Position numbers and translations under genes: made by a program | Shown: positions 1 to 64,000 of the stretch, in pieces | How positions within the stretch are numbered: the stretch's first letter is position 1 | Layout: every line of letters begins with the position of its first letter | The notes under the pieces: model-generated | What the model saw: the letters and a program-made list of their open reading frames with translations, nothing else | What the model was told of the DNA's origin: nothing | Database searches by the model: none | From: a virus | IMG/VR virus record: IMGVR_UViG_3300024294_000597 | DNA: 64,000 bases | Direction: 5' to 3' (one strand)

Positions 1-256
1 TAAGGTATCGGTCTAAGACGAGAATCATCTTACCCGTTTGGTCAATCTTAAGATTGATACCAACTGAATTAGTATTTTTGATTACGTACTCTTTGAAATG
101 TGACTTTAGTATACCAGCACCAAATGATGTTAATCTAAAGTTCTTATCATTTTCAGAAGAACTAATGAAAATATCATTTGTACGAAACTCTTTACGGCCT
201 GCTTTTCGACCTTTAGTGTTATCATTCAGATACTTTATTAGTTCATCTTTTAACAT
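1..256 (-). CDS. Phage hypothetical protein, runs off the window start
   Basis: Hand translation from ATG at 256 gives MLKDELIKYLNDNTKGRKAG...FRLTSFGAGIL...LDRYL, open to position 1; not in the ORF track. Confidence 0.7.
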   Translation of the reverse strand, partial: MLKDELIKYLNDNTKGRKAGRKEFRTNDIFISSSENDKNFRLTSFGAGILKSHFKEYVIKNTNSVGINLKIDQTGKMILVLDRYL

Positions 257-263
257 TTAACAT

Positions 264-554
264 TTAGTCTAACTCAAGTTTTTCGCCCTTAGTCAAGACA
301 AAAACTTCAAAATCATCGCAACGAAATAAACTGTTTAGTCTCTGTGCCAGATTGATAGCATGTCCTGGATTAGAGAACGATACTTTTTTATATTTTGGTC
401 CTGGGAAATTAACTAATGAGTTCAAGCTACGTAGATTTATTGCTACTCCTTTGTGGAATACCGCATACACGGCATCTGCTTTTAGGACTTGCTCACTACG
501 ATATGTTTTGTTATCCGTATGCTCAAGTAGAATTGTAGGTTTAGGTCTTGCCAT
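264..554 (-). CDS. Conserved-looking phage hypothetical protein
   Basis: 96-aa ORF (MARPKPTILLE...GPKYKKVSFSNPGHA); AAGGA RBS and GATAAATA motif upstream. Confidence 0.75.
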   Translation of the reverse strand: MARPKPTILLEHTDNKTYRSEQVLKADAVYAVFHKGVAINLRSLNSLVNFPGPKYKKVSFSNPGHAINLAQRLNSLFRCDDFEVFVLTKGEKLELD

Positions 555-632
555 ATGAAATCCTTGTTAATTATTACTACATGTATTTATCAAAATCTCT
601 GAATATATATACGTAGTTAATGTATTTATACG

Positions 633-1895
633 TTACTTGCCTCGTGGTGTGTTCCTTTGGTCAAGCCAGCCTTGCAATTCTACTCTGTCTTTTTCAGTAA
701 GTATAAAACTAAATTCAAGTTCTTCGTACCCAGTAAATTCATCACCACGCTTAACTTTAAGTGTCATTGTTTCACCCGGAAACGAATGCAGACCTTCTTG
801 CATAATATTCATGGGTCCGTATACTTTTTTACCATTTATCTCTAAAAAGAAATCACCAGTACGCAATCCAGCTTCATAGGCTGATGAATCTTCATTATCA
901 TCCATGAATGCATACATCATATGCCTGTCCTCTCTAGGCAAATCTAACATTTCCATTTCTTTTAATTCTTCATATGTATATATTTTAAATGTAAAAGGAA
1001 GTTCGGCATATGGTACCCAATCAACTACGTCTGAAACATGAGTTTCTAAAATGTAATTCATTGCACGTTGGGCAATCTCAGATTGAACAGCTAATCCAAC
1101 ACCATCCCATCCTGGTATTGCTCTACCTGGTGACAAAATACTTAGTATAACACCTGCAACTTTGCCGTCTGTAGTTATAACAGGACCTCCACTATTGCCT
1201 TGATTGACAACTGCATCTACTTGTAGATGTAATGTATAAGGACCAGTACCAAATCTATTTACATATGTAATTGCACCTACACTCGCAGTATATGGTAAAG
1301 ACATTCCATGACCAATGACAACAACTGGATCACCTTCTGTTATATCTTTTCTGGAATCTTCTATAAATTCTAATGCTTCCCATTCTTCATTATCTTTCTT
1401 TTCAATTTTAATAACTGCAATATCGGCAACTGGATCAAACCCAATGATTTCACCGTCATACGGCCACCATTCAGTTGCAGTGTTTATTTGAAGTTTAAGA
1501 TTTAATGGAAGTTCTGATTTGCGTTCTATAACATGATAGTTTGTTACAATGTAAGCATGTTTATCTGTTACTTTGGCAAAGAAGCCCGTGCCCTGCCCGC
1601 CTAGATTTTGCACAAATGCATTATCTGATGGCATGAGTTTTACCTGTACGATACTCTTATAGCTACGGTTGATTGCGTGTTTAATGTCACGTTCACCATC
1701 GAATCCCTTGCCATTAAATACGACACCATTAAGGTCATACAGAAAATCACCTGTATCTCGTCCAAACTGGTCGTATGACCAGCCTATTCCTTTATGTATG
1801 GATTCTTGTATCTCTCTTACATATGAATTAGTAACAAATGAAAACACCACTGCCACTAATAATAACCCTGACCACTTTAACAACTTCTTCATCAT
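633..1895 (-). CDS. DegP/HtrA-family serine protease with PDZ domain
   Basis: N-terminal TM/signal; TNYHV, DIAV and GNSGGP catalytic-triad motifs; C-terminal PDZ-like AGLRTGD..LEINGK. Confidence 0.9.
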   Translation of the reverse strand: MMKKLLKWSGLLLVAVVFSFVTNSYVREIQESIHKGIGWSYDQFGRDTGDFLYDLNGVVFNGKGFDGERDIKHAINRSYKSIVQVKLMPSDNAFVQNLGGQGTGFFAKVTDKHAYIVTNYHVIERKSELPLNLKLQINTATEWWPYDGEIIGFDPVADIAVIKIEKKDNEEWEALEFIEDSRKDITEGDPVVVIGHGMSLPYTASVGAITYVNRFGTGPYTLHLQVDAVVNQGNSGGPVITTDGKVAGVILSILSPGRAIPGWDGVGLAVQSEIAQRAMNYILETHVSDVVDWVPYAELPFTFKIYTYEELKEMEMLDLPREDRHMMYAFMDDNEDSSAYEAGLRTGDFFLEINGKKVYGPMNIMQEGLHSFPGETMTLKVKRGDEFTGYEELEFSFILTEKDRVELQGWLDQRNTPRGK

Positions 1896-1919
1896 TAGAA
1901 TCATAAAGATTCTCCTTTA

Positions 1920-2108
1920 TTATGATTGGAATTGTCCTCCGTCTAGTGTTATGTTCTTATCCTTATCACTCTCTTTTAATTCTAGTAGAAGTTGTGCTAA
2001 CTCACTTTCAACGCCGTTTGCAATGTCTATTGACAAACGAATACTTGTCTCGCCTCGTAAATTTGCCCTATTTACAATAGCAATGAAATCTTTTAAGTTT
2101 TTATACAT
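1920..2108 (-). CDS. Hypothetical protein
   Basis: 62-aa ORF coupled to the upstream gene; ends LDGGQF. Confidence 0.65.
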   Translation of the reverse strand: MYKNLKDFIAIVNRANLRGETSIRLSIDIANGVESELAQLLLELKESDKDKNITLDGGQFQS

Positions 2109-2602
2109 TAATCTTGTTTACTAGCCTTTAGTACCTCTGCCTCAAGTTCTGATTTGGTCTTGAACGGACCGACGAATTCATAATTATCCAATGTTTCTAG
2201 TTTGACACAGTAAGTATTTCTCCATACTCCGCTAAAATGTAATCCATAATAACCAGCCGCATAAAATGTCTTACTAGTGTCACTTTTTGTATACACAGGT
2301 ATCTGTTTTCCTTGAACAGTTTGCATACCTGAGTTACATGCCTTGTGTTTACACGGATAACCTTCAACTTCGTCTAGTGCCTTTCCGTACTCTACACTTT
2401 CAATCTTCTTAACAAGTTTTGGTGTGAGGATAGTTTTGCCATATTTTGTAGTTAGAGCATCGAGGTCTAGGTAGTCAACACCTTTGTTCCTCGTGATTAC
2501 TTCAAAGTTAGCATCACTGTCCCCTTTCCTAATAGTGCCAAGTTTAACACCAGCATCTTCTAGGATCCAAAACTTATCTTTTATAATTTCTGTTGTATAC
2601 AT
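2108..2602 (-). CDS. Phage hypothetical protein
   Basis: 164-aa ORF with late-type motif upstream. Confidence 0.75.
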   Translation of the reverse strand: MYTTEIIKDKFWILEDAGVKLGTIRKGDSDANFEVITRNKGVDYLDLDALTTKYGKTILTPKLVKKIESVEYGKALDEVEGYPCKHKACNSGMQTVQGKQIPVYTKSDTSKTFYAAGYYGLHFSGVWRNTYCVKLETLDNYEFVGPFKTKSELEAEVLKASKQD

Positions 2603-2678
2603 ATAATACCCATTGAAACCATTTGTACAAAGAGTTAACTTCGTACAAATGTATTTATCCTTTTCGTCTGTTCATTTT

Positions 2679-3650
2679 TTATTTTTCGTTGATTTGACGT
2701 TCAAATTCTCTTAAACGTTTGAATACACTCATTAACTCAATAAGTGTTGGCCATGCTTTAAATAGATATTGAAGTGAGCCTTCTACTCTACCAAATGCAC
2801 GAATAATCTGTTGCATTACACCAAGTGTTACAACGCCTGCTACAATAGCCGGTGCTAAGAACACATAAGCACTTAGTACGTTTGCTTGTAAGTATGTAAT
2901 ACGTCCTACATTAAAATACAAATAACGCAAGTAAGATTTAAAGTGAATACTACGAACGCCATCAAACAATTCGTTAATAGTCTTTGGTCTCACAGTTTCA
3001 TCATCTTCTGCAATAACTAATATCTTTCGATATGCGGCTTCTTTCTTTTGTAAGTCATATTCAACTCCTACTAATCGTAGTAACCAACCTAGTCCAATTA
3101 AGAATAGTGTACCACCTACTGACCAAACAATAGCACCTGTAATCAATCCATATTGCCAATCTCCAAAGAAGAAGATAGGAATACCTACTGATAAACCAAA
3201 TAGAATAGGAACGAACTGAACTAGAACCATAATCGATTCAATAAAACTTGTACCTAGTCCTTCCATAATACGACTAAACTTAATAGTATCTTCTTGTACC
3301 CTTTGTGCGGCACCTTCAATAGTTCTTGCTTTATCATATACTGAATGATACCATTCAACCATTGCCGTACGCCATCTAAACAAATAGTGTGCTGTAAAGT
3401 AACTTACTAGCACTGCAATAGCAACATATATCATTGCTAGATAGATAAACGTTCCTAAGCTGGCCCAATATTCACCTATAGTGATTGCATTAGGTGTTGC
3501 TAAAGCCGTTTGAATCATATCATAAAACTGACCAAACCATTCGTTAATCTTAACATCAATCTCAACTTGTATCCAGAGTGATGATAAGATTAATGCTGAC
3601 CCTAACCAGGCCCATAAGGACCATTTCTTTTCTGTAAAAAATCTAAACAT
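2679..3650 (-). CDS. sbmA: SbmA/BacA-like peptide transporter
   Basis: Multi-TM; INEWFGQFYD, FRWRTAM, EGAAQRVQED, AFGRVEGSLQYL, WPTLIELMSVFKRL motifs. Confidence 0.85.
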   Translation of the reverse strand: MFRFFTEKKWSLWAWLGSALILSSLWIQVEIDVKINEWFGQFYDMIQTALATPNAITIGEYWASLGTFIYLAMIYVAIAVLVSYFTAHYLFRWRTAMVEWYHSVYDKARTIEGAAQRVQEDTIKFSRIMEGLGTSFIESIMVLVQFVPILFGLSVGIPIFFFGDWQYGLITGAIVWSVGGTLFLIGLGWLLRLVGVEYDLQKKEAAYRKILVIAEDDETVRPKTINELFDGVRSIHFKSYLRYLYFNVGRITYLQANVLSAYVFLAPAIVAGVVTLGVMQQIIRAFGRVEGSLQYLFKAWPTLIELMSVFKRLREFERQINEK

Positions 3651-4404
3651 TTTCTTTTCCTTTTAATATTTCCCAAGTATCTTTATAGCTTTCTACTTGA
3701 TAACTCTTTCCATTTACCAATAGCTTCACTGCTTCTGATATATCATAATCGTTACCACCATGCATAGTCTTATCACCTATAAAGATAATTTCATCTAAAT
3801 CATTAAAATCTTTAATGATTTGCTGTTTTCCTTTACCTACTGGCATAATATCTAGCCCTGTCTCACCGGCTACTTGGGCTACTACTTTCTCTGAAACCAT
3901 AAAATTATCGTTGAATTTCTTTGCGATAGTCCAACGTTCTTTTGTTTCAGTGTCATACTTTACGTATTCTTCTCTTTGTTCCGTTGTTGCACCCCTGCCA
4001 ACAACACTAAAATTCATTAGACCTGGCCTTGCATCAAAATGATTACCAGTTCTAGTAGTAAATTCACTTTGGAATAACTCTCTATCCAAAAACAACTGAG
4101 GTACTTTTGCTAATACCCAATCGTTGTTATATATGTTGATGCCGTTTTCCCATACTGAATTACCGCTACAATTATATACTCTTTCTACTGAGTTAAATAA
4201 GTCTTGTCCTATTTGTTCAATAGTTTTTGGTGCATCACTTCCTGTGGCTAAGTATACTTTATTTTCTTTTATGAATTCATTGAAAAATTCTAGGAACTCT
4301 GGATCTATTTTACCCCTACTTGGTGTTAAGGTTCCATCAACATCAAATATGTATTTGCGGTTCATGTTCTTGAATGCCTCAATATCTTCATTAGTTATAT
4401 TCAT
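3643..4404 (-). CDS. HAD-IIB phosphomannomutase-like enzyme
   Basis: FDVDGTLT and FIGDKTMHGGNDY motifs of eukaryotic-type PMM. Confidence 0.8.
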   Translation of the reverse strand: MNITNEDIEAFKNMNRKYIFDVDGTLTPSRGKIDPEFLEFFNEFIKENKVYLATGSDAPKTIEQIGQDLFNSVERVYNCSGNSVWENGINIYNNDWVLAKVPQLFLDRELFQSEFTTRTGNHFDARPGLMNFSVVGRGATTEQREEYVKYDTETKERWTIAKKFNDNFMVSEKVVAQVAGETGLDIMPVGKGKQQIIKDFNDLDEIIFIGDKTMHGGNDYDISEAVKLLVNGKSYQVESYKDTWEILKGKENV

Positions 4405-4408
4405 TATA

Positions 4409-5410
4409 TTATCCGTGAGGATATGATTTGTTTAAGATAGCGGCCATTTCATCAGGCGCTTTAGATAAGTTCTGTAAGTCCCACACCCCACACCACTTTA
4501 GAAAGTTAACACCGACGCCATTGATATTCTTAGGCTTACTTGCTTCTGCTATAGTCTCTACAAAATCTACTTTTAACTCTGTAGGCTGTGCAGTCAAGTC
4601 AATAAGTTTTACATTGCGTTCATAGTCTTCACGTACTGTATGCTCATCACCATGATGGTCAGTCCATTTCTGTAACATGAAGTTATTCCAATTAAAACCG
4701 CCTGTTGCTTTATCTTCAAATGCTTCAATCATACCTGTCTTATTGCGTGAACCCTTTTTACGTACACCAGGGTATGCACTAAAGATATTATCCGATGTAT
4801 CACCACGAATACACTTCTCAAACAGTAACCACTCAGGGTCTGGAGCAGGGAGAAGTTCTTTAGTCTTTTTGTCTTTCATTGGTGTCATGTTCTTATCATC
4901 TTTGAAGAAGCCTTCTTTAGTAATGATACGATTTTGTACACCATCATAAATCTTTACATTGTCTGTGACTAGTTGCATGTAATCACTGTCACTTGATACG
5001 ATAATATGCTCATCGTCTGGATGTGATTCAATAAACAAAGCAATCATATCATCTGCTTCTGCTTGTTTATTATGTAACATAGTACAATTAGTCTTTTTAT
5101 CTAAGAAACCAATCATATCATCATACGCATCAAACATGATTTGATTTTCTTCTTGCTCACGTACTGATAATGACTCACGTGCAATCTTGCGATTAGCTTT
5201 ATATGGCGTGTAAAAGTCTTTACGCCAACTACGTCCTTCTAAACAAAATACTGCATGGTCGGCATTGAATTTGTTATAACACATTTTGACGCTTGACATC
5301 ATAATGTGAAAAGCCATACCGATTTTCATATCGACATTAGCACCACGCATTGCCACGTGTTTTGCTCTATGATACATGTTGAAACTATCAACAAGAATAA
5401 ATGTAGCCAT
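4409..5410 (-). CDS. rnh: T4 RNase H-like 5'-3' exonuclease
   Basis: LVDSFN, YKANR, EADD, SSDSDYMQL and GDTSDNI (H3TH) motifs. Confidence 0.9.
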   Translation of the reverse strand: MATFILVDSFNMYHRAKHVAMRGANVDMKIGMAFHIMMSSVKMCYNKFNADHAVFCLEGRSWRKDFYTPYKANRKIARESLSVREQEENQIMFDAYDDMIGFLDKKTNCTMLHNKQAEADDMIALFIESHPDDEHIIVSSDSDYMQLVTDNVKIYDGVQNRIITKEGFFKDDKNMTPMKDKKTKELLPAPDPEWLLFEKCIRGDTSDNIFSAYPGVRKKGSRNKTGMIEAFEDKATGGFNWNNFMLQKWTDHHGDEHTVREDYERNVKLIDLTAQPTELKVDFVETIAEASKPKNINGVGVNFLKWCGVWDLQNLSKAPDEMAAILNKSYPHG

Positions 5411-5442
5411 TAGTAGATCCTCTTAGTTTTATATACAGTACT

Positions 5443-5471
5443 AGAATAACACACTTTGTGTTACTTGTCAA
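5443..5471 (-). promoter_or_regulatory. sigma70-type promoter for rnh
   Basis: TTGACA-N17-TATTCT on the minus strand. Confidence 0.7.
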
Positions 5472-5932
5472 GAATATTCGGCAGTGTCATCACCGGTTTT
5501 TAGTCTTTGAATGATTACACCATCTTTACTTTTAGTGTCTGCACTTTTAGTGGTACCTTCATCATCTTCAAGTCCTTCCATTACAATGTTCTTACATAAA
5601 TCATTGAACCAGTTGTCAACAATAGTATCATTGTCAGAACCTTCATAGCCATTATTAGCAAGATACTCTACAAAGTCTTCGTTAAAGTCAATCTCAAAGA
5701 AACCTGAACCGGGTTTATTAAGTTCAAGTTCCATCTTTAATACTTTAACCCAAGGCTCTCCTTTTAAAGTAGCAACTTTTTTATCATGGTCATCGTTTGT
5801 AATATGGCCATATTTTAAATCAAGTCCAGCTAACGCAATGTCACGTTCTTTTTCGTTACTTAATTTTTTCGCTTGTATTCTATCAGTTTCTTCTTCTGAC
5901 TTGAACCAAGTGTTTGGTTTCATTATATCCAT
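5468..5932 (-). CDS. Phage hypothetical protein
   Basis: 154-aa ORF (ATLKGEPWV...GFFEIDFNEDFV...WFNDLC). Confidence 0.75.
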   Translation of the reverse strand: MDIMKPNTWFKSEEETDRIQAKKLSNEKERDIALAGLDLKYGHITNDDHDKKVATLKGEPWVKVLKMELELNKPGSGFFEIDFNEDFVEYLANNGYEGSDNDTIVDNWFNDLCKNIVMEGLEDDEGTTKSADTKSKDGVIIQRLKTGDDTAEYS

Positions 5933-5937
5933 AATTA

Positions 5938-6276
5938 TTATCCTTTCAATTCAGGCACTGCCTGTATTAATTCGTCAATCCCTCCCTTGATATAAAGCAT
6001 ATTCTTATATCCATTATTCTTAAGATACTTTGTTACTTGTTCTGACTTTGTACTGTCTTGGCATAAAATCAAACACACAATATGTGTAGGCGCCATTTCA
6101 ATTTGGTCAGGTATTTCATACATTGAAATATTAAACGTTTGTTTAACAACTCCTGCACTTTTACGTTCTTCTGTATCTCTGATATCGACAAGAATATAAT
6201 CTTGTTTCTCATACCATTCATCAACGAATTCTGTAACTGTAATTCCTAAAATTTCTTCATTAGTTTTATAAAACAT
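5938..6276 (-). CDS. Rhodanese-like domain protein
   Basis: LVDIR..EE, loop Cys (LCQDSTKS), GY..MLYIKGG. Confidence 0.75.
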   Translation of the reverse strand: MFYKTNEEILGITVTEFVDEWYEKQDYILVDIRDTEERKSAGVVKQTFNISMYEIPDQIEMAPTHIVCLILCQDSTKSEQVTKYLKNNGYKNMLYIKGGIDELIQAVPELKG

Positions 6277-6279
6277 ATT

Positions 6280-7425
6280 TTAGCATCCTCTATTGATTTC
6301 GGCTTCTAGTGCATCCGCATCTTCGTTCTGTACGCCGTTCCACCCTATTTGTTCCCATGGGACATTCTTGTCACCAAAGTGTCCATATGTACAGTTCTCA
6401 CTATACTTATAAAAATTAAATAAATCAAATCTATCAATGATACCTTTAGGTGTCAAGTCGATATTGTTTCTAATAAACTTTTGAATTGAACGATTATGCC
6501 CGTTACTATCAACATAGATACTAGTTGGTTCCTTAACACCAATAGCATAGCTTAATTGTATATTACACCAATCTGCCATGTTATCTGCTACAATATTCTT
6601 TGCTAACCATCTTGCCATATAAGCCGCTGACCTATCTACTTTCGTAGGATCTTTTCCACTAAAAGCACCCCCACCGTGAGGAGCAAAACCCCCATAGGTA
6701 TCCACGATAATTTTGCGTCCGGTGAGTCCTGTATCACCATCAGGGCCACCAATAACAAACTTGCCAGTAGGATTGATATGCCATATAGTATCTTTATCAA
6801 TTAAATCTCCCATTACATTATTAACTGCTTCACCAACTGTGCTTTTAAGAAGTTGCTCAGAACCCTCAGTATGTTGTGTACTTACAACAATCTGGTCAGC
6901 ACGTTTTACTTTACCACCTTCATATTGTAAACTTACTTGTGATTTCGCATCTGGTAATAGAAATTTATAAGCAGTATTTCGTTTCTCTTTGAGGTCTTTA
7001 AGTATCTCATGTGCGTAATGTATCGGAGCAGGCATCATACTATCTGTGTGGTTACATGCATATCCGAACATCAACCCTTGGTCACCAGCACCGAAATCAT
7101 CAGTACCTAGTCCAATGTCTCCACTCTGTGAATGAATTTCATTATAAATTTTTAATTTATTCCAATGAAATCCCATTTGTTCATATCCAATTTCTTTAAC
7201 TTTATTACGTATAATACGTTCAACAGTCGCATCTGTTAGATTAAAGTTTTTTACTTCGCCCGCTACCGTTACATGGTTGGTGGTTACAAGTGTCTCAATG
7301 GCTACACGTGTTGTTTCATCACCCTTCTCAAGTCCAGCGTCAACTAGTGCATCACTAATTTGGTCTGCTACTTTATCTGGGTGCCCATCACTGACACTCT
7401 CGCTTGTAAAAATATAGTTATTCAT
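6280..7425 (-). CDS. metK: S-adenosylmethionine synthetase
   Basis: FTSESVSDGHPDK, GAGDQG and GGGAFSGKDPTKVDRS signatures. Confidence 0.97.
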   Translation of the reverse strand: MNNYIFTSESVSDGHPDKVADQISDALVDAGLEKGDETTRVAIETLVTTNHVTVAGEVKNFNLTDATVERIIRNKVKEIGYEQMGFHWNKLKIYNEIHSQSGDIGLGTDDFGAGDQGLMFGYACNHTDSMMPAPIHYAHEILKDLKEKRNTAYKFLLPDAKSQVSLQYEGGKVKRADQIVVSTQHTEGSEQLLKSTVGEAVNNVMGDLIDKDTIWHINPTGKFVIGGPDGDTGLTGRKIIVDTYGGFAPHGGGAFSGKDPTKVDRSAAYMARWLAKNIVADNMADWCNIQLSYAIGVKEPTSIYVDSNGHNRSIQKFIRNNIDLTPKGIIDRFDLFNFYKYSENCTYGHFGDKNVPWEQIGWNGVQNEDADALEAEINRGC

Positions 7426-7525
7426 TTTAACTCCTTATTAATATCCAGCTTCCCGAATTCTTTGTTCAAGTCCTGTTTTGTCTTTGACTTCATAATCTTC
7501 ATCATGCCTTGAGGCAGTACCATCA

Positions 7526-8464
7526 TCATGTGCCCCATGCATTTCCGAATAAGTTGATGTGTAATCTGGGCGTGAAACGCCACCCTTTCTCCATGCAAAG
7601 TTGGGCCACCTGCTTGACTGTAAAATCATATCCTTCACTTCTACCGCCCATTGGCATACAATAGACAGGGCACTCAACGCCCGCTTTCCTGTATAGTTCA
7701 ACAGCTTTATGCACTTCATCAACATCAATAGCATCAGCAACAACAAATTTGAGATAGATATCGCTACCATCAACAAGAGCATACTCATGAGCCACATCAG
7801 GCTTAATAGCAGTATCCCAAGATTCTCCAGAAACGGATAGCTTAGGCGAACAACTCCATGTGACTTTAATGCGGTCATTGTCTGTGAGATAGTCAAATAA
7901 CTCGTTGTGTAATGCTTGTGTAGTGTTTGTTTCAAATGTGACATTTTTTAAGTCCTTCATACGTGGATGTTCGAATAGTTCTACGTACAATCGTTGCCAC
8001 GCCAACAACGGTTCGCCTCCTGTTAAAATTAAATGAATGTCTTGTCCATTGTCTTGAGTCCATTTTCCTTCTGGAGTAAGCGATAATAGATGCTCTACTA
8101 CTTCATCAATAGTTTTGTCCATCACTAAATGCTTAAACTCTGGATAGATACTTGCATAAGTGTCACATCCTGTATGTATGATGGGTAAGTCTTCAAATTT
8201 CTTTGTAGTTTCATGTACACCATCTTTAATTAATTGTTCTACTTCTGGATTATAACGTGTCTTCTCTCTGCCTCGCTCAAGACCAAAGTTTTGACAACGT
8301 AAATTACAGCCGAAGGTTCGTAGGAATACACTAGGTACTCCTACAAACTTGCCTTCGCCTTGTACAGAATAAAATGCTTCTGAATATCTCAATTTCATAG
8401 CTGACTTTTTGTTAACTGCTTCGTAAGAAGGATAACCTTTTTCAAATACAGGTGCGCCTATCAT
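7526..8464 (-). CDS. queE: 7-carboxy-7-deazaguanine synthase (radical SAM)
   Basis: EAFYSVQGEG, FLRTFGCNLRC...CDT, TGGEPL, SPKL, PRLH motifs; the start may be at the internal MKLRY. Confidence 0.9.
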   Translation of the reverse strand: MIGAPVFEKGYPSYEAVNKKSAMKLRYSEAFYSVQGEGKFVGVPSVFLRTFGCNLRCQNFGLERGREKTRYNPEVEQLIKDGVHETTKKFEDLPIIHTGCDTYASIYPEFKHLVMDKTIDEVVEHLLSLTPEGKWTQDNGQDIHLILTGGEPLLAWQRLYVELFEHPRMKDLKNVTFETNTTQALHNELFDYLTDNDRIKVTWSCSPKLSVSGESWDTAIKPDVAHEYALVDGSDIYLKFVVADAIDVDEVHKAVELYRKAGVECPVYCMPMGGRSEGYDFTVKQVAQLCMEKGWRFTPRLHINLFGNAWGT

Positions 8465-9162
8465 CTTGGTGCAAACTCCTGTTGTAGTTTAATGTTATCC
8501 ATAAATTCTGTTTTTACATGTGCATTCTCAAAAAAAGAACCTTTGAGAACAGTTGTTTGTGTAAGACTACTATGAGCCATTATACCTCTATTCTCACAAC
8601 AACCATGTGTTGCTTGAATATACACACCTACATCATCTGAGCCTGTAACTTTACGAATTTCTCTGTTTATGTCCATTGCTAGTTCTTCTTGTAGTGTACC
8701 ACGCCTTGCACACCATTGTGCAATACGAGTATACTTGCTTAGACCAATAAGTTTGTCTGCGGCAATGATACCAATGTATGCAACACCTTTAACAGGTTGA
8801 TGATGATGTGAACAGACACTTGTTAGTTCCGAGCGAACAACAAGCATACCTTCATACTTGTCACCTGTTACATTATCTGGTTCATTAGGAAATGCAGTTG
8901 CAGGAGGGGGTAATTCATACCTACCTGCCATGAGTTCGTTGATATACATTTTAGCTAAACGTCTACCTGTATCCATTGAATTTGGATCAGTTTTTCTGTC
9001 TATTACTAAACTGTCTAATACGCCTTCAAACTTTTCAGTGAGTTCGTCTATAAGATTTTCTTTATCACCTTTTTCGATAATATCTGATATATTATCTCCT
9101 GCCCAATAACGAGCGCCCGAGGCATCTAATCGTGCCTTTAATATTTCGGAAGTCTTTTTCAT
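8461..9162 (-). CDS. folE: GTP cyclohydrolase I
   Basis: CSHHHQP, IGLSKYTR, LQEEL and HGCCENRG motifs. Confidence 0.95.
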   Translation of the reverse strand: MKKTSEILKARLDASGARYWAGDNISDIIEKGDKENLIDELTEKFEGVLDSLVIDRKTDPNSMDTGRRLAKMYINELMAGRYELPPPATAFPNEPDNVTGDKYEGMLVVRSELTSVCSHHHQPVKGVAYIGIIAADKLIGLSKYTRIAQWCARRGTLQEELAMDINREIRKVTGSDDVGVYIQATHGCCENRGIMAHSSLTQTTVLKGSFFENAHVKTEFMDNIKLQQEFAPR

Positions 9163-9224
9163 TTATACTATGTTCCTTATCTATATTGTTGTGTATGGTG
9201 GAAAACCCACCCATATACAATACT

Positions 9225-9253
9225 ATTATATACGAGTGGGTCTGTAATGTCAA
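9225..9253 (-). promoter_or_regulatory. Consensus sigma70 promoter for folE-queE-metK
   Basis: TTGACA-N17-TATAAT. Confidence 0.8.
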
Positions 9254-9271
9254 TAGCTAATTTAAAATAAA

Positions 9272-9574
9272 TTAATATTGATATGGTTCGTCATTATATC
9301 CAAGTCCAGTTCTAGCTGTTTCTGTGATAGAACCCATGTCTTGTGTATCAACTACAACCAAGTCATTAACTGTTGAAAGATTAACATAACCTCTTGTGGC
9401 TGATGTTGAGCCTAAAGCGTCACCTCTATGTGTTGCACCAGATGTTGGTAAGTCTTGCGTTGATTCCGTAATATTACCAAAGTCTGCCATTTCACGCATA
9501 TCGATTGAACGTCTTACTTTAACCTTTGGACCAAGCCCTGTGTTATTCATAATCAGTGTTCTATATCTTGCCAT
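9272..9574 (-). CDS. Small late protein with two D[FM]G[NS]ITE motifs, possibly structural
   Basis: ATG at 9574 (MARYRT) after GGAG RBS; CATAAATA at 9626-9633. Confidence 0.65.
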   Translation of the reverse strand: MARYRTLIMNNTGLGPKVKVRRSIDMREMADFGNITESTQDLPTSGATHRGDALGSTSATRGYVNLSTVNDLVVVDTQDMGSITETARTGLGYNDEPYQY

Positions 9575-9589
9575 GTTGTATTCTCCCAT

Positions 9590-9621
9590 AAAAGTGATAG
9601 CGAGTGGGAGACCCACTATCA
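9590..9621 (-). terminator. Hairpin at the glycosyltransferase stop; terminator or leader stem
   Basis: TGATAGTGGGT-CTCCC-ACTCGCTATCA followed by CTTTT. Confidence 0.5.
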
Positions 9622-10689
9622 TCTGTATTTATGCAATTCTTTAACTAAATTATCAACAGAGTAAAAGTTTCTTACATTTTCAATTTCTTTTGACATTGCA
9701 TCTTCCATGTCAGAGTTTTTATTCATTAAGATACGAATATGTGTCTTAATTTGTTCTATGTTTTCTTTTACTGCATCTAAACTAGTTGTCCATTCGCTAG
9801 GATATTTGAACGTATCAGACCACATTTCTGTATATGATAGTCTATCTGGTACCAATGGGATAGCACCAACTACAAGTCCTTCAAATACAGATATACCTAA
9901 AGTTTCTTGTAAGTTAGCACTAAACACCATCTTTGCCTTACCAAGCATCGTGTGGTATTCTTCTTTCGATAAATTAAGTTCTTGACACTTCACCCAATTA
10001 TACTCGGGCATTTGCTCTGCAAGATAGTCAAAAACTTCTGGTTGCTTTTCAGGCGCTAACCTGTGAGGAAATAAAATAGTATCCTCTTTTGCCATACCCT
10101 TATAGTCTGCTAAATCGCTTTCTATATATTCCATAGGCCAACCCACTTGTCGTATAGAGTGAAGGAGTTGCCGGTCGATATCCCTATCGTCTTCAAAAAA
10201 TGTCTGGGTAAAAAGGTCAATATGAAATCTAGTTGCAAAGAAGTTATCATCGAAACATTCATACATTGACATTTCAGCATTTCGAACCCATGGACGGTTC
10301 CCTATTAATCTACCTAAAAAGTCATGAGGGTCATACGAACCCGCATGCCACATACCCCCAATCCGGATATCAATACCCAACAGTTCAGCCATATATTTTA
10401 ATTGGATAACTGTTGGGTTCCAAGCATCAGTGTACAGAAAATAATCACCATCTTTAATTTTGCCTTCACAAAACAGTTGTGAAATTTTTGTAATCTGTGC
10501 CGCCTTGTAGATATTAGTACCACCGAAATTCAAAAAAGCACCGGGTGTAGTGGCTTCGGGAATGCCTGCACTAGGGCCGTCTATCACCGTCACATTCAGT
10601 CCGTTGTTTTTTAGAACAGTTGGGAAATGTGTCTTCCATTGCTTAGTGTAGCGGGATTCAACACTTTCCAAATCTACAAGATATATCAT
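9619..10689 (-). CDS. GT-B glycosyltransferase
   Basis: FPHRLAPEKQ and LQETLGISVFEG..VGAIPLVP (GT4-like E-x7-E). Confidence 0.8.
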   Translation of the reverse strand: MIYLVDLESVESRYTKQWKTHFPTVLKNNGLNVTVIDGPSAGIPEATTPGAFLNFGGTNIYKAAQITKISQLFCEGKIKDGDYFLYTDAWNPTVIQLKYMAELLGIDIRIGGMWHAGSYDPHDFLGRLIGNRPWVRNAEMSMYECFDDNFFATRFHIDLFTQTFFEDDRDIDRQLLHSIRQVGWPMEYIESDLADYKGMAKEDTILFPHRLAPEKQPEVFDYLAEQMPEYNWVKCQELNLSKEEYHTMLGKAKMVFSANLQETLGISVFEGLVVGAIPLVPDRLSYTEMWSDTFKYPSEWTTSLDAVKENIEQIKTHIRILMNKNSDMEDAMSKEIENVRNFYSVDNLVKELHKYR

Positions 10690-10692
10690 TCG

Positions 10693-11259
10693 TTACTCCT
10701 TTAGGATACTATAAACTTCGTACCCTTGAGATTTTAGTTTAGCAGAACCACCTAAGAAAGTCAAGTCCATAATACTTGCTATTCCTATAGTCTCTCCGCC
10801 TAGTCGTGTAATCAATGACGTTACTGCTTCCAGTGTTCCACCGGTTGCAATAACATCATCAAGTACTAAAACACGGTCGCCGTCTAACACTGAATCAGAT
10901 TGTAGGTGTAGTTCGTCTGTACCGTATTCAAGTTCGTATTCTGTAAAAATAGTTTCGCCTGGTAGTTTACCTTTTTTTCTTGCCATCGCAAATGGTCTAT
11001 GCATTTCTGCACTAAGGGCTCCTGCTAATGGGAATCCACGTGCATCTAATCCAACTATGCGATTGTAGTTATATGCAATTTCTGTTTCATATAACCAATC
11101 CTGAATGAGTGACATTACCTTAGATAGTCCTTGTGGCGTATTAAAAATACTTGCCATATCTTGGTACATAATACCAGGTTTAGGATGATCCGGTATAACT
11201 CGGACCATATCCTGTATATCCTGTGTTATTAATTCTCTGTAATCAGGTGTCATACTCAA
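10693..11259 (-). CDS. apt: Adenine phosphoribosyltransferase-like
   Basis: PDHPKPGI, GLDARGF, RKKGKLPG, YELEYG and VLDDVIATGGT (PRPP motif). Confidence 0.88.
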   Translation of the reverse strand: MSMTPDYRELITQDIQDMVRVIPDHPKPGIMYQDMASIFNTPQGLSKVMSLIQDWLYETEIAYNYNRIVGLDARGFPLAGALSAEMHRPFAMARKKGKLPGETIFTEYELEYGTDELHLQSDSVLDGDRVLVLDDVIATGGTLEAVTSLITRLGGETIGIASIMDLTFLGGSAKLKSQGYEVYSILKE

Positions 11260-11704
11260 TCAACGCCCCATTTTCTCCGTCTTCGGATACTTCAATTTTA
11301 ACACTACGATTAGGATATTTCTCTGCAATCTTATCGAACAAATCATCACTCATCATTTCACATGACTTGTAATCTAGTTCTAAAGTTTTCTCTGCATATA
11401 GCTTCTCTAACCAACGTTTAAATTGGATAAACTCAATATCCCTGTCGTTGTGCGTGACTGTAATTGCTACACGAAAATGAAAGATATGTCGATGAGGATA
11501 TCCTAGAAAACTAACGTCATACTCATCGCCAGTTGCCAACGCAGGGTCATCAAGTGCCGCTGGATATTTGTGTATACCTTCTTTCTGAAACGTAACCCAA
11601 ATCCATCTTGTTGCATTCTGTTTTTGTTTTTTAATATCGTCTGCCATATTTGCCTTTCTACTTTCGTCTAACATAAAGTCGTAATAACCTTTTCTATTGG
11701 TCAT
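11243..11704 (-). CDS. QueD-like 6-carboxytetrahydropterin synthase (T-fold)
   Basis: EGIH...HRHIFHFRV metal His cluster, DIEFIQFK, SCEM, VEVSED; lies among folE, queE and the TGT-like gene. Confidence 0.65.
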   Translation of the reverse strand: MTNRKGYYDFMLDESRKANMADDIKKQKQNATRWIWVTFQKEGIHKYPAALDDPALATGDEYDVSFLGYPHRHIFHFRVAITVTHNDRDIEFIQFKRWLEKLYAEKTLELDYKSCEMMSDDLFDKIAEKYPNRSVKIEVSEDGENGALIEYDT

Positions 11705-11897
11705 CTAGTTGCTCTTGTTCTTTTTCAAGTGCTACAATTTCTTCTTTAATTCTCATCTTTTCTACTTTCTTAACCTGAACATCTTGATACTTATTATAAT
11801 CTTTTGTAATCTGATTGTCAAGTGCCCGATGTACCTCTCTGAGTTTTTCTAATCGGCGTCCTTTCTTTTTAGCGAATGCTCTTTGTCCTTTTGCCAT
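11694..11897 (-). CDS. Small coiled-coil protein (DUF465/YdcH-like)
   Basis: ATG at 11897 after GGAGG; LEKLREVHRALDNQI...KVEKMRIKEEI. Confidence 0.6.
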   Translation of the reverse strand: MAKGQRAFAKKKGRRLEKLREVHRALDNQITKDYNKYQDVQVKKVEKMRIKEEIVALEKEQEQLDDQ

Positions 11898-11916
11898 TAT
11901 TTCCTCCTTGGTTGAA

Positions 11917-13458
11917 TTAGCTAAACAAGTCTGAAACAGTATCAGGTGTATCATACTCTTTACGTTTACCTTTGACTGCTTCCACAAACTCATCTGTCTT
12001 TGTATTTGCATCTTCGAACTCCATAAAATCTGGAGTTGTAGATATATTTTGAACACGTGATCCTTGACATTTGCGTAAAAATGCTTTGAAGTCTGATAAC
12101 ATGTTCATTGGATCATCTGATACAAATAATTCTTCAACAAATTTTGCAAAATACAATACTGTATCAGGCACAACATCACTTAACACATTAGTTTTGCCTA
12201 AGTTCATGTTGTGTATATCAATCTTATCATGTAACATTTCATATTCATGGTCAAATCTACGTAATGCATCTTGCATACCTTTGATATGATACTCTGTGTT
12301 ATGTGCTTGAATTAATATATAAGATAGACTATCCCAACTTGATTTGGCTTCTTTTTTGTTTCTATTCAACATGCCTGGTTGCATGTAATTGATATCTCTC
12401 ATATTAAGTCGAGAACCAATTTCCCCATCATACATCCAAGGTTGATCCGGATTAGAAATATCTTGTCTCCAGTTCAACTTCTTAGTCTTGTAAGACCAAG
12501 CGTTTCCATTCAAGTCGGGATAATCATATGCTAAACCTTTAGATGCAGTTATATATGGAGAAGCCGCATCAAAAGATATAGTGATATTTGGATTAACATG
12601 TTTTCGTAGTTGTCTCTGTATAGCAGTTAAGAAACAACCCCACGGGAGAACACTAATGCCTAGTGTATGTATCCAAACATCGTCACCTGCTAACATACCA
12701 TCATCACGCATTGTGATTAATCGTCTTAGCAGAAGTTCTGCATCACCGGCATGGTCGCCAGCCATAGCCCAACCTTCAAATGCTCTATCACCATATACTT
12801 TTGGGTCATTGAACTTTTTGACTGCTTGGTACCATTTCTCGCTTGTTTCCCAATTAGCACCATGTAGTGTATTGAGAAATTTAGTCTTACCGGGAATACG
12901 ATTGTCGATAAAAAATTGATGATTAAAGATTGTCTTTTCTAAACATTCATCTGCTGTTTTAAGACCTGTCTTATCACGATACTGCGGAAGATATCCCCAC
13001 ATAGGAATATCAAGTGTCATACTATAATCACAGTATTCTTCTAACCATGTCATAATACTACAACGTGTCTTTTGCCAATCTGCACCAGTTTCGAAATTAC
13101 TCCAGTCTAGCTTCCAAGCACCACTACCAATTTGATAGCCGCCTGAATCACCTACTAATACTGTGTTTTCTCTATCACGGTTAACGACCATACCATCATC
13201 AATTTTAGAACCTTCTAAATCAAGATTGGCATGCCCTGCGGAGTAAAGACCATGAGCGTAATGTACATAGCCTTTATCTTTATCCAAGATATTTAATCCA
13301 TCTAACCCGTGTTCAAATCCTTTAGGGATACGTTCTGGTGGGAACATATCTGTCTTGTCCGCATAATGCTGAGAGATTTTGCGAACATAGAAATTTGAAA
13401 TAGCCGGCAAAAAGATTGCATAACCGGAACTTAGATTATTTTTACCTAAGTCTTTCAC
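11917..13458 (-). CDS. TGT-fold transglycosylase (DpdA-like)
   Basis: GDSGGYQ, MTLDIP, NTLHG, GWAMAG, HTLG and SFDAAS motifs; GTG start; preQ-pathway neighbours. Confidence 0.75.
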   Translation of the reverse strand: MKDLGKNNLSSGYAIFLPAISNFYVRKISQHYADKTDMFPPERIPKGFEHGLDGLNILDKDKGYVHYAHGLYSAGHANLDLEGSKIDDGMVVNRDRENTVLVGDSGGYQIGSGAWKLDWSNFETGADWQKTRCSIMTWLEEYCDYSMTLDIPMWGYLPQYRDKTGLKTADECLEKTIFNHQFFIDNRIPGKTKFLNTLHGANWETSEKWYQAVKKFNDPKVYGDRAFEGWAMAGDHAGDAELLLRRLITMRDDGMLAGDDVWIHTLGISVLPWGCFLTAIQRQLRKHVNPNITISFDAASPYITASKGLAYDYPDLNGNAWSYKTKKLNWRQDISNPDQPWMYDGEIGSRLNMRDINYMQPGMLNRNKKEAKSSWDSLSYILIQAHNTEYHIKGMQDALRRFDHEYEMLHDKIDIHNMNLGKTNVLSDVVPDTVLYFAKFVEELFVSDDPMNMLSDFKAFLRKCQGSRVQNISTTPDFMEFEDANTKTDEFVEAVKGKRKEYDTPDTVSDLFS

Positions 13459-13461
13459 GCT

Positions 13462-14217
13462 TTAATTACCTGATTTAGCTGGTAAGATGTATTCGTATAG
13501 ACCTAATCCGCTATCTACTTGAATCATCATTGCACCTTGGTCTGAGATTTTAACACTCATTGTGCTAGTATCACCAAGTTTCAAAATTGTAAGTACAGTC
13601 GATAGAGGGAAACTCCAACCAGTGTTTAGTTCACCGTTAACATTCTGTGCGAATGGAAGTTCTACTCTGTCTGTTGAACGGTCACCGATAAAGAATTTCA
13701 GTACACCGTCTACTGTCTTAACAGTAAAGAGTGGATCAAATGCTCCTAGAATACCTGCAAAGTATTGTAAGTCTTTGATTGCTTTTTGTGTTGGCATAAC
13801 TTCAACGTCCCATTTGGCACCTTTAAAGTTTGCTGTTTTAATCTGTGCATCAACAAGTTCACTTACGATTACACGATAAGTTGATTGCATTGCACCTTCG
13901 ATTGAGAATGATAGTTGTGTAGGGACCATTTCGCCATTGCGTTCCTCATGTCCAACTTCTACACCGGCTTTAACTGATTTACCTTCTCTATCTTCACCTT
14001 CATAGTTTAGATAACCGTTGAGTACGCCTAGTCTACCAAGACCAAACTTGCCTTTGAATTCGTTAACTGGTGTATGTAGTTTGCCTCGTAACACCACTGT
14101 TCTATCGTCATCCATAGCATCAATCGTTGTACCAGTATCATCTGTAGTGACTTTAGCCGCTTGAATGATACCTAACGAATGAGTATGCTTAACAATATCC
14201 TTTAAAATATCCTGCAT
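13462..14217 (-). CDS. Sliding clamp (gp45-like)
   Basis: 251 aa, beta-rich, C-terminal GLYEYILPA; close to the DNA polymerase gene. Confidence 0.7.
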   Translation of the reverse strand: MQDILKDIVKHTHSLGIIQAAKVTTDDTGTTIDAMDDDRTVVLRGKLHTPVNEFKGKFGLGRLGVLNGYLNYEGEDREGKSVKAGVEVGHEERNGEMVPTQLSFSIEGAMQSTYRVIVSELVDAQIKTANFKGAKWDVEVMPTQKAIKDLQYFAGILGAFDPLFTVKTVDGVLKFFIGDRSTDRVELPFAQNVNGELNTGWSFPLSTVLTILKLGDTSTMSVKISDQGAMMIQVDSGLGLYEYILPAKSGN

Positions 14218-14246
14218 TTTCTTTCTCCTTATGGTTTATTAATACT

Positions 14247-14275
14247 ATATTAACACTATTTGCTATCAATGTCAA
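14247..14275 (-). promoter_or_regulatory. sigma70-type promoter for the clamp-TGT operon
   Basis: TTGACA-N17-TAATAT. Confidence 0.6.
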
Positions 14276-14801
14276 TACCCTTTTTAGTTTTTCCTGCTAC
14301 TGGATTATCTACCCAATGTATTTGGTTTGGAGGCATAAAACCCCATATAAACCAAGCATTACCGAATGTAGGCGAACCTTTTCCAGTAAAATCAATACGA
14401 TAATTATACACAAGTGCGGACATTCCTTTGTCCATAAACATCTTCCCTCGTCTTGCTCCCTGAAAACTTGTCACGGGAAGTAACAAAGCAAACGGCTTAT
14501 CTAATGCATAACAATGCTCTAAGAATTGGTCTTTCTTGCTATACGGTGGATTAGTTATAATGCCATCATAGACATCACTCCGTGTACAATCAAAGAAATC
14601 CCTACCATCAGACCCAACAATATTATAACCGTATTTGTTGAATCCGGAAACAATGCTACCGCTTTTTTCACTAGTCGCTTCATAATAAGTCTTATCCTTA
14701 TCTAAATATTTTAGCAGAGGAAGTATTTGATCCTCTGGTGTATAGCATTCATCAGACGCTTCATTAGTCGCTCTACGATTAATTAAGTCAGTATATGACA
14801 T
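14256..14801 (-). CDS. Small N6-adenine/amino methyltransferase
   Basis: DECYTP, DFF and ITNPPYS motifs. Confidence 0.75.
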   Translation of the reverse strand: MSYTDLINRRATNEASDECYTPEDQILPLLKYLDKDKTYYEATSEKSGSIVSGFNKYGYNIVGSDGRDFFDCTRSDVYDGIITNPPYSKKDQFLEHCYALDKPFALLLPVTSFQGARRGKMFMDKGMSALVYNYRIDFTGKGSPTFGNAWFIWGFMPPNQIHWVDNPVAGKTKKGIDIDSK

Positions 14802-15553
14802 TATTTTATTCTCTCCAATTTAGGTGCAATAAAATCTCTTATCATTTCTTCATTAGTTTCATCATTGAAATGATTACCATCGCATGTAATATCTTTATCG
14901 GCATACTTCTTTGTATAATACTCATGTGCATTTGTACCATCAAAGTCTATATACAATGATTTCTGTAGCATTGATTCAAATCCAGGATAGTTATAGAAGT
15001 CCCACGATTTGTGCCATGTTACAACCTTTATATCTAATAGTTTGCATAATTTAATTGCCTGATACACATCTAACATGCCCCAAAACTCTGGTGACATATG
15101 ATTTGCCGCCATCTGTTCTTGTGTTTCTTTCCAATGCTGAAAAGTTTTTCTAGTTTTTGCAAACCATTCTTCTTCCATATCTTGCGTTAATGCTCTCATA
15201 AATTCATATATCGATGCAGAATCTTTATAAACATCATCTTCGATGATAGACATATCAGTGACATGTTTTATCTTTAGATAAGGTTCTGTAAGACATTTAA
15301 AGTTTAATTCTGACCTATTGTTTACTAACTCCATTAACAGAATATCAATGTTATATTTTTCTTTTAAGTATACAATCTTATTTAGGTAAAGTTCTGTGCC
15401 CTTGCTAGAACATGCTGAATTAACAAACGACATGTTTGTTGTATATTTCTCTAGCCATGTTTCAAATGGCAATGCTAAATTGTTTTCTCCGGTCTCTTTG
15501 TTATGGTGACAACCTACACTATAACTAGACCCTACTATTCCTACATTGTGCAT
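14801..15553 (-). CDS. SGNH/GDSL-like protein
   Basis: GSSYS block I and DGNH block V; probable start MHNVG at 15553. Confidence 0.5.
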   Translation of the reverse strand: MHNVGIVGSSYSVGCHHNKETGENNLALPFETWLEKYTTNMSFVNSACSSKGTELYLNKIVYLKEKYNIDILLMELVNNRSELNFKCLTEPYLKIKHVTDMSIIEDDVYKDSASIYEFMRALTQDMEEEWFAKTRKTFQHWKETQEQMAANHMSPEFWGMLDVYQAIKLCKLLDIKVVTWHKSWDFYNYPGFESMLQKSLYIDFDGTNAHEYYTKKYADKDITCDGNHFNDETNEEMIRDFIAPKLERIK

Positions 15554-15554
15554 A

Positions 15555-18350
15555 TCAAAAATCAAACAGATTGGTGAATTGCTCAGACGCATCAGCATCA
15601 CTTAAGTCCCACTTAAGAACACCAATAAGATTATCTAGTTTCTTATCAATAATTGTTGATTCCATTAAATCATCATCAAAAGGAAGTTCTTGAAACCATT
15701 CAGGAATACGCTTTTCATCAATTGGAATTGCAACACTTGTCATTTTTAAAGCGTTTGGTTTAAGTTTACATACAATAGTCTTCATACCATCGGTAATTTC
15801 AACAGAATATTTGTCACCATGTAATTCACGTAGTGTATTCCAATTCAAAGCCGCACTAACATGTCCCGGCAAGTGTACTTTATCTTTTTTGCTATTATTT
15901 CCCTCTAGTTTGAAATCTTTGCCTTGTTGCTTTGCAATCTTTTTTACTTTATTTCTATACATAGTAAGATTATTAACACGTTTAGGAGTACCTTTCTCCC
16001 AACCAGGCTTTGCTCTGAATTCTTTCTTAAATATCTTAACCATATCGATTACGTTTTGTTCTGTACCGTCTGTTAGAATTGTAACAAGAACATCACTCAA
16101 AAAGTTCTGCATATAATCAGGAGTATCACTACGTTTTAAATCGAGACCCATAGCTTTTACTTTACCAGGTTTACCATCTACGTCTTTTCTTACGCCTTCA
16201 TCATCAAAGATAAGCATTGCGTATCGTTTCTTCTTAATGAAGATACCCATAGTTGCACAGTTCTCTCGACCCGCCGCAATAATCTCACCTTGTTTGCGTG
16301 GAGCATTAAAGAAGTCTTTCATAAAGTCAGGGAAACTTGCATTGACTTGATTTGCAATTTCATCGTACAGTTCAATAACTTTTTCTTTAGTCCATTCAAT
16401 CTTACCTGCATCAATGTCTTCCTTGTAAACAGGATACATAGAATAATAGATACTATCTGTATCACCATAGATAATGGACTCGCCTTTGTAATCATAAGTA
16501 CCAGCGATTACTTCATTAGTTTTAGCACCCATGTGTCTTGTAATACAACGACCAGATAGAGTTGTACTTTGACCAATACGTTTGTCATAAAATCTACAAC
16601 CAGCGTTCAAAATCGCACCATACAAACTGTTCAAGTTAATCTTCTTAACTAGCTGTCGTTTATCCCAAAATGTAATAGCTTCTTTGTCGCCATCTTCAAT
16701 AGCTTTTTTCTTGTTTGCTTGTAGTATCTTACGTTCAGCATACCAACGTTCTAATAAACTAGGAATGATACCTTGTACGTCTTGTTTTAGAATTGTACCA
16801 TTGGCAGTAATTGCCCATTGCAAGTCACTTTGAAATACTAAGTTGTGTATCTCTGCGCCTGTCATTTCATTTCGAACATCTTTATTATCTTCTAATACAA
16901 GATTAATCTTTTCTGTTTTATCTTTTTCATTAACAAGTCTAAATTCTTCTGCACTAAACGTATCTTCCCAAGCCTGCGCCGCACCAAAGCCTTTACCGCC
17001 ACCTCGTCTACCATTAGCAATTCTATCACCAATCATTTTTTCTGTTAGAGTTGGTTCGAGTTGTGCAACAATAGTTTCTGGAGACATATTTAATGCACGA
17101 ATAATAGATGGATAGAGTGAGTTAATATCAATACCTGATACCCATCGTTGAATTCCAGTCTTTGGATCTGCAACAAAGGCGCCCGCGGCTTTCTGTTTCT
17201 CTGCCGCTTCTAACTCTGCGTCAGTGGGTTCAATATCTTCTTCTGTCCAGTCACGCTTCTTTCTATCTGGAACAACCATACCTCGTCTATGTGCTTCATT
17301 AATGATTGCTTGTTCTGTAACTGCAACTGCACCCATAGTTGTTTTGATATTAACTGTATTGTCGTGTGCAATTTCATTTGCTAAATCAATAAATTGTAGC
17401 TTCTTATCCATTTCACCAAGAAGTGCAACGTCCTGTCTGTTGTATTCAACAAACTTATAGAAGTCTCTGTTATACAATTGGTCTAGTGTGCCTTCATATG
17501 CAATTTTCTTTTCACCAAGTTCGTATTCGCCGATAGCATCAAGTGAGTACGAATGCATTTCGTGGTATGTATACTTACGATAAAGTTCAAGATAGTCTAG
17601 GTGAATTCGCCCTGACAAATCATATGTAATTTGTTCTCTGCCATATTTGACTACTTTTCTTTCATGCGGAAGCAAGTCCCATAAACACAGTTTGCGTGTA
17701 TGTGATTTACTCATCATGCGAGTAATACGTCTAACTGTATATGGAATATCAAAACCTTCTGAGTTCCAACCTGATAAAACATCTGCATCATCAATCAATG
17801 CAATGAAATCATTTAACATATCTACTTCATCAAGATATAAAAATGTATCATCAAATTGATTACAAATGCGTTCTGCTTCTTCAAGTCCTTCTCCCTCTTG
17901 CATATGTTTAGGAGGGATAGCGAATGTTACAAGTTTATCTAACCACTGTAGATAAACAGTGATTGCAGTGATAGGCATAAAGGGATCCTCTGGTGGAGCA
18001 AATCCCTTATCTGCATCAAAGTCTACTTCGATATCAAAAAAAGCAGTATGTAGCTTTGGAGAATCTACACCGTTGTAGTTCTCACTTAAGCATCTTACTT
18101 CTGGTTTGATATCGCTTTCGTATAGTGACTTACCTGCATTTATTCTTCGTTCTTTGTGTAGGTCTTTGAGCCGTTTACACTTTACTTCACGGACTTTATC
18201 TCCGTGAATACTTAAGTGTTGTCCTCGAGGATCTTTCACATAGAAAGTTCGCCATGCAGGGAAATCGTTATAGACACGTTTTCCATCGACACGTTCTATT
18301 ACTTGAACAATGTCTTTATCTCTATTGTAATAAGCGTCTACATAACTCAT
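15555..18350 (-). CDS. Family B DNA polymerase (gp43-like)
   Basis: FFDIE exonuclease motif; DINSLYPS, KINLNSLYG, YGDTDS, KKRY. Confidence 0.97.
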   Translation of the reverse strand: MSYVDAYYNRDKDIVQVIERVDGKRVYNDFPAWRTFYVKDPRGQHLSIHGDKVREVKCKRLKDLHKERRINAGKSLYESDIKPEVRCLSENYNGVDSPKLHTAFFDIEVDFDADKGFAPPEDPFMPITAITVYLQWLDKLVTFAIPPKHMQEGEGLEEAERICNQFDDTFLYLDEVDMLNDFIALIDDADVLSGWNSEGFDIPYTVRRITRMMSKSHTRKLCLWDLLPHERKVVKYGREQITYDLSGRIHLDYLELYRKYTYHEMHSYSLDAIGEYELGEKKIAYEGTLDQLYNRDFYKFVEYNRQDVALLGEMDKKLQFIDLANEIAHDNTVNIKTTMGAVAVTEQAIINEAHRRGMVVPDRKKRDWTEEDIEPTDAELEAAEKQKAAGAFVADPKTGIQRWVSGIDINSLYPSIIRALNMSPETIVAQLEPTLTEKMIGDRIANGRRGGGKGFGAAQAWEDTFSAEEFRLVNEKDKTEKINLVLEDNKDVRNEMTGAEIHNLVFQSDLQWAITANGTILKQDVQGIIPSLLERWYAERKILQANKKKAIEDGDKEAITFWDKRQLVKKINLNSLYGAILNAGCRFYDKRIGQSTTLSGRCITRHMGAKTNEVIAGTYDYKGESIIYGDTDSIYYSMYPVYKEDIDAGKIEWTKEKVIELYDEIANQVNASFPDFMKDFFNAPRKQGEIIAAGRENCATMGIFIKKKRYAMLIFDDEGVRKDVDGKPGKVKAMGLDLKRSDTPDYMQNFLSDVLVTILTDGTEQNVIDMVKIFKKEFRAKPGWEKGTPKRVNNLTMYRNKVKKIAKQQGKDFKLEGNNSKKDKVHLPGHVSAALNWNTLRELHGDKYSVEITDGMKTIVCKLKPNALKMTSVAIPIDEKRIPEWFQELPFDDDLMESTIIDKKLDNLIGVLKWDLSDADASEQFTNLFDF

Positions 18351-18611
18351 TTACAGGGTGCGTCCTACAGTCTCTAACACTTCTTCAACATCAGCAAAGT
18401 CTTGTTTTGCTTCTGTTAGTTTTGCCTTATGTGCTAGGCTAATCGCTTTATTTAGAACACCTGGTTTGATATCAAACTCATCTGCGATTGCTTTAACTGT
18501 ATCACGTAGACCACCTTTAAGGTCTTCACATTCCTGTAAAACTGAACAACCTTCATCCACGAGTTGTGTTAGTTTTGCTTTGTCTTCTGGACTTAATGTA
18601 TCGATTGACAT
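18351..18611 (-). CDS. dsDNA-binding protein (T4 DsbA/GapR-like)
   Basis: 86-aa helical protein with a LRDTVKAIADEFDIKPGVLNKAI pattern. Confidence 0.6.
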   Translation of the reverse strand: MSIDTLSPEDKAKLTQLVDEGCSVLQECEDLKGGLRDTVKAIADEFDIKPGVLNKAISLAHKAKLTEAKQDFADVEEVLETVGRTL

Positions 18612-18630
18612 ATAGTTGCCTCCTTAGGTT

Positions 18631-18664
18631 AAAAAAGAGCGCCCTATTTCTAGGACACTCTTTT
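18631..18664 (-). terminator. Intrinsic terminator
   Basis: AAGAGTGTCCTA-GAAA-TAGGGCGCTCTT then T-run. Confidence 0.75.
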
Positions 18665-18693
18665 ATAATACATTAAGTGACTACGAAAGTCAA
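18665..18693 (-). promoter_or_regulatory. sigma70-type promoter for dsbA-like/polymerase genes
   Basis: TTGACT-N17-TATTAT. Confidence 0.6.
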
Positions 18694-18696
18694 TAG

Positions 18697-20496
18697 TTAT
18701 TTTCGTTTTTTTCCATGTGAACCGCAACTTGCGTCCATTAGTTTCTGTGCTACTACATCGATTTTTGCAAAGTCTGAGTCAGTTAGGTCAGACATTTTCT
18801 TTGGATTAGATTTTAGTTTGATGTTCTTACCACCAACTGAGATAGAGTCACCAGCTTTCTTACCTTGCTTAGCCGCTTTATCTAGTTCTTTGTAGAATTC
18901 ATTGTACTCTGACATTGCAAGTCTAGCCGAATTGTTAACAATTCTGTCTGCTACATCGTCTGCATTGAATACTTTTTTCTTACTTGTTGGGACAGCACCA
19001 CCACTAACACCAGATAGTTTGTTTTGCATACCAATTGCCGCCGCTTTCGCAACACCACCGATACCTTTACCTACTGCTTTTGTGATTGGTGAATTCTTTA
19101 CTGCTTTGCCAACTGCGATACCCTTTTCAATGCCTCTAGCTGTTTTAATTGCTGTTTTCTTATCCATTCCTGCTTTAGCCGCCATACCTACGCCTACTTT
19201 AGCAAGTGTGCCTAATTTGCCCTCTTTAAGTGAGGACATAGCAAAGTCGGCAATCTTTAACATACCAGCTTTAGTTTTTAGCATGTTGTCAATTTTTTCT
19301 TTGTTAGCATCGTTAACTTTATCATAAACTTGTGTAACAGCCGATGCAGTAAATAAATCTACTTTCATCTGGCCATCATCAAATTTAACAGGCATATTTT
19401 GTTTGTCTGCTACGATTTTCTTTAGAGTATCCATTGCACCTTCTTCAATCATTGCTGATTCTTCTACTGCCAAATGTGCATCGATACCAGCAGTTGATTT
19501 CATCTTCCAATGTTCAGCCGCCTTTTTAGCCGCTCCGTATGAGGTAGTCGCATGACATTCGTGTTTGCCTTTTTTAGCATGTACACAAATGTATGGTTTT
19601 TCATCTGCTTCTGAAACTGATTCATTTGCGTGACCAAGTTCTGCCATTCTTTTAGCAACAATATCTCTAACGTCTTTGTTACCTTGTTCTTGTGCTTCGG
19701 CCATATCATCTAATAATTCATCATCAAACACAAAAGACATAACCATATCAGTTGTTTCGTCATTTGCTTCACGTGGTTCATCCATGAATTCATTATATTT
19801 TGAAACTGCCTCAGCATATTCTTCTTCTGGTTGACCATCATATTTCATTAGTCCGCCAATCATAGTACCTTCTTTGATACCTGATGCTTTGGCTTCTGCA
19901 TTAAGTGATGCTATTCTACGCATAAGTTCTGCTTTTAATTCTGGGTCTTTGCTTGTCTCAGGGTCCAACTGAATGTCTTGTAATGCTTTTCTTTTTGCAT
20001 CGTAATCATCTTGGGTGAGCGACCCTGCTGATTCTTCCATGCTTTCTTCTGCGTCTGGCTTGTTGGCCATCACTGCATCATAGTCTGCCATTTCTTCATC
20101 GTTTGGCATTTCCTCTGCACCTGGAACATTCATGTCCATACCGCTCATTTCACCATCTTCTGGTTCTTCGGGAGACATATCAGGCGCCATGTCCATGTCG
20201 CTTGGTGCTTCTGGATCCATCGATGGGATTTCACCAGGCATATCCATAGCCGGAGCCTGGTCATTACCTAATTCTAGTGTATGCATACGAGCCGCTAGAC
20301 TATCAGACATACGTTCATATGCCTCATAAGACTTATTATGCTGTTGTGAAAATGTTAAGGCTAAATCATGAACCGCATCACGGGCATTCTTTCCACCTTC
20401 TAATTCTGTTTTGAGTTGTTCCGTACCACGGTTTAAGTAATCTTCAAACTCATCGTTGTTGATTACAAAACTCTCTGTTAATTGTGTAAGTTTCAT
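18697..20496 (-). CDS. Acidic/basic modular protein; probable head-internal polyprotein
   Basis: MKLTQLTES start; low-complexity M/D/P tract; modules separated by IKEG, VSEA, VEES, IEEG, LKEG. Confidence 0.6.
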   Translation of the reverse strand: MKLTQLTESFVINNDEFEDYLNRGTEQLKTELEGGKNARDAVHDLALTFSQQHNKSYEAYERMSDSLAARMHTLELGNDQAPAMDMPGEIPSMDPEAPSDMDMAPDMSPEEPEDGEMSGMDMNVPGAEEMPNDEEMADYDAVMANKPDAEESMEESAGSLTQDDYDAKRKALQDIQLDPETSKDPELKAELMRRIASLNAEAKASGIKEGTMIGGLMKYDGQPEEEYAEAVSKYNEFMDEPREANDETTDMVMSFVFDDELLDDMAEAQEQGNKDVRDIVAKRMAELGHANESVSEADEKPYICVHAKKGKHECHATTSYGAAKKAAEHWKMKSTAGIDAHLAVEESAMIEEGAMDTLKKIVADKQNMPVKFDDGQMKVDLFTASAVTQVYDKVNDANKEKIDNMLKTKAGMLKIADFAMSSLKEGKLGTLAKVGVGMAAKAGMDKKTAIKTARGIEKGIAVGKAVKNSPITKAVGKGIGGVAKAAAIGMQNKLSGVSGGAVPTSKKKVFNADDVADRIVNNSARLAMSEYNEFYKELDKAAKQGKKAGDSISVGGKNIKLKSNPKKMSDLTDSDFAKIDVVAQKLMDASCGSHGKKRK

Positions 20497-20726
20497 TATT
20501 TTGCTCTCTTAATCATTGGACTCTTGACAGGCTTATTGTAAACTAAATTACCTACATTAGCAGAAAAACCCATCTTATAGTTCTTTTGTTTCTTACCAGG
20601 TGTCAAATACCCATATGGGTCTACTGCCTTTTTGGCATCCTTAGCTTTCGTACCCGGTGTCATTGGCATAGCCACACCTGCAAACGCTCCACTAAAATTT
20701 TCACCTAATAATTCTGTTAATTTCAT
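20496..20726 (-). CDS. Small probable head-internal protein
   Basis: Start MKLTELLGE at 20726, 5 nt after GATAAATA. Confidence 0.6.
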   Translation of the reverse strand: MKLTELLGENFSGAFAGVAMPMTPGTKAKDAKKAVDPYGYLTPGKKQKNYKMGFSANVGNLVYNKPVKSPMIKRAK

Positions 20727-20750
20727 ATTACTATTTATCAAATTAATTAA

Positions 20751-22073
20751 TTAATTGGAATTTACTAGTTCATTGAAGTGTGGGAAGCACTCTGAATATG
20801 AGATTTTGCGTCTATCTTCTAATATTTTAAACTGTTTTTGTGCTATTAGCTTAGTTTCTACTGGCACTTCGCTTTCTACTAGTGATTTCATTGTCTTCAT
20901 TAATCTAATATATCTTTGTTTTTTATAGAAATTACCAGACATATTCTGAAAATATTCTATTTGTTCTTCTATTGCATCTGCATGATGTGGCTCTAATGAA
21001 TCTACTGCTAAATGCACTGGATTATCTACCCAATTCTGATGCATTAATATTGTCTTATCGTATTCATACTTATTTATTTTATCATTAAGGTACACTAAAA
21101 AATCTTTGAAGTAGGGAAGACTTAAACTATTGTGGGCGCAACCAAAACCAATAATTAGATTATCAATATCCTTTGATTTCTCAAAAAATAAATCTAAGTT
21201 TTCATCCCATTTATTAAAATCTAATCCCCACCTAATCAATTCACTCTGCTTATTTAATGCTTCACCTGATAGTTGCATTTCGTAACGTATATTTGGAGTT
21301 CTATGTACTAGTTCAATAAATTTATCGAATTTCTTTTTAGGGAAGTTTAAATTTGTTGTAACAGTGATTACTACTATTTGTCCTTCAGTGTGAGTGTCAT
21401 TGATGTTTACCATAAATTCTTCAATAAACTTAAACATATGGTCAGTAAAAAACGGCTCTCCGCCTAGTAAACTAAAGTTAACATGTCCTTGTCCTACTAA
21501 TTTCTTATCCCAATAATCATTTAAAATATTCAGTGTCTTATCAAACATTGCATCATCTGTATCTGGAAAACGCTGACCTACTTCTTTTTGCCAACGAGTA
21601 CTAGAACCAGCCCAACAATATACACACGCCATGTTGCATTTATTTGTTAATTCTATTTCAATAAACTTGAAGTTGTCACGTTCCATCATATCTCTATGAA
21701 ATTGTTTAGCCATGTTTGGATGATTGCCAGCTTTTTGTAAACGCATTCTCCACGGATAATCGTAATTACTGTTATATGATGTTCTAACACTCTCTCCGCC
21801 TGCATCTTCTGTTCTCCAACAACCTGAACAATCTGTACTGCGGGTGCCTCCACTTAATTCATACTTTCGTTGTTGTAGTATAGGATGATTAAATAAAAAA
21901 TCTTCGGTAAGCGTATCTATGTCAAATGTTAGTTCTTTCATTTGCTCAGGCGTATGTTGTGTTTTACAACACCACTTTACTGTTCTTTGAGGTAAGGATA
22001 TTATAATGTCGTTCCAGTTTTTGAAACACATTGTATTTTTTAAATTATGAAGATTTGGATTTAGTTCATTCAT
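20751..22073 (-). CDS. Radical SAM protein with N-terminal Cys-rich (twitch/SPASM-like) region
   Basis: CNMACVYC, GGEPF; N-terminal C, CC and CSGC. Confidence 0.85.
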   Translation of the reverse strand: MNELNPNLHNLKNTMCFKNWNDIIISLPQRTVKWCCKTQHTPEQMKELTFDIDTLTEDFLFNHPILQQRKYELSGGTRSTDCSGCWRTEDAGGESVRTSYNSNYDYPWRMRLQKAGNHPNMAKQFHRDMMERDNFKFIEIELTNKCNMACVYCWAGSSTRWQKEVGQRFPDTDDAMFDKTLNILNDYWDKKLVGQGHVNFSLLGGEPFFTDHMFKFIEEFMVNINDTHTEGQIVVITVTTNLNFPKKKFDKFIELVHRTPNIRYEMQLSGEALNKQSELIRWGLDFNKWDENLDLFFEKSKDIDNLIIGFGCAHNSLSLPYFKDFLVYLNDKINKYEYDKTILMHQNWVDNPVHLAVDSLEPHHADAIEEQIEYFQNMSGNFYKKQRYIRLMKTMKSLVESEVPVETKLIAQKQFKILEDRRKISYSECFPHFNELVNSN

Positions 22074-25000
22074 TTTTTCTTTGTACGCAGTAGCTTTTTA
22101 GGTTTCCCATCCTTGTCTACGTCATTACCAAACTTTTTAGCTTGTTTAGTAATTTCATTGGGTCCTACATCAACTGTGGTATTTATACCTGGTACGACAC
22201 GCCCTACGCCTGCCGCCTCTTTAACATCTTTTCTACTGAATACTTTTTTAATTGCTTGTACTGTATTGGCTGTAGTCGTTGTGTGATGTTTAATTGCGAT
22301 ACCACCTGCTGATTGCCATCCTTTGACATTCTTACCAAAATCATCAATTAACAAGTTCGGTGTACCGTCTTGCTTAGTTGCATATTTTGATTTGTTATGG
22401 TCAATGATAACTTGCTCTGGTTTAAAGAAGTTTAAATGTTTTCTCACCCACTCTCTTTTACCAGGATCCACGTTTGGATCGTTTGCAAGAGGGGAACTTA
22501 ATATTTTATATTTGCCTTTTGTGGCTTTAATTGTGTTGAGCAGTTCTTTATGACCTGCTAGTGTTGGCAAATCTTCCCAGAAGTTTGGAGTATTAACAAT
22601 CTTCTTAAGTGCTTTGCCTATTTGCTCTTTTGGTATGTCTCTGTATGATTTGACATTCATAATTCTAGCCCACTCATTAAAGAAATCAACCAATACGCCA
22701 TCCATATCCACATATACATCAGGAGTATTATCTTCTAATAGTCTTTCGAAATCTTCATCTAATGATTTTTTATTCATCCAATTATCATACTTGCTTTCAG
22801 CCCAATTTGCAACCTTTTTCGTATCTGTTTTTACCCATGGTCCTCGATGCATGAATTTTGCTGAGATAGATACTTGTTTACCGAACAGTTCTTTTGGATG
22901 AAGTATGGATATATGATAAAGTCTCTTGTCATTATCAACACCTGTGACTTCAACTTCAATTTGTTCATACTTCTTACCAGCAAACTTGACATTATGTCCT
23001 GTCATAAACTTGCCTACTGCTTCTAATACTATGGTTTCTTTAACTGGAACTTTATTTAACAAGTCTTCCTTGCTTAGTTTGTAGTTAGATTTCATCCACT
23101 CATCTTTTAAATCAGCAATCATCTTACCAAGATTAGGACCAGCTACATAACCTCTTGCTAGTAAGTCTTTACCATTGATTGGGAAGTCTGGTTGTTCAAA
23201 TCCGTGTACTGCATCATATACATCATTCTTGCCATGCATGTTTGCCCATGCAAGTAAATGATCCTGTGAGGCACCATTGATAATCATATCTTGTGCTTGT
23301 TTTGGATTGATGTTTTCACCTTTGTGCTTGATTAAGAAGTCAAACATTTCTCTATCGTAATTGCTCATCTTCCAATCTCTTGCAATACCACTACTGTCCA
23401 GCATTCTTGCAAGGGCAATAATAGGTCCTGTAGGCTCACCTAGTTTAGCTGGATTGATACCTTCAAGTCCAATCTTACTTGATACGCCTGTCTTGTTCAT
23501 CCATTCAAGTGCTTCTTTGGCACTCGAACCCATTAACAATTTGCTCATTTCTTGCCAAATTCTTTCAACAGATAAACCTGTCATGCCATCTGCATTATCT
23601 TTGATTGCATTTAATGTGACATCGTCCCACTTTGGACTATCTAACTTAGATTGAAATCTAAAGTATCTTAAGATACGCAAATAATCTTCTTTAATTCTTT
23701 CTTCTGGATCCCCTACGAACCTACTTACTTTATCTTGCAAGTCGTCCATACCACCATTGTAATCATGTACTGTACCGTCAATGTCCATTGACATTGCGTT
23801 GTATGTTAAGTCTCTACGTTTGGCATCTTCTTCCCATGAACGTACAAATTCTACATCAGCATGTCTACCATCAGTATTTGTATCTGCACGTAGAGTTGTT
23901 ATTTCAAAATCTTCACCATCGATAACCGCAGTTATTGTACCATGCTCTATGCCTGTAGGAATGTGTCTGATACCTTCTTTGTCAAGCATAGCAATCATTT
24001 CATCCGGTGTAGCATCTGTGGCAAAGTCAATATCTTTTGGCTCTTTACCTAATGCAATATCTCTTACAGCGCCACCTACTATTCTGACTTCATATTGATT
24101 CTTTTTAAATACTTTATCTAGCTTACGAATAGCCTGGGTAATGATAGGTTTGACGTTCAATGCTTCTTCTCTTAATGCTGATAACATAGTGTTCAGTGCT
24201 TCATTAACTCTTTCGTTTGTTTGTGGATAACGGATCATTGTTTCTCTAAAACGAAAGTCTTTGTTGCGACCTTTGTTTGGTACAAAACCAAAACGCTTGT
24301 AAAACTTAATCAGTCTATTCTTATTCCCACCAAATGCATCATCTGGTGTTAGTGCAATAATGGCGCCTTCTCTATCCATTCTATCAACGATATTTTGCAT
24401 TTCTTTGGTCCCTTGACCAGCATTGCGTTCATCGCCTGATACTTCAATCTTAGATAGTACATAACCTTTTTTAGCATCGCCATGTAACGATACTTCAACT
24501 TCTTCGCCTACGTAGGCTTTGACTGTTTTAATACCTTGTGCCTTGTATGCTTGAAGTCTATGGTTGCCATCTAATAGATATCCATCGTTGCCTATTACCA
24601 TTGGGGGGAATTGAGATGTGTCTGCTTTTTTATATTTTTCAACATTTGCCTGACTCATTCCATCGCTCTTTACTGCTGTTGGTATCTTATCAACTTGTAC
24701 GTCTTTTAGTTTAAACCCTTTATGAGATAGAACAAACTTTGACCAGTCTGAGTTTGGATCCATTGCGCCCGTATGTGTGCCTTGCATTTCTTTTGATAGT
24801 TTTGTCAACATTTGTTGTGATGATATTACTGAATTAGCAAGTTTAACTTCTTCTTCGACTTGAGAATTTGCTATTGCTTTAAGTTCATCAGGTAACATAT
24901 TGATAGCTTCTTTTCGTAGACTAGCTTTTCCATTTTTCATAACTCTTAACAGGTCAGCCTTTTCTGCATGGTAAACTTTAGCAAACTTAGGATCGTTCTT

Positions 25001-25813
25001 GCCGATATCTCTGCCATTGCTTATCAAATCGGCATATTTAACTGTTTGTGCTTCTGCACTAACACCTGCAAGTTTATCTCTGTCTATGCCTTTGCGTACT
25101 TTTCTATTACCGTCTTCTGGTTTACTTACATCAGTAAGTTCAACAACTAGTTTTGCAATCTGAGGACCAAATTCTCTTGTTACATCTGCTGGTGTAACAC
25201 TTGTATCTTCTACTGTATCATGCAACAAAGCGGCACACTGTTGATTCACAGAACCACCTGCCTGTTTAACGATATTTCTCACTTCATCTAAGTGTACATA
25301 GTATGGTTCACCAGTGTACTTTCTCTTGTGGTCTTTGTGAGCCTCTTGAGCAAATTGTTCTGCCTTTGCTATGATATCCATTGATTCGTCCTCTGTGTAG
25401 ATATCTTTGAAGTATACACTAGGAAACTTTAATGTCAAGGATAAAAGTTCATGAACATCAACATTTGCACGTAAAATATTAATATCTCTACCTGTATTCA
25501 AAGCGGCCAACCACCGATGATGTCCATCTATAATCCAACTGTCACTACTTGCTAGTAGAGGTTTTGGGTTCTGGCCGTCATATTTTTTGTTCTTTGTAAG
25601 TTGTCTTTCAACACCTTGGTCTGAAAATTCTTTTTGTATTGGTTTTAAATCTTTTGCACTTACGACTTGTGAAGTTAGAGTTACGCCGTTCTTTTTAAGA
25701 TAAGATTTATATTCGTCATAGTCTGTAGATTTCACTTGAGGCATTTTGTCCCTTGTGATACCCATAGTATCTTCTGGTTTAGGCTTCTCTATTTTGAATT
25801 CAGCTAGGCGCAT
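22070..25813 (-). CDS. Multi-enzyme polyprotein: ParB-like, HD (SAH/MESH1-like), ParB-like, GNAT-like, CCA-adding enzyme, HAD nucleotidase
   Basis: IIDGHHRW; AH..RKYTGEPY..H...LLHDTVED..VKYADLISN; LLDGNHR; RNAGQG..LIKFYKRFGF; VGGAVRD..DIDFAT..RRDLTYNAM..EDYLRILRYFRF; YVDMDGVL..LIDD. Confidence 0.85.
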   Translation of the reverse strand: MRLAEFKIEKPKPEDTMGITRDKMPQVKSTDYDEYKSYLKKNGVTLTSQVVSAKDLKPIQKEFSDQGVERQLTKNKKYDGQNPKPLLASSDSWIIDGHHRWLAALNTGRDINILRANVDVHELLSLTLKFPSVYFKDIYTEDESMDIIAKAEQFAQEAHKDHKRKYTGEPYYVHLDEVRNIVKQAGGSVNQQCAALLHDTVEDTSVTPADVTREFGPQIAKLVVELTDVSKPEDGNRKVRKGIDRDKLAGVSAEAQTVKYADLISNGRDIGKNDPKFAKVYHAEKADLLRVMKNGKASLRKEAINMLPDELKAIANSQVEEEVKLANSVISSQQMLTKLSKEMQGTHTGAMDPNSDWSKFVLSHKGFKLKDVQVDKIPTAVKSDGMSQANVEKYKKADTSQFPPMVIGNDGYLLDGNHRLQAYKAQGIKTVKAYVGEEVEVSLHGDAKKGYVLSKIEVSGDERNAGQGTKEMQNIVDRMDREGAIIALTPDDAFGGNKNRLIKFYKRFGFVPNKGRNKDFRFRETMIRYPQTNERVNEALNTMLSALREEALNVKPIITQAIRKLDKVFKKNQYEVRIVGGAVRDIALGKEPKDIDFATDATPDEMIAMLDKEGIRHIPTGIEHGTITAVIDGEDFEITTLRADTNTDGRHADVEFVRSWEEDAKRRDLTYNAMSMDIDGTVHDYNGGMDDLQDKVSRFVGDPEERIKEDYLRILRYFRFQSKLDSPKWDDVTLNAIKDNADGMTGLSVERIWQEMSKLLMGSSAKEALEWMNKTGVSSKIGLEGINPAKLGEPTGPIIALARMLDSSGIARDWKMSNYDREMFDFLIKHKGENINPKQAQDMIINGASQDHLLAWANMHGKNDVYDAVHGFEQPDFPINGKDLLARGYVAGPNLGKMIADLKDEWMKSNYKLSKEDLLNKVPVKETIVLEAVGKFMTGHNVKFAGKKYEQIEVEVTGVDNDKRLYHISILHPKELFGKQVSISAKFMHRGPWVKTDTKKVANWAESKYDNWMNKKSLDEDFERLLEDNTPDVYVDMDGVLVDFFNEWARIMNVKSYRDIPKEQIGKALKKIVNTPNFWEDLPTLAGHKELLNTIKATKGKYKILSSPLANDPNVDPGKREWVRKHLNFFKPEQVIIDHNKSKYATKQDGTPNLLIDDFGKNVKGWQSAGGIAIKHHTTTTANTVQAIKKVFSRKDVKEAAGVGRVVPGINTTVDVGPNEITKQAKKFGNDVDKDGKPKKLLRTKKK

Positions 25814-25824
25814 TTAAAACAATC

Positions 25825-26964
25825 CTAATTTTTAATATTTCTATCTAAGCTGGCTAAATTTGCGTTTGCATTTTTGCCAAAGTTACTCTTGTTTAATTGC
25901 ATTTTATTTACAATTTTCTTGAAGCCTTCTTTAGTTCTTAGATATTGTTTAATGATTTCTTTTTGTTCTGGTCTTGCAATATCATGATACGCCATTGTAA
26001 ATCTTTTCGCAAGTTCAGGTGTAACTTTAATTTCTTCATTATCTTTAAATTTAATTGGAAAAGGCATATTATCTGCACGTGCGGCTAAGTTATCTAATAC
26101 TCTCAAAGGATCAGATTGTTTAACAGGCTGACCTTTATTATATTCTACGATTAGATAAAAATCATCTTCGTTAGATTCGTGTATCTTATTATATACGTCT
26201 GCAAGTTCTCTTGCATTTATTCCATGCATGGTACGAGAAATATCAAATGCGTATCCACTTACACTTTGTCTGTTGCCTTTAGAAGTCACAAGCCTATGTA
26301 ATGCATCTAGGGCCGCCTTCATATATCTTTCTGGTACATTTAATATAGCTTTATCAGGATGACTAAAATCTTCTGGTAAGGCATAATCTGCAATATTCTG
26401 TCCTAGTCTTTTTGTTTTTTGTTGTAAACTACGTAACTTCTTAATACCTTTACCAGTTGTAATTGCAACCTTAAACATACCTTTAAGTACATCAACTGTT
26501 GTCTTTGCCAACACAGCCATAATAATTAATTCTGCTAACGGAGGGACTGAACCAAAATCTTCACTAACATCTACAGTGGACTCTACTGGAAATTCTTTGT
26601 TTGATGTTTTGAAGTTCTTTTTACGCATGACAGTTTTTGCAACTAAGTCTAGTTCTTCGTTGTCTCTGTCCCATTTCAATACAAAAGGAATATTGATATC
26701 ACTTTCTAAGTCTTTCATCACTGCCTCAGCATCAGGACCCATCTGTGCAATTGGTTTACCCCAACGCTTGTATTCTTTTTTAAACAAATTTACCAACTCA
26801 GGCATAGTGATTTGTTGACCATTACGGTCATCGTTTGCTCTATCGATAAAGTGTCTAGTGAATTCTACATCGATGTTGAGACTAGAAAACAAATTATCTA
26901 ATGCTTTTTCTAAAGCATTTAATTGAGTGTTAGTTATTGGTTGTTCTACTTCATCTAATCTCAT
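25825..26964 (-). CDS. Modular probable head-internal protein
   Basis: MRLDEV start; N-terminal domain VEFTRHFIDR...LVAKTVMRK; linkers VSED, LPED, IHES. Confidence 0.6.
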   Translation of the reverse strand: MRLDEVEQPITNTQLNALEKALDNLFSSLNIDVEFTRHFIDRANDDRNGQQITMPELVNLFKKEYKRWGKPIAQMGPDAEAVMKDLESDINIPFVLKWDRDNEELDLVAKTVMRKKNFKTSNKEFPVESTVDVSEDFGSVPPLAELIIMAVLAKTTVDVLKGMFKVAITTGKGIKKLRSLQQKTKRLGQNIADYALPEDFSHPDKAILNVPERYMKAALDALHRLVTSKGNRQSVSGYAFDISRTMHGINARELADVYNKIHESNEDDFYLIVEYNKGQPVKQSDPLRVLDNLAARADNMPFPIKFKDNEEIKVTPELAKRFTMAYHDIARPEQKEIIKQYLRTKEGFKKIVNKMQLNKSNFGKNANANLASLDRNIKN

Positions 26965-26965
26965 T

Positions 26966-28087
26966 TTATTTTCCCTTTTGTGACTTCAAAACTTGTATTT
27001 CTTTTTGCAATACTTCTATTGCTTTAGTAAGTCTTGCCAATTCTTTTTCTTGTTTATAGTCAGCTTTGTCGCCGTCTCTTTCATTCTTTTCTACGTCTGC
27101 CAATAAAGCCGATAACACATTGTCTGCCTGCGGATATTTAGTTTTCAACTGAACCAATGCTCTTGCAGTTTTAGGGTCAAACCCTTTTAACAAATCTTCT
27201 GATTTTTCTTTTTCTTTAACAGGAGTTGGTTCATTCCTACGTTGATTAACTTTGGAAGGATCCATACCTAATTCAGATGCTTTACGATATTTTGCCATTG
27301 TTTTGAGTGCGTATGCTTTCTTTCTGGCTCGTCTTGCCATTGCAGGCGATAATGCTTCACCCATATCCTGCATTAGTTGTGCTTCCATAAGAGACTCATA
27401 CAACGAATGCTCTTCCCAATTTTCATTTGTAATTCCTTTTTGTAATTTATTTTGAAATAATTGCATTACATCTTTTGGAATATTAGGATTGCCATATAAA
27501 TCTTGTAAAATCTGTTCTAGTGTTGACTCGTCTGCCTTCGCAATCATGTCACGAATTTGGGTAGCACTATTAATTGCCTGTCCTCTTATTTCGAACTTAA
27601 ACGTAGGTACTGTAGTAATATATGAATGGTCACGCAATGGTTTAGCATTCTCAATCCCAGGCCATTTTTGCATATGAGCAGGTTGTCCTTTTTTAGCACC
27701 TCTAGTTAATAGAGCCATACCAGTGTCTGGGAAGTTAAATCTAGGGTCTTCTGCCATATCTTTCTCTGATACTGCATAAACTATTACGGTCTTATCTGGG
27801 TCAAATCTGTCTGTAATCTCTGTAGCAACATAAGGAACTTTACATTGAACGATAGAATTAGGGTCTACACCAGCTAATTGCATCATCTTTTTCTTCTCTT
27901 GGAATGTAAAGGGAGACTTATGATTATCCGTTTTATCAGAAGATGCAATAAATACTTGTGCACCTTTATATTGTTGTTTTAGATACTTGAATACTTTCCC
28001 ATGTCCAATGTGAAATGGGTGAAATCTTCCTGGATATATTACAACAAGATTGCTGTTTTCGTTCTCAAATAAGTCGTATAATCTCAT
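26966..28087 (-). CDS. HIGH-motif nucleotidyltransferase (cytidylyl/NMN adenylyltransferase-like) with C-terminal extensions
   Basis: YPGRFHPFHIGH, SPFTFQEK, SATQIR; start MRLYDLFE. Confidence 0.75.
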   Translation of the reverse strand: MRLYDLFENENSNLVVIYPGRFHPFHIGHGKVFKYLKQQYKGAQVFIASSDKTDNHKSPFTFQEKKKMMQLAGVDPNSIVQCKVPYVATEITDRFDPDKTVIVYAVSEKDMAEDPRFNFPDTGMALLTRGAKKGQPAHMQKWPGIENAKPLRDHSYITTVPTFKFEIRGQAINSATQIRDMIAKADESTLEQILQDLYGNPNIPKDVMQLFQNKLQKGITNENWEEHSLYESLMEAQLMQDMGEALSPAMARRARKKAYALKTMAKYRKASELGMDPSKVNQRRNEPTPVKEKEKSEDLLKGFDPKTARALVQLKTKYPQADNVLSALLADVEKNERDGDKADYKQEKELARLTKAIEVLQKEIQVLKSQKGK

Positions 28088-28117
28088 GTTTTTCTACCTA
28101 TAATTAACTGCTATGTG

Positions 28118-28125
28118 TATTTATC
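28118..28125 (-). promoter_or_regulatory. T4-like late promoter for the cargo cluster
   Basis: GATAAATA 30 nt upstream of the ATG at 28087. Confidence 0.6.
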
Positions 28126-28133
28126 TTTATTAT

Positions 28134-28160
28134 AAAAAAAGACCCACTCAGAAGTGGGCC
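28134..28160 (-). terminator. Intrinsic terminator closing the early-gene block
   Basis: GGCCCACT-TCTG-AGTGGGTC then T7. Confidence 0.8.
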
Positions 28161-28189
28161 AGTTAGTTCACAATATGAACAAGGAGACT

Positions 28190-28288
28190 TTAAAAGAAAA
28201 AGTATATATTCAGTGAAATCATAACACCTGTTAGTGCTAGACCAAAGATAGTGCTTTTATTGAATTCTAGGCTATTTGGATGTCTCAT
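28190..28288 (-). CDS. 32-aa hydrophobic peptide
   Basis: MRHPNSLEFNKSTIFGLALTGVMISLNIYFFF; AGAGG RBS; below the ORF-track cutoff. Confidence 0.45.
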   Translation of the reverse strand: MRHPNSLEFNKSTIFGLALTGVMISLNIYFFF

Positions 28289-28296
28289 GTTACCTC

Positions 28297-28494
28297 TCAA
28301 TCTAAATCGCATTGCCAATACTTACCATCATACCAAGCACGAAGCCCGCCCAATGGATAATCCGTATGTTCAAAGAATATGTAAGGACGGCCCTTTGCAT
28401 CAATTTTCTGTTCTATGATACTGGCTTCTTCTAAAGGTATTAGACGTTCAGCACCAGTATCTTCGTAAACTGCACTATTAAAAATGCGTATCAT
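28297..28494 (-). CDS. Small early protein, paralogue of 28801-28989
   Basis: MIRIFNSA...PYIFFEH.DYP.G.L.A...W.CDLD. Confidence 0.75.
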   Translation of the reverse strand: MIRIFNSAVYEDTGAERLIPLEEASIIEQKIDAKGRPYIFFEHTDYPLGGLRAWYDGKYWQCDLD

Positions 28495-28495
28495 C

Positions 28496-28735
28496 TTACG
28501 CCGCCTCTCCGAAAAGTTTGCTCATGTTTGAAAATACTACATTATAAGCATTTGCTTCATACTCATAATTATCCCAGAAGTTATCATCATCATTGCCTGA
28601 TGCACAATGCTCTTCCCAAACACGGTTCATTGCGTTCATTCCTTCTAGTGCATCGCCACGACCAAAACTTTCGATTGTCTTCCAAGCATCTTCAAAACTT
28701 GGTGTTGCTTCATAAAAACTAGGGATTCTAAACAT
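28496..28735 (-). CDS. Small acidic early protein
   Basis: 79 aa; GAGAGA RBS; own promoter. Confidence 0.7.
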   Translation of the reverse strand: MFRIPSFYEATPSFEDAWKTIESFGRGDALEGMNAMNRVWEEHCASGNDDDNFWDNYEYEANAYNVVFSNMSKLFGEAA

Positions 28736-28768
28736 ATTATTCTCTCTCTTTTGATTAACTATACTTAT

Positions 28769-28796
28769 AGTATACAGCGATTCGCTATTTTGTCAA
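28769..28796 (-). promoter_or_regulatory. sigma70 promoter with spacer GANTC
   Basis: TTGACA-N6-CGAATCG-N3-TATACT. Confidence 0.8.
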
Positions 28797-28800
28797 GTTT

Positions 28801-28989
28801 TTAGTCTAAATCACAAGACCAATGTTCGCCATTATATTCTGCCTTTAACGAACCCATGGGGTAATCGCTATGCTCAAATAAGATATAAGGAGAACTATAT
28901 ACTGGACAAATCTTTTGTGTCACTATGTTTACTTCATCTAGTGACAACCAACGTTCTCCGGGGATAGCTGAATTAAAAATACGAATCAT
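28801..28989 (-). CDS. Small early protein, paralogue of 28297-28494
   Basis: MIRIFNSA...PYILFEHSDYPMGSLKA...WSCDLD. Confidence 0.75.
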   Translation of the reverse strand: MIRIFNSAIPGERWLSLDEVNIVTQKICPVYSSPYILFEHSDYPMGSLKAEYNGEHWSCDLD

Positions 28990-29015
28990 TTGAACCTCTC
29001 TCTGATTACTTAATT

Positions 29016-29043
29016 AATATAGCACGATTCGTTAATTTGTCAA
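29016..29043 (-). promoter_or_regulatory. sigma70 promoter with spacer GANTC
   Basis: TTGACA-N6-CGAATCG-N3-TATATT. Confidence 0.8.
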
Positions 29044-29045
29044 GT

Positions 29046-29531
29046 TTAAACTAGACTTGTACGGGTATCGCCTTCAATTTTAAGGACGCATTCGCCTGTA
29101 CTAAGGTTATCGACATTACCAACAAACTTACCAATAAGATGTTCATATTCTGTTCCTTCCTGAAATCCACCAACTATATAGCCACGTTTCATATACCAAT
29201 CACCTTTGTCATTCTTACGAACAACATTATCAAGGTACAAAGTATCCCAACCTTTTGGGTCGTACTCTTTTTGTGATTGTACGTATTCTGATTCAAAGTT
29301 ATCTTCAACTTGATAACAATCAAAGAAGTTTTCTTCGTATGCTTCGTTTGAAGATGTAACTAAATCTATAACGGAAGAAGCCTCATCATAATTGCTGGCT
29401 TCAACAACATAGGTGCTACCACCTTTGTTCTTCCAATAAGAAGTAACACCATCCCAATCTGAATCATGGGCGGCATAGTTTTCACGGATAGCAGTTTCGA
29501 TAACAAATTTGTTCATAGCTTTCTCCTTCAT
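29046..29531 (-). CDS. Early hypothetical protein
   Basis: ENYAAH...YWKNKGGSTY; likely start MNKFV (AAGGAG RBS). Confidence 0.7.
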   Translation of the reverse strand: MKEKAMNKFVIETAIRENYAAHDSDWDGVTSYWKNKGGSTYVVEASNYDEASSVIDLVTSSNEAYEENFFDCYQVEDNFESEYVQSQKEYDPKGWDTLYLDNVVRKNDKGDWYMKRGYIVGGFQEGTEYEHLIGKFVGNVDNLSTGECVLKIEGDTRTSLV

Positions 29532-29540
29532 TATGTATAT

Positions 29541-29568
29541 AATATATCATGATTCGGAGATATGTCAA
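29541..29568 (-). promoter_or_regulatory. sigma70 promoter with spacer GANTC
   Basis: TTGACA-N6-CGAATCA-N3-TATATT. Confidence 0.8.
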
Positions 29569-30398
29569 GTTTTTAATAGATGTTTTACTACTTCTTTTTG
29601 AAAATTCAACCCAGGATGAGCGCCAGTTACGATGCCTGGTGTGTATCCATGCACTAAAGTATGATGAAATTTAGCTATATCTAGTATATCATTGCCTAAA
29701 TCTAGTGATAATTCAGAGTTTTCTAAGTATCTTTTATGTCTGATACTGAATAAAAGTGAAGGATTAACTATTGAATATTTAATTTTATGTTTGTCTAAAA
29801 ATTCTTTTATAATAGTTTCTTCTTTTGGTATATCTTCATGTACTATTTCATTCCATTTCTTATCTATAATTTCTAGCAATGATTTATCTAAATCTTTAGT
29901 CATGGCTTCTTTAGTAGATGCATTTATATTGATATATTGCTCACCATCATATACAGAAAATCTAGGATGATGAAAGCCGAATATGTATATATGTTCAGGT
30001 TTATGCCTTGAATGTTCAACCCAGTTTTCAATTAGTCGCCATACCATATCAGCGCCTGAACCAGCAACACCAAAGTTCTTTGTTTTAAAATCTATTTGCT
30101 TTTCTAGTATATGAGGCCATGTATGATGAAGTGGTAATCCAATTCCCATTGTATGACTACACCCAAAACACCATACCTCGTTAGGTTGGTTTTCTAAATG
30201 ATAGTCTTCATTAGACCTAAAACCATAATTGTTTAGACGTATTTCTAGTGTTAGCAGGTCATTCCAAGTGTAGTCTTCATCGATATTGAAATGCTTATGG
30301 TATTTTTCAGGAAGTTGTTGTAGATTATTTAATTCTGGTATATCAGCTTTCGATATTTCAGGACCTAGGTGGCGTCCCATTAACAACTGGTCGTGCAT
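29565..30398 (-). CDS. SGNH-like hypothetical protein
   Basis: NNYGFRS, FGCSHT.G, NFGVAGSG, HPG. Confidence 0.55.
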   Translation of the reverse strand: MHDQLLMGRHLGPEISKADIPELNNLQQLPEKYHKHFNIDEDYTWNDLLTLEIRLNNYGFRSNEDYHLENQPNEVWCFGCSHTMGIGLPLHHTWPHILEKQIDFKTKNFGVAGSGADMVWRLIENWVEHSRHKPEHIYIFGFHHPRFSVYDGEQYININASTKEAMTKDLDKSLLEIIDKKWNEIVHEDIPKEETIIKEFLDKHKIKYSIVNPSLLFSIRHKRYLENSELSLDLGNDILDIAKFHHTLVHGYTPGIVTGAHPGLNFQKEVVKHLLKT

Positions 30399-30973
30399 TA
30401 TGAATTGTTTGGGTTAAAAATATGTTTGAAGGCTTCGCTGTTCTTTGCTTCATTGACATTTTTTATTGAACCCATGTTGATTAGTACTGTATCTCTGTGA
30501 TATTCTCTAGTATTTTCATATGAATGAAAACTAGTGGTTGATGGAACAAACGACATTGCACGATTTTCTTTCCATTCTACTTGCCCAACAATTCTACTGA
30601 ACTCAGATGCGTCTTCATGAAATAGTGTTCCTTGATTGAATGCTCCAACATATAACACTGTAGACAATCTTTTCCATGGTGAATCGATATGATTTTTATA
30701 CTTAGCGAATGGTATTTGTCTGTTAGCCCATATGATATAATCATTTGGCGTCATTTCTCGGTCTGATGCATTCGGCACCTGCTCAAGTAATTTATTGCGT
30801 ATATTCTGTAATTCATTACCAAAGACATTTCTAACTTCATCTGCTTCTGGTAATGCCTGTAAGCCACCGTACATGTGTTGCATGTTTTCTTTAATTCTAT
30901 TATATAACTCTTGAGGTAAAAAGTTATCAATTATTACATAGGGGAACGGTTTCTCAAAATACTGAATATCCAT
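30398..30973 (-). CDS. 2OG-Fe(II) oxygenase-like
   Basis: PFPYVIIDNFL, HID, distal H (SFHSY) and R. Confidence 0.7.
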   Translation of the reverse strand: MDIQYFEKPFPYVIIDNFLPQELYNRIKENMQHMYGGLQALPEADEVRNVFGNELQNIRNKLLEQVPNASDREMTPNDYIIWANRQIPFAKYKNHIDSPWKRLSTVLYVGAFNQGTLFHEDASEFSRIVGQVEWKENRAMSFVPSTTSFHSYENTREYHRDTVLINMGSIKNVNEAKNSEAFKHIFNPNNS

Positions 30974-31381
30974 TTAATCTATCCTGACTGCCTTTGCGTT
31001 TATTTCTTGCTTACCACCGTAATCTCTAACTGCGGCTTTGATGGCATCTTCTGCCAATACGCTACAGTGAATTTTTACTGGAGGCAACGCCAGTTCTTCA
31101 ACTATTGTTGTGTTCTTAATTTCTTGTGCTTCATCTAATGTCATACCTTTTAGCATTGTTGTTACCATGCTTGAACTAGCAATAGCACTGCCGCATCCGT
31201 ATGTTTTAAATTTTGCATCTTCTATAATTCCTTCATCGTTTACTTTTATTTGTAAACGCATAACATCACCACATGCAGGCGCACCTACCATGCCTGTTCC
31301 AATGTCAGGGTCTTTTGGATCAAATTTGCCTACGTTACGTGGATTATTATAATGGTCTAACACTTTGTCTGAATAAGCCAT
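30974..31381 (-). CDS. iscU: Fe-S scaffold IscU
   Basis: YSDKVLDH..NPRNVG, APACGDVM, GCGSAIAS, LPPVKIHCS. Confidence 0.97.
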   Translation of the reverse strand: MAYSDKVLDHYNNPRNVGKFDPKDPDIGTGMVGAPACGDVMRLQIKVNDEGIIEDAKFKTYGCGSAIASSSMVTTMLKGMTLDEAQEIKNTTIVEELALPPVKIHCSVLAEDAIKAAVRDYGGKQEINAKAVRID

Positions 31382-31411
31382 AATATTTCCTGTATGATTA
31401 TATAATAGTAT

Positions 31412-31951
31412 TTATGTTGTTTTACTAATAATTTTATCTCGTAATGACTCGAAACTTTCACTGTTGACTGACAGTCTAAAAAGTATTCTTGCTGAGTCAC
31501 CATTAGTAACACCATGTTTTTTAGAAACATTTATTAATGCTTGTGTATAATGATGTGTTGTATCGCTTTCTTGAAAACGTATCGGTGCTGGGTTATCACC
31601 TATCATAATGTTTATTGAGCATTGCATACCGTAATCACTATGAAATGGCAAAACAAAATTCGGTACCATATGATAGTACTTGAATTTTGCATCTGTTATT
31701 TCGAATAAGTCACAAATTTCCATACCGTAATCAAACTCTTTAACATTTAAGTCTGCTACTTTGAAGCCTTCATCATCGTAGTCTTCTACACCGAATGAAT
31801 TCATAATCTTTTTGAAGTATTCTTTATCTTTGCGCCACTCTGCAAACCTAGGGTCTGTATATGTTTCAACTGTATGTTTATACTTTTCCCATCCAGCCCA
31901 TAGTTTATCCTTGTCAAAGTTATAGTTTATGTGATGTATATCATTTTGCAT
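31412..31951 (-). CDS. 2OG-Fe(II)/cupin oxygenase-like
   Basis: LPFHSD...KKHGV...R. Confidence 0.55.
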   Translation of the reverse strand: MQNDIHHINYNFDKDKLWAGWEKYKHTVETYTDPRFAEWRKDKEYFKKIMNSFGVEDYDDEGFKVADLNVKEFDYGMEICDLFEITDAKFKYYHMVPNFVLPFHSDYGMQCSINIMIGDNPAPIRFQESDTTHHYTQALINVSKKHGVTNGDSARILFRLSVNSESFESLRDKIISKTT

Positions 31952-31970
31952 TTTCTATCCTTTGCAAACT

Positions 31971-32046
31971 TGGCTCCCGAAGCTGGACTCGAACCAGCGA
32001 CATACGGATTAACAGTCCGTTGTTCTACCAACTGAACTATTCGGGA
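31971..32046 (-). tRNA. tRNA-Asn(GTT)
   Basis: TCCCGAATAGTTCAGTTGGTAGAAC...CTGTTAA...GGTTCGAGTCC...GGGAGCCA; CCA encoded. Confidence 0.95.
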
Positions 32047-32084
32047 ACAATGCTCCCCAATATTGGAGAGCATATTATGTATAT

Positions 32085-33575
32085 TTATTTAACTGTTGGT
32101 CTTAGCTTAGTCAATGCAATAAAGATTAAGCTAGATACAATTAAACCAGGAACTATCGGCTCAACAAAGTTGTATACACCCATATCATAAGTGATACCAG
32201 TGAATAGCTTTGATTCTTTGAAGTGTACGAATAGTACCCAAATGATACTCACCGAAGCACCACCGATAAAACTAGTAAGAGCATGACGACCATTAGATAG
32301 TCCTCTTGCCATACCAATAACGAGTGGAAGCATCGCCGCTCCTATAATACCAAAGTACAACGCAGTAGCACGTGCAATGATGGCCACTTGACCATTAAAT
32401 GCAATAGTCATCCAGACTGCTAATACAATAACTGCAATCATAGAAATATATGCTACTTTCAAACTTGGGTTTTTAGTTTTGATAATATCATTTGAAATAG
32501 TAGTTGATAACAAGTGCATCAAACTATTAAGTGTTGTAAATGCGGCCGCTAAAATTGTAACGAACAACGCACTACTTACCCAAGCAGGAAATCCTTCCTT
32601 AATCCAATAAGGGATTACATTTGCAGTCCCTCCACCAGATGCTTGTGATACAGTGATACCTTCAGTCGCAAACGTATATGAGTTAGCCGAAATTGCCGCT
32701 AACATAAATGTTACGATTGCTAGACCTGGGATAATAACACCCCACCTTGCAATAGTTTTAAAACTCTTTTCATCTTTAGCCATCATCCAACGTGTTTGTA
32801 GTTGAGGCAAAGTGATAAGTCCTACTGGAATAGTGAATACCAATAATGTAGTAATCATTAACCAGCCTCTAGACCAAAACTCTGGCCAGCTAGTAAACCC
32901 AGTAAATCCTAACTTATGCAAAGCATCACCTTCTGGAACTGCTGTCCAGGCTAGTGATAAGTTTTCCCAAAATCCAACTGCCTGCATATGACTAAACACT
33001 GTAATAGCAAGTACGATAAGTGAACCTAAAATAACAATGATACCTTGTACCATATCATTTTTTAGAACTGCACTCATTCCGCCATATGCGATTGTGCCAA
33101 ATACTAAAACACTAAATCCAACTACAGCAAGTGTGAAATCAACACCTGTAAATGCTGTAATAAATTTACCGACACCTATTAGCACCGCAACACAGTAAAA
33201 CGGAATTAATCCAACTGTGATGATTGCCAATAGTTTTGAAATCATTGGAGAGTTATAATGCTTACCAATCATTTCAATATAGGTTTTAGCTTTATGCTTT
33301 TTGTTTGCCTTATAAACTTTAGGACCGATATACACGGTCGCAAAATAAATTAAGCCTACAAATGGAATTGTCATTGTTAGTGGGACTGCAAATCCAATCC
33401 AACCAGCAAGGCCTCCGAATCCAATGATAGCAGACGTTGAAATTAACGTTGCACCATAAGACAGCCCTAGGTTCATATTACTATCTGATGTAGTTAGAAA
33501 GTAATTATCCCCTTTAGACCTGTAGGCTACATAACCTACTGCTACAATAAAAAGTAGCATTAATATTGTGTTCAT
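32085..33575 (-). CDS. Sodium:solute symporter family transporter
   Basis: About 13 TM; ATLISTSAIIGFGGLA, YGGMSAVLKNDMVQG, LAAAFTTLNSL. Confidence 0.85.
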   Translation of the reverse strand: MNTILMLLFIVAVGYVAYRSKGDNYFLTTSDSNMNLGLSYGATLISTSAIIGFGGLAGWIGFAVPLTMTIPFVGLIYFATVYIGPKVYKANKKHKAKTYIEMIGKHYNSPMISKLLAIITVGLIPFYCVAVLIGVGKFITAFTGVDFTLAVVGFSVLVFGTIAYGGMSAVLKNDMVQGIIVILGSLIVLAITVFSHMQAVGFWENLSLAWTAVPEGDALHKLGFTGFTSWPEFWSRGWLMITTLLVFTIPVGLITLPQLQTRWMMAKDEKSFKTIARWGVIIPGLAIVTFMLAAISANSYTFATEGITVSQASGGGTANVIPYWIKEGFPAWVSSALFVTILAAAFTTLNSLMHLLSTTISNDIIKTKNPSLKVAYISMIAVIVLAVWMTIAFNGQVAIIARATALYFGIIGAAMLPLVIGMARGLSNGRHALTSFIGGASVSIIWVLFVHFKESKLFTGITYDMGVYNFVEPIVPGLIVSSLIFIALTKLRPTVK

Positions 33576-33611
33576 AAATTGTCCTCCTAGACATTTATTG
33601 TCTTATTTTTC

Positions 33612-33702
33612 TGGCGGAGAGTGAGAGATTCGAACTCTCGGTGGACTATTCACCCACGCTGGTTTTCAAGACCAGTGCATTAAACCGCTCTGCCAACTCT
33701 CC
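33612..33702 (-). tRNA. tRNA-Ser(TGA)
   Basis: GGAGAGTTGGCAGAGCGG...CTTGAAA, long variable arm, GTTCGAATC, ...GCCA. Confidence 0.95.
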
Positions 33703-33735
33703 AGAACAACCGCATTTATTGTACGGTTAATCCCT

Positions 33736-33764
33736 ATTATACACTGAAAATTATACAGTGTCAA
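33736..33764 (-). promoter_or_regulatory. Consensus sigma70 promoter for tRNA-Ser/symporter
   Basis: TTGACA-N17-TATAAT. Confidence 0.8.
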
Positions 33765-33767
33765 TAC

Positions 33768-33950
33768 TTATTTCGTAATAGTTTTGTTATCGATTGGAAT
33801 GCAACTTATCGTTTGTCCTTTACCTGTAACTAGTATATGTGCTTTGCTGAGAGCATTACCGCACAGTTTTTCTTCACTGTAAGTACCTAAATGATAATAT
33901 TCCATATTACCTGCTGGTGTAACTGCTAACCATATTAGAATCCATATCAT
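33768..33950 (-). CDS. Small protein with hydrophobic N-terminus
   Basis: 60 aa, GGAG RBS, two Cys. Confidence 0.6.
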   Translation of the reverse strand: MIWILIWLAVTPAGNMEYYHLGTYSEEKLCGNALSKAHILVTGKGQTISCIPIDNKTITK

Positions 33951-33989
33951 AACACTGTCTCCTCTATGCTATGGGATAATCTATAGAAT

Positions 33990-34064
33990 TGGAGCGGGTG
34001 ATGAGATTCGAACTCACGACAACCTCGTTGGCAACGAGGTACTCTACCACTGAGTTACACCCGC
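33990..34064 (-). tRNA. tRNA-Gly(GCC)
   Basis: GCGGGTGTAACTCAGTGGTAGAGT-ACCTCG-TTGCCAA-CGAGG...GTTCGAATC...CTCCA. Confidence 0.95.
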
Positions 34065-34072
34065 CTTTTCTA

Positions 34073-34125
34073 TTGACTTCTAGTTATTTATCAAGTATAA
34101 TACACGTATATAAATAGATTGTCAA
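34073..34125. promoter_or_regulatory. Overlapping divergent promoters
   Basis: Plus: TTGACT(34073)-N17-TATAAT and TATAAATA(34109-34116). Minus: TTGACA(34125)-N17-TATTAT. Confidence 0.7.
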
Positions 34126-34126
34126 G

Positions 34127-34666
34127 ATGATTATTACAGAAGAACTAAAAGTAATAACACCTGAACTGAAAGATTTTCTAAAAGTATGCGATGAAAAAGA
34201 TTTCATGAACAACAATACATTAGAAAATATGAAGTTTGAATGGTGCTTAGAGCGAGGTGGCATGTGGTATGCTACCTATGACAATGGACGTATGGTTAGT
34301 GTCAGTGGAATACATCCATGGGCAAACGGTTGGCGTGCTTTATTCAGAGGTGTGCAGACTGAAAGCAAAAAGATAGGTTTGAACAGACACCATATGCAAA
34401 GCTATTGCTTTCATAGTCAGTTGCCATATCAGATTGAATATGCGTCAAGTAAAGAAACAGATTTAGATAATATGTTTATCTATATTACTACTAACACAGA
34501 GAATGATGCAAGTGGTAAGATGAATAGAATTGATAAAACATTCTTTCATTTAGAAAAGTTAGAGTTAGTTAAGAACTTAGGAACAAGTGAAGTTTTTGGT
34601 GTAAATCAAAACACGTGGATATTAAACATAAACAAATACAATGAAATTAGAAGACAGTATAACTAA
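34127..34666 (+). CDS. GNAT-like hypothetical protein
   Basis: Beta-strand pattern MWYATYDNGRMVSVSGIH; weak assignment. Confidence 0.45.
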   Translation: MIITEELKVITPELKDFLKVCDEKDFMNNNTLENMKFEWCLERGGMWYATYDNGRMVSVSGIHPWANGWRALFRGVQTESKKIGLNRHHMQSYCFHSQLPYQIEYASSKETDLDNMFIYITTNTENDASGKMNRIDKTFFHLEKLELVKNLGTSEVFGVNQNTWILNINKYNEIRRQYN

Positions 34667-35339
34667 AAACGAATTTGATGATATGCTTAAAGAAGGCTGT
34701 ATACTGCAAAGTAGCGGAACAACAGGCGTACCAAAGAATATATTTCAAAATCCTGATAAATTAAGACATGCAAATGCTGTTGCTAGAAAAATACAAGGTA
34801 TTGATAGTGATAGTAAAATACTTACTGTTTGTACATTACGGCATGCAGGTGGGCTATTAGCCCAAACATTGCCAGGATATGAAGTAGGGGCAGAAATCGA
34901 GGTAGAGAAATTTAACCCGTTCTCATGGGTCAGAAAGATACAAAACTTTTCTCATAGTCACCTGACGCCTGATATGGCAAGAGCAATAATGAAAACAAAA
35001 AGTTTTAATAGTCTTAATTTACAAGATAAGATTATCATGTGTGGCAGTGATAGAGTACATAGTTCTATTATAAAAGAATTTATTAACAAGGGAGCAATCT
35101 TTATTGTAAATTGGGGTATGACAGAAGTAGGACCAGTAGCAATTAACAAGACGTTTGTTCCTGGAATGGAAGTTCGTACTACTGAAACAATAATGGGCAA
35201 CGCCGCACAATGTGAAACTAAGATTGTAAATGATGAATTATATGTCAAGGGAGATATATGTGTATATGATGATTGGTTTGCTACTGGAGATTTAGTACAA
35301 AACAAGGAAGGTATGTTCTACTATGTTGGACGAAAGTAG
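34641..35339 (+). CDS. Minimal ANL-family adenylating enzyme
   Basis: SSGTTGVPK, WGMTE, ATGDL, YVGRK; lacks the C-terminal subdomain. Confidence 0.8.
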   Translation: MKLEDSITKNEFDDMLKEGCILQSSGTTGVPKNIFQNPDKLRHANAVARKIQGIDSDSKILTVCTLRHAGGLLAQTLPGYEVGAEIEVEKFNPFSWVRKIQNFSHSHLTPDMARAIMKTKSFNSLNLQDKIIMCGSDRVHSSIIKEFINKGAIFIVNWGMTEVGPVAINKTFVPGMEVRTTETIMGNAAQCETKIVNDELYVKGDICVYDDWFATGDLVQNKEGMFYYVGRK

Positions 35340-36090
35340 AATTATATTCATATCATTTGAACAGGGATGTGGTGGACATAAATTAGGGAGAGTATTGTCT
35401 TGCTTACCTGATGTATATTGGTATAGTCATAAAGATAACGGTACTAACCCATGGAATGTTTATTTTAAAAATTCAGATATACGACAACGGCATATAAGTC
35501 GCTATCATTTTGATAGACTAGTACCTAATGGTTCCTTGCCGCCAATACATGATTATGTAAAAGATTTTATACCAGATGAGGAACATTACTATACTAGGTT
35601 CTTTTACCCACGCTTCGAAAAGATGGGTGGCCATGCGATAATCAAAAAGAATAGAATTATTATATGCACACACGAATTGCCAGAGAAATTACTAAAAAGA
35701 TTTCCTAATGCAAAAGTATTAAATTTGATAGATGATGAATATACAACAGGCGAACGATACTTGCGAACAACTGCGGTGTTTCCTGGATTTCTTAAAATGA
35801 AATGGCTAGGTGGAGAAAATACAGAATATGGGAAAAAGCTAAGAACAATCGCCAAAGAGATAGGCTCTGATTTCACAATACGAGATATTTGGTCTTGGGA
35901 TAAATATAAATTGAAGTTCAATGATAAACATCACATTGAGTACTCTATGCATATACACGACATTATAAGAATGAATATGTGGAAAAGACGTTATCTACCC
36001 TCACGTTATATAAATTCATCAAACATATATGAAATAGATAAAAACTATGTAAACTATAAAGGTATAAAAAGGTTCTTGAATGATAGATGA
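35323..36090 (+). CDS. P-loop/sulfotransferase-like hypothetical protein
   Basis: ISFEQGCGGHKLGRVL N-terminal loop, CTHE, FPNAKVL. Confidence 0.45.
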   Translation: MLDESRIIFISFEQGCGGHKLGRVLSCLPDVYWYSHKDNGTNPWNVYFKNSDIRQRHISRYHFDRLVPNGSLPPIHDYVKDFIPDEEHYYTRFFYPRFEKMGGHAIIKKNRIIICTHELPEKLLKRFPNAKVLNLIDDEYTTGERYLRTTAVFPGFLKMKWLGGENTEYGKKLRTIAKEIGSDFTIRDIWSWDKYKLKFNDKHHIEYSMHIHDIIRMNMWKRRYLPSRYINSSNIYEIDKNYVNYKGIKRFLNDR

Positions 36091-36793
36091 AAGTAAACTT
36101 ATATTTTTTACAGGTGCTCCTGGAAGTAAATGGAGTGCAGTAAGTAATGTGTTGTCTATGACAAAAAAGATTAACATCAATACTACTGATAGAAATGAAG
36201 ATAGAGAATATACACATCCAACTAAATTTAATAAAGCACAACATCTAGGAAGTTACTTTGGCACGGGCATGGAGTTCGGTGAAGGTTGGCATGAGATTAA
36301 TAAGTTCTCAAAACAAGAAATATTAAATGAAATAGATAAAGCCTGGAAAGAAGAAAAAAGAACTGATTACAGAATTGTAAAATCACATATGATATCAAAC
36401 AACTTAGATTTTATTGCAGAGACATTTCCTAAGAGTAAGATTATAATAGTGTTCAGACCTATAGAAAGTTGTTATAAAGGTTGGTTTGGTGCAGGTGGGT
36501 TTGATATAACTTATCCAAAGTATCATGGTTACTATAAAGATGAACAAACTGCACGTGAATATATAAAAGAAGAAACTAAAGATGCAAGACAATGGATATT
36601 TAATAGAAACTTAACAATTCATACTGCAACCAGTAAGCATTGGAAAGATTATTGGGATATAACTGATAGTCAAAATAGATTTATAAAAAGTATAGAGGGT
36701 TATTTCTTTGAAAAGAAAGATCCTAGTAGAGATGTTTCGTTAGACACTCATATTGCTTATTATAATTTTGATAAAATAGATGAAAGATTATAA
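36080..36793 (+). CDS. Sulfotransferase-like P-loop protein, paralogue of 37863
   Basis: FTGAPGSKWS, IVKSH, FPKSKII..FR, GGFDITYP.Y. Confidence 0.55.
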   Translation: MIDESKLIFFTGAPGSKWSAVSNVLSMTKKININTTDRNEDREYTHPTKFNKAQHLGSYFGTGMEFGEGWHEINKFSKQEILNEIDKAWKEEKRTDYRIVKSHMISNNLDFIAETFPKSKIIIVFRPIESCYKGWFGAGGFDITYPKYHGYYKDEQTAREYIKEETKDARQWIFNRNLTIHTATSKHWKDYWDITDSQNRFIKSIEGYFFEKKDPSRDVSLDTHIAYYNFDKIDERL

Positions 36794-37881
36794 TGTTATT
36801 AAAATATGCAATCGTTGTACTTAGAAGTGGCGATGACCATTTTGATAAGATTGCTCTAAATTATACACAATTAAGTTTAGACTATCAAGAATGCAATAGA
36901 TTACCAACAGAAAACCAAGTTGATTATTATGTAATGGACAGTTACACATACTTGCATGATTACGATATTGTTATGGTTGTCAATGCTGGAACTATATTCT
37001 TATGGGGTGCATACGAACATCATTATAAAAAAATGATTGAAGCATCAAATCATGAATATATACATTTTAGTGATGACGTTTGGTTTCATAAGCCATTGGG
37101 CGACGGCACAACCCACATAGAAGCAAAGTTTATTCATAAGTTAAACACAGATAGTGCAGAAGAATTCTACAATAGCCATGATACTATTTTAACAAGTTTA
37201 ATTGATGATAGCAATATTACATATCTAATGCACAATGAAATACCAAACTACGGAGATATAACTAAACCAGTTGATTGGGCAATAACAGTAAGCAGTGGAT
37301 TTTTCATTAACTGTATATTAGACCATCATGGGTTTAATGAGAAGTCTGTAATACATCATGTCGATATCTCAAAGATAAGTCTTCATGTTCACAAGTATAC
37401 TATTGAAAATTGGGATGGAAATGATTTTGAATCATGGATAGAACATCTTAACAATAAATTTCCTAGCATGTCACTTTGGAATAGAAAGAAATTTACTAGT
37501 GAAGATAGAAAATGGAAAGTCGTATGGGAAGATGTACAGAATCATTTCGGAGACAAATGGCAAGAACACTGGAACAAATATAAAAGTTTAAATCATAAGT
37601 GGCATAGAATGAATATAAAAGATATTAGTTCTATTGATACTAATGGGCAAGGAATGATATGGTGGGACGGTGCATTAAAAAGAATACCAAGTAACCTACT
37701 AAAGACAAGTAAACAAAGTCATCAAAATGCAATAGATTTCTTATGGAGATTACCAGAAGATACGATATGCTATGGCAACGACCATTGCAATTTGCAATTT
37801 GATGGTGTAAGTTCTAAACTAGCACTTAAAAAAGTTCTATCACACAATAGCAGAGAGAAATTATGGACGGACAAGATTTAA
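36793..37881 (+). CDS. Hypothetical protein
   Basis: 362-aa ORF, translationally coupled on both sides. Confidence 0.7.
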   Translation: MLLKYAIVVLRSGDDHFDKIALNYTQLSLDYQECNRLPTENQVDYYVMDSYTYLHDYDIVMVVNAGTIFLWGAYEHHYKKMIEASNHEYIHFSDDVWFHKPLGDGTTHIEAKFIHKLNTDSAEEFYNSHDTILTSLIDDSNITYLMHNEIPNYGDITKPVDWAITVSSGFFINCILDHHGFNEKSVIHHVDISKISLHVHKYTIENWDGNDFESWIEHLNNKFPSMSLWNRKKFTSEDRKWKVVWEDVQNHFGDKWQEHWNKYKSLNHKWHRMNIKDISSIDTNGQGMIWWDGALKRIPSNLLKTSKQSHQNAIDFLWRLPEDTICYGNDHCNLQFDGVSSKLALKKVLSHNSREKLWTDKI

Positions 37882-38564
37882 TATTGGCAACAGGTGCTCC
37901 TGGGAGTAGATGGAGTGGCACCTTACGTGCTATTAGTACTAATCCAAATATCAATATTAGTGACGAAAGAAGTGAACTAGAATACGCCAGAGACTATGTT
38001 ACGCCTGATGGTAAAACAAAACAGTATGGTTGGCATCGAGGTGCTTATTGGGGTCCATATCATAATCAAGGTCAAAGATTTGATAATCTACAAGATATGA
38101 CAAAAGATGAAATCATAAAAGAATTCAAAAAGCCATATAAAGATTTTAACTATGGTGTTAAGATAATAAAAAGTCATTGGTTTGCATATCATCTTCCTTT
38201 ACTACAAGACTTATTTCCAAAAGCAAAGATTATGGCTGTATATATGCCATCTGATTTTTGTTTTGATTGGTGGAGAAATAAAGTAGGTGGTTGGGATATA
38301 TCATATCCACATTATGATTGGTATGAGAATGATGCACGTATGATTAAACAGATTAACATAGAAAATACAAATATAGAAAACTTCTTTGATTTACAACAAC
38401 TATCAATATATGAAGTGTTTGAAAAACTTGGTCTACCATCTGAATTTAGAAGTGAAGAAGAATTAATTTCACAAGATTCTAAATTGAAAGATTTAACTAA
38501 GAATAAAGATTATAAAAAAGTTTTAGATAACACAGTACATCGTAGTTTTACTGGTATAAAATAA
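37863..38564 (+). CDS. Sulfotransferase-like P-loop protein, paralogue of 36080
   Basis: ATGAPGSRWS, IIKSHW, FPKAKI, GGWDISYPHY. Confidence 0.55.
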   Translation: MDGQDLILATGAPGSRWSGTLRAISTNPNINISDERSELEYARDYVTPDGKTKQYGWHRGAYWGPYHNQGQRFDNLQDMTKDEIIKEFKKPYKDFNYGVKIIKSHWFAYHLPLLQDLFPKAKIMAVYMPSDFCFDWWRNKVGGWDISYPHYDWYENDARMIKQINIENTNIENFFDLQQLSIYEVFEKLGLPSEFRSEEELISQDSKLKDLTKNKDYKKVLDNTVHRSFTGIK

Positions 38565-39151
38565 TGAAAGATGTACCTAACTCTGGAACATATGTAATGA
38601 TGTTGAGTGGCGGACTTGATAGTGCGTTACTCTCTTATCTAGTTCTAAAAGAGTTACCAAATACAAAGCTGGTCTTAAGTAGTGTATGTCATCAATCTTT
38701 AAATTACTATAATCTATTTAATGTAATAGCAATTACAAATTGGTTACATGCTAGATTTCCAAACAGAATTGAAGAACATTATATTGGTTACTATAAAGAT
38801 AGAAATGAAGCACGAAACAATAGAACCAAAACTAGAGATAGACTTATTGATAAACATAAAGCATCAGGTATATTAACTGGTATGACACTAAATCCCTCTG
38901 AATTAATGACAGAAGGACGTGATGAAAGTAGAGACAAAAAGCGAGAAATTAGAGTAATCTCATCACATGGGGTATATCATTATCGTCCGTTTATAAATAG
39001 TACTAAACAAACGGTAGCAGAATTATATAACGAACATAATTTACAAGACTTAGCAAATTTAACTATCAGTTGTGAAAGCGAAAGTTTGCCTAGACCATGT
39101 AAAGAATGTTGGTGGTGTAAAGAGAAGTATTGGGCTTTCGGTTACTATTAA
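38564..39151 (+). CDS. QueC-like PP-loop ATPase
   Basis: MLSGGLDS, PFINSTK, SC-x8-CKECWWC Zn motif. Confidence 0.7.
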   Translation: MKDVPNSGTYVMMLSGGLDSALLSYLVLKELPNTKLVLSSVCHQSLNYYNLFNVIAITNWLHARFPNRIEEHYIGYYKDRNEARNNRTKTRDRLIDKHKASGILTGMTLNPSELMTEGRDESRDKKREIRVISSHGVYHYRPFINSTKQTVAELYNEHNLQDLANLTISCESESLPRPCKECWWCKEKYWAFGYY

Positions 39152-39166
39152 TGTAAAGGACACGAA

Positions 39167-39847
39167 ATGTCATTAGGACTAGAAGAATATAATAAGTTTC
39201 ATCCAACTGTATTACAACCTCTTGATATGAAAATTGATGTAAATTTGTTTGAAGAACAAATGCATGAATACAGATACGCATTTAGACGTTGGGGTACTAA
39301 ACACACTGAATATCCAAGATATGGAGCTCCTCTCGTTAATTTAAACGGAGATATGTTCAACAATCCAGAACCTATATGTTATCCATTAAATCAATGGAAT
39401 GAAGGAAAGAAAGAAGAAGATAAAGTACGTGACCCGAAATGTACTTCACCTACTCCAATGTTGGCAGAATCATGCTTTGATCCTCTTGAACCAATTAAAC
39501 CTTTTATGTATAGAAGTGCTATATTAAAGTGGCATACTACTGGACATTTTAAACCTCATACAGATACTAAAATACCTAGTGATATTATTAGACTATGGGG
39601 AACAAATGATCCAGATAATATGATATTTCAATTTGATAAAGATAGAAAAACAGCTAGTCCAAGAGAAGTGGCAGAGGGTAATCTATCATATGATTTAGTA
39701 AGAGAAAAAGATATAGAAGCAGGTAGATTATATATAACAGATACACACGTAATACATGATGCAAGTTCTATCGGTGATAATGTATATCAATTTTTTATTT
39801 CATTAAGCACTGATAGTATGCCAACATTGAAAGAGTTACTATTATGA
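39167..39847 (+). CDS. 2OG-Fe(II)/Asp-hydroxylase-like oxygenase
   Basis: FKPHTD...GRLYITDTHVIH. Confidence 0.6.
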   Translation: MSLGLEEYNKFHPTVLQPLDMKIDVNLFEEQMHEYRYAFRRWGTKHTEYPRYGAPLVNLNGDMFNNPEPICYPLNQWNEGKKEEDKVRDPKCTSPTPMLAESCFDPLEPIKPFMYRSAILKWHTTGHFKPHTDTKIPSDIIRLWGTNDPDNMIFQFDKDRKTASPREVAEGNLSYDLVREKDIEAGRLYITDTHVIHDASSIGDNVYQFFISLSTDSMPTLKELLL

Positions 39848-40260
39848 ACTACACCAAATTAGACTTACCAAAAATACCAAAAGATTTGATACTTCCACTA
39901 GAAGAAGTATTGAAACTTGAAAATATATTTGGAGGCAAAAGTAAGAATTATACAATACATGAATGCCAACCAGAACTTAAGGAATATTTGCAAGAGTTAT
40001 TCCCTGATTGTACTAAATTTAGATATCAGACATTAACAAAGGATATACCAATACACACAGATAGAGGTAGAGAATTTGCAATTAATTATATTATACAAAC
40101 TGGTGGACAAAATGCAGAGACATGTTGGTATGAAGAATTTGTACAAGAACCTATAGATTCTGTTATAATACCCAAAGAAGAATGGCATAAATTAGCAGTA
40201 AACGTGCATCATACAGTAAGAAATATCACAGATTGGCGATTTGCTATCACTGTGTGCTAA
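39844..40260 (+). CDS. 2OG-Fe(II)/cupin oxygenase-like
   Basis: PIHTD, INYII, HHTV, R. Confidence 0.6.
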   Translation: MNYTKLDLPKIPKDLILPLEEVLKLENIFGGKSKNYTIHECQPELKEYLQELFPDCTKFRYQTLTKDIPIHTDRGREFAINYIIQTGGQNAETCWYEEFVQEPIDSVIIPKEEWHKLAVNVHHTVRNITDWRFAITVC

Positions 40261-40294
40261 AATAGATAAATAGTAGTATATTAGGGAGACAACG

Positions 40295-40564
40295 ATGCCA
40301 CATATATTAAGATTTAAAAACGAAGGTACAGGCGAAGACGGTAAGCAATGCTCAGATGATGCACAGGCAATTTATGACCGTTATGTAGCCGAAAATAAAA
40401 TTATAGAAATGGATATCATTACTATGGGTTTAGCTGGTGAATACACTAAGATTGCTTTTGCAACATCAGAAGATTGTGATGCATTTAGACAAGAAATGTC
40501 TGATATCAATGAATCTGAAACAAGCGGTGATAATCGTTCAGATGTATCCAGATATGATGAATAA
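40295..40564 (+). CDS. Small acidic late protein
   Basis: GATAAATA (40265-40272) and GGGAG RBS upstream. Confidence 0.7.
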   Translation: MPHILRFKNEGTGEDGKQCSDDAQAIYDRYVAENKIIEMDIITMGLAGEYTKIAFATSEDCDAFRQEMSDINESETSGDNRSDVSRYDE

Positions 40565-40575
40565 CTAAGGATTAT

Positions 40576-40746
40576 ATGAGAGACACTAAATCGCTAACCG
40601 GGTATACAACTAAGATGCTACGTGAAGCGAAACAGAAACTTCTTTCTCGTTTCCTACGAAAAGAAGTAAATATTGGAAACAATGGTACACAAGATTACAT
40701 AATAAAAAAAGGACCGAACAAAGGTTCAGTCGCAAAGAAAAAGTAA
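40576..40746 (+). CDS. 56-aa basic protein
   Basis: MRDTKSLTGY...EVNIGNNGTQDYIIKKGPNKG; AAGGA RBS; below the ORF-track cutoff. Confidence 0.6.
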   Translation: MRDTKSLTGYTTKMLREAKQKLLSRFLRKEVNIGNNGTQDYIIKKGPNKGSVAKKK

Positions 40747-41037
40747 TTAAAGTAAAGTTTTCAAAAAACCTATACCATCTATCATCAAATAAACGATATA
40801 CATAAAAGTAAATCCAAATGATTTACGGCTGAAAGCCGCCACCATTAATAATCCACTAGCAAGTATGAAAAAAATGTAAGCCCAAAACATTGGAGGATTT
40901 GGGCTATACCACATTAATATTATTGCGGCCATTAAGTTTAAGGTCATACCACTAACCTCTGTAGTAAATCTTACAGGGTTAGTGTTATAGTCTTCTTTGA
41001 TCCATTGCAGAACCCGTTTACGTCCTATTCTCGCCAT
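40747..41037 (-). CDS. Small membrane protein
   Basis: About 3 TM segments. Confidence 0.7.
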   Translation of the reverse strand: MARIGRKRVLQWIKEDYNTNPVRFTTEVSGMTLNLMAAIILMWYSPNPPMFWAYIFFILASGLLMVAAFSRKSFGFTFMYIVYLMIDGIGFLKTLL

Positions 41038-41041
41038 ACAT

Positions 41042-41464
41042 CTATTTAGTCCTATTTCCTCTTAAAGCAAAAAATAAACCACCTACCCATAGAAATACGT
41101 GGAAGTTATCATATAAAATTACGTCTAATATACTTTCTGGTTCACCAACCCAGATAACACCTGTCATTATACAACAGATTGTGATACCACAAAATCGTGT
41201 AAGTAAATCACCGATATATGGCCATAACTTTTCTGTATTTAACAGTCCTCCTACGATTAGGCCTAAGCCTGCACCTAGTTCTCCGTAACTGACAACCCAC
41301 CAAACCAAGTATGGGAGACCAAAACTTTCAGCATCTTCTATTGATACTGGTAGCTTACTTAGACCTTGTTGAATAAACACAATGGCTAAAGGAATTCTGA
41401 ATAGCCAATGAGACAAACAGAACTCCGGTAGTTTTTCGCTTATACGTTTAAGATAGTTCATCAA
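41042..41464 (-). CDS. DoxX-family membrane protein
   Basis: RIPLAIVFIQQGLSK, ELGAGLGL..G..LTR. Confidence 0.75.
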   Translation of the reverse strand: MMNYLKRISEKLPEFCLSHWLFRIPLAIVFIQQGLSKLPVSIEDAESFGLPYLVWWVVSYGELGAGLGLIVGGLLNTEKLWPYIGDLLTRFCGITICCIMTGVIWVGEPESILDVILYDNFHVFLWVGGLFFALRGNRTK

Positions 41465-41885
41465 GCAATGCTTTCAGTTTCTTTTTACTTTTACCTCTGA
41501 CCTTTGCTTTGCTGATATCATTTAGTGGGACTTCCCCACCTTCTGCTACTGTTACAATAGCAATCATACCCATTGTTGCATGTGGAGTACACTGATATAG
41601 ATATACGCCTGGTACGTCAAAAGTAATACTTACTTCTTTATTATTTTTACTTTTCTTTGGAAGATCCCAACCGTCTGGTCCTGCAATAAAATGTACATTG
41701 TGACCTTTTGATGTCGGTACCCAAGTAATTGTATCGCCTACTTCAATGTTTGCGATATCTTCACTGTAGACCATCTTTGCTCCATCATCACGTTTGTTAA
41801 GCATTTCGATAGTCATATCATCTGCGTATGCAAACGTTCCAATTAAGAGGCTACTAGCGAGTGTAACGATATACGTTAATTTCAT
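41448..41885 (-). CDS. Pseudoazurin (blue copper protein)
   Basis: Signal peptide; KGHNV and YQCTPHATMGM type-1 Cu ligands. Confidence 0.88.
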   Translation of the reverse strand: MKLTYIVTLASSLLIGTFAYADDMTIEMLNKRDDGAKMVYSEDIANIEVGDTITWVPTSKGHNVHFIAGPDGWDLPKKSKNNKEVSITFDVPGVYLYQCTPHATMGMIAIVTVAEGGEVPLNDISKAKVRGKSKKKLKALLDELS

Positions 41886-41920
41886 TTTGTATTTCCTTAT
41901 GTTGAGTTAGGTTTTAAAGA

Positions 41921-42005
41921 TGGTGCCCATGGAGGGACTTGAACCCCCACTCCGTAAAGAACAGGTACCTAAAACCTGCGTGTCTACCAATTTCACCACA
42001 TGGGC
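41921..42005 (-). tRNA. tRNA-Leu(TAG)
   Basis: GCCCATGTGGTGAAATTGGTAGACAC-GCAGGT-TTTAGGT-ACCTG...GTTCAAGTC...CACCA. Confidence 0.93.
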
Positions 42006-42014
42006 TAAATTTTG

Positions 42015-42230
42015 TTATTCAGATTTTGAAAAATATTTCTCAATCATTTCTAGTCGGTCATTAGCGGCCGCAAGTTTATTAAGTTCTTCAATGACTGCCT
42101 CGGTAACATCTGAATGCTCTCCGATACCAGCAGGCATTGTTTGATAAACTTGAATGTTTGCTAGATGAACCGCTACTTCACCTTCTGCTTGTTTTTGTGC
42201 GGCTAGGATAATTGCTTCGCCTGGTTTCAT
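42015..42230 (-). CDS. Phage hypothetical protein
   Basis: HLANIQVY..PAGIGEHSD..E.I..EL. Confidence 0.7.
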   Translation of the reverse strand: MKPGEAIILAAQKQAEGEVAVHLANIQVYQTMPAGIGEHSDVTEAVIEELNKLAAANDRLEMIEKYFSKSE

Positions 42231-42251
42231 GGTTTTACCTTTCTTATTTTG

Positions 42252-42327
42252 TGGTGCCGATTGTCGGATTCGAACTGACGACCTACTGATTACAAATCAG
42301 TTGCTCTACCAACTGAGCTAAATCGGC
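42252..42327 (-). tRNA. tRNA-Thr(TGT)
   Basis: GCCGATTTAGCTCAGTTGGTAGAGCA-ACTGA-TTTGTAA-TCAGT...GTTCGAATC...CACCA. Confidence 0.95.
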
Positions 42328-42450
42328 ATATTATAACTACGTATTTATTTATCTTTAAGGGATTAACCGTGATCCCTTGCGTGTTTATTTCGTAACAACC
42401 CGTTCTTAACTTATACACTTTTGGTGTAGGTTTTTAAGAAACGCTTTTAT

Positions 42451-42636
42451 TTATTCTTGTATTTCTATTTTTCTATGCGATAATTCAGAATACACTTCCA
42501 TCCAACGCATCAAATCATCATGTGTTGGTGAACCTTTTTTTCGTATCATGTAAAATTCTTTTAGTAACTCTTTCACTGAACGTGACTTCAAGTCTTGTTG
42601 ATACATACCTCGGGACCTTTCGAAATGTTTTCTCAT
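42451..42636 (-). CDS. Small early hypothetical protein
   Basis: 61 aa, directly after a GANTC promoter. Confidence 0.55.
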   Translation of the reverse strand: MRKHFERSRGMYQQDLKSRSVKELLKEFYMIRKKGSPTHDDLMRWMEVYSELSHRKIEIQE

Positions 42637-42645
42637 TGATTATTA

Positions 42646-42674
42646 AATATAACACAGATTCGTTGCATAGTCAA
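42646..42674 (-). promoter_or_regulatory. sigma70 promoter with spacer GANTC
   Basis: TTGACT-N6-CGAATCT-N4-TATATT. Confidence 0.7.
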
Positions 42675-42676
42675 TA

Positions 42677-43369
42677 CTAAAAATCAGTATTTTCATCTAC
42701 TGCATAGTTTGTCGCATCTGGGTCTATTGGCATTTCTGGAAGGTCTTCGTACGGAAATGCTTGAATTGAAACTGGAGAAACTGGCTGAGACATTACTTCC
42801 TCTTCTCTTCCATTTTCTCTCTGAGAAACACTATCATTTCCACTAGCATCTTCGGGTAATCCCATTCTAGGATTTACCTCTTTAAGTCCGCCACCATTTA
42901 TCCTAAAGTCATATGTAGAATATTCACCGCCATTGGTTTCTCCTCTACCTTTTAATTCACCTTCTTTATCTGAATCTGACTCCATCTTAGGACCCATTTG
43001 TTGCTTGATACCTTGTTCTGTTTTGTCTTTAGCATCTTGCATTGCTTTTTTATTATTCTTTGTATTTGGTATACTTACTGCACGTGGTTTATTTTTATTA
43101 GGTTCGATAACCCATACAAATATACTTTGTCCATCTGGAGATTCGATGTGTGATAGATATATTGAATCTTCTGGAATATTAACATTAATAGGATAACCAA
43201 GTATCTTGTCAACAGACATGTAGCTTATAGCTACAGATATCATCACTAATGGTATAATAAAACCTAACAGTAATGCATTTCTATGGTTCTTGATTGCAAA
43301 CCATAGCACAACACATGCTAGAAAAAATAGCGAAATAAATAGTGGTGCTAATTCTGCCGAATATAACAT
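42677..43369 (-). CDS. Membrane-anchored protein (2 TM + soluble domain)
   Basis: Third gene of the ExbB/ExbD-like trio. Confidence 0.65.
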   Translation of the reverse strand: MLYSAELAPLFISLFFLACVVLWFAIKNHRNALLLGFIIPLVMISVAISYMSVDKILGYPINVNIPEDSIYLSHIESPDGQSIFVWVIEPNKNKPRAVSIPNTKNNKKAMQDAKDKTEQGIKQQMGPKMESDSDKEGELKGRGETNGGEYSTYDFRINGGGLKEVNPRMGLPEDASGNDSVSQRENGREEEVMSQPVSPVSIQAFPYEDLPEMPIDPDATNYAVDENTDF

Positions 43370-43392
43370 ATTGTTTCTCCATATGTAGAGGA

Positions 43393-44031
43393 CTAAAGCC
43401 CGCCTGCACTTGCCCTTCTCGTTATAATATTATTATCTAACGTATTGTATTTAACAAAATTACCATCTTTATCTATCCAAAAGTTGACTAATGGCAGTTG
43501 TTGTCCTCTTATGGAGTATTGTTTTTCACCTATTACTACTTCTACATAAGGATTAATCTTAATTACTTTAAACTTGACCACAATTTCAGATGCTTTTAAT
43601 TTCTTTCTGGCAGATGCATTTGGTGATGCTGAATATATATGTGCGGCAACTTGATATTGTCCCTTAGAAGTTCCACGCAAAGTGACAACTTCTCTATTGA
43701 TGTAGATTATATTGCGTTGTCCATATTCATCAATCGTCATATCATTGGCAGTTCCTAAATCATCTTTTTCAAGGTTCATTGCGCCTGCCATTTTCTTTAT
43801 GAAGGATACCGTATTGCCAGCTGGATCTTTAACCCATAAGTCAACATCATCAGGTAATGTATGAGGCCATTCTATAACAATCATGTACTCTGCTTTTTTA
43901 GGTACATCTTGTTTCTTTGTGATTGGGTTAATAAGGATAAAAGCAATAATGAACAGGAATACAAAACCTACTAGTAGATTAAATAGTAAGTCTGTAAATC
44001 CTACTGTACTTTTGTACTTATAACGGCTCAT
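43393..44031 (-). CDS. ExbD/MotB-like single-TM protein
   Basis: GFTDLLFNLLVGFVFLF with intramembrane Asp; DVDLWVKDPAG soluble domain. Confidence 0.6.
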   Translation of the reverse strand: MSRYKYKSTVGFTDLLFNLLVGFVFLFIIAFILINPITKKQDVPKKAEYMIVIEWPHTLPDDVDLWVKDPAGNTVSFIKKMAGAMNLEKDDLGTANDMTIDEYGQRNIIYINREVVTLRGTSKGQYQVAAHIYSASPNASARKKLKASEIVVKFKVIKINPYVEVVIGEKQYSIRGQQLPLVNFWIDKDGNFVKYNTLDNNIITRRASAGGL

Positions 44032-44486
44032 TCGTAGTCACGACTCTCAAGATTAACTAATTGTATCTTAGTAAACTGACTGAATATTAGTCCGGTGAGA
44101 GTTGTGTACAATGCAGTACTCATTCCTAATGCCATTGCAGTGAGTGTCGATTTGAGACTGGCTGTATCTTCTACATCTAATCCTTCGAAACTAGAACCTA
44201 GCATAAGAATAAATCCTGCTACAGTTCCAATCATACCCAATGCTAACATACTTTCTGAGATAAACCATCCAATGCCTAATCCGGCTTCAATGGACTCACC
44301 TTTATTATGTTGAATAGTTAGCTTACCTATATATAGGCTTGCAAAAAAATATAATCCTATAATACCGAAACTAATTTTTGTAATATCTTTTTCGTATAAC
44401 TCATGGAATATTCCAAAGTAATGAGCGATACCCATTACAGTCAGTGATATACAAAAGAATAACCACCACCTAAGTGTCTTTGACAT
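44028..44486 (-). CDS. MotA/TolQ/ExbB proton-channel family protein
   Basis: LGMIGTVAGFI and GMSTALYTTLTGL. Confidence 0.75.
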   Translation of the reverse strand: MSKTLRWWLFFCISLTVMGIAHYFGIFHELYEKDITKISFGIIGLYFFASLYIGKLTIQHNKGESIEAGLGIGWFISESMLALGMIGTVAGFILMLGSSFEGLDVEDTASLKSTLTAMALGMSTALYTTLTGLIFSQFTKIQLVNLESRDYE

Positions 44487-44498
44487 GTCTTATTTTTC

Positions 44499-44738
44499 CT
44501 ATAATTTATCAACATGCTCCTGAACGCATTGAATGGCATCACCAATCGTGTGGATTAGGTTTGCGTATTCATCTTCAATCGCAATACCATAGAATTCTTC
44601 CACTTCAAATACAATTTCAACTGTATCGATACTATCAGCACCTAAGTCTTTTTTGAGATTTGTTTCATCATTCAAGTCAGTAACTTGTTTTTTCAATTTA
44701 CGTGCAACTATTTCATACACTTTGTCTTTTACTACCAT
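44499..44738 (-). CDS. acpP: Acyl carrier protein
   Basis: DLGADSIDTVEIV..VEEFYGI.I.DE. Confidence 0.9.
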   Translation of the reverse strand: MVVKDKVYEIVARKLKKQVTDLNDETNLKKDLGADSIDTVEIVFEVEEFYGIAIEDEYANLIHTIGDAIQCVQEHVDKL

Positions 44739-44760
44739 TATTCCCTGTAAGTCCTCTTAG

Positions 44761-45093
44761 TTATACTGAAAAGCTACTACCACACCCACATGTAGTACTC
44801 GCTCCTGGGTTATCGATTACAAATCTATCACCTTGTAGACTTGAAATGTAATCTACTTTTGCATCTGCTAGATACATAATGCTCATACTATCTACTACTA
44901 ACTTTACGCCATTAGTCTCGTAAATACTATCATCATCTTTAAGTTCTTTTTCAAAACCAAAACCATAACTGAAACCATGACACCCACCGCCTTCAACAAA
45001 CACTCTTAGTGCAGTATCAACCGATTCTCCCTGTTCAGTAATAATTTCTTCAACACGTTCTGCCGCTTTTTCTGTAAAAATCATACTCGCCAT
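44761..45093 (-). CDS. A-type Fe-S carrier (ErpA/IscA)
   Basis: LRVFVEGGGCHGFSY, NPGASTTCGCGSSF. Confidence 0.92.
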   Translation of the reverse strand: MASMIFTEKAAERVEEIITEQGESVDTALRVFVEGGGCHGFSYGFGFEKELKDDDSIYETNGVKLVVDSMSIMYLADAKVDYISSLQGDRFVIDNPGASTTCGCGSSFSV

Positions 45094-45809
45094 ACCTTTA
45101 TATCTCTGGACTGTTTGCTATACATAGAGTATTTCAAATCATCGTCCGTTGATTTAATTGAATAATCAACAGGGCCACCTGTCAAATATTCTTTATTATT
45201 CTTACTTTGGTACCACTTAAGACTTTCATCTGGATAGCCAATACCTAAACTGTAAGTTAAGTTATTATCTTCTGGTTTGATGCCTAACACTTCTCCCCAT
45301 ACTTCTTGACTATGCTTAGGTTCTTCTATGTAACCAAAGTTTTTTCCATAACCTGTAACATATCCCATTTGGTTTGCACTAAATGCCACTATGCCACTGG
45401 CTATACCAATCGATGTAAATGCATTATCCCATCTGCTTGATGCATTTGGGTCTCTTACACTTCCATCTTTTTCGTTATTACGAATTTCTTCTTCATTCAT
45501 TTTTCTATTAAAAACAAATAAACAATTTGCACCCATTTGAGGATTTCTTCCTACCCAATCTTTTACGCCTGGAATCATAGTGAAGCCCCATGAATGATCC
45601 TTGCATAGATAGTCTATCTTTTCTCTATCAGTAACAACATACAAATCAAAGAAACTTTCATCTTGCTTCGAAGGTGCCGTAGTTGCTAGATAGACCCAAT
45701 GGTCTATGTGGTCTTCATTAACTTTTTTAGAAAGGTCCCAGTTTCGTTGACACCTACGTGCTTGATTAATTGCATTTCTTTCTGCAATCATTTTTTCTTC
45801 GTTGGTCAT
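45081..45809 (-). CDS. Nitroreductase-family protein
   Basis: RRCQRNW, TAPSKQ, IGIASG..A..A..MG, LGIGYP; likely start MTNEE. Confidence 0.7.
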   Translation of the reverse strand: MTNEEKMIAERNAINQARRCQRNWDLSKKVNEDHIDHWVYLATTAPSKQDESFFDLYVVTDREKIDYLCKDHSWGFTMIPGVKDWVGRNPQMGANCLFVFNRKMNEEEIRNNEKDGSVRDPNASSRWDNAFTSIGIASGIVAFSANQMGYVTGYGKNFGYIEEPKHSQEVWGEVLGIKPEDNNLTYSLGIGYPDESLKWYQSKNNKEYLTGGPVDYSIKSTDDDLKYSMYSKQSRDIKVWRV

Positions 45810-46135
45810 ACTGTAAAACTCTCCCCACAACCACATCGTGCTTTTTCATTTGGATTGCTTACAAGTTCAAAATGCGAACTCATACTTTTCTCATCAGTAA
45901 CATAATCCAATGTTGCTTCATCGATAGTGTGAAAATATTTATGCTCTACTAGTATATCAAAATCGCTATACTTTATAGCAAAGTCATCAGTTATATTAAA
46001 ATTGTCATCTAATTGCACTTCATACATAAAGCCAGTACATCCTGCAGTTTTGATATGCAATCTTACATGTTTCTCTGGGTTTTGTGACAGCCAAGTTCTA
46101 ATTCGTTGAGTGGCGTTATCTGTTAAATACAACAT
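45806..46135 (-). CDS. iscA: Second A-type Fe-S carrier (IscA-like)
   Basis: TAGCTGFMY, NPNEKARCGCGESF. Confidence 0.88.
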   Translation of the reverse strand: MLYLTDNATQRIRTWLSQNPEKHVRLHIKTAGCTGFMYEVQLDDNFNITDDFAIKYSDFDILVEHKYFHTIDEATLDYVTDEKSMSSHFELVSNPNEKARCGCGESFTV

Positions 46136-46655
46136 ATGTTATCCCCTCCTCAATGTTTTCTTTTTTAGACTTTGCGTCTTGATGAATTTGTGATATTTCA
46201 TAAAATCTATTTAGTAATCCACTTGCTGTCCTGTAGTTTTGATAAACATCGATACTTTGTTCTATTTGGTCTTTGATAAATTGTGTCTGTTCTTTTAGTT
46301 CATCAATGAAGCTATTTATTTCGTCAATAGTAACCTGTTCTTCTAACTGCAACTTCAACTGATTAATAAACATCATATCATCAGGTCTTGCACCGTCTCT
46401 GAAATCATTTTCATGGCCCATTAGTTCAAGAATATACCTCGCACGTTGTATTGGATCTGCAAGAGTTTCAAAGGCTCTATTTGCAAATGATAATCTATCT
46501 TGACCTATGAATGATGCATCTTTTCTGAGTATCGTAATTATTTTTTTATAGTGTGTAGTAAGACTACGCACACTTATACCCTGCTTCTCATCGATGCCAA
46601 AGAACTTAAAGTAGTTCTTTTCTTCAAGACCATATATTCGTTTTATTCCAGACAT
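46116..46655 (-). CDS. HscB-like co-chaperone (J-domain HPD not evident)
   Basis: NYFKFFGI, NRAFETLADPIQRARYIL; adjacent to iscA. Confidence 0.7.
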   Translation of the reverse strand: MSGIKRIYGLEEKNYFKFFGIDEKQGISVRSLTTHYKKIITILRKDASFIGQDRLSFANRAFETLADPIQRARYILELMGHENDFRDGARPDDMMFINQLKLQLEEQVTIDEINSFIDELKEQTQFIKDQIEQSIDVYQNYRTASGLLNRFYEISQIHQDAKSKKENIEEGITYVVFNR

Positions 46656-46673
46656 TTTTTATACCTATATTCT

Positions 46674-46702
46674 ATAATATATCATTTGAGACACAAAGTC
46701 AA
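46674..46702 (-). promoter_or_regulatory. sigma70-type promoter for the hscB-iscA-acp operon
   Basis: TTGACT-N17-TATTAT. Confidence 0.6.
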
Positions 46703-47166
46703 GTCGAAAAATCAATATTTTTTAACTTTTCAGTAAGTTCATGGTATGGTCGTAATCTTGGATCTGTCTTGTCGTTTTGATTAAATTGTAGACCATATCT
46801 CCAGCCTTCCTCTACTCGGCTAGAAACCCATCTATTGTGTCGCATTGATGATAAATCTATTTCGGTCTCACCCTCTGGGATGTCAAATTTTTCACTGGTA
46901 GTAATTTCCATAGTAAAATCTTTATCAGTCCATTTTTGCAGTAGTTGTAATACAACTTCCGCCTCCGCTTCTGTGACGGCTCTATTCATACGAAAATCAT
47001 ATACGTGAAAATCATCAAGCATATGATACACTACTGCGGTACCGTCTTCTCTTGGTTCAAAGATATTGGCAATAGCTTTATCCAGAACAGTAATCACGCC
47101 TTTAATATCGTGTTTATTCCATTCTTCTTTCATTGATAATCTAATGTGATGTTTGAACTGTGCCAT
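46699..47166 (-). CDS. Protein with C-terminal RyR domain
   Basis: HNRWVSSRVEEGWRYG...DPRLRPYHELTE. Confidence 0.7.
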   Translation of the reverse strand: MAQFKHHIRLSMKEEWNKHDIKGVITVLDKAIANIFEPREDGTAVVYHMLDDFHVYDFRMNRAVTEAEAEVVLQLLQKWTDKDFTMEITTSEKFDIPEGETEIDLSSMRHNRWVSSRVEEGWRYGLQFNQNDKTDPRLRPYHELTEKLKNIDFST

Positions 47167-47181
47167 ATCTAAATTCCAATA

Positions 47182-47508
47182 TTAATATTCTTTCGGGCCT
47201 TTTGCCTCTTGTTTTTCTATAGCTGTATCTCTTGTATCTGATGCTTTCACCATTGTTGTTCCACTACGTACTTCAACTTGCTCAAACTTACTTGAACTTG
47301 AATTAACATATAAACCGAACCATGCCGCTCCAGCGCCTACAATTACTGATACCAATCCCGCTTGTTGTGTATTCGGGTCTGGTAGAGCCATAAACCATTG
47401 CGTCACATCATATAACAAATAAATGTACATACTAATAAACGCTCTTGGAAAAAGTCTCCATCTGCTAAAATATTCTGGTGCATTCCACCATATACTATTT
47501 CTATTCAT
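47182..47508 (-). CDS. Small 2-TM late membrane protein (holin-like)
   Basis: WRLFPR, two TM segments, charged tail; GATAAATA at 47546-47553. Confidence 0.55.
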   Translation of the reverse strand: MNRNSIWWNAPEYFSRWRLFPRAFISMYIYLLYDVTQWFMALPDPNTQQAGLVSVIVGAGAAWFGLYVNSSSSKFEQVEVRSGTTMVKASDTRDTAIEKQEAKGPKEY

Positions 47509-47612
47509 TTCTTTATCCTCGCCTTTGATTATCTCTTATCATATGTATTTATCATTTGGAAATGGTGAGGTTGCGTGAATAGAGGGATTAATCTCATTAA
47601 ATTATGCAGTGA

Positions 47613-48200
47613 TTATGGTCTGACAAACCAATCTATTCGGGTGATATCAAGACCGGCAGTCGGCCTAGGTTCAGTATTAAGATATTTACAAAAATTAAGA
47701 TAAGACTCATCTAAGTTATTAGGGTCACGCATTTTACCCCAATTCCAAAAATCATTGATATGCAACTTATAATGATTATAACCTTTGATTTCTAATAACC
47801 ATTGTTTATATTCTTTTCGATTGGGAGCATCTATTACTCTATGTGGATTATTTTGATTTGAACGATGATGCAGATGTTCTAAGTCTGGTATAATAACTAT
47901 TGGCTTGGTAGTTGATGCATCTGCATCAAGCACCTGATGAGGAACTTGCGATTTAACGGCTATATCATAATTATTAAGTATAGCATCTTGTGTGGATTTA
48001 GAGATAGGTCTAGGGCTTTTTTTATTTAATACTAAATTTAAATCTTTATCTACATGCAAAGGCCCATCTAATTGCCGTGCGATACCAGTATCATTAATAG
48101 AAAAGGCTGTTGGTACTTGATAAAAGTTTCTATGTAGATTTATAAAATGACAAACTACACTCCCATAAGACCCAGGCCAAAAGACAACTGGATAAATCAT
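47613..48200 (-). CDS. P-loop/sulfotransferase-like hypothetical protein
   Basis: VFWPGSYGSVV N-terminal loop; likely start MIYPV. Confidence 0.45.
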   Translation of the reverse strand: MIYPVVFWPGSYGSVVCHFINLHRNFYQVPTAFSINDTGIARQLDGPLHVDKDLNLVLNKKSPRPISKSTQDAILNNYDIAVKSQVPHQVLDADASTTKPIVIIPDLEHLHHRSNQNNPHRVIDAPNRKEYKQWLLEIKGYNHYKLHINDFWNWGKMRDPNNLDESYLNFCKYLNTEPRPTAGLDITRIDWFVRP

Positions 48201-48991
48201 TACGGAGTATCCGCTACTGAGCCCCAATCATCTGGCACATCGATGTTAATCCAACTACTGCCGTTATATCCTTCAAATCTACTAGTAGTTGAATTGAATC
48301 TAACCATACCTGATGTTGCTGAACCTGGTCTTTGTGCAGTTGTTCCTACTGGAAATTGTAAAGCGCCTGTAGCCGACGAACCAACTGTGCCTGATGTATA
48401 AACATCATTCCAAGTTTTAGTACTTGAACCTAAATCATAAGTTGCATCTGCATCTGGAACAATGTTTGAAACAATTTCTGCCGATAGTGCCACTGTATCT
48501 GTGTCTGCATTACCGAATGTAAGATTACCAGTTATAGTTGCATTACCTGAAACTGTTAGATTGTCTGTTATAGAAACATTACCAGAAAAATTAGCAGTAT
48601 TTGTATTAGTATTTAAAGACCATACATCACCAGTATACCCATCATATTGTAATGGTGTTTCTGCGATAGAACCCCAATCACTAGCAAGTCCGCCTACTAC
48701 TTCGTGCGGTTTCCAACTTGAAGATGAAGAATCATATCTAAGTACATATCCATCTGCTAATCCGGTTAAGTCAACATCTTCTAATTCACCTATGTAGTCA
48801 TGTGAGACTAACCATGATGATGAACTTCTATACTTAACTGTTTGTGTGTTTGTGTCAAACCAAATATCATTGTCTGCTACTGCATAGCCTGATGTATTTG
48901 GGTCACTGGTTCCTTGATAAAGGGTTACTCCAGTTTTTCCTATTTTAAAGTAAGGTACGCTGGTACCTTTTGCGTTTAATGTTACTGCCAT
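48200..48991 (-). CDS. Virion structural/fibre-like protein
   Basis: LEDVDL, YDLGSS.K.W..VY, PVGTTAQRP..GMVRFN..FEGYNG..W motifs. Confidence 0.7.
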   Translation of the reverse strand: MAVTLNAKGTSVPYFKIGKTGVTLYQGTSDPNTSGYAVADNDIWFDTNTQTVKYRSSSSWLVSHDYIGELEDVDLTGLADGYVLRYDSSSSSWKPHEVVGGLASDWGSIAETPLQYDGYTGDVWSLNTNTNTANFSGNVSITDNLTVSGNATITGNLTFGNADTDTVALSAEIVSNIVPDADATYDLGSSTKTWNDVYTSGTVGSSATGALQFPVGTTAQRPGSATSGMVRFNSTTSRFEGYNGSSWINIDVPDDWGSVADTP

Positions 48992-49087
48992 ATCTTCCTC
49001 AACGTTCTGTTTTTTTAAAGTCAGTGATTTCTCACTGTCGTTAAGTTATAGTATTACTTATCTATTTATCATAATTGTCAGAAAGGC

Positions 49088-49119
49088 AAAAAAAAGAGGG
49101 GACCCTTTCGGACCCCCTC
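49088..49119 (-). terminator. Intrinsic terminator
   Basis: GAGGGGGTCC-GAAA-GGGTCCCCTC then T8. Confidence 0.85.
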
Positions 49120-49146
49120 CCTTATATAGTATATAACAAGTCTAAC

Positions 49147-52100
49147 TTAGATTTGCTTGTACTCTGCTGTTACAATAACATTACCAGTTGATGGTGAAGC
49201 ACTTGATCCACCGTTACCGATAGATGCTGTTAGTGTTGCGCCACCTGAGGTTGCTGTTTCGTAACCTAGTTCCATAACATAGATTCCACCTTCTGATAGA
49301 TCCACGTCATTAACGCCTACTAGTGTATTTGTACCATCTGAGACAGTTAGTTCATCTGCGCCTACGAAAGCAGTTGTAACTTTTACAGTTATTTTGTTAA
49401 CGTAGTAAGATTTACCAGATACATTAGCGATTGCGCCTACAGTGAATGATGAAGAACCATTCGCCGCAAATGCTACACGCTTAACTCTGTCGTCTGAACC
49501 AGCAGTTGATGAATCAACGTATGATTTAGTAACAAAAGTCTCAGCCGCGCCACCTGACATGTCATAGCCGCTTGGAGCAACTACAAGACCGTCACCTTTT
49601 GGTGCTAGTGTAATATTAACATCTGTTGATGAACCAACACCTGCTAATTGTACTGAGCCTGTACCGTTTGTCATTGTAAAGTTATCAGCCGCTGATGATG
49701 TCTCTACGAATGTAGCGATAGCTGTATCATCTGCACCTTTAACTTGTACATTACCGTCTGCTGAACCACCGTTACCACCTTTGATGATAACTGCGCCAGA
49801 GGCACCAGAAGCCGAACCGTTACCACCTTTGATAACTAAGTCACCTGCCGCACCTGATGATGAATCACCACCTGATACTGTTAGGTCTGTATCTGCTTCA
49901 CCCTGAATTAGAGCTTCACCTGATTGACCTACGATGAATACATCACCACCGTTCTGACCTTGTAGATACATATCTACAGCGCCTGAACCTGATGCATTTT
50001 TGGCTGTTAGTGTTAACTTGCCAGAAGCGTTAGTTAAGTCTAGGAATTCTGCTGTTCCTGATGAGGCGTTTGCCGCATCTACAACTTTAACACCTGATGA
50101 GTTACGTACTTGCTGAATGTATTCCATTGCAAGTGCTGAACCGTCTGATGTCATTACTTTGTTGTCTGAACCTGCAGAAGTGATACCTGTACCACCATTT
50201 GCGATTGGTAAAGTTCCGTCAACGTCTGCTGTTAAATCAACTTTAGCGTAACCTAGAGCACCTGAGCCATTGACTTTAAGTACTGTTGAGTTTGCGCCTA
50301 GAGCCATTTCAGTCACGCCGCCTGAGCCGTCCATAGTCATTAATGATGATGCCGCATAACCTGATGTATCAGTGTGCGTACCACCCATTGACAATGGAAG
50401 TGCCTCTGCTAGTGTGATTTCGTTAACAGTTAGGTCGTTGATAGTTAAGTCAGCTTTAGCTGAACCTACATTCATTTCGAATGCATCTGATGTTTCATTC
50501 CATAGGATTGAAGCATTATCAGAAGTACCACGATTGACTTCTACGCCACCGTTTTCGCTTGGAGCACCAGTTTCATTTGAGTTTAGAACAATAGTGTTGT
50601 CTTCGATGTTTACTGTTTCTGATAGAGTAGTAGTTACTGAACCTGAAACTGTTAAGTCACCGTTTACAACCGCATTGCCTGTTACACTCAATGAAGCTAG
50701 AGTTGAAGCACCAGCGTCAAGTGTATTTGTACCTAAGTCAAGGTTAACACCGAATGTAGCATCTGTATCGTCTAATGTCAATACTGTTGCTGATGTTCCT
50801 GTGTCATCGATACCTGTTGAAGCAAAGTTTGAAACAGTACCACCGTCGATTGCGTCACCAGAGATTTGGTCGTTAGCAACTGTTAGAGTACCTGAAGATA
50901 CATCTAATGTCTTGCCTGCACCAACTGTGATATCGTAACCACCGATTGTGTTTCCTGTAGTACCAGCTAATGAAGCCGCTGAAATTGTACCACCATGTAC
51001 TTTATCACCATTGATTGCATCAGCATCTAATGTTAGAGTCTGACCGCTCATGTCAACATCCGTACCTGAGATATCACCGCCAGTAATAGTAGCGTTACCT
51101 GAGTTTAGGGCTGTTGCTGTAACTGTTGCCAACGAAGCTGTTCCGCCTGTTAGTGTTACATTGTTTGAAGATAAAGTTGAGAAAGTACCAGCCGCCGAAG
51201 TAGCCGCACCGATAACAACACCGTCAATAGCACCACCGTCAAAGTCTACAACTGATGAAGTCAAGTTTGCACCTGAAATCGCACCACCTGTGATTTGAGC
51301 GTTGGCTGTAGTTACTGTTGAACCGGTTACTGCCGCTGGAGTAGTTCCACCGATAATAGTTCCGTCAATAGCACCGCCATTTACGTCAACTGAGTCAGAT
51401 TTCATAGTTGTGAATGTTGCGGCCGCTGATGCGTTAGCACCAATAATTGCTCCGTCAACTGCACCACCATTGATGTCTGCTGAGTCTGTTGTCATTGTTG
51501 AGAACGTAGCCGCCGCTGATGTACCAGCGCCGATTGTTGTTCCGTCTATTGCACCACCGTCGATATCTACTGTACCAGAAGACATTGTATTGATTGTGAT
51601 AGCATTAATTGTACCACCTTCAATTTTGTCACCTGAGATTTGGTCATTTGCTAGAACCAGAGTACCAGCTGATAAATCTGCTGTATCTGATGCGCCTAGT
51701 GTTACACCACCAGTTAGAACACCGTCTTTAATTGATGCACCGTCGATTGTAATACCGTTACCTACTGTGTTTTCAGCTAAAGTATCCGCTTTTACTGTAC
51801 CTGTGAAAGTTGCATCTGAACCTGTCACTGCATTATCAAATGTAATGCCTGCGCCGTTTGATAGTTCTGCGATGTTATCAACTGAGATTGAGTCCATTGC
51901 TTGTGAACCAATTTTTAGGTCTGCTAGTGCAGTGCCTACTTTGAATTCCCAAACGTCATCTGTCTCATTCCACTGTAGAGTTGCATTGTCGGCTGTACCT
52001 CTGTCAATCTCAATACCAGCTGTACCGGCTGTTACGCCTGCCGCTGTTTCACCGTTGTTTAGAACGATTGAGTTGTCAGTGATTTCAGTGTTAGTTGTGT

Positions 52101-53931
52101 TAATTGATGTTAGAGTACCGTTAACTGTTAAGTCACCAGTTACTGTTACATCACCACCGAATGAAGCATCACCGTTAGCATCTAGTGTTAGTGCTGTTGA
52201 TGTTGCATTATCATCGATACCTGTTGATGCGAAGTCGGAAATAGTTCCGCCATCGATTTTGTCACCTGAGATAGCATCGTTATCGAATGTCAGTGTTTGA
52301 CCTGTCATATCGATTGATGTACCTGATACAGAACCACCTGTGATAGCCGCGCCTGCAGTTGTCATAGTTGAGAATGTACCTGCCGCTGATGTAGATGCAC
52401 CAATGATTGTTGCGTCTACTGTACCACCGTTAATGTCTGCGGTTGTCAATGTTGCGTCTGCGAATGTTGAAGTACCAGTTGCTGTTACGCCAGCATCTTT
52501 TAGTGATACGCCATCAATAGTAACACCATTACCTACAGTTTTTTCACTGATTGTGTCAACGTTTAGAGTATCAGTTGTTGTTGAACCTGCACCTGAGATG
52601 CCTGCACCAGCAACGTTAATACCTTGTGTTGTAACGATTAGTGAGTTGAAAGTAATGTCGCCACCGTTAGTGTACGCTTCGATTTCATCAACTTTTAGAG
52701 TTCCAGTTACGTTAGCATCTGCAAAAGTGGCATTCGCCGCCGTTGTAGCACCAATAACTGTTGCGTCAATGTTACCACCGTTAACGTCAACTGAGTCAGA
52801 TGTCATTGTTGAGAATGTACCTGCCGCTGATGTTGTTGCACCGATGATTACGTTGTCCATTGCTGAACCTGCCGCACCGTCTACGTCTAGTGTTCCGTCA
52901 ACGTCTAGTGTTTTACCAGCACCAACAGTTACATCAAACTGAGAGATAGTTACGCCTGTGCCACCTTGTAGGTTTGCAGAGTCGATTGTACCACCAGAAA
53001 TAACGTCACCTGATAATTGGTCGTTTGCTAGAGTTAATGTACCACCTGATAGGTCTACAGTACCACCAGTAATTGCTACTGAGTTAGCATCTTGTACAGA
53101 CATTGAACCTAGGCCCAAGTTTGAACGTGCTGTAGCTTTACCTGATGTTTGTGATGCATCTACACCTAAGCCACCGTTGGCTAAGCCTAGAGCACCTGAC
53201 ACTGCATCTGATGATGTTAGGTCAACTGCGCCATATGCCACACCGCCTGAACCATCTGATAATAGTGATTGACCAGTTGTTGTAGTACCTTTGATTGTTA
53301 GTTCATCTGAACCATTAACCATGATGTAAGTACCATCAACGTTTACGTTTAGTGTATTACCTGCTTTTGATAAGGCGTCACCAGCTGTGATTTGGCCTGT
53401 ACCTGTAAATTTAGTGAATACGATGTTTGATGAACCAACTGTAATTGGACCATCAGAAGTCATAACGTAACCTTGGTCTGAGTTTACTGTACCTTCTTCA
53501 ACAAAGAAGAATGCACCAACGAATTCGCCAGCCGCGTCCATGTCTGATGCTCTTGTTAGACCACTAGATGCATATTCGTAGATACCGTTTTCGCTTTGTG
53601 TTGTTTGATCCTTTAGAAGGACTCTGTCACCAGCATTTAAGTTTACACCGTCAAGTGTACTTGCTGGAGTAGAAATGTTTACGACACCAGTTGAAGCAAC
53701 ACGCACTGAGTCTTTTACATCAAGACCTTGTGCTACTGAATCAACATAGCTTTTGTTTGCCGCATGGTTGTCCGCTGTAGGTGTTGCTACGTTCATGTTG
53801 CCAAGTGTAGTACCGTCAGTTGTTACTTTGAACAGGGAATTACCTGAATCATATACAACACGACCGCCCGACTTACCGAACTGAACATCAGCACCAATAC
53901 CACGGATACCAAAGTTTTTAATGTCAGCCAT
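49147..53931 (-). CDS. Large Gly/Thr/Asp-rich fibre protein
   Basis: KDSVRVAST..GDRVLLKDQ..ENGIY domain; many IDGG.IDG..IGA...AA.TF.T repeats; two DN.IVLN..RGT..WNET.D repeats. Confidence 0.8.
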   Translation of the reverse strand: MADIKNFGIRGIGADVQFGKSGGRVVYDSGNSLFKVTTDGTTLGNMNVATPTADNHAANKSYVDSVAQGLDVKDSVRVASTGVVNISTPASTLDGVNLNAGDRVLLKDQTTQSENGIYEYASSGLTRASDMDAAGEFVGAFFFVEEGTVNSDQGYVMTSDGPITVGSSNIVFTKFTGTGQITAGDALSKAGNTLNVNVDGTYIMVNGSDELTIKGTTTTGQSLLSDGSGGVAYGAVDLTSSDAVSGALGLANGGLGVDASQTSGKATARSNLGLGSMSVQDANSVAITGGTVDLSGGTLTLANDQLSGDVISGGTIDSANLQGGTGVTISQFDVTVGAGKTLDVDGTLDVDGAAGSAMDNVIIGATTSAAGTFSTMTSDSVDVNGGNIDATVIGATTAANATFADANVTGTLKVDEIEAYTNGGDITFNSLIVTTQGINVAGAGISGAGSTTTDTLNVDTISEKTVGNGVTIDGVSLKDAGVTATGTSTFADATLTTADINGGTVDATIIGASTSAAGTFSTMTTAGAAITGGSVSGTSIDMTGQTLTFDNDAISGDKIDGGTISDFASTGIDDNATSTALTLDANGDASFGGDVTVTGDLTVNGTLTSINTTNTEITDNSIVLNNGETAAGVTAGTAGIEIDRGTADNATLQWNETDDVWEFKVGTALADLKIGSQAMDSISVDNIAELSNGAGITFDNAVTGSDATFTGTVKADTLAENTVGNGITIDGASIKDGVLTGGVTLGASDTADLSAGTLVLANDQISGDKIEGGTINAITINTMSSGTVDIDGGAIDGTTIGAGTSAAATFSTMTTDSADINGGAVDGAIIGANASAAATFTTMKSDSVDVNGGAIDGTIIGGTTPAAVTGSTVTTANAQITGGAISGANLTSSVVDFDGGAIDGVVIGAATSAAGTFSTLSSNNVTLTGGTASLATVTATALNSGNATITGGDISGTDVDMSGQTLTLDADAINGDKVHGGTISAASLAGTTGNTIGGYDITVGAGKTLDVSSGTLTVANDQISGDAIDGGTVSNFASTGIDDTGTSATVLTLDDTDATFGVNLDLGTNTLDAGASTLASLSVTGNAVVNGDLTVSGSVTTTLSETVNIEDNTIVLNSNETGAPSENGGVEVNRGTSDNASILWNETSDAFEMNVGSAKADLTINDLTVNEITLAEALPLSMGGTHTDTSGYAASSLMTMDGSGGVTEMALGANSTVLKVNGSGALGYAKVDLTADVDGTLPIANGGTGITSAGSDNKVMTSDGSALAMEYIQQVRNSSGVKVVDAANASSGTAEFLDLTNASGKLTLTAKNASGSGAVDMYLQGQNGGDVFIVGQSGEALIQGEADTDLTVSGGDSSSGAAGDLVIKGGNGSASGASGAVIIKGGNGGSADGNVQVKGADDTAIATFVETSSAADNFTMTNGTGSVQLAGVGSSTDVNITLAPKGDGLVVAPSGYDMSGGAAETFVTKSYVDSSTAGSDDRVKRVAFAANGSSSFTVGAIANVSGKSYYVNKITVKVTTAFVGADELTVSDGTNTLVGVNDVDLSEGGIYVMELGYETATSGGATLTASIGNGGSSASPSTGNVIVTAEYKQI

Positions 53932-54145
53932 AATTTGTTTCTCCTTAGAATAATAGCTTATTAAGGTTAAGACATATAATATTGAATATACAATACGCCT
54001 ATCTATATTTTCTCAATTTTATTTGAAATGTAATTACCGGAAGAAACCTCAGTAATGATAAGAGATTAAGAACATCAGGCGAAAGCCCGGTAAAACTCTT
54101 ACTGATAGTATTTAGCTGTTAGATTAGTTATGTTTTATACGTAGT

Positions 54146-56191
54146 TTATACGTATGTTACTGTGACTTTGACTTCGCCAGCGTTTGCATTTAGATGTTTC
54201 AGTGAACATTTAATTTCTAATTCGGTTGCACCTTCATAATGAAAATCTGGAGTTGTAGTATATGAACCCCCACCTTCAATATCGTTTTGGTCCTCTGTCA
54301 TAAATCTGCTAGGGTCCGCAGTAGTGCCTATTTCCAATGATGGTATTTGATTTGTTGGACCACCTGCATACCCACTTAAAGGAGTAATAACTTCAACTAG
54401 AACACTTACAACCCTAGAGTTATCTGATATACGACCTAGAGTTACAACTTCTGTAGTACCAAATGAACTACTTGGCATTGTATATGTGTGTGATAGAGAA
54501 TTTGCATCTGTAGAAGCACTATCTTGGGTAGCAACAATATTCCATTGTGAACCATCCCATACGTGCATTGCCCATTCACCTTGTCCAGTGTCAAGAATAT
54601 AGACGCTATCACCTGGTAATTTAACTGGAATAGCATCACGGGCCGCTATATTAGAAACAACTGTAGTTCCTGCTTTACGAACACCTTGTTCAACGTTTAG
54701 GCCAACAGCATAAGAACCAGTATGCCCACTCAAAATACCGAAATCAGTAGTTGATGAACCCACAGTATCTTGTATTATTATTTCACCGCCGTCATTTCTT
54801 TCTAATTGTAGAACAAATACGTTTGAACTACCTGCGTAAGATGTACCTAATGATGCACAAGAATTCATGCCTGCAAAGTTATTATTGTTTGCATCTGGTG
54901 ATGTATTGGCAATAGTAATAGCACTACCTTGTGCGTGACTTATTACTAAGTTTCCTGAATTTACTGATGCTGTAATATCAGTAATACCTGCCGCATTAAT
55001 ATCTGCGGCCATATCGTCTGCAATAGCAACTGCCATACCATATGCGGCTTGTCCTGCCGCTGTCGTACTAAAGTTTACTACTGAACCATTTATTGCGGCC
55101 GAGAACGGTGCAAATCCGCCGATAAGACCGTATGCTGAACCATATGTGTTGATATCTGATGTTATTTCATTTGGTGCTGGGCTTGCCGATGCTGTTACTT
55201 TATGTATTGAAGTTTTTGTATTAATATCTTGTACAGCATTTTGTACACTTACAACCCCTAAACTACTTGTTATGAATACAACATCTTCACCGTTAATAGA
55301 CATAGTGTCGCCTGCTGTTGCTTGTCCGTTAATTACAGTACCACGTGTTGTACTGGGAACTGCATCTACAAGTTTTAAGAAAATAGCAACACCGGTATCT
55401 GATAAAGTTAAATCTCCTGAACCATCAACTGCTGGATAAACAAAATCACCTTTAGTTCCAGGCAACCCTGGTACAAAATCAATAACACCATTGGCAGGCC
55501 TTAAAAGAAATCTGTTTGGTCCTGGTCCCGGGTGAGTTACAGTTCCGCATAATCTTTCAATATTACTAGGAGACGCTAATTCAAAATCTCCAGTTGTCCC
55601 ATTAAGACAAATAACATCGCCTTCTTCAAATCCATTATTAGGTTGTTCAAGTACATAGTTCATTTGTGGGTTTAGATATTTGAAACGTGAATTAACATTT
55701 GCGTAGAAGTCACTTGAAACAATACCAGTTGGTAGTGGATCCAACATAGGATCACCTTCTTCATTAATTTGAAATACTACTGCACCACCTGGTACGTTAA
55801 ATATGCCTGTACCTGATGCACTTCTGAATGTGTTATATCTTAATCTGTCTTCTACTTGACATGTTATCGTGAATGCTGTTTTTTGTGAAATACTTACAAT
55901 TTGTAACGCACGACCATCAGTCGCACCTGCGATAAAATCACCTACTACAATATCATAACCGTTAAACGCCCTTGGTGTTCTAGTTAAATGAGAACCATGC
56001 TGTACTGTTGTTACAGTCATATTTATTTCCCATCTATATGATTTGGCGTTACCGCCACCTGACCACCATGGGTCTCCTTTGCCATCATCATACTCCCAAT
56101 TAGCTAGTGGAGTTGCTGATAAGACATTGCAGGGAAGAACTTTTGCTGGGACGTTTAGGTCGATTGCACTAGTCTTATAATTAATCGCCAT
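54146..56191 (-). CDS. Virion structural protein
   Basis: 681 aa, beta-rich, inside the structural cluster. Confidence 0.65.
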   Translation of the reverse strand: MAINYKTSAIDLNVPAKVLPCNVLSATPLANWEYDDGKGDPWWSGGGNAKSYRWEINMTVTTVQHGSHLTRTPRAFNGYDIVVGDFIAGATDGRALQIVSISQKTAFTITCQVEDRLRYNTFRSASGTGIFNVPGGAVVFQINEEGDPMLDPLPTGIVSSDFYANVNSRFKYLNPQMNYVLEQPNNGFEEGDVICLNGTTGDFELASPSNIERLCGTVTHPGPGPNRFLLRPANGVIDFVPGLPGTKGDFVYPAVDGSGDLTLSDTGVAIFLKLVDAVPSTTRGTVINGQATAGDTMSINGEDVVFITSSLGVVSVQNAVQDINTKTSIHKVTASASPAPNEITSDINTYGSAYGLIGGFAPFSAAINGSVVNFSTTAAGQAAYGMAVAIADDMAADINAAGITDITASVNSGNLVISHAQGSAITIANTSPDANNNNFAGMNSCASLGTSYAGSSNVFVLQLERNDGGEIIIQDTVGSSTTDFGILSGHTGSYAVGLNVEQGVRKAGTTVVSNIAARDAIPVKLPGDSVYILDTGQGEWAMHVWDGSQWNIVATQDSASTDANSLSHTYTMPSSSFGTTEVVTLGRISDNSRVVSVLVEVITPLSGYAGGPTNQIPSLEIGTTADPSRFMTEDQNDIEGGGSYTTTPDFHYEGATELEIKCSLKHLNANAGEVKVTVTYV

Positions 56192-56208
56192 TCAAATTAT
56201 TCCTATTC

Positions 56209-59200
56209 TTACATCATTGTAAACATGACCCATGCATGGGTATCAGTACCAAATGAACGAGATGCGCCGGTGTCTGCTTCTCTAAGTTTCAATGTAACTG
56301 TTGATGACCCTAGTGAACCAAATGCTGTTGGAGAACCGGCTGAACCGCCACCCGCTACTTTACGAGTTGATATATCTTTGTTCAGTGGCATTATAACGTA
56401 TTCATTTGAGCCTCTTGCATAGCCATATATTAATATATTAGCTGGCGGATAACTATGCCCTGAGAAAGTAATCTCAACGTCACCGCCTGTAGTTGATAAA
56501 ATTGTTGCACTTACACCACTTGAAGTGTTTGATATAGAACTCAAACTACCGTTAGTTGCATAATTTAATTTAAATTTCTCAGTAGAAGTTCCACCTCCAC
56601 CTCCACCACCAGATGCCGGAGCCGCTGGAGCATATGAATTGTTACTACTGTTCCACGTTAATACATCGCCATTATTTGGTGTATCTGTGGCAACATCTGA
56701 TAATTCTGTAATTGATTCGCTTGTTAAGTCAGTTGTGCTACCTGATGTAGCAACAAATTTTGTTCCGTCCCATGCTAAGTAATCGCCTGTGCTAACACCT
56801 GATATGTTTACATCTTGGAAGTCGCCAACAGAAGAACTTGATAAGTCTGGTGTACCGCCTGTTTCATTGACTGGTGCCCATTCTGAGCCTGACCATTTTA
56901 ATATTTGTCCCGTACTCGGAGCGTTAGCTGATACGTTTTGTAAATCGCCGATATTTGCATTCAATGAGAACACATCAGAATTTAACTGTAAACCAGTTCC
57001 TGCTGTGTATGTGTCACCTAGTAGATTTCCGGTATCTGTTAAGTCATCGATATCTGTAGGTATAGTTGGCTTATTCTTTATGTTTGTCCAATCCATTACG
57101 TCTTGGCTGTTGAACATCAAGTTTGCGCCAGTAGTATTAAGTGTGTTATTACCAATGTATAATGAGTTATCACTTAAGAACAAGTGTCTAATCTTTTTAG
57201 ATGCACTACCAATATCATATGTTTCAGTTGTATCTGGTAAGATATGAAAATCAAACTGACCCATATATGATTCAACATCTGAGTCACCGTATGATGAACC
57301 ACCGCCACCTGTTACAGTTGAGAATGTAAAGTTACCCGAACCATCAGTTGTAAGAACTTGGCCACTAGTACCAGAAGGCATAGTCAAATCGCTCAATGTA
57401 CTTGGTATCAAACTATTTGAGTCTGCTAACTGATTAATGTCTGTAATCGCTGTAGGCTTGCCTGTCAAGTCACTATAAGCACCGCTAAATGCATCTGTGA
57501 TGCCATAGCCTGCTAAGGTCGATGGTGTACTTGTTACATTGCTCCATGCTATAGATGATGCATTGCCTAATAAATTACTATTATCAGTTAGGTCACCCAA
57601 ATCTACTGGAATGCTTGGTTTGTTTGATAAAGATACATAGTTACCATCGAATGTAGTAAATCCTGTATCATTAGTCAAATCACTTACTTTAGATGGTATT
57701 GTTGGTTTACCAATCAAATCTGAATATATACCACTAAACGTACTAAAGTTAGTTAAGTTTGGAGGAGTATATGTGAACACACCTGACGCTGAACTATATG
57801 TAAGTGAACCATTACCACTTGCATTTTGTTGAGAAACAGAAACTGCCGTTCTTGCATCTGCATCTGAATATGTTGAACCACCACCTGTAGAAGCGATAGT
57901 TAATATACCACCTGCTCCTGGTGTGATAGTAATGTTTGCACCTGGCAATAGTTGTGAACCTAGTCTTTGGTCTACTCTTGAATCTGTATAATAAAGATTA
58001 TTCGTACCTTCAGTAATTATATCACTGTTAGTTGCTTGAATTCTTGAATCTACACGTGAATCTTTATAGTAAAGATTAGTCGAACCTTCTGCTAATGCAT
58101 CTGTGCTTGTCAGTACTAAATCATCGTCTGGTTCAAATCTATTTGCTGATGCGTTCCATTTTAGAACTTGTCCGTCAGTTAAGCCTGCTGTACTCACATC
58201 AAGTAAGTCATTTATACCTGCATTTAATGTAAACTCGCCGCTTACACTATTGTATTGTAAACCGACGCCTGCACTTAAATCTGTTAAGGCTATTCCTGCA
58301 CCACCAGTTGAAGTTGAGTCAGGCGATGCCGCCCATTGCGACCCATCCCATTTTAGAACTTCACCAGTTGCTGGAGTACTTGAACTTACGTTTGTCAGGT
58401 CACTTAATGATAAATCTAAATTCTGAATTGTAGCACCATTGAAGTCTACTGTACCTGAGAATGATGATGAACCATTTGATGAAATATTACCACCGAAACC
58501 TGCTGAACCACTCGTATTATCAAGTAGAACATTACCGTTAGTATCGTATAGTTTACCTTCGAATGCATTTGCTGTAACTGTAGTTGTTGTAGTAATACGA
58601 TTAAATGTTACATCGTCTGTAGTAGCAAGTGATTGGTCAGAAACAACTGCCTGAGAATATTCATACTGATTGTTAAGGTTGTTCCATACTAGAGTATCAC
58701 CGTTTGATGGATTATTCAGTCTATCAACATTTGATAAATGCTGTATGCTAGGATAAGAGTTTACCCACGCTGTACCGCTCCATTGCAATGATTGATATTG
58801 CTGTGTGTTTGCAATCGTTGTGTCCGATGCACCAGCGATTGAACCAGATAGATTTACTGTCTGATTTTCCCATTCACCTGATGTATTATTATATACTAAG
58901 AACTGACCATCTGTTGTGCCTGTTACTGTAACGTCATCTAAGTCATCTATAGTTTGCACAGAAGACCCACCAAGTGATGATAGGTCTACAGTATTACCAT
59001 TTGCTATAGTTAAGATATTGGTTGAAGTATCGAATGATAGAGTTTGGTTGTCTGTGTCTGTAAACATACCAGAAAAATCTACTGTATTACTTCCTGAGAT
59101 ACTTAATTGTGTTCCAGCTAAAGATAGTGACTGAGCGCCTGCGCCCGATAAACTTGATAAATCAACCCCATTGCCTCCAGATATCGATAAGGTCGTACCT

Positions 59201-60825
59201 GAAAATAGAAGTGTTTGGTTTGAAGGAATTGTTGGTTGATTTGATAGAGAATTATAATCTCCGTCGAATACACTACCTGGCATCCAGTGTCCCATTGACT
59301 GCGACCAAACTAATGCTTGACCGTTAGTTGGGATATGTCCTGGTGTCGTTGTATCTACGTCTGCCAATCCATTAAGGTCGGCCGCGCCAGCGCCACCACC
59401 TGCTAATGATGATAAGTCTACGTAGTTACCATTTGCTATGGTTAATCTGTTATTATTAGTGTCGAAAGATAATGTTTGATTATCTGTATCGGTGAACATA
59501 CCTGAGAAATCTACAGTGTTGCCACCTGATATCGAAAGTTGTGTTCCAGCTAATGTTAAATTCTGTGTCGTGCCTGCTAATAGGCTAGTTGTATCTGTTA
59601 AGTCTGATACATCTGCTGGTATTGTAGGCTTATTAGTTAGGCTATTATAGTCAGTACTGATAAGTGAACCAATGTCAACTGTGTTACCAGAAGAAATTGC
59701 TATCTGTGTGCCGTTTAAAGAAAGTGTTTGTGGAGTAGAGTTGCCTCCTCCTCCTGCACCTGTTGGATCAGCGGCTACCCACTGACTGCCGTTGTAAGTT
59801 AGTACTTGTCCTGTTGTACCTGATACAGTAAGTGTATCAGCCGCGACCGCAGTACCTTGGAATGTTTCAGCGTAAATATCATTATATTTGTATGTTGAAG
59901 AACCAATATCAAAAGTATTTGTTACTGTCGGTACAGTTGATTGGTCTAATCTTACAAATGGGTCATCATCATTGTATGTTGGTAATTGAACTGTATTACC
60001 GCCTGATATAGTAAGGGCCGTTCCCAATAAAGTAAGGCTTTGTGGAACACCAGCGTTACCGCCACCGCCACCGCCTGTAGGTTGTGAAGCAACCCAAGTA
60101 GAACCGTTCCATGTTAGTACATCACCTTGAGCAGTACCTACTAATGCTAGATTTTCTGCTAATACGGCAGTACCTTGGAATGTCTCTGCATAAATGTCAT
60201 TAAATCTTCTGGATGAAGAACCTAAATCAAATGTATTGTCTACAGTTGGTACGCTATGAGCATCTACTCTTAAGTATTTTGCGTCACTTTCTGTTTTTGA
60301 ATAAACATTAAGATTTGTTCTTGCTTGATTTTTGTCGGTTAAATCAGATAAATTGTTTGCAATCTCTAAACTGCCTGATAAACTTGCTGTTAGCGTAATA
60401 GTAAGAGTATCGTTTGCTTCTGCTATTGCAAGACCGCTACCTACACTAATACTTTTTGCTTCAAGTACATCACCTGATATTGAATTACCTTTAATAATTC
60501 CTAGTCCAGTACCAAGATTGGTACCACTAGATAAGCCTGCGGCAGATGCCGCAACATCAAATACTAAGGCTTGTCCGTTGTCTGTAATTGTTAAATTTGT
60601 GCCGGCTACAAGACTTTTTAATTCTAGGGCTGTTCCTGTCGCCTGTCCTAATCCAACTCCAGTACCTATGTTCGATACTGTTGTTAAACCAGCGCCGCCA
60701 GATGCACCCGTATTAGTTGCGTTTACAAACGCATTTTCACTAGCATCATAAACTAATATTTGGCTGTCCGACAAATTGCCAACTAGTTTAAATGTAGGAC
60801 TAAATGGTTGTGCGTTAATGCTCAT
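56209..60825 (-). CDS. Long repetitive tail/head fibre protein
   Basis: QTLSL.GT.LSISGGNTVD repeats, L.DL.DV and GQVL.W.GS.W repeats, Y..L.NKPTIP repeats, Gly-rich hinges. Confidence 0.8.
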   Translation of the reverse strand: MSINAQPFSPTFKLVGNLSDSQILVYDASENAFVNATNTGASGGAGLTTVSNIGTGVGLGQATGTALELKSLVAGTNLTITDNGQALVFDVAASAAGLSSGTNLGTGLGIIKGNSISGDVLEAKSISVGSGLAIAEANDTLTITLTASLSGSLEIANNLSDLTDKNQARTNLNVYSKTESDAKYLRVDAHSVPTVDNTFDLGSSSRRFNDIYAETFQGTAVLAENLALVGTAQGDVLTWNGSTWVASQPTGGGGGGNAGVPQSLTLLGTALTISGGNTVQLPTYNDDDPFVRLDQSTVPTVTNTFDIGSSTYKYNDIYAETFQGTAVAADTLTVSGTTGQVLTYNGSQWVAADPTGAGGGGNSTPQTLSLNGTQIAISSGNTVDIGSLISTDYNSLTNKPTIPADVSDLTDTTSLLAGTTQNLTLAGTQLSISGGNTVDFSGMFTDTDNQTLSFDTNNNRLTIANGNYVDLSSLAGGGAGAADLNGLADVDTTTPGHIPTNGQALVWSQSMGHWMPGSVFDGDYNSLSNQPTIPSNQTLLFSGTTLSISGGNGVDLSSLSGAGAQSLSLAGTQLSISGSNTVDFSGMFTDTDNQTLSFDTSTNILTIANGNTVDLSSLGGSSVQTIDDLDDVTVTGTTDGQFLVYNNTSGEWENQTVNLSGSIAGASDTTIANTQQYQSLQWSGTAWVNSYPSIQHLSNVDRLNNPSNGDTLVWNNLNNQYEYSQAVVSDQSLATTDDVTFNRITTTTTVTANAFEGKLYDTNGNVLLDNTSGSAGFGGNISSNGSSSFSGTVDFNGATIQNLDLSLSDLTNVSSSTPATGEVLKWDGSQWAASPDSTSTGGAGIALTDLSAGVGLQYNSVSGEFTLNAGINDLLDVSTAGLTDGQVLKWNASANRFEPDDDLVLTSTDALAEGSTNLYYKDSRVDSRIQATNSDIITEGTNNLYYTDSRVDQRLGSQLLPGANITITPGAGGILTIASTGGGSTYSDADARTAVSVSQQNASGNGSLTYSSASGVFTYTPPNLTNFSTFSGIYSDLIGKPTIPSKVSDLTNDTGFTTFDGNYVSLSNKPSIPVDLGDLTDNSNLLGNASSIAWSNVTSTPSTLAGYGITDAFSGAYSDLTGKPTAITDINQLADSNSLIPSTLSDLTMPSGTSGQVLTTDGSGNFTFSTVTGGGGSSYGDSDVESYMGQFDFHILPDTTETYDIGSASKKIRHLFLSDNSLYIGNNTLNTTGANLMFNSQDVMDWTNIKNKPTIPTDIDDLTDTGNLLGDTYTAGTGLQLNSDVFSLNANIGDLQNVSANAPSTGQILKWSGSEWAPVNETGGTPDLSSSSVGDFQDVNISGVSTGDYLAWDGTKFVATSGSTTDLTSESITELSDVATDTPNNGDVLTWNSSNNSYAPAAPASGGGGGGGTSTEKFKLNYATNGSLSSISNTSSGVSATILSTTGGDVEITFSGHSYPPANILIYGYARGSNEYVIMPLNKDISTRKVAGGGSAGSPTAFGSLGSSTVTLKLREADTGASRSFGTDTHAWVMFTMM

Positions 60826-60837
60826 ATCTGTGTTCCT

Positions 60838-61209
60838 TTAGTAATTCAAAAAGATTTTCTCTACGTAACCCGCTTGAGTAAAATCTGATATACCCAAAGA
60901 AGTCCTGTCTAAAGATGCTCTTAAATAAACTAAGTTAGCCACGAATGTGAAACCTTCAACTCCTGTGAAGTTTGTGTAATCTTTGTAAGGCAATCCACTG
61001 AATAGTACGTCAAACCAGTCATCCTCTGTAGGATTAGTGGCTAATGTACCTTGGATTTTAATTCTACCTGAAAAATCTTGACCGTAAATTGCTACAGTAT
61101 GTATTCCATCTGTGTAACCGTAATAACTGTCACCAGGAACTGCATTGCCAGTAGTGTTTAGTTCAAGAGTACCTGTCTGTGGTAAAAGTGTAACTGTTTT
61201 ACGTGCCAT
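60838..61209 (-). CDS. Probable structural protein
   Basis: GDSYYGYTDGIHT..IQGTL..P.EDDWF; GATAAATA at 61267-61274. Confidence 0.65.
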   Translation of the reverse strand: MARKTVTLLPQTGTLELNTTGNAVPGDSYYGYTDGIHTVAIYGQDFSGRIKIQGTLATNPTEDDWFDVLFSGLPYKDYTNFTGVEGFTFVANLVYLRASLDRTSLGISDFTQAGYVEKIFLNY

Positions 61210-61265
61210 TTATTCTCCAACCTTTTCGTAATTAACTTGTATAGTTCGTTCAATAATAACTATAC

Positions 61266-61973
61266 TTATTTATCTAAATCACTTAATAGCACGGATTTTG
61301 TTATGGTACTAATGCACTCACTTGCAACAAAAGTTAGCAAATCTGTATCAATTCTCTCACGGCAATAAATTGCGTATAGTTGATACGGATGATGAATATA
61401 TCTGCCCTGTTTCTTTTGCATATATACAGGATCAAAACGCATCATATTAGAGTTAAGTCTATAATTTGGATTATGTGCATACATTTTGTACAAGTCGTGA
61501 CCTGTATGGTCAATAAAATCTCTATTAGGCTTGAATACTATCTTATATTGATATTTTTTAAACCATAGCGACCTCTTTATTTCTACTCTACGGTCAAAGC
61601 TATCTAATACCTCTTTTAGATTTTCAATCATAGGCTCAGCGTAGCTTTTATGCAAATCTACATATCTTTGTTTTGCTTCTTCATAATCAGACTTATGTTT
61701 AAAATACACATGAGTTAATGCACCATTATTGAATTTTACGTTTTTAAACTTTTTTAAGTAGTTATAGCAATTAATTCTAACTGATTTTTCTTCATCGTCA
61801 CGTGGCATATCAAACCACCAATCATTAATAGCTTGTGGATTTTCTTGGAAATGTCTTCGCCAAAATAAGCTGTCTTTATCTGGGAATCCAAATAAACGCT
61901 TAAATGATATCTTATATGGGTGAGTCCCATAAAATAATTTAGTTACTTTTTCCGTAATCAAAATCAATCTCAC
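61266..61973 (-). CDS. Hypothetical protein
   Basis: 235-aa ORF. Confidence 0.6.
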   Translation of the reverse strand: MRLILITEKVTKLFYGTHPYKISFKRLFGFPDKDSLFWRRHFQENPQAINDWWFDMPRDDEEKSVRINCYNYLKKFKNVKFNNGALTHVYFKHKSDYEEAKQRYVDLHKSYAEPMIENLKEVLDSFDRRVEIKRSLWFKKYQYKIVFKPNRDFIDHTGHDLYKMYAHNPNYRLNSNMMRFDPVYMQKKQGRYIHHPYQLYAIYCRERIDTDLLTFVASECISTITKSVLLSDLDK

Positions 61974-64000
61974 TATTTTTGATATTAATTGTTACTGCGC
62001 CACCATCGACAAGTTTTCCAAATAATATTTCTTTTGATAAAGGTTTCTTAATGTAATCATTGACTACTCGTTGTAAAGGTCTTGCTCCCATGTCAGGGAG
62101 ATATCCTTTATCTCTTAACCAAACTCTTGCTTCATCTGATAATTGTATAGATACATTTTTATCTGATAGCATTTCATTGATTTCTTTGATTGTTTTATCA
62201 ACAATCATGTCTATGTGTTCACGTTCCAATGAAACAAATTCAACCATTGCATCTAGTCTATTTCTAAACTCTGGTGAAAAGAATTTCTTAACTGCTTCAT
62301 ATGAAGCACCTTGATTTGAATTCGTGAACCCTATAGCACTCTTAGATTGTTGTGCCGCTCCTAAGTTACTAGTCATTATAAGAATAACATTGCTAAAGTC
62401 TGCTGTTTTACCAGTTGAACTAGTCAAACGACCATCGTCCATAACTTGTAATAAGAGGTTCATTACACTTGGATGGGCTTTCTCAACTTCATCTAATAGA
62501 ACAACACAGTTAGGTGTTTCATCTACGTCATTGATAAGTTGTCCAGCACCAGCCCCGCCTTCGGCGTGTCCTACATAGCCCGGAGGGGCACCGATAAGTT
62601 TAGATACAGAATGTTGTTCCATGTATTCTGACATATCGTACTTTCTAAGTTTGATATCAAGATTATCTGCTAATTGTCTACACAATTCAGTTTTACCTGT
62701 TCCTGTTGGACCTACAAACAAGAATGACCCTATAGGTTTATTTCTTGCCCTCATACCTGATTTAGATACGAGTATAGATTCAACTAATGAACCAACTGCT
62801 TTGTCTTGTCCAAATAGTTTTGTCTTAATACTTTCTTCTAGTTTTTCATAGTTCGCATTTTGTTTTGCGTCTATCATTTCTAAAGGAATTCTTGTAATTT
62901 TTGCTACGGCTTGTTGTATTTCTTCTTTAGAAATTTTACCTTTATGTTTGTGTAGCTTTGCTCTTGCACCTGCTACATCAATAACATCGATTGCTCTATC
63001 AGGGTTAAACTTACCATGCATATAACGTTCTGCTAAATCAACTGATAACTCTATCGCTTCGCTTGTATATTCTACTTCGTGATATGCTTCATAATATTGC
63101 TTCAAGCCTTTTAAAATTAATTTTGTATTCTCTGCACTTGGTTGGTCAATAACAAGTTTCTGAAAACGTCTTTGTAATGCTCTATCTTTTTCAAAGTTTT
63201 CTCTGTATTCTTCACTTGTTGTTGCACCAATACAATGCAATTTACCATTTGCTAATAATGGTTTCAATAAGTTTGCAATATCTATATTAGACCCACCTGC
63301 CGAACCTGCACCCATAATCATATGTATTTCATCAATGAATAAGATAACATCTTTCTTCAATGCTAGTTGGTCAAATACTGCTTTTGCTCTTTCTTCAAAT
63401 TCACCACGATACTTTGTACCTGCTACTAATGAAGTAACATCTAGTGAGTAAACTGTTTTTTCTTTTAATATCTCAGGAACTTGTCCTTCACCAATCATCA
63501 ATGCAAGACCTTCTGCTATAGCAGTTTTACCTACGCCTGGTTCACCGACTACGATTACATTATTCTTTTTACGTCTTGCTAATACTTCGGTCATTTCGAT
63601 TAGTTCATCTTCACGACCAATAACTGGATCAATTAGTCCATCCAATGCTTGTTGATTTAGATTTAAGCAATAATCTTCAAATCTAACAGGTGCGCCTTGT
63701 CCCTGTCCGCCACCAACCATGTCTCTACCTTGCTGAGTACCATAATATTCTTTTCTAAGAATATCAATGGCTTTATCACGGGTAACACCTGATTGCTTTA
63801 AAATATAATAAGCTGTAGAACCATTCTCACTCAATAGAGAAACAAATATATCTCTTACTTGAAGTTTGGAACGTCCACTAAAAATTACTTGTGTTACTGC
63901 ACGATTGAAAACACGGTCTAATGATAGAGTTTTTCTTGGCGTCTTAGTATCTTCGTTCTTCGTAATATCATCACGTTCATTGAGAAATTTTTCTAGTTCT
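61939..64000 (-). CDS. clpA: ClpA-type AAA+ chaperone, 5' end outside the window
   Basis: GEPGVGKT, FIDEIH, GPTGTGKT, LLDEVEKAH, GARPL; no ClpB middle domain; frame stays open to the edge (PRKTLSLDRVFNRA N-domain). Confidence 0.92.
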   Translation of the reverse strand, partial: ELEKFLNERDDITKNEDTKTPRKTLSLDRVFNRAVTQVIFSGRSKLQVRDIFVSLLSENGSTAYYILKQSGVTRDKAIDILRKEYYGTQQGRDMVGGGQGQGAPVRFEDYCLNLNQQALDGLIDPVIGREDELIEMTEVLARRKKNNVIVVGEPGVGKTAIAEGLALMIGEGQVPEILKEKTVYSLDVTSLVAGTKYRGEFEERAKAVFDQLALKKDVILFIDEIHMIMGAGSAGGSNIDIANLLKPLLANGKLHCIGATTSEEYRENFEKDRALQRRFQKLVIDQPSAENTKLILKGLKQYYEAYHEVEYTSEAIELSVDLAERYMHGKFNPDRAIDVIDVAGARAKLHKHKGKISKEEIQQAVAKITRIPLEMIDAKQNANYEKLEESIKTKLFGQDKAVGSLVESILVSKSGMRARNKPIGSFLFVGPTGTGKTELCRQLADNLDIKLRKYDMSEYMEQHSVSKLIGAPPGYVGHAEGGAGAGQLINDVDETPNCVVLLDEVEKAHPSVMNLLLQVMDDGRLTSSTGKTADFSNVILIMTSNLGAAQQSKSAIGFTNSNQGASYEAVKKFFSPEFRNRLDAMVEFVSLEREHIDMIVDKTIKEINEMLSDKNVSIQLSDEARVWLRDKGYLPDMGARPLQRVVNDYIKKPLSKEILFGKLVDGGAVTINIKNSEIDFDYGKSN

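Follow-up and report, generated by a model that had tools for sequence, protein, structure and literature searches.

In an uncultured marine jumbo phage, a GANTC box fixed in the spacer of sigma70-type promoters resembles the sites of the alphaproteobacterial cofactor GcrA

What reads a short word that recurs at one fixed place inside a set of viral promoters? The question is raised by a 64,000-nucleotide stretch of DNA from IMG/VR (hereafter the window), which is part of the genome (~342 kb) of an uncultured marine jumbo phage. The window has a GC content of 36% and encodes a family B DNA polymerase, a 1247-aa HD/CCA-adding/nucleotidase fusion, radical-SAM genes, a sodium:solute symporter, a ClpB-like ATPase and five tRNAs, the last of which are its only Rfam matches. 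The T4 late motif TATAAATA shows no enrichment (4 seen versus ~13 expected). Among cultured phages, comparison at the DNA level found no close relative, and none with the same region or with the promoter cassette described below. Relatives are found in IMG/VR, and include a 103-kb contig with ~96% identity across part of the window and two further contigs of ~342 kb. One of these, G002, is complete with terminal repeats and is ~83% identical. A relative of 342.6 kb has the IMG/VR record IMGVR_UViG_3300020469_003050. The moraphage (PMC12619734) represents a separate, Bacteroidota-linked lineage.

An initial annotation of the window had proposed that four minus-strand sites read TTGAC[AT]-N6-CGAATC-N4/5-TATAYT, and that their boxes read TGATTCG, CGATTCG, CGATTCG and AGATTCG on the plus strand. 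All four sites and all four plus-strand words are present:

29541-29568, minus strand: boxed promoter P1, with -35 at 29568-29563 (TTGACA), box at 29556-29551 and -10 at 29546-29541 (TATATT); CGAATCA, plus-strand TGATTCG at 29550-29556; TGa extended -10; spacer 16 bp.
29016-29043, minus strand: boxed promoter P2, with -35 at 29043-29038 (TTGACA), box at 29031-29026 and -10 at 29021-29016 (TATATT); CGAATCG, plus-strand CGATTCG at 29025-29031; TGc extended -10, then the conserved leader AATTAAGTAATCAGAGAGAGG.
28769-28796, minus strand: boxed promoter P3, with -35 at 28796-28791 (TTGACA), box at 28784-28779 and -10 at 28774-28769 (TATACT); CGAATCG, plus-strand CGATTCG at 28778-28784.
42646-42674, minus strand: boxed promoter P4, with -35 at 42674-42669 (TTGACT), box at 42662-42657 and -10 at 42651-42646 (TATATT), in the N5 form; CGAATCT, plus-strand AGATTCG at 42656-42662, which lacks the Y of the GcrA consensus YGAKTCK; spacer 17 bp.

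Each is a predicted strong promoter with a sigma70-type core and a hexamer score of 11/12 in P1, P2 and P3 and 10/12 in P4 (one mismatch per hexamer). Spacers are 16-17 bp long, and P1 and P2, both with a 16-bp spacer, also carry a TGn extended -10. The pattern TTGAC-N7-CGAATC occurs four times in the window, against a mean of 0.03 in 100 dinucleotide shuffles, none of which reached four. Of the 11 occurrences of GATTCG on the plus strand, four are the boxes and three are tRNA T-loops. As had also been proposed, six other sigma70-type promoters listed in that annotation (-10 ends at 5443, 9225, 14247, 18665, 33736 and 46674) have no GANTC between -35 and +5, spacer included. A promoter with a 16-bp spacer at 25438 likewise has no GANTC in its spacer, and its leader has a GAATC. 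The boxed architecture is real and strongly non-random. It also persists among relatives: the orthologue of P1 is retained in G002 (at 48160) and in contig L039, and that of P4 is located in G002 at 36189.

The boxed promoters precede small genes and tRNA units:

29046-29531, minus strand: P1-driven gene, ~156-161 aa; it probably begins at the second ATG (29516), which follows a GGAG.
28801-28989, minus strand: P2-driven gene, 62 aa.
28297-28735, minus strand: P3-driven pair, 79 aa (28496-28735) and 65 aa (28297-28494).
28141-28160, minus strand: terminator-like hairpin and T-run, closing the small-gene unit fed by P1-P3.
41921-42636, minus strand: unit downstream of P4, comprising a small ORF at 42451-42636 (likely start 42606), tRNA-Thr at 42252-42327, a 71-aa ORF at 42015-42230 and tRNA-Leu at 41921-42005.

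P1, P2 and P3 each lie immediately behind the stop codon of the preceding gene. Searches of the small genes driven by P1, P2 and P3 against PHROG and Pfam returned zero family matches. The labels 'early' and 'host-takeover' for boxed genes are assumptions, the downstream genes being without known function.

The fixed-position box that the initial annotation took as its unit holds across the phage family, and the extent of that unit was drawn too small. Aligned instances reveal a conserved cassette of ~60 nt, which runs in the order A-tract AAAAC, TTGACA, a variable N6, CGAATC(A/G), TG(C/T), TATAYT and a conserved leader. The last is an initial transcribed sequence, RTAATCAGAGAGG, that reads (G/A)TAATCA then AGAGAGG and starts at the predicted +1, 7 nt downstream of the -10. 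The consensus of the class can be written AAAAC, TTGACA, N6, (C/A)GA(A/T)TC(A/G), TGn, TATAYT, with a spacer of 16 bp. Some relatives have a second GAATC, either in the leader or just after the -35.

A genome-wide motif scan, proposed earlier as a check on position bias, found that bias to be strong. In IMG/VR, the strict pattern TTGACA-N6-CGAATC-N4-TATAYT occurs in 88 stretches, as 112 instances of which 60 are distinct. These cluster in contigs of the family to which the window phage belongs, eight of them in a single 342-kb contig. Across 596 Gb of prokaryote genomes, the same pattern gave 59 scattered singles, with neither clustering nor taxon bias. With a relaxed pattern, G002 had 19 matches and contig G001 eight, all on the gene strand, versus 0-1 for reversed-pattern controls. 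Ten cultured phages (Atu_ph07, Phosso, DSS3_VP1, Mosig, GAP32, PA5oct, Vibrio 2.275.O, XbC2, SCTP-2 and Melnitz) had 0-1 relaxed matches each, with none in Atu_ph07 and one in Phosso. Applied to five bacterial genomes (four alphaproteobacterial, one gammaproteobacterial), a loose pattern did no better than its reversed control.

Repetition of this kind raises the possibility that the box itself is functionless. It might simply have been inherited within a cassette that spreads by duplication and recombination before small genes, or RNA polymerase might read it as an intrinsic element of the spacer. The entire ~60-nt cassette, leader included, is indeed repeated at 87-94% identity in many contigs (for P2, a stretch of 50-56 nt is found at that identity in dozens of IMG/VR contigs), and the promoters lie directly behind stop codons or terminators, as mobile promoter modules do. 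In 2010, Arbiol et al. reportedly described similar units, the promoter-early stem-loop (PeSL) cassettes that flank small genes in T4-type phages. The likeness lies in repeated, near-identical promoter modules before single small genes, often after a terminator hairpin or stop codon. The phage cassette differs from PeSLs in additionally having a conserved leader, and we know of no GANTC or GcrA-type element described for them.

What a passive origin would have to explain is how the box varies. When promoters were picked from G002 and the window without a box criterion (TTGACA, TGn, TANNNT and a spacer of 16 bp), 25 matches resulted, 21 of which have an upstream AAAAC and precede genes. GANTC stands at the identical spacer position in 18 of these 21, and all 18 fit YGAKTCK on one strand where about one in four would be expected given GANTC, although the boxed promoters are related by descent and counts of this type overstate their independence. 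Among the 18, the 7-mers are CGAATCG/A, AGAATCG/A, CGATTCG and TGATTCG, and, read in the YGAKTCK orientation, the words are mostly TGATTCG or CGATTCG. Only changes that retain GANTC are seen, namely A or T in the middle and C, A or T as the 5' flank. A second IMG/VR scan, which again did not require the box, yielded 91 extended -10 promoters of other phages, none with a GANTC at that place.

Set against this, a box without function becomes improbable. The adjoining N6 is nearly free, yet the box is conserved to about the same degree as the hexamers, and its changes are limited to those that preserve GANTC and the GcrA-type flanks. The box word is also avoided elsewhere in the genome, and we know of no such spacer element for sigma70. 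Despite the shared ancestry of these promoters, the pattern of permitted changes argues for selection on the box word. The flanks are asymmetric, being YGAKTCK-like and non-palindromic, which suits a monomeric reader.

GcrA is such a candidate. In Caulobacter, its best site is TGATTCG and its broader consensus YGAKTCK, and its sites contain a methylated GANTC and are either 'narrowly centred around -20' or located at +2 to +30 (PMC4647560). GcrA there rides on domain 2 of sigma70 (PMC4647560), and activation by GcrA is strongly methylation-dependent (PMC4647560, PMC5887438). In PcsM, a GAATC lies at -22 to -18, and a GcrA monomer binds within the spacer, on the side of the DNA that points away from the polymerase (PMC9976885). 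The claim that the phage box is a GcrA-type word is borne out by this comparison, since it corresponds to the best GcrA site TGATTCG and to YGAKTCK (PMC4647560). If the -10 is taken as -12 to -7, with start sites predicted from sequence, the phage GAATC spans -21 to -17 (-22 to -18 in the N5 form). The centre of the box then falls at about -19/-20 relative to the predicted start, and its strand is the same as in PcsM. Variants in relatives retain both GANTC and GcrA-type flanks. Word, flanks, predicted position and monomer-like asymmetry all match, and the phage promoters thus agree with GcrA sites.

The comparison extends to whole promoters. With GcrA-activated, CcrM-methylated promoters such as PcsM and PmipZ (PMC4647560, PMC5887438, PMC9976885), the phage promoters share a sigma70 core and one GANTC in an extended word, which is predicted to lie at about -20 in the phage as well. 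The second GANTC in the leader of some relatives would fall within the +2 to +30 zone of Caulobacter GcrA promoters. Unlike the latter, which serve host cell-cycle genes, the phage promoters are viral and have near-consensus hexamers of the E. coli type, TGn and a 16-bp spacer. The phage encodes neither the methylase nor GcrA.

Phages commonly mark a promoter class with a factor of their own, and the box could instead be the site of a phage-encoded DNA-binding protein, acting as a repressor after the first minutes or as an activator, with its likeness to GcrA sites a coincidence. Most box-adjacent genes have no known function, the phage has no gcrA, and the nearest cultured relatives infecting Alphaproteobacteria are without the box. 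Further, one subclass has a conserved, operator-like palindrome of 15 bp over its -10. In P3, the -10 forms one arm of this palindrome (TATACT-ATA-AGTATA), and relatives keep the arms and alter the loop. Each of these features would suit a phage factor. However, a random conserved 7-mer would fit YGAKTCK on either strand only about once in a thousand cases, and the predicted position of this one is also that preferred by GcrA. Box variants keep GANTC and asymmetric, GcrA-type flanks rather than the dyad that a dimeric protein would favour, and the genome-wide depletion of GAWTC that accompanies the box is also seen in other alphaproteobacterial phages. We therefore regard a phage-encoded reader as unlikely.

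The depletion is marked. GAWTC has an observed/expected ratio of 0.55 in the window, ranking 12 of 1008 among the most depleted 5-mers, and of 0.60 in G002. Between genes, the density of GANTC is 1.7-2.0 times, and that of YGAKTCK 2.9-3.9 times, higher than in coding DNA; control words of the same composition show no such intergenic excess. The phage seems to keep the box word where it is useful and to purge it elsewhere. Three phages of alphaproteobacterial hosts have ratios below one (DSS3_VP1 0.58, Atu_ph07 0.75, Mosig 0.79), a fourth, Phosso, shows no depletion (1.01), and six gamma- or betaproteobacterial phages range from 0.86 to 1.30. By this measure, the depletion in the window phage resembles that in three of the four alphaproteobacterial phages compared. 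Atu_ph07 has no intergenic enrichment of the box word.

These word statistics also bear on whether methylation might act without GcrA. An m6A placed by the host CcrM at -19/-20 could directly alter the binding of RNA polymerase or of another methyl-sensitive protein, such that the promoters would sense the methylation of phage DNA. In favour of this idea, the invariant core of the box coincides exactly with GANTC, the word of CcrM, its middle base being free to be A or T, and GANTC is purged from coding DNA. The idea does not account for the flanks, which are held to YGAKTCK in 18 of 18 boxed promoters and are needed by GcrA rather than CcrM (PMC4647560), and the phage has no methylase with which to set the mark. 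We consider direct action of methylation improbable.

The absence of a phage methylase emerged from a search for phage gcrA and ccrM genes, a step that the initial annotation had suggested and that yielded neither. Complete relatives lack GcrA (PF07750) and lack an N6/N4 methylase of the CcrM/HinfI class. The sole, weak match to PF01555 proved to be a radical-SAM/SPASM protein and was rejected as a methylase. MucR/Ros and DpdA/TGT were also absent from complete relatives, and the latter absence means that, although a QueE-like gene is present, nothing points to 7-deazaguanine in the DNA. Since the phage family has neither GcrA nor a CcrM-type methylase, any GcrA-type reader or CcrM-type writer must be derived from the host. 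Given the methylation dependence of GcrA in Caulobacter and the lack of a phage methylase, phage DNA may be a poor substrate as it enters the cell or replicates.

A host-derived reader would require a host that has one. The MetK tree and GAWTC depletion, both independent of the box, favour the alphaproteobacterial host that had been suggested. In the MetK tree, the clade of the phage protein (window 6280-7425) joins Pelagibacter, Paracoccaceae and Roseobacteraceae with support of 100/99, apart from Halomonadaceae, Steroidobacteraceae and an enterobacterial symbiont; the taxon sample was small and chosen by shared peptides. Forcing the phage to group with gammaproteobacterial MetK was rejected (AU p = 0.004). 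Among cultured phages, the best matches to the DNA polymerase are from the Rhizobiaceae jumbo phages Phosso (48%) and Atu_ph07 (45%), followed by Rak2/GAP32-like phages at ~42%. MetK phylogeny, GAWTC depletion and polymerase neighbours, none of which depends on the box, all point to Alphaproteobacteria. GcrA is present in all four alphaproteobacterial genomes examined, including a 1.2-Mb Pelagibacter genome, and absent from the one gammaproteobacterium examined.

Other potential host markers were set aside. The sodium:solute symporter has no close bacterial relative, the ClpB-like ATPase has ~45% identity to proteins of many phyla, and PutA belongs to an old phage clade that is 38-43% identical to both alpha- and gammaproteobacterial proteins. 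One family contig is binned in a GcrA-bearing alphaproteobacterial MAG, the MAG having 59-60% GC and the contig 33%. Two contigs with phage-type MetK (68-69% identical to that of the window) are binned in Thaumarchaeota MAGs. Given the GC mismatch and the Thaumarchaeota placements, binning was rejected as evidence of host.

On the evidence of word, position and variation, we lean towards the view that the host GcrA-sigma70 holoenzyme reads the box, and that the box has been borrowed by a phage of an alphaproteobacterium. In such a host, RNA polymerase-sigma70 would carry GcrA on sigma domain 2. The small DNA-binding domain of GcrA would read YGAKTCK through the major groove at about -20, on the face opposite the polymerase, and this contact would stabilise binding and open-complex formation. 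The phage appears to have written the best GcrA site at about -20 of one subset of its host-read promoters. With the site at that place, we propose that this subset would be boosted when GcrA is present, possibly more so when host CcrM has m6A-methylated the box. The boxed subset precedes small genes without known function and tRNA units, and the phage would thereby probably borrow host GcrA to fire small genes. We infer GcrA as the reader, as well as any role for methylation and the early timing. Some observations count against GcrA as the reader. Atu_ph07, a relative whose host has proven GcrA and CcrM, lacks boxed promoters, and while three of the four window boxes fit YGAKTCK (TGATTCG once and CGATTCG twice), the fourth (AGATTCG) misses the Y flank.

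Phages are known to add a fixed-position box to a sigma70 promoter. T4 middle promoters have a MotA box in place of the -35, and its readers are the phage proteins MotA/AsiA. The T4 class likewise joins an extra box at a fixed position to a sigma70 -10 and uses it to time phage genes. The window phage, by contrast, retains an intact -35, and a host cofactor on sigma domain 2 is presumed to read the box. The GcrA axis of Alphaproteobacteria is also tapped by phiCbK-like Caulobacter phages, which encode a GcrA homologue (PMC3556154); for the window phage, such use is a proposal. The arrangement is reversed between the two: phiCbK-like phages carry the factor, with GcrA boxes in their promoters undescribed, whereas the window family carries the site and no factor. 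YGAKTCG is not enriched overall in phiCbK (63 versus 51 in the control). One intergenic TGATTCG is located in the terminal repeat of phiCbK. Our literature search returned work on GcrA boxes in host promoters and on phage GcrA homologues, and none on GcrA-type boxes in phage promoters.

To our knowledge, GcrA/CcrM is the best-understood epigenetic transcription module of bacteria, and has so far been known only for host cell-cycle genes. We speculate that a widespread group of marine phages might gate their first genes on the cell cycle and epigenetic state of the host. Full firing would then occur only in GcrA-containing S-phase cells, and the presence or absence of an m6A mark from the CcrM of the previous host would report the kind of cell of origin. 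This extension, under which a virus would for the first time be known to sense a bacterial epigenetic cofactor by means of its own promoters, is doubtful. If phage promoters do contain GcrA boxes, infection in abundant marine Alphaproteobacteria would be coupled to the cell-cycle phase and DNA methylation of the host. Combined with GAWTC depletion, the box would then provide a sequence-only marker for the alphaproteobacterial hosts of uncultured phages. Alphaproteobacterial genetics would, in addition, gain promoters that are compact, strong and cofactor-dependent.

From the predicted +1 onwards, the initial transcribed sequence is kept, reading (G/A)TAATCA followed by an AGAGAGG-type Shine-Dalgarno run, both at window 29000-29016 and across the family. 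Hence the promoter cassette, a unit of about 60 nt that includes a GcrA-type GANTC box, holds not only the promoter but also the leader constant. In some family promoters, in L022 among others, a second GANTC (GAATC or GATTC) lies directly 3′ of the -35 hexamer, placing two boxes in the spacer. Within G002, the complete relative of about 342 kb, this arrangement occurs at three positions:

80842: promoter with a second GANTC after the -35
169063: promoter with a second GANTC after the -35
337736: promoter with a second GANTC after the -35

A single promoter subclass carries the 15-bp palindrome TATACT-NNN-AGTATA (window 28755-28774, minus strand), one arm of which is the -10 hexamer TATACT. 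Relatives occur in L006, L010, L012, L031, L040 and L065; the arms are kept between contigs, and the 3-nt loop varies (ATA or GTA). The palindrome may serve as an operator or be a divergent -10. At site 1850 of the Caulobacter phage phiCbK (L442, positions 1-10400), within its terminal repeat, an intergenic TGATTCG is flanked by two copies of one TTGACG-containing repeat, and every forward-strand TGATTCG of that genome is located in terminal repeats.

Other genes and blocks of the window are as follows:

6280-8464, minus strand: S-adenosylmethionine synthetase (MetK, 381 aa) adjoining a QueE-like radical-SAM gene
32085-33575, minus strand: sodium:solute symporter of the SSF family (496 aa), encoded by the phage
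34127-40746, plus strand: roughly 10 genes forming one block at 31% GC, hardly any of them matched to a family

The MetK clade is highly diverse in marine metagenomes, with hundreds of members at 75-95% identity. No DpdA/TGT was found in complete relatives, and 7-deazaguanine modification of DNA is therefore not supported. The apparently phage-derived stray contigs L420 and L421, binned in two Thaumarchaeota MAGs, carry a MetK inside the phage clade (68-69% identity), and another, L110, in a 60%-GC alphaproteobacterial MAG, carries a ClpB-like gene 81% identical; all three look like contamination of their MAGs. The ESM Atlas cluster containing the symporter is mostly viral. The plus-strand block, set in a minus-strand genome, is 96% identical to IMGVR_UViG_3300001472_004174, and at its left end consensus promoters stand back to back at 34073 (plus) and 34125 (minus).

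Across the whole window and G002, three words are strongly avoided: GATC (observed/expected 0.19-0.25), CGCG (0.15-0.27) and GAGCT/AGCTC (0.14-0.17). Such avoidance points to pressure from restriction and to a host that lacks Dam.
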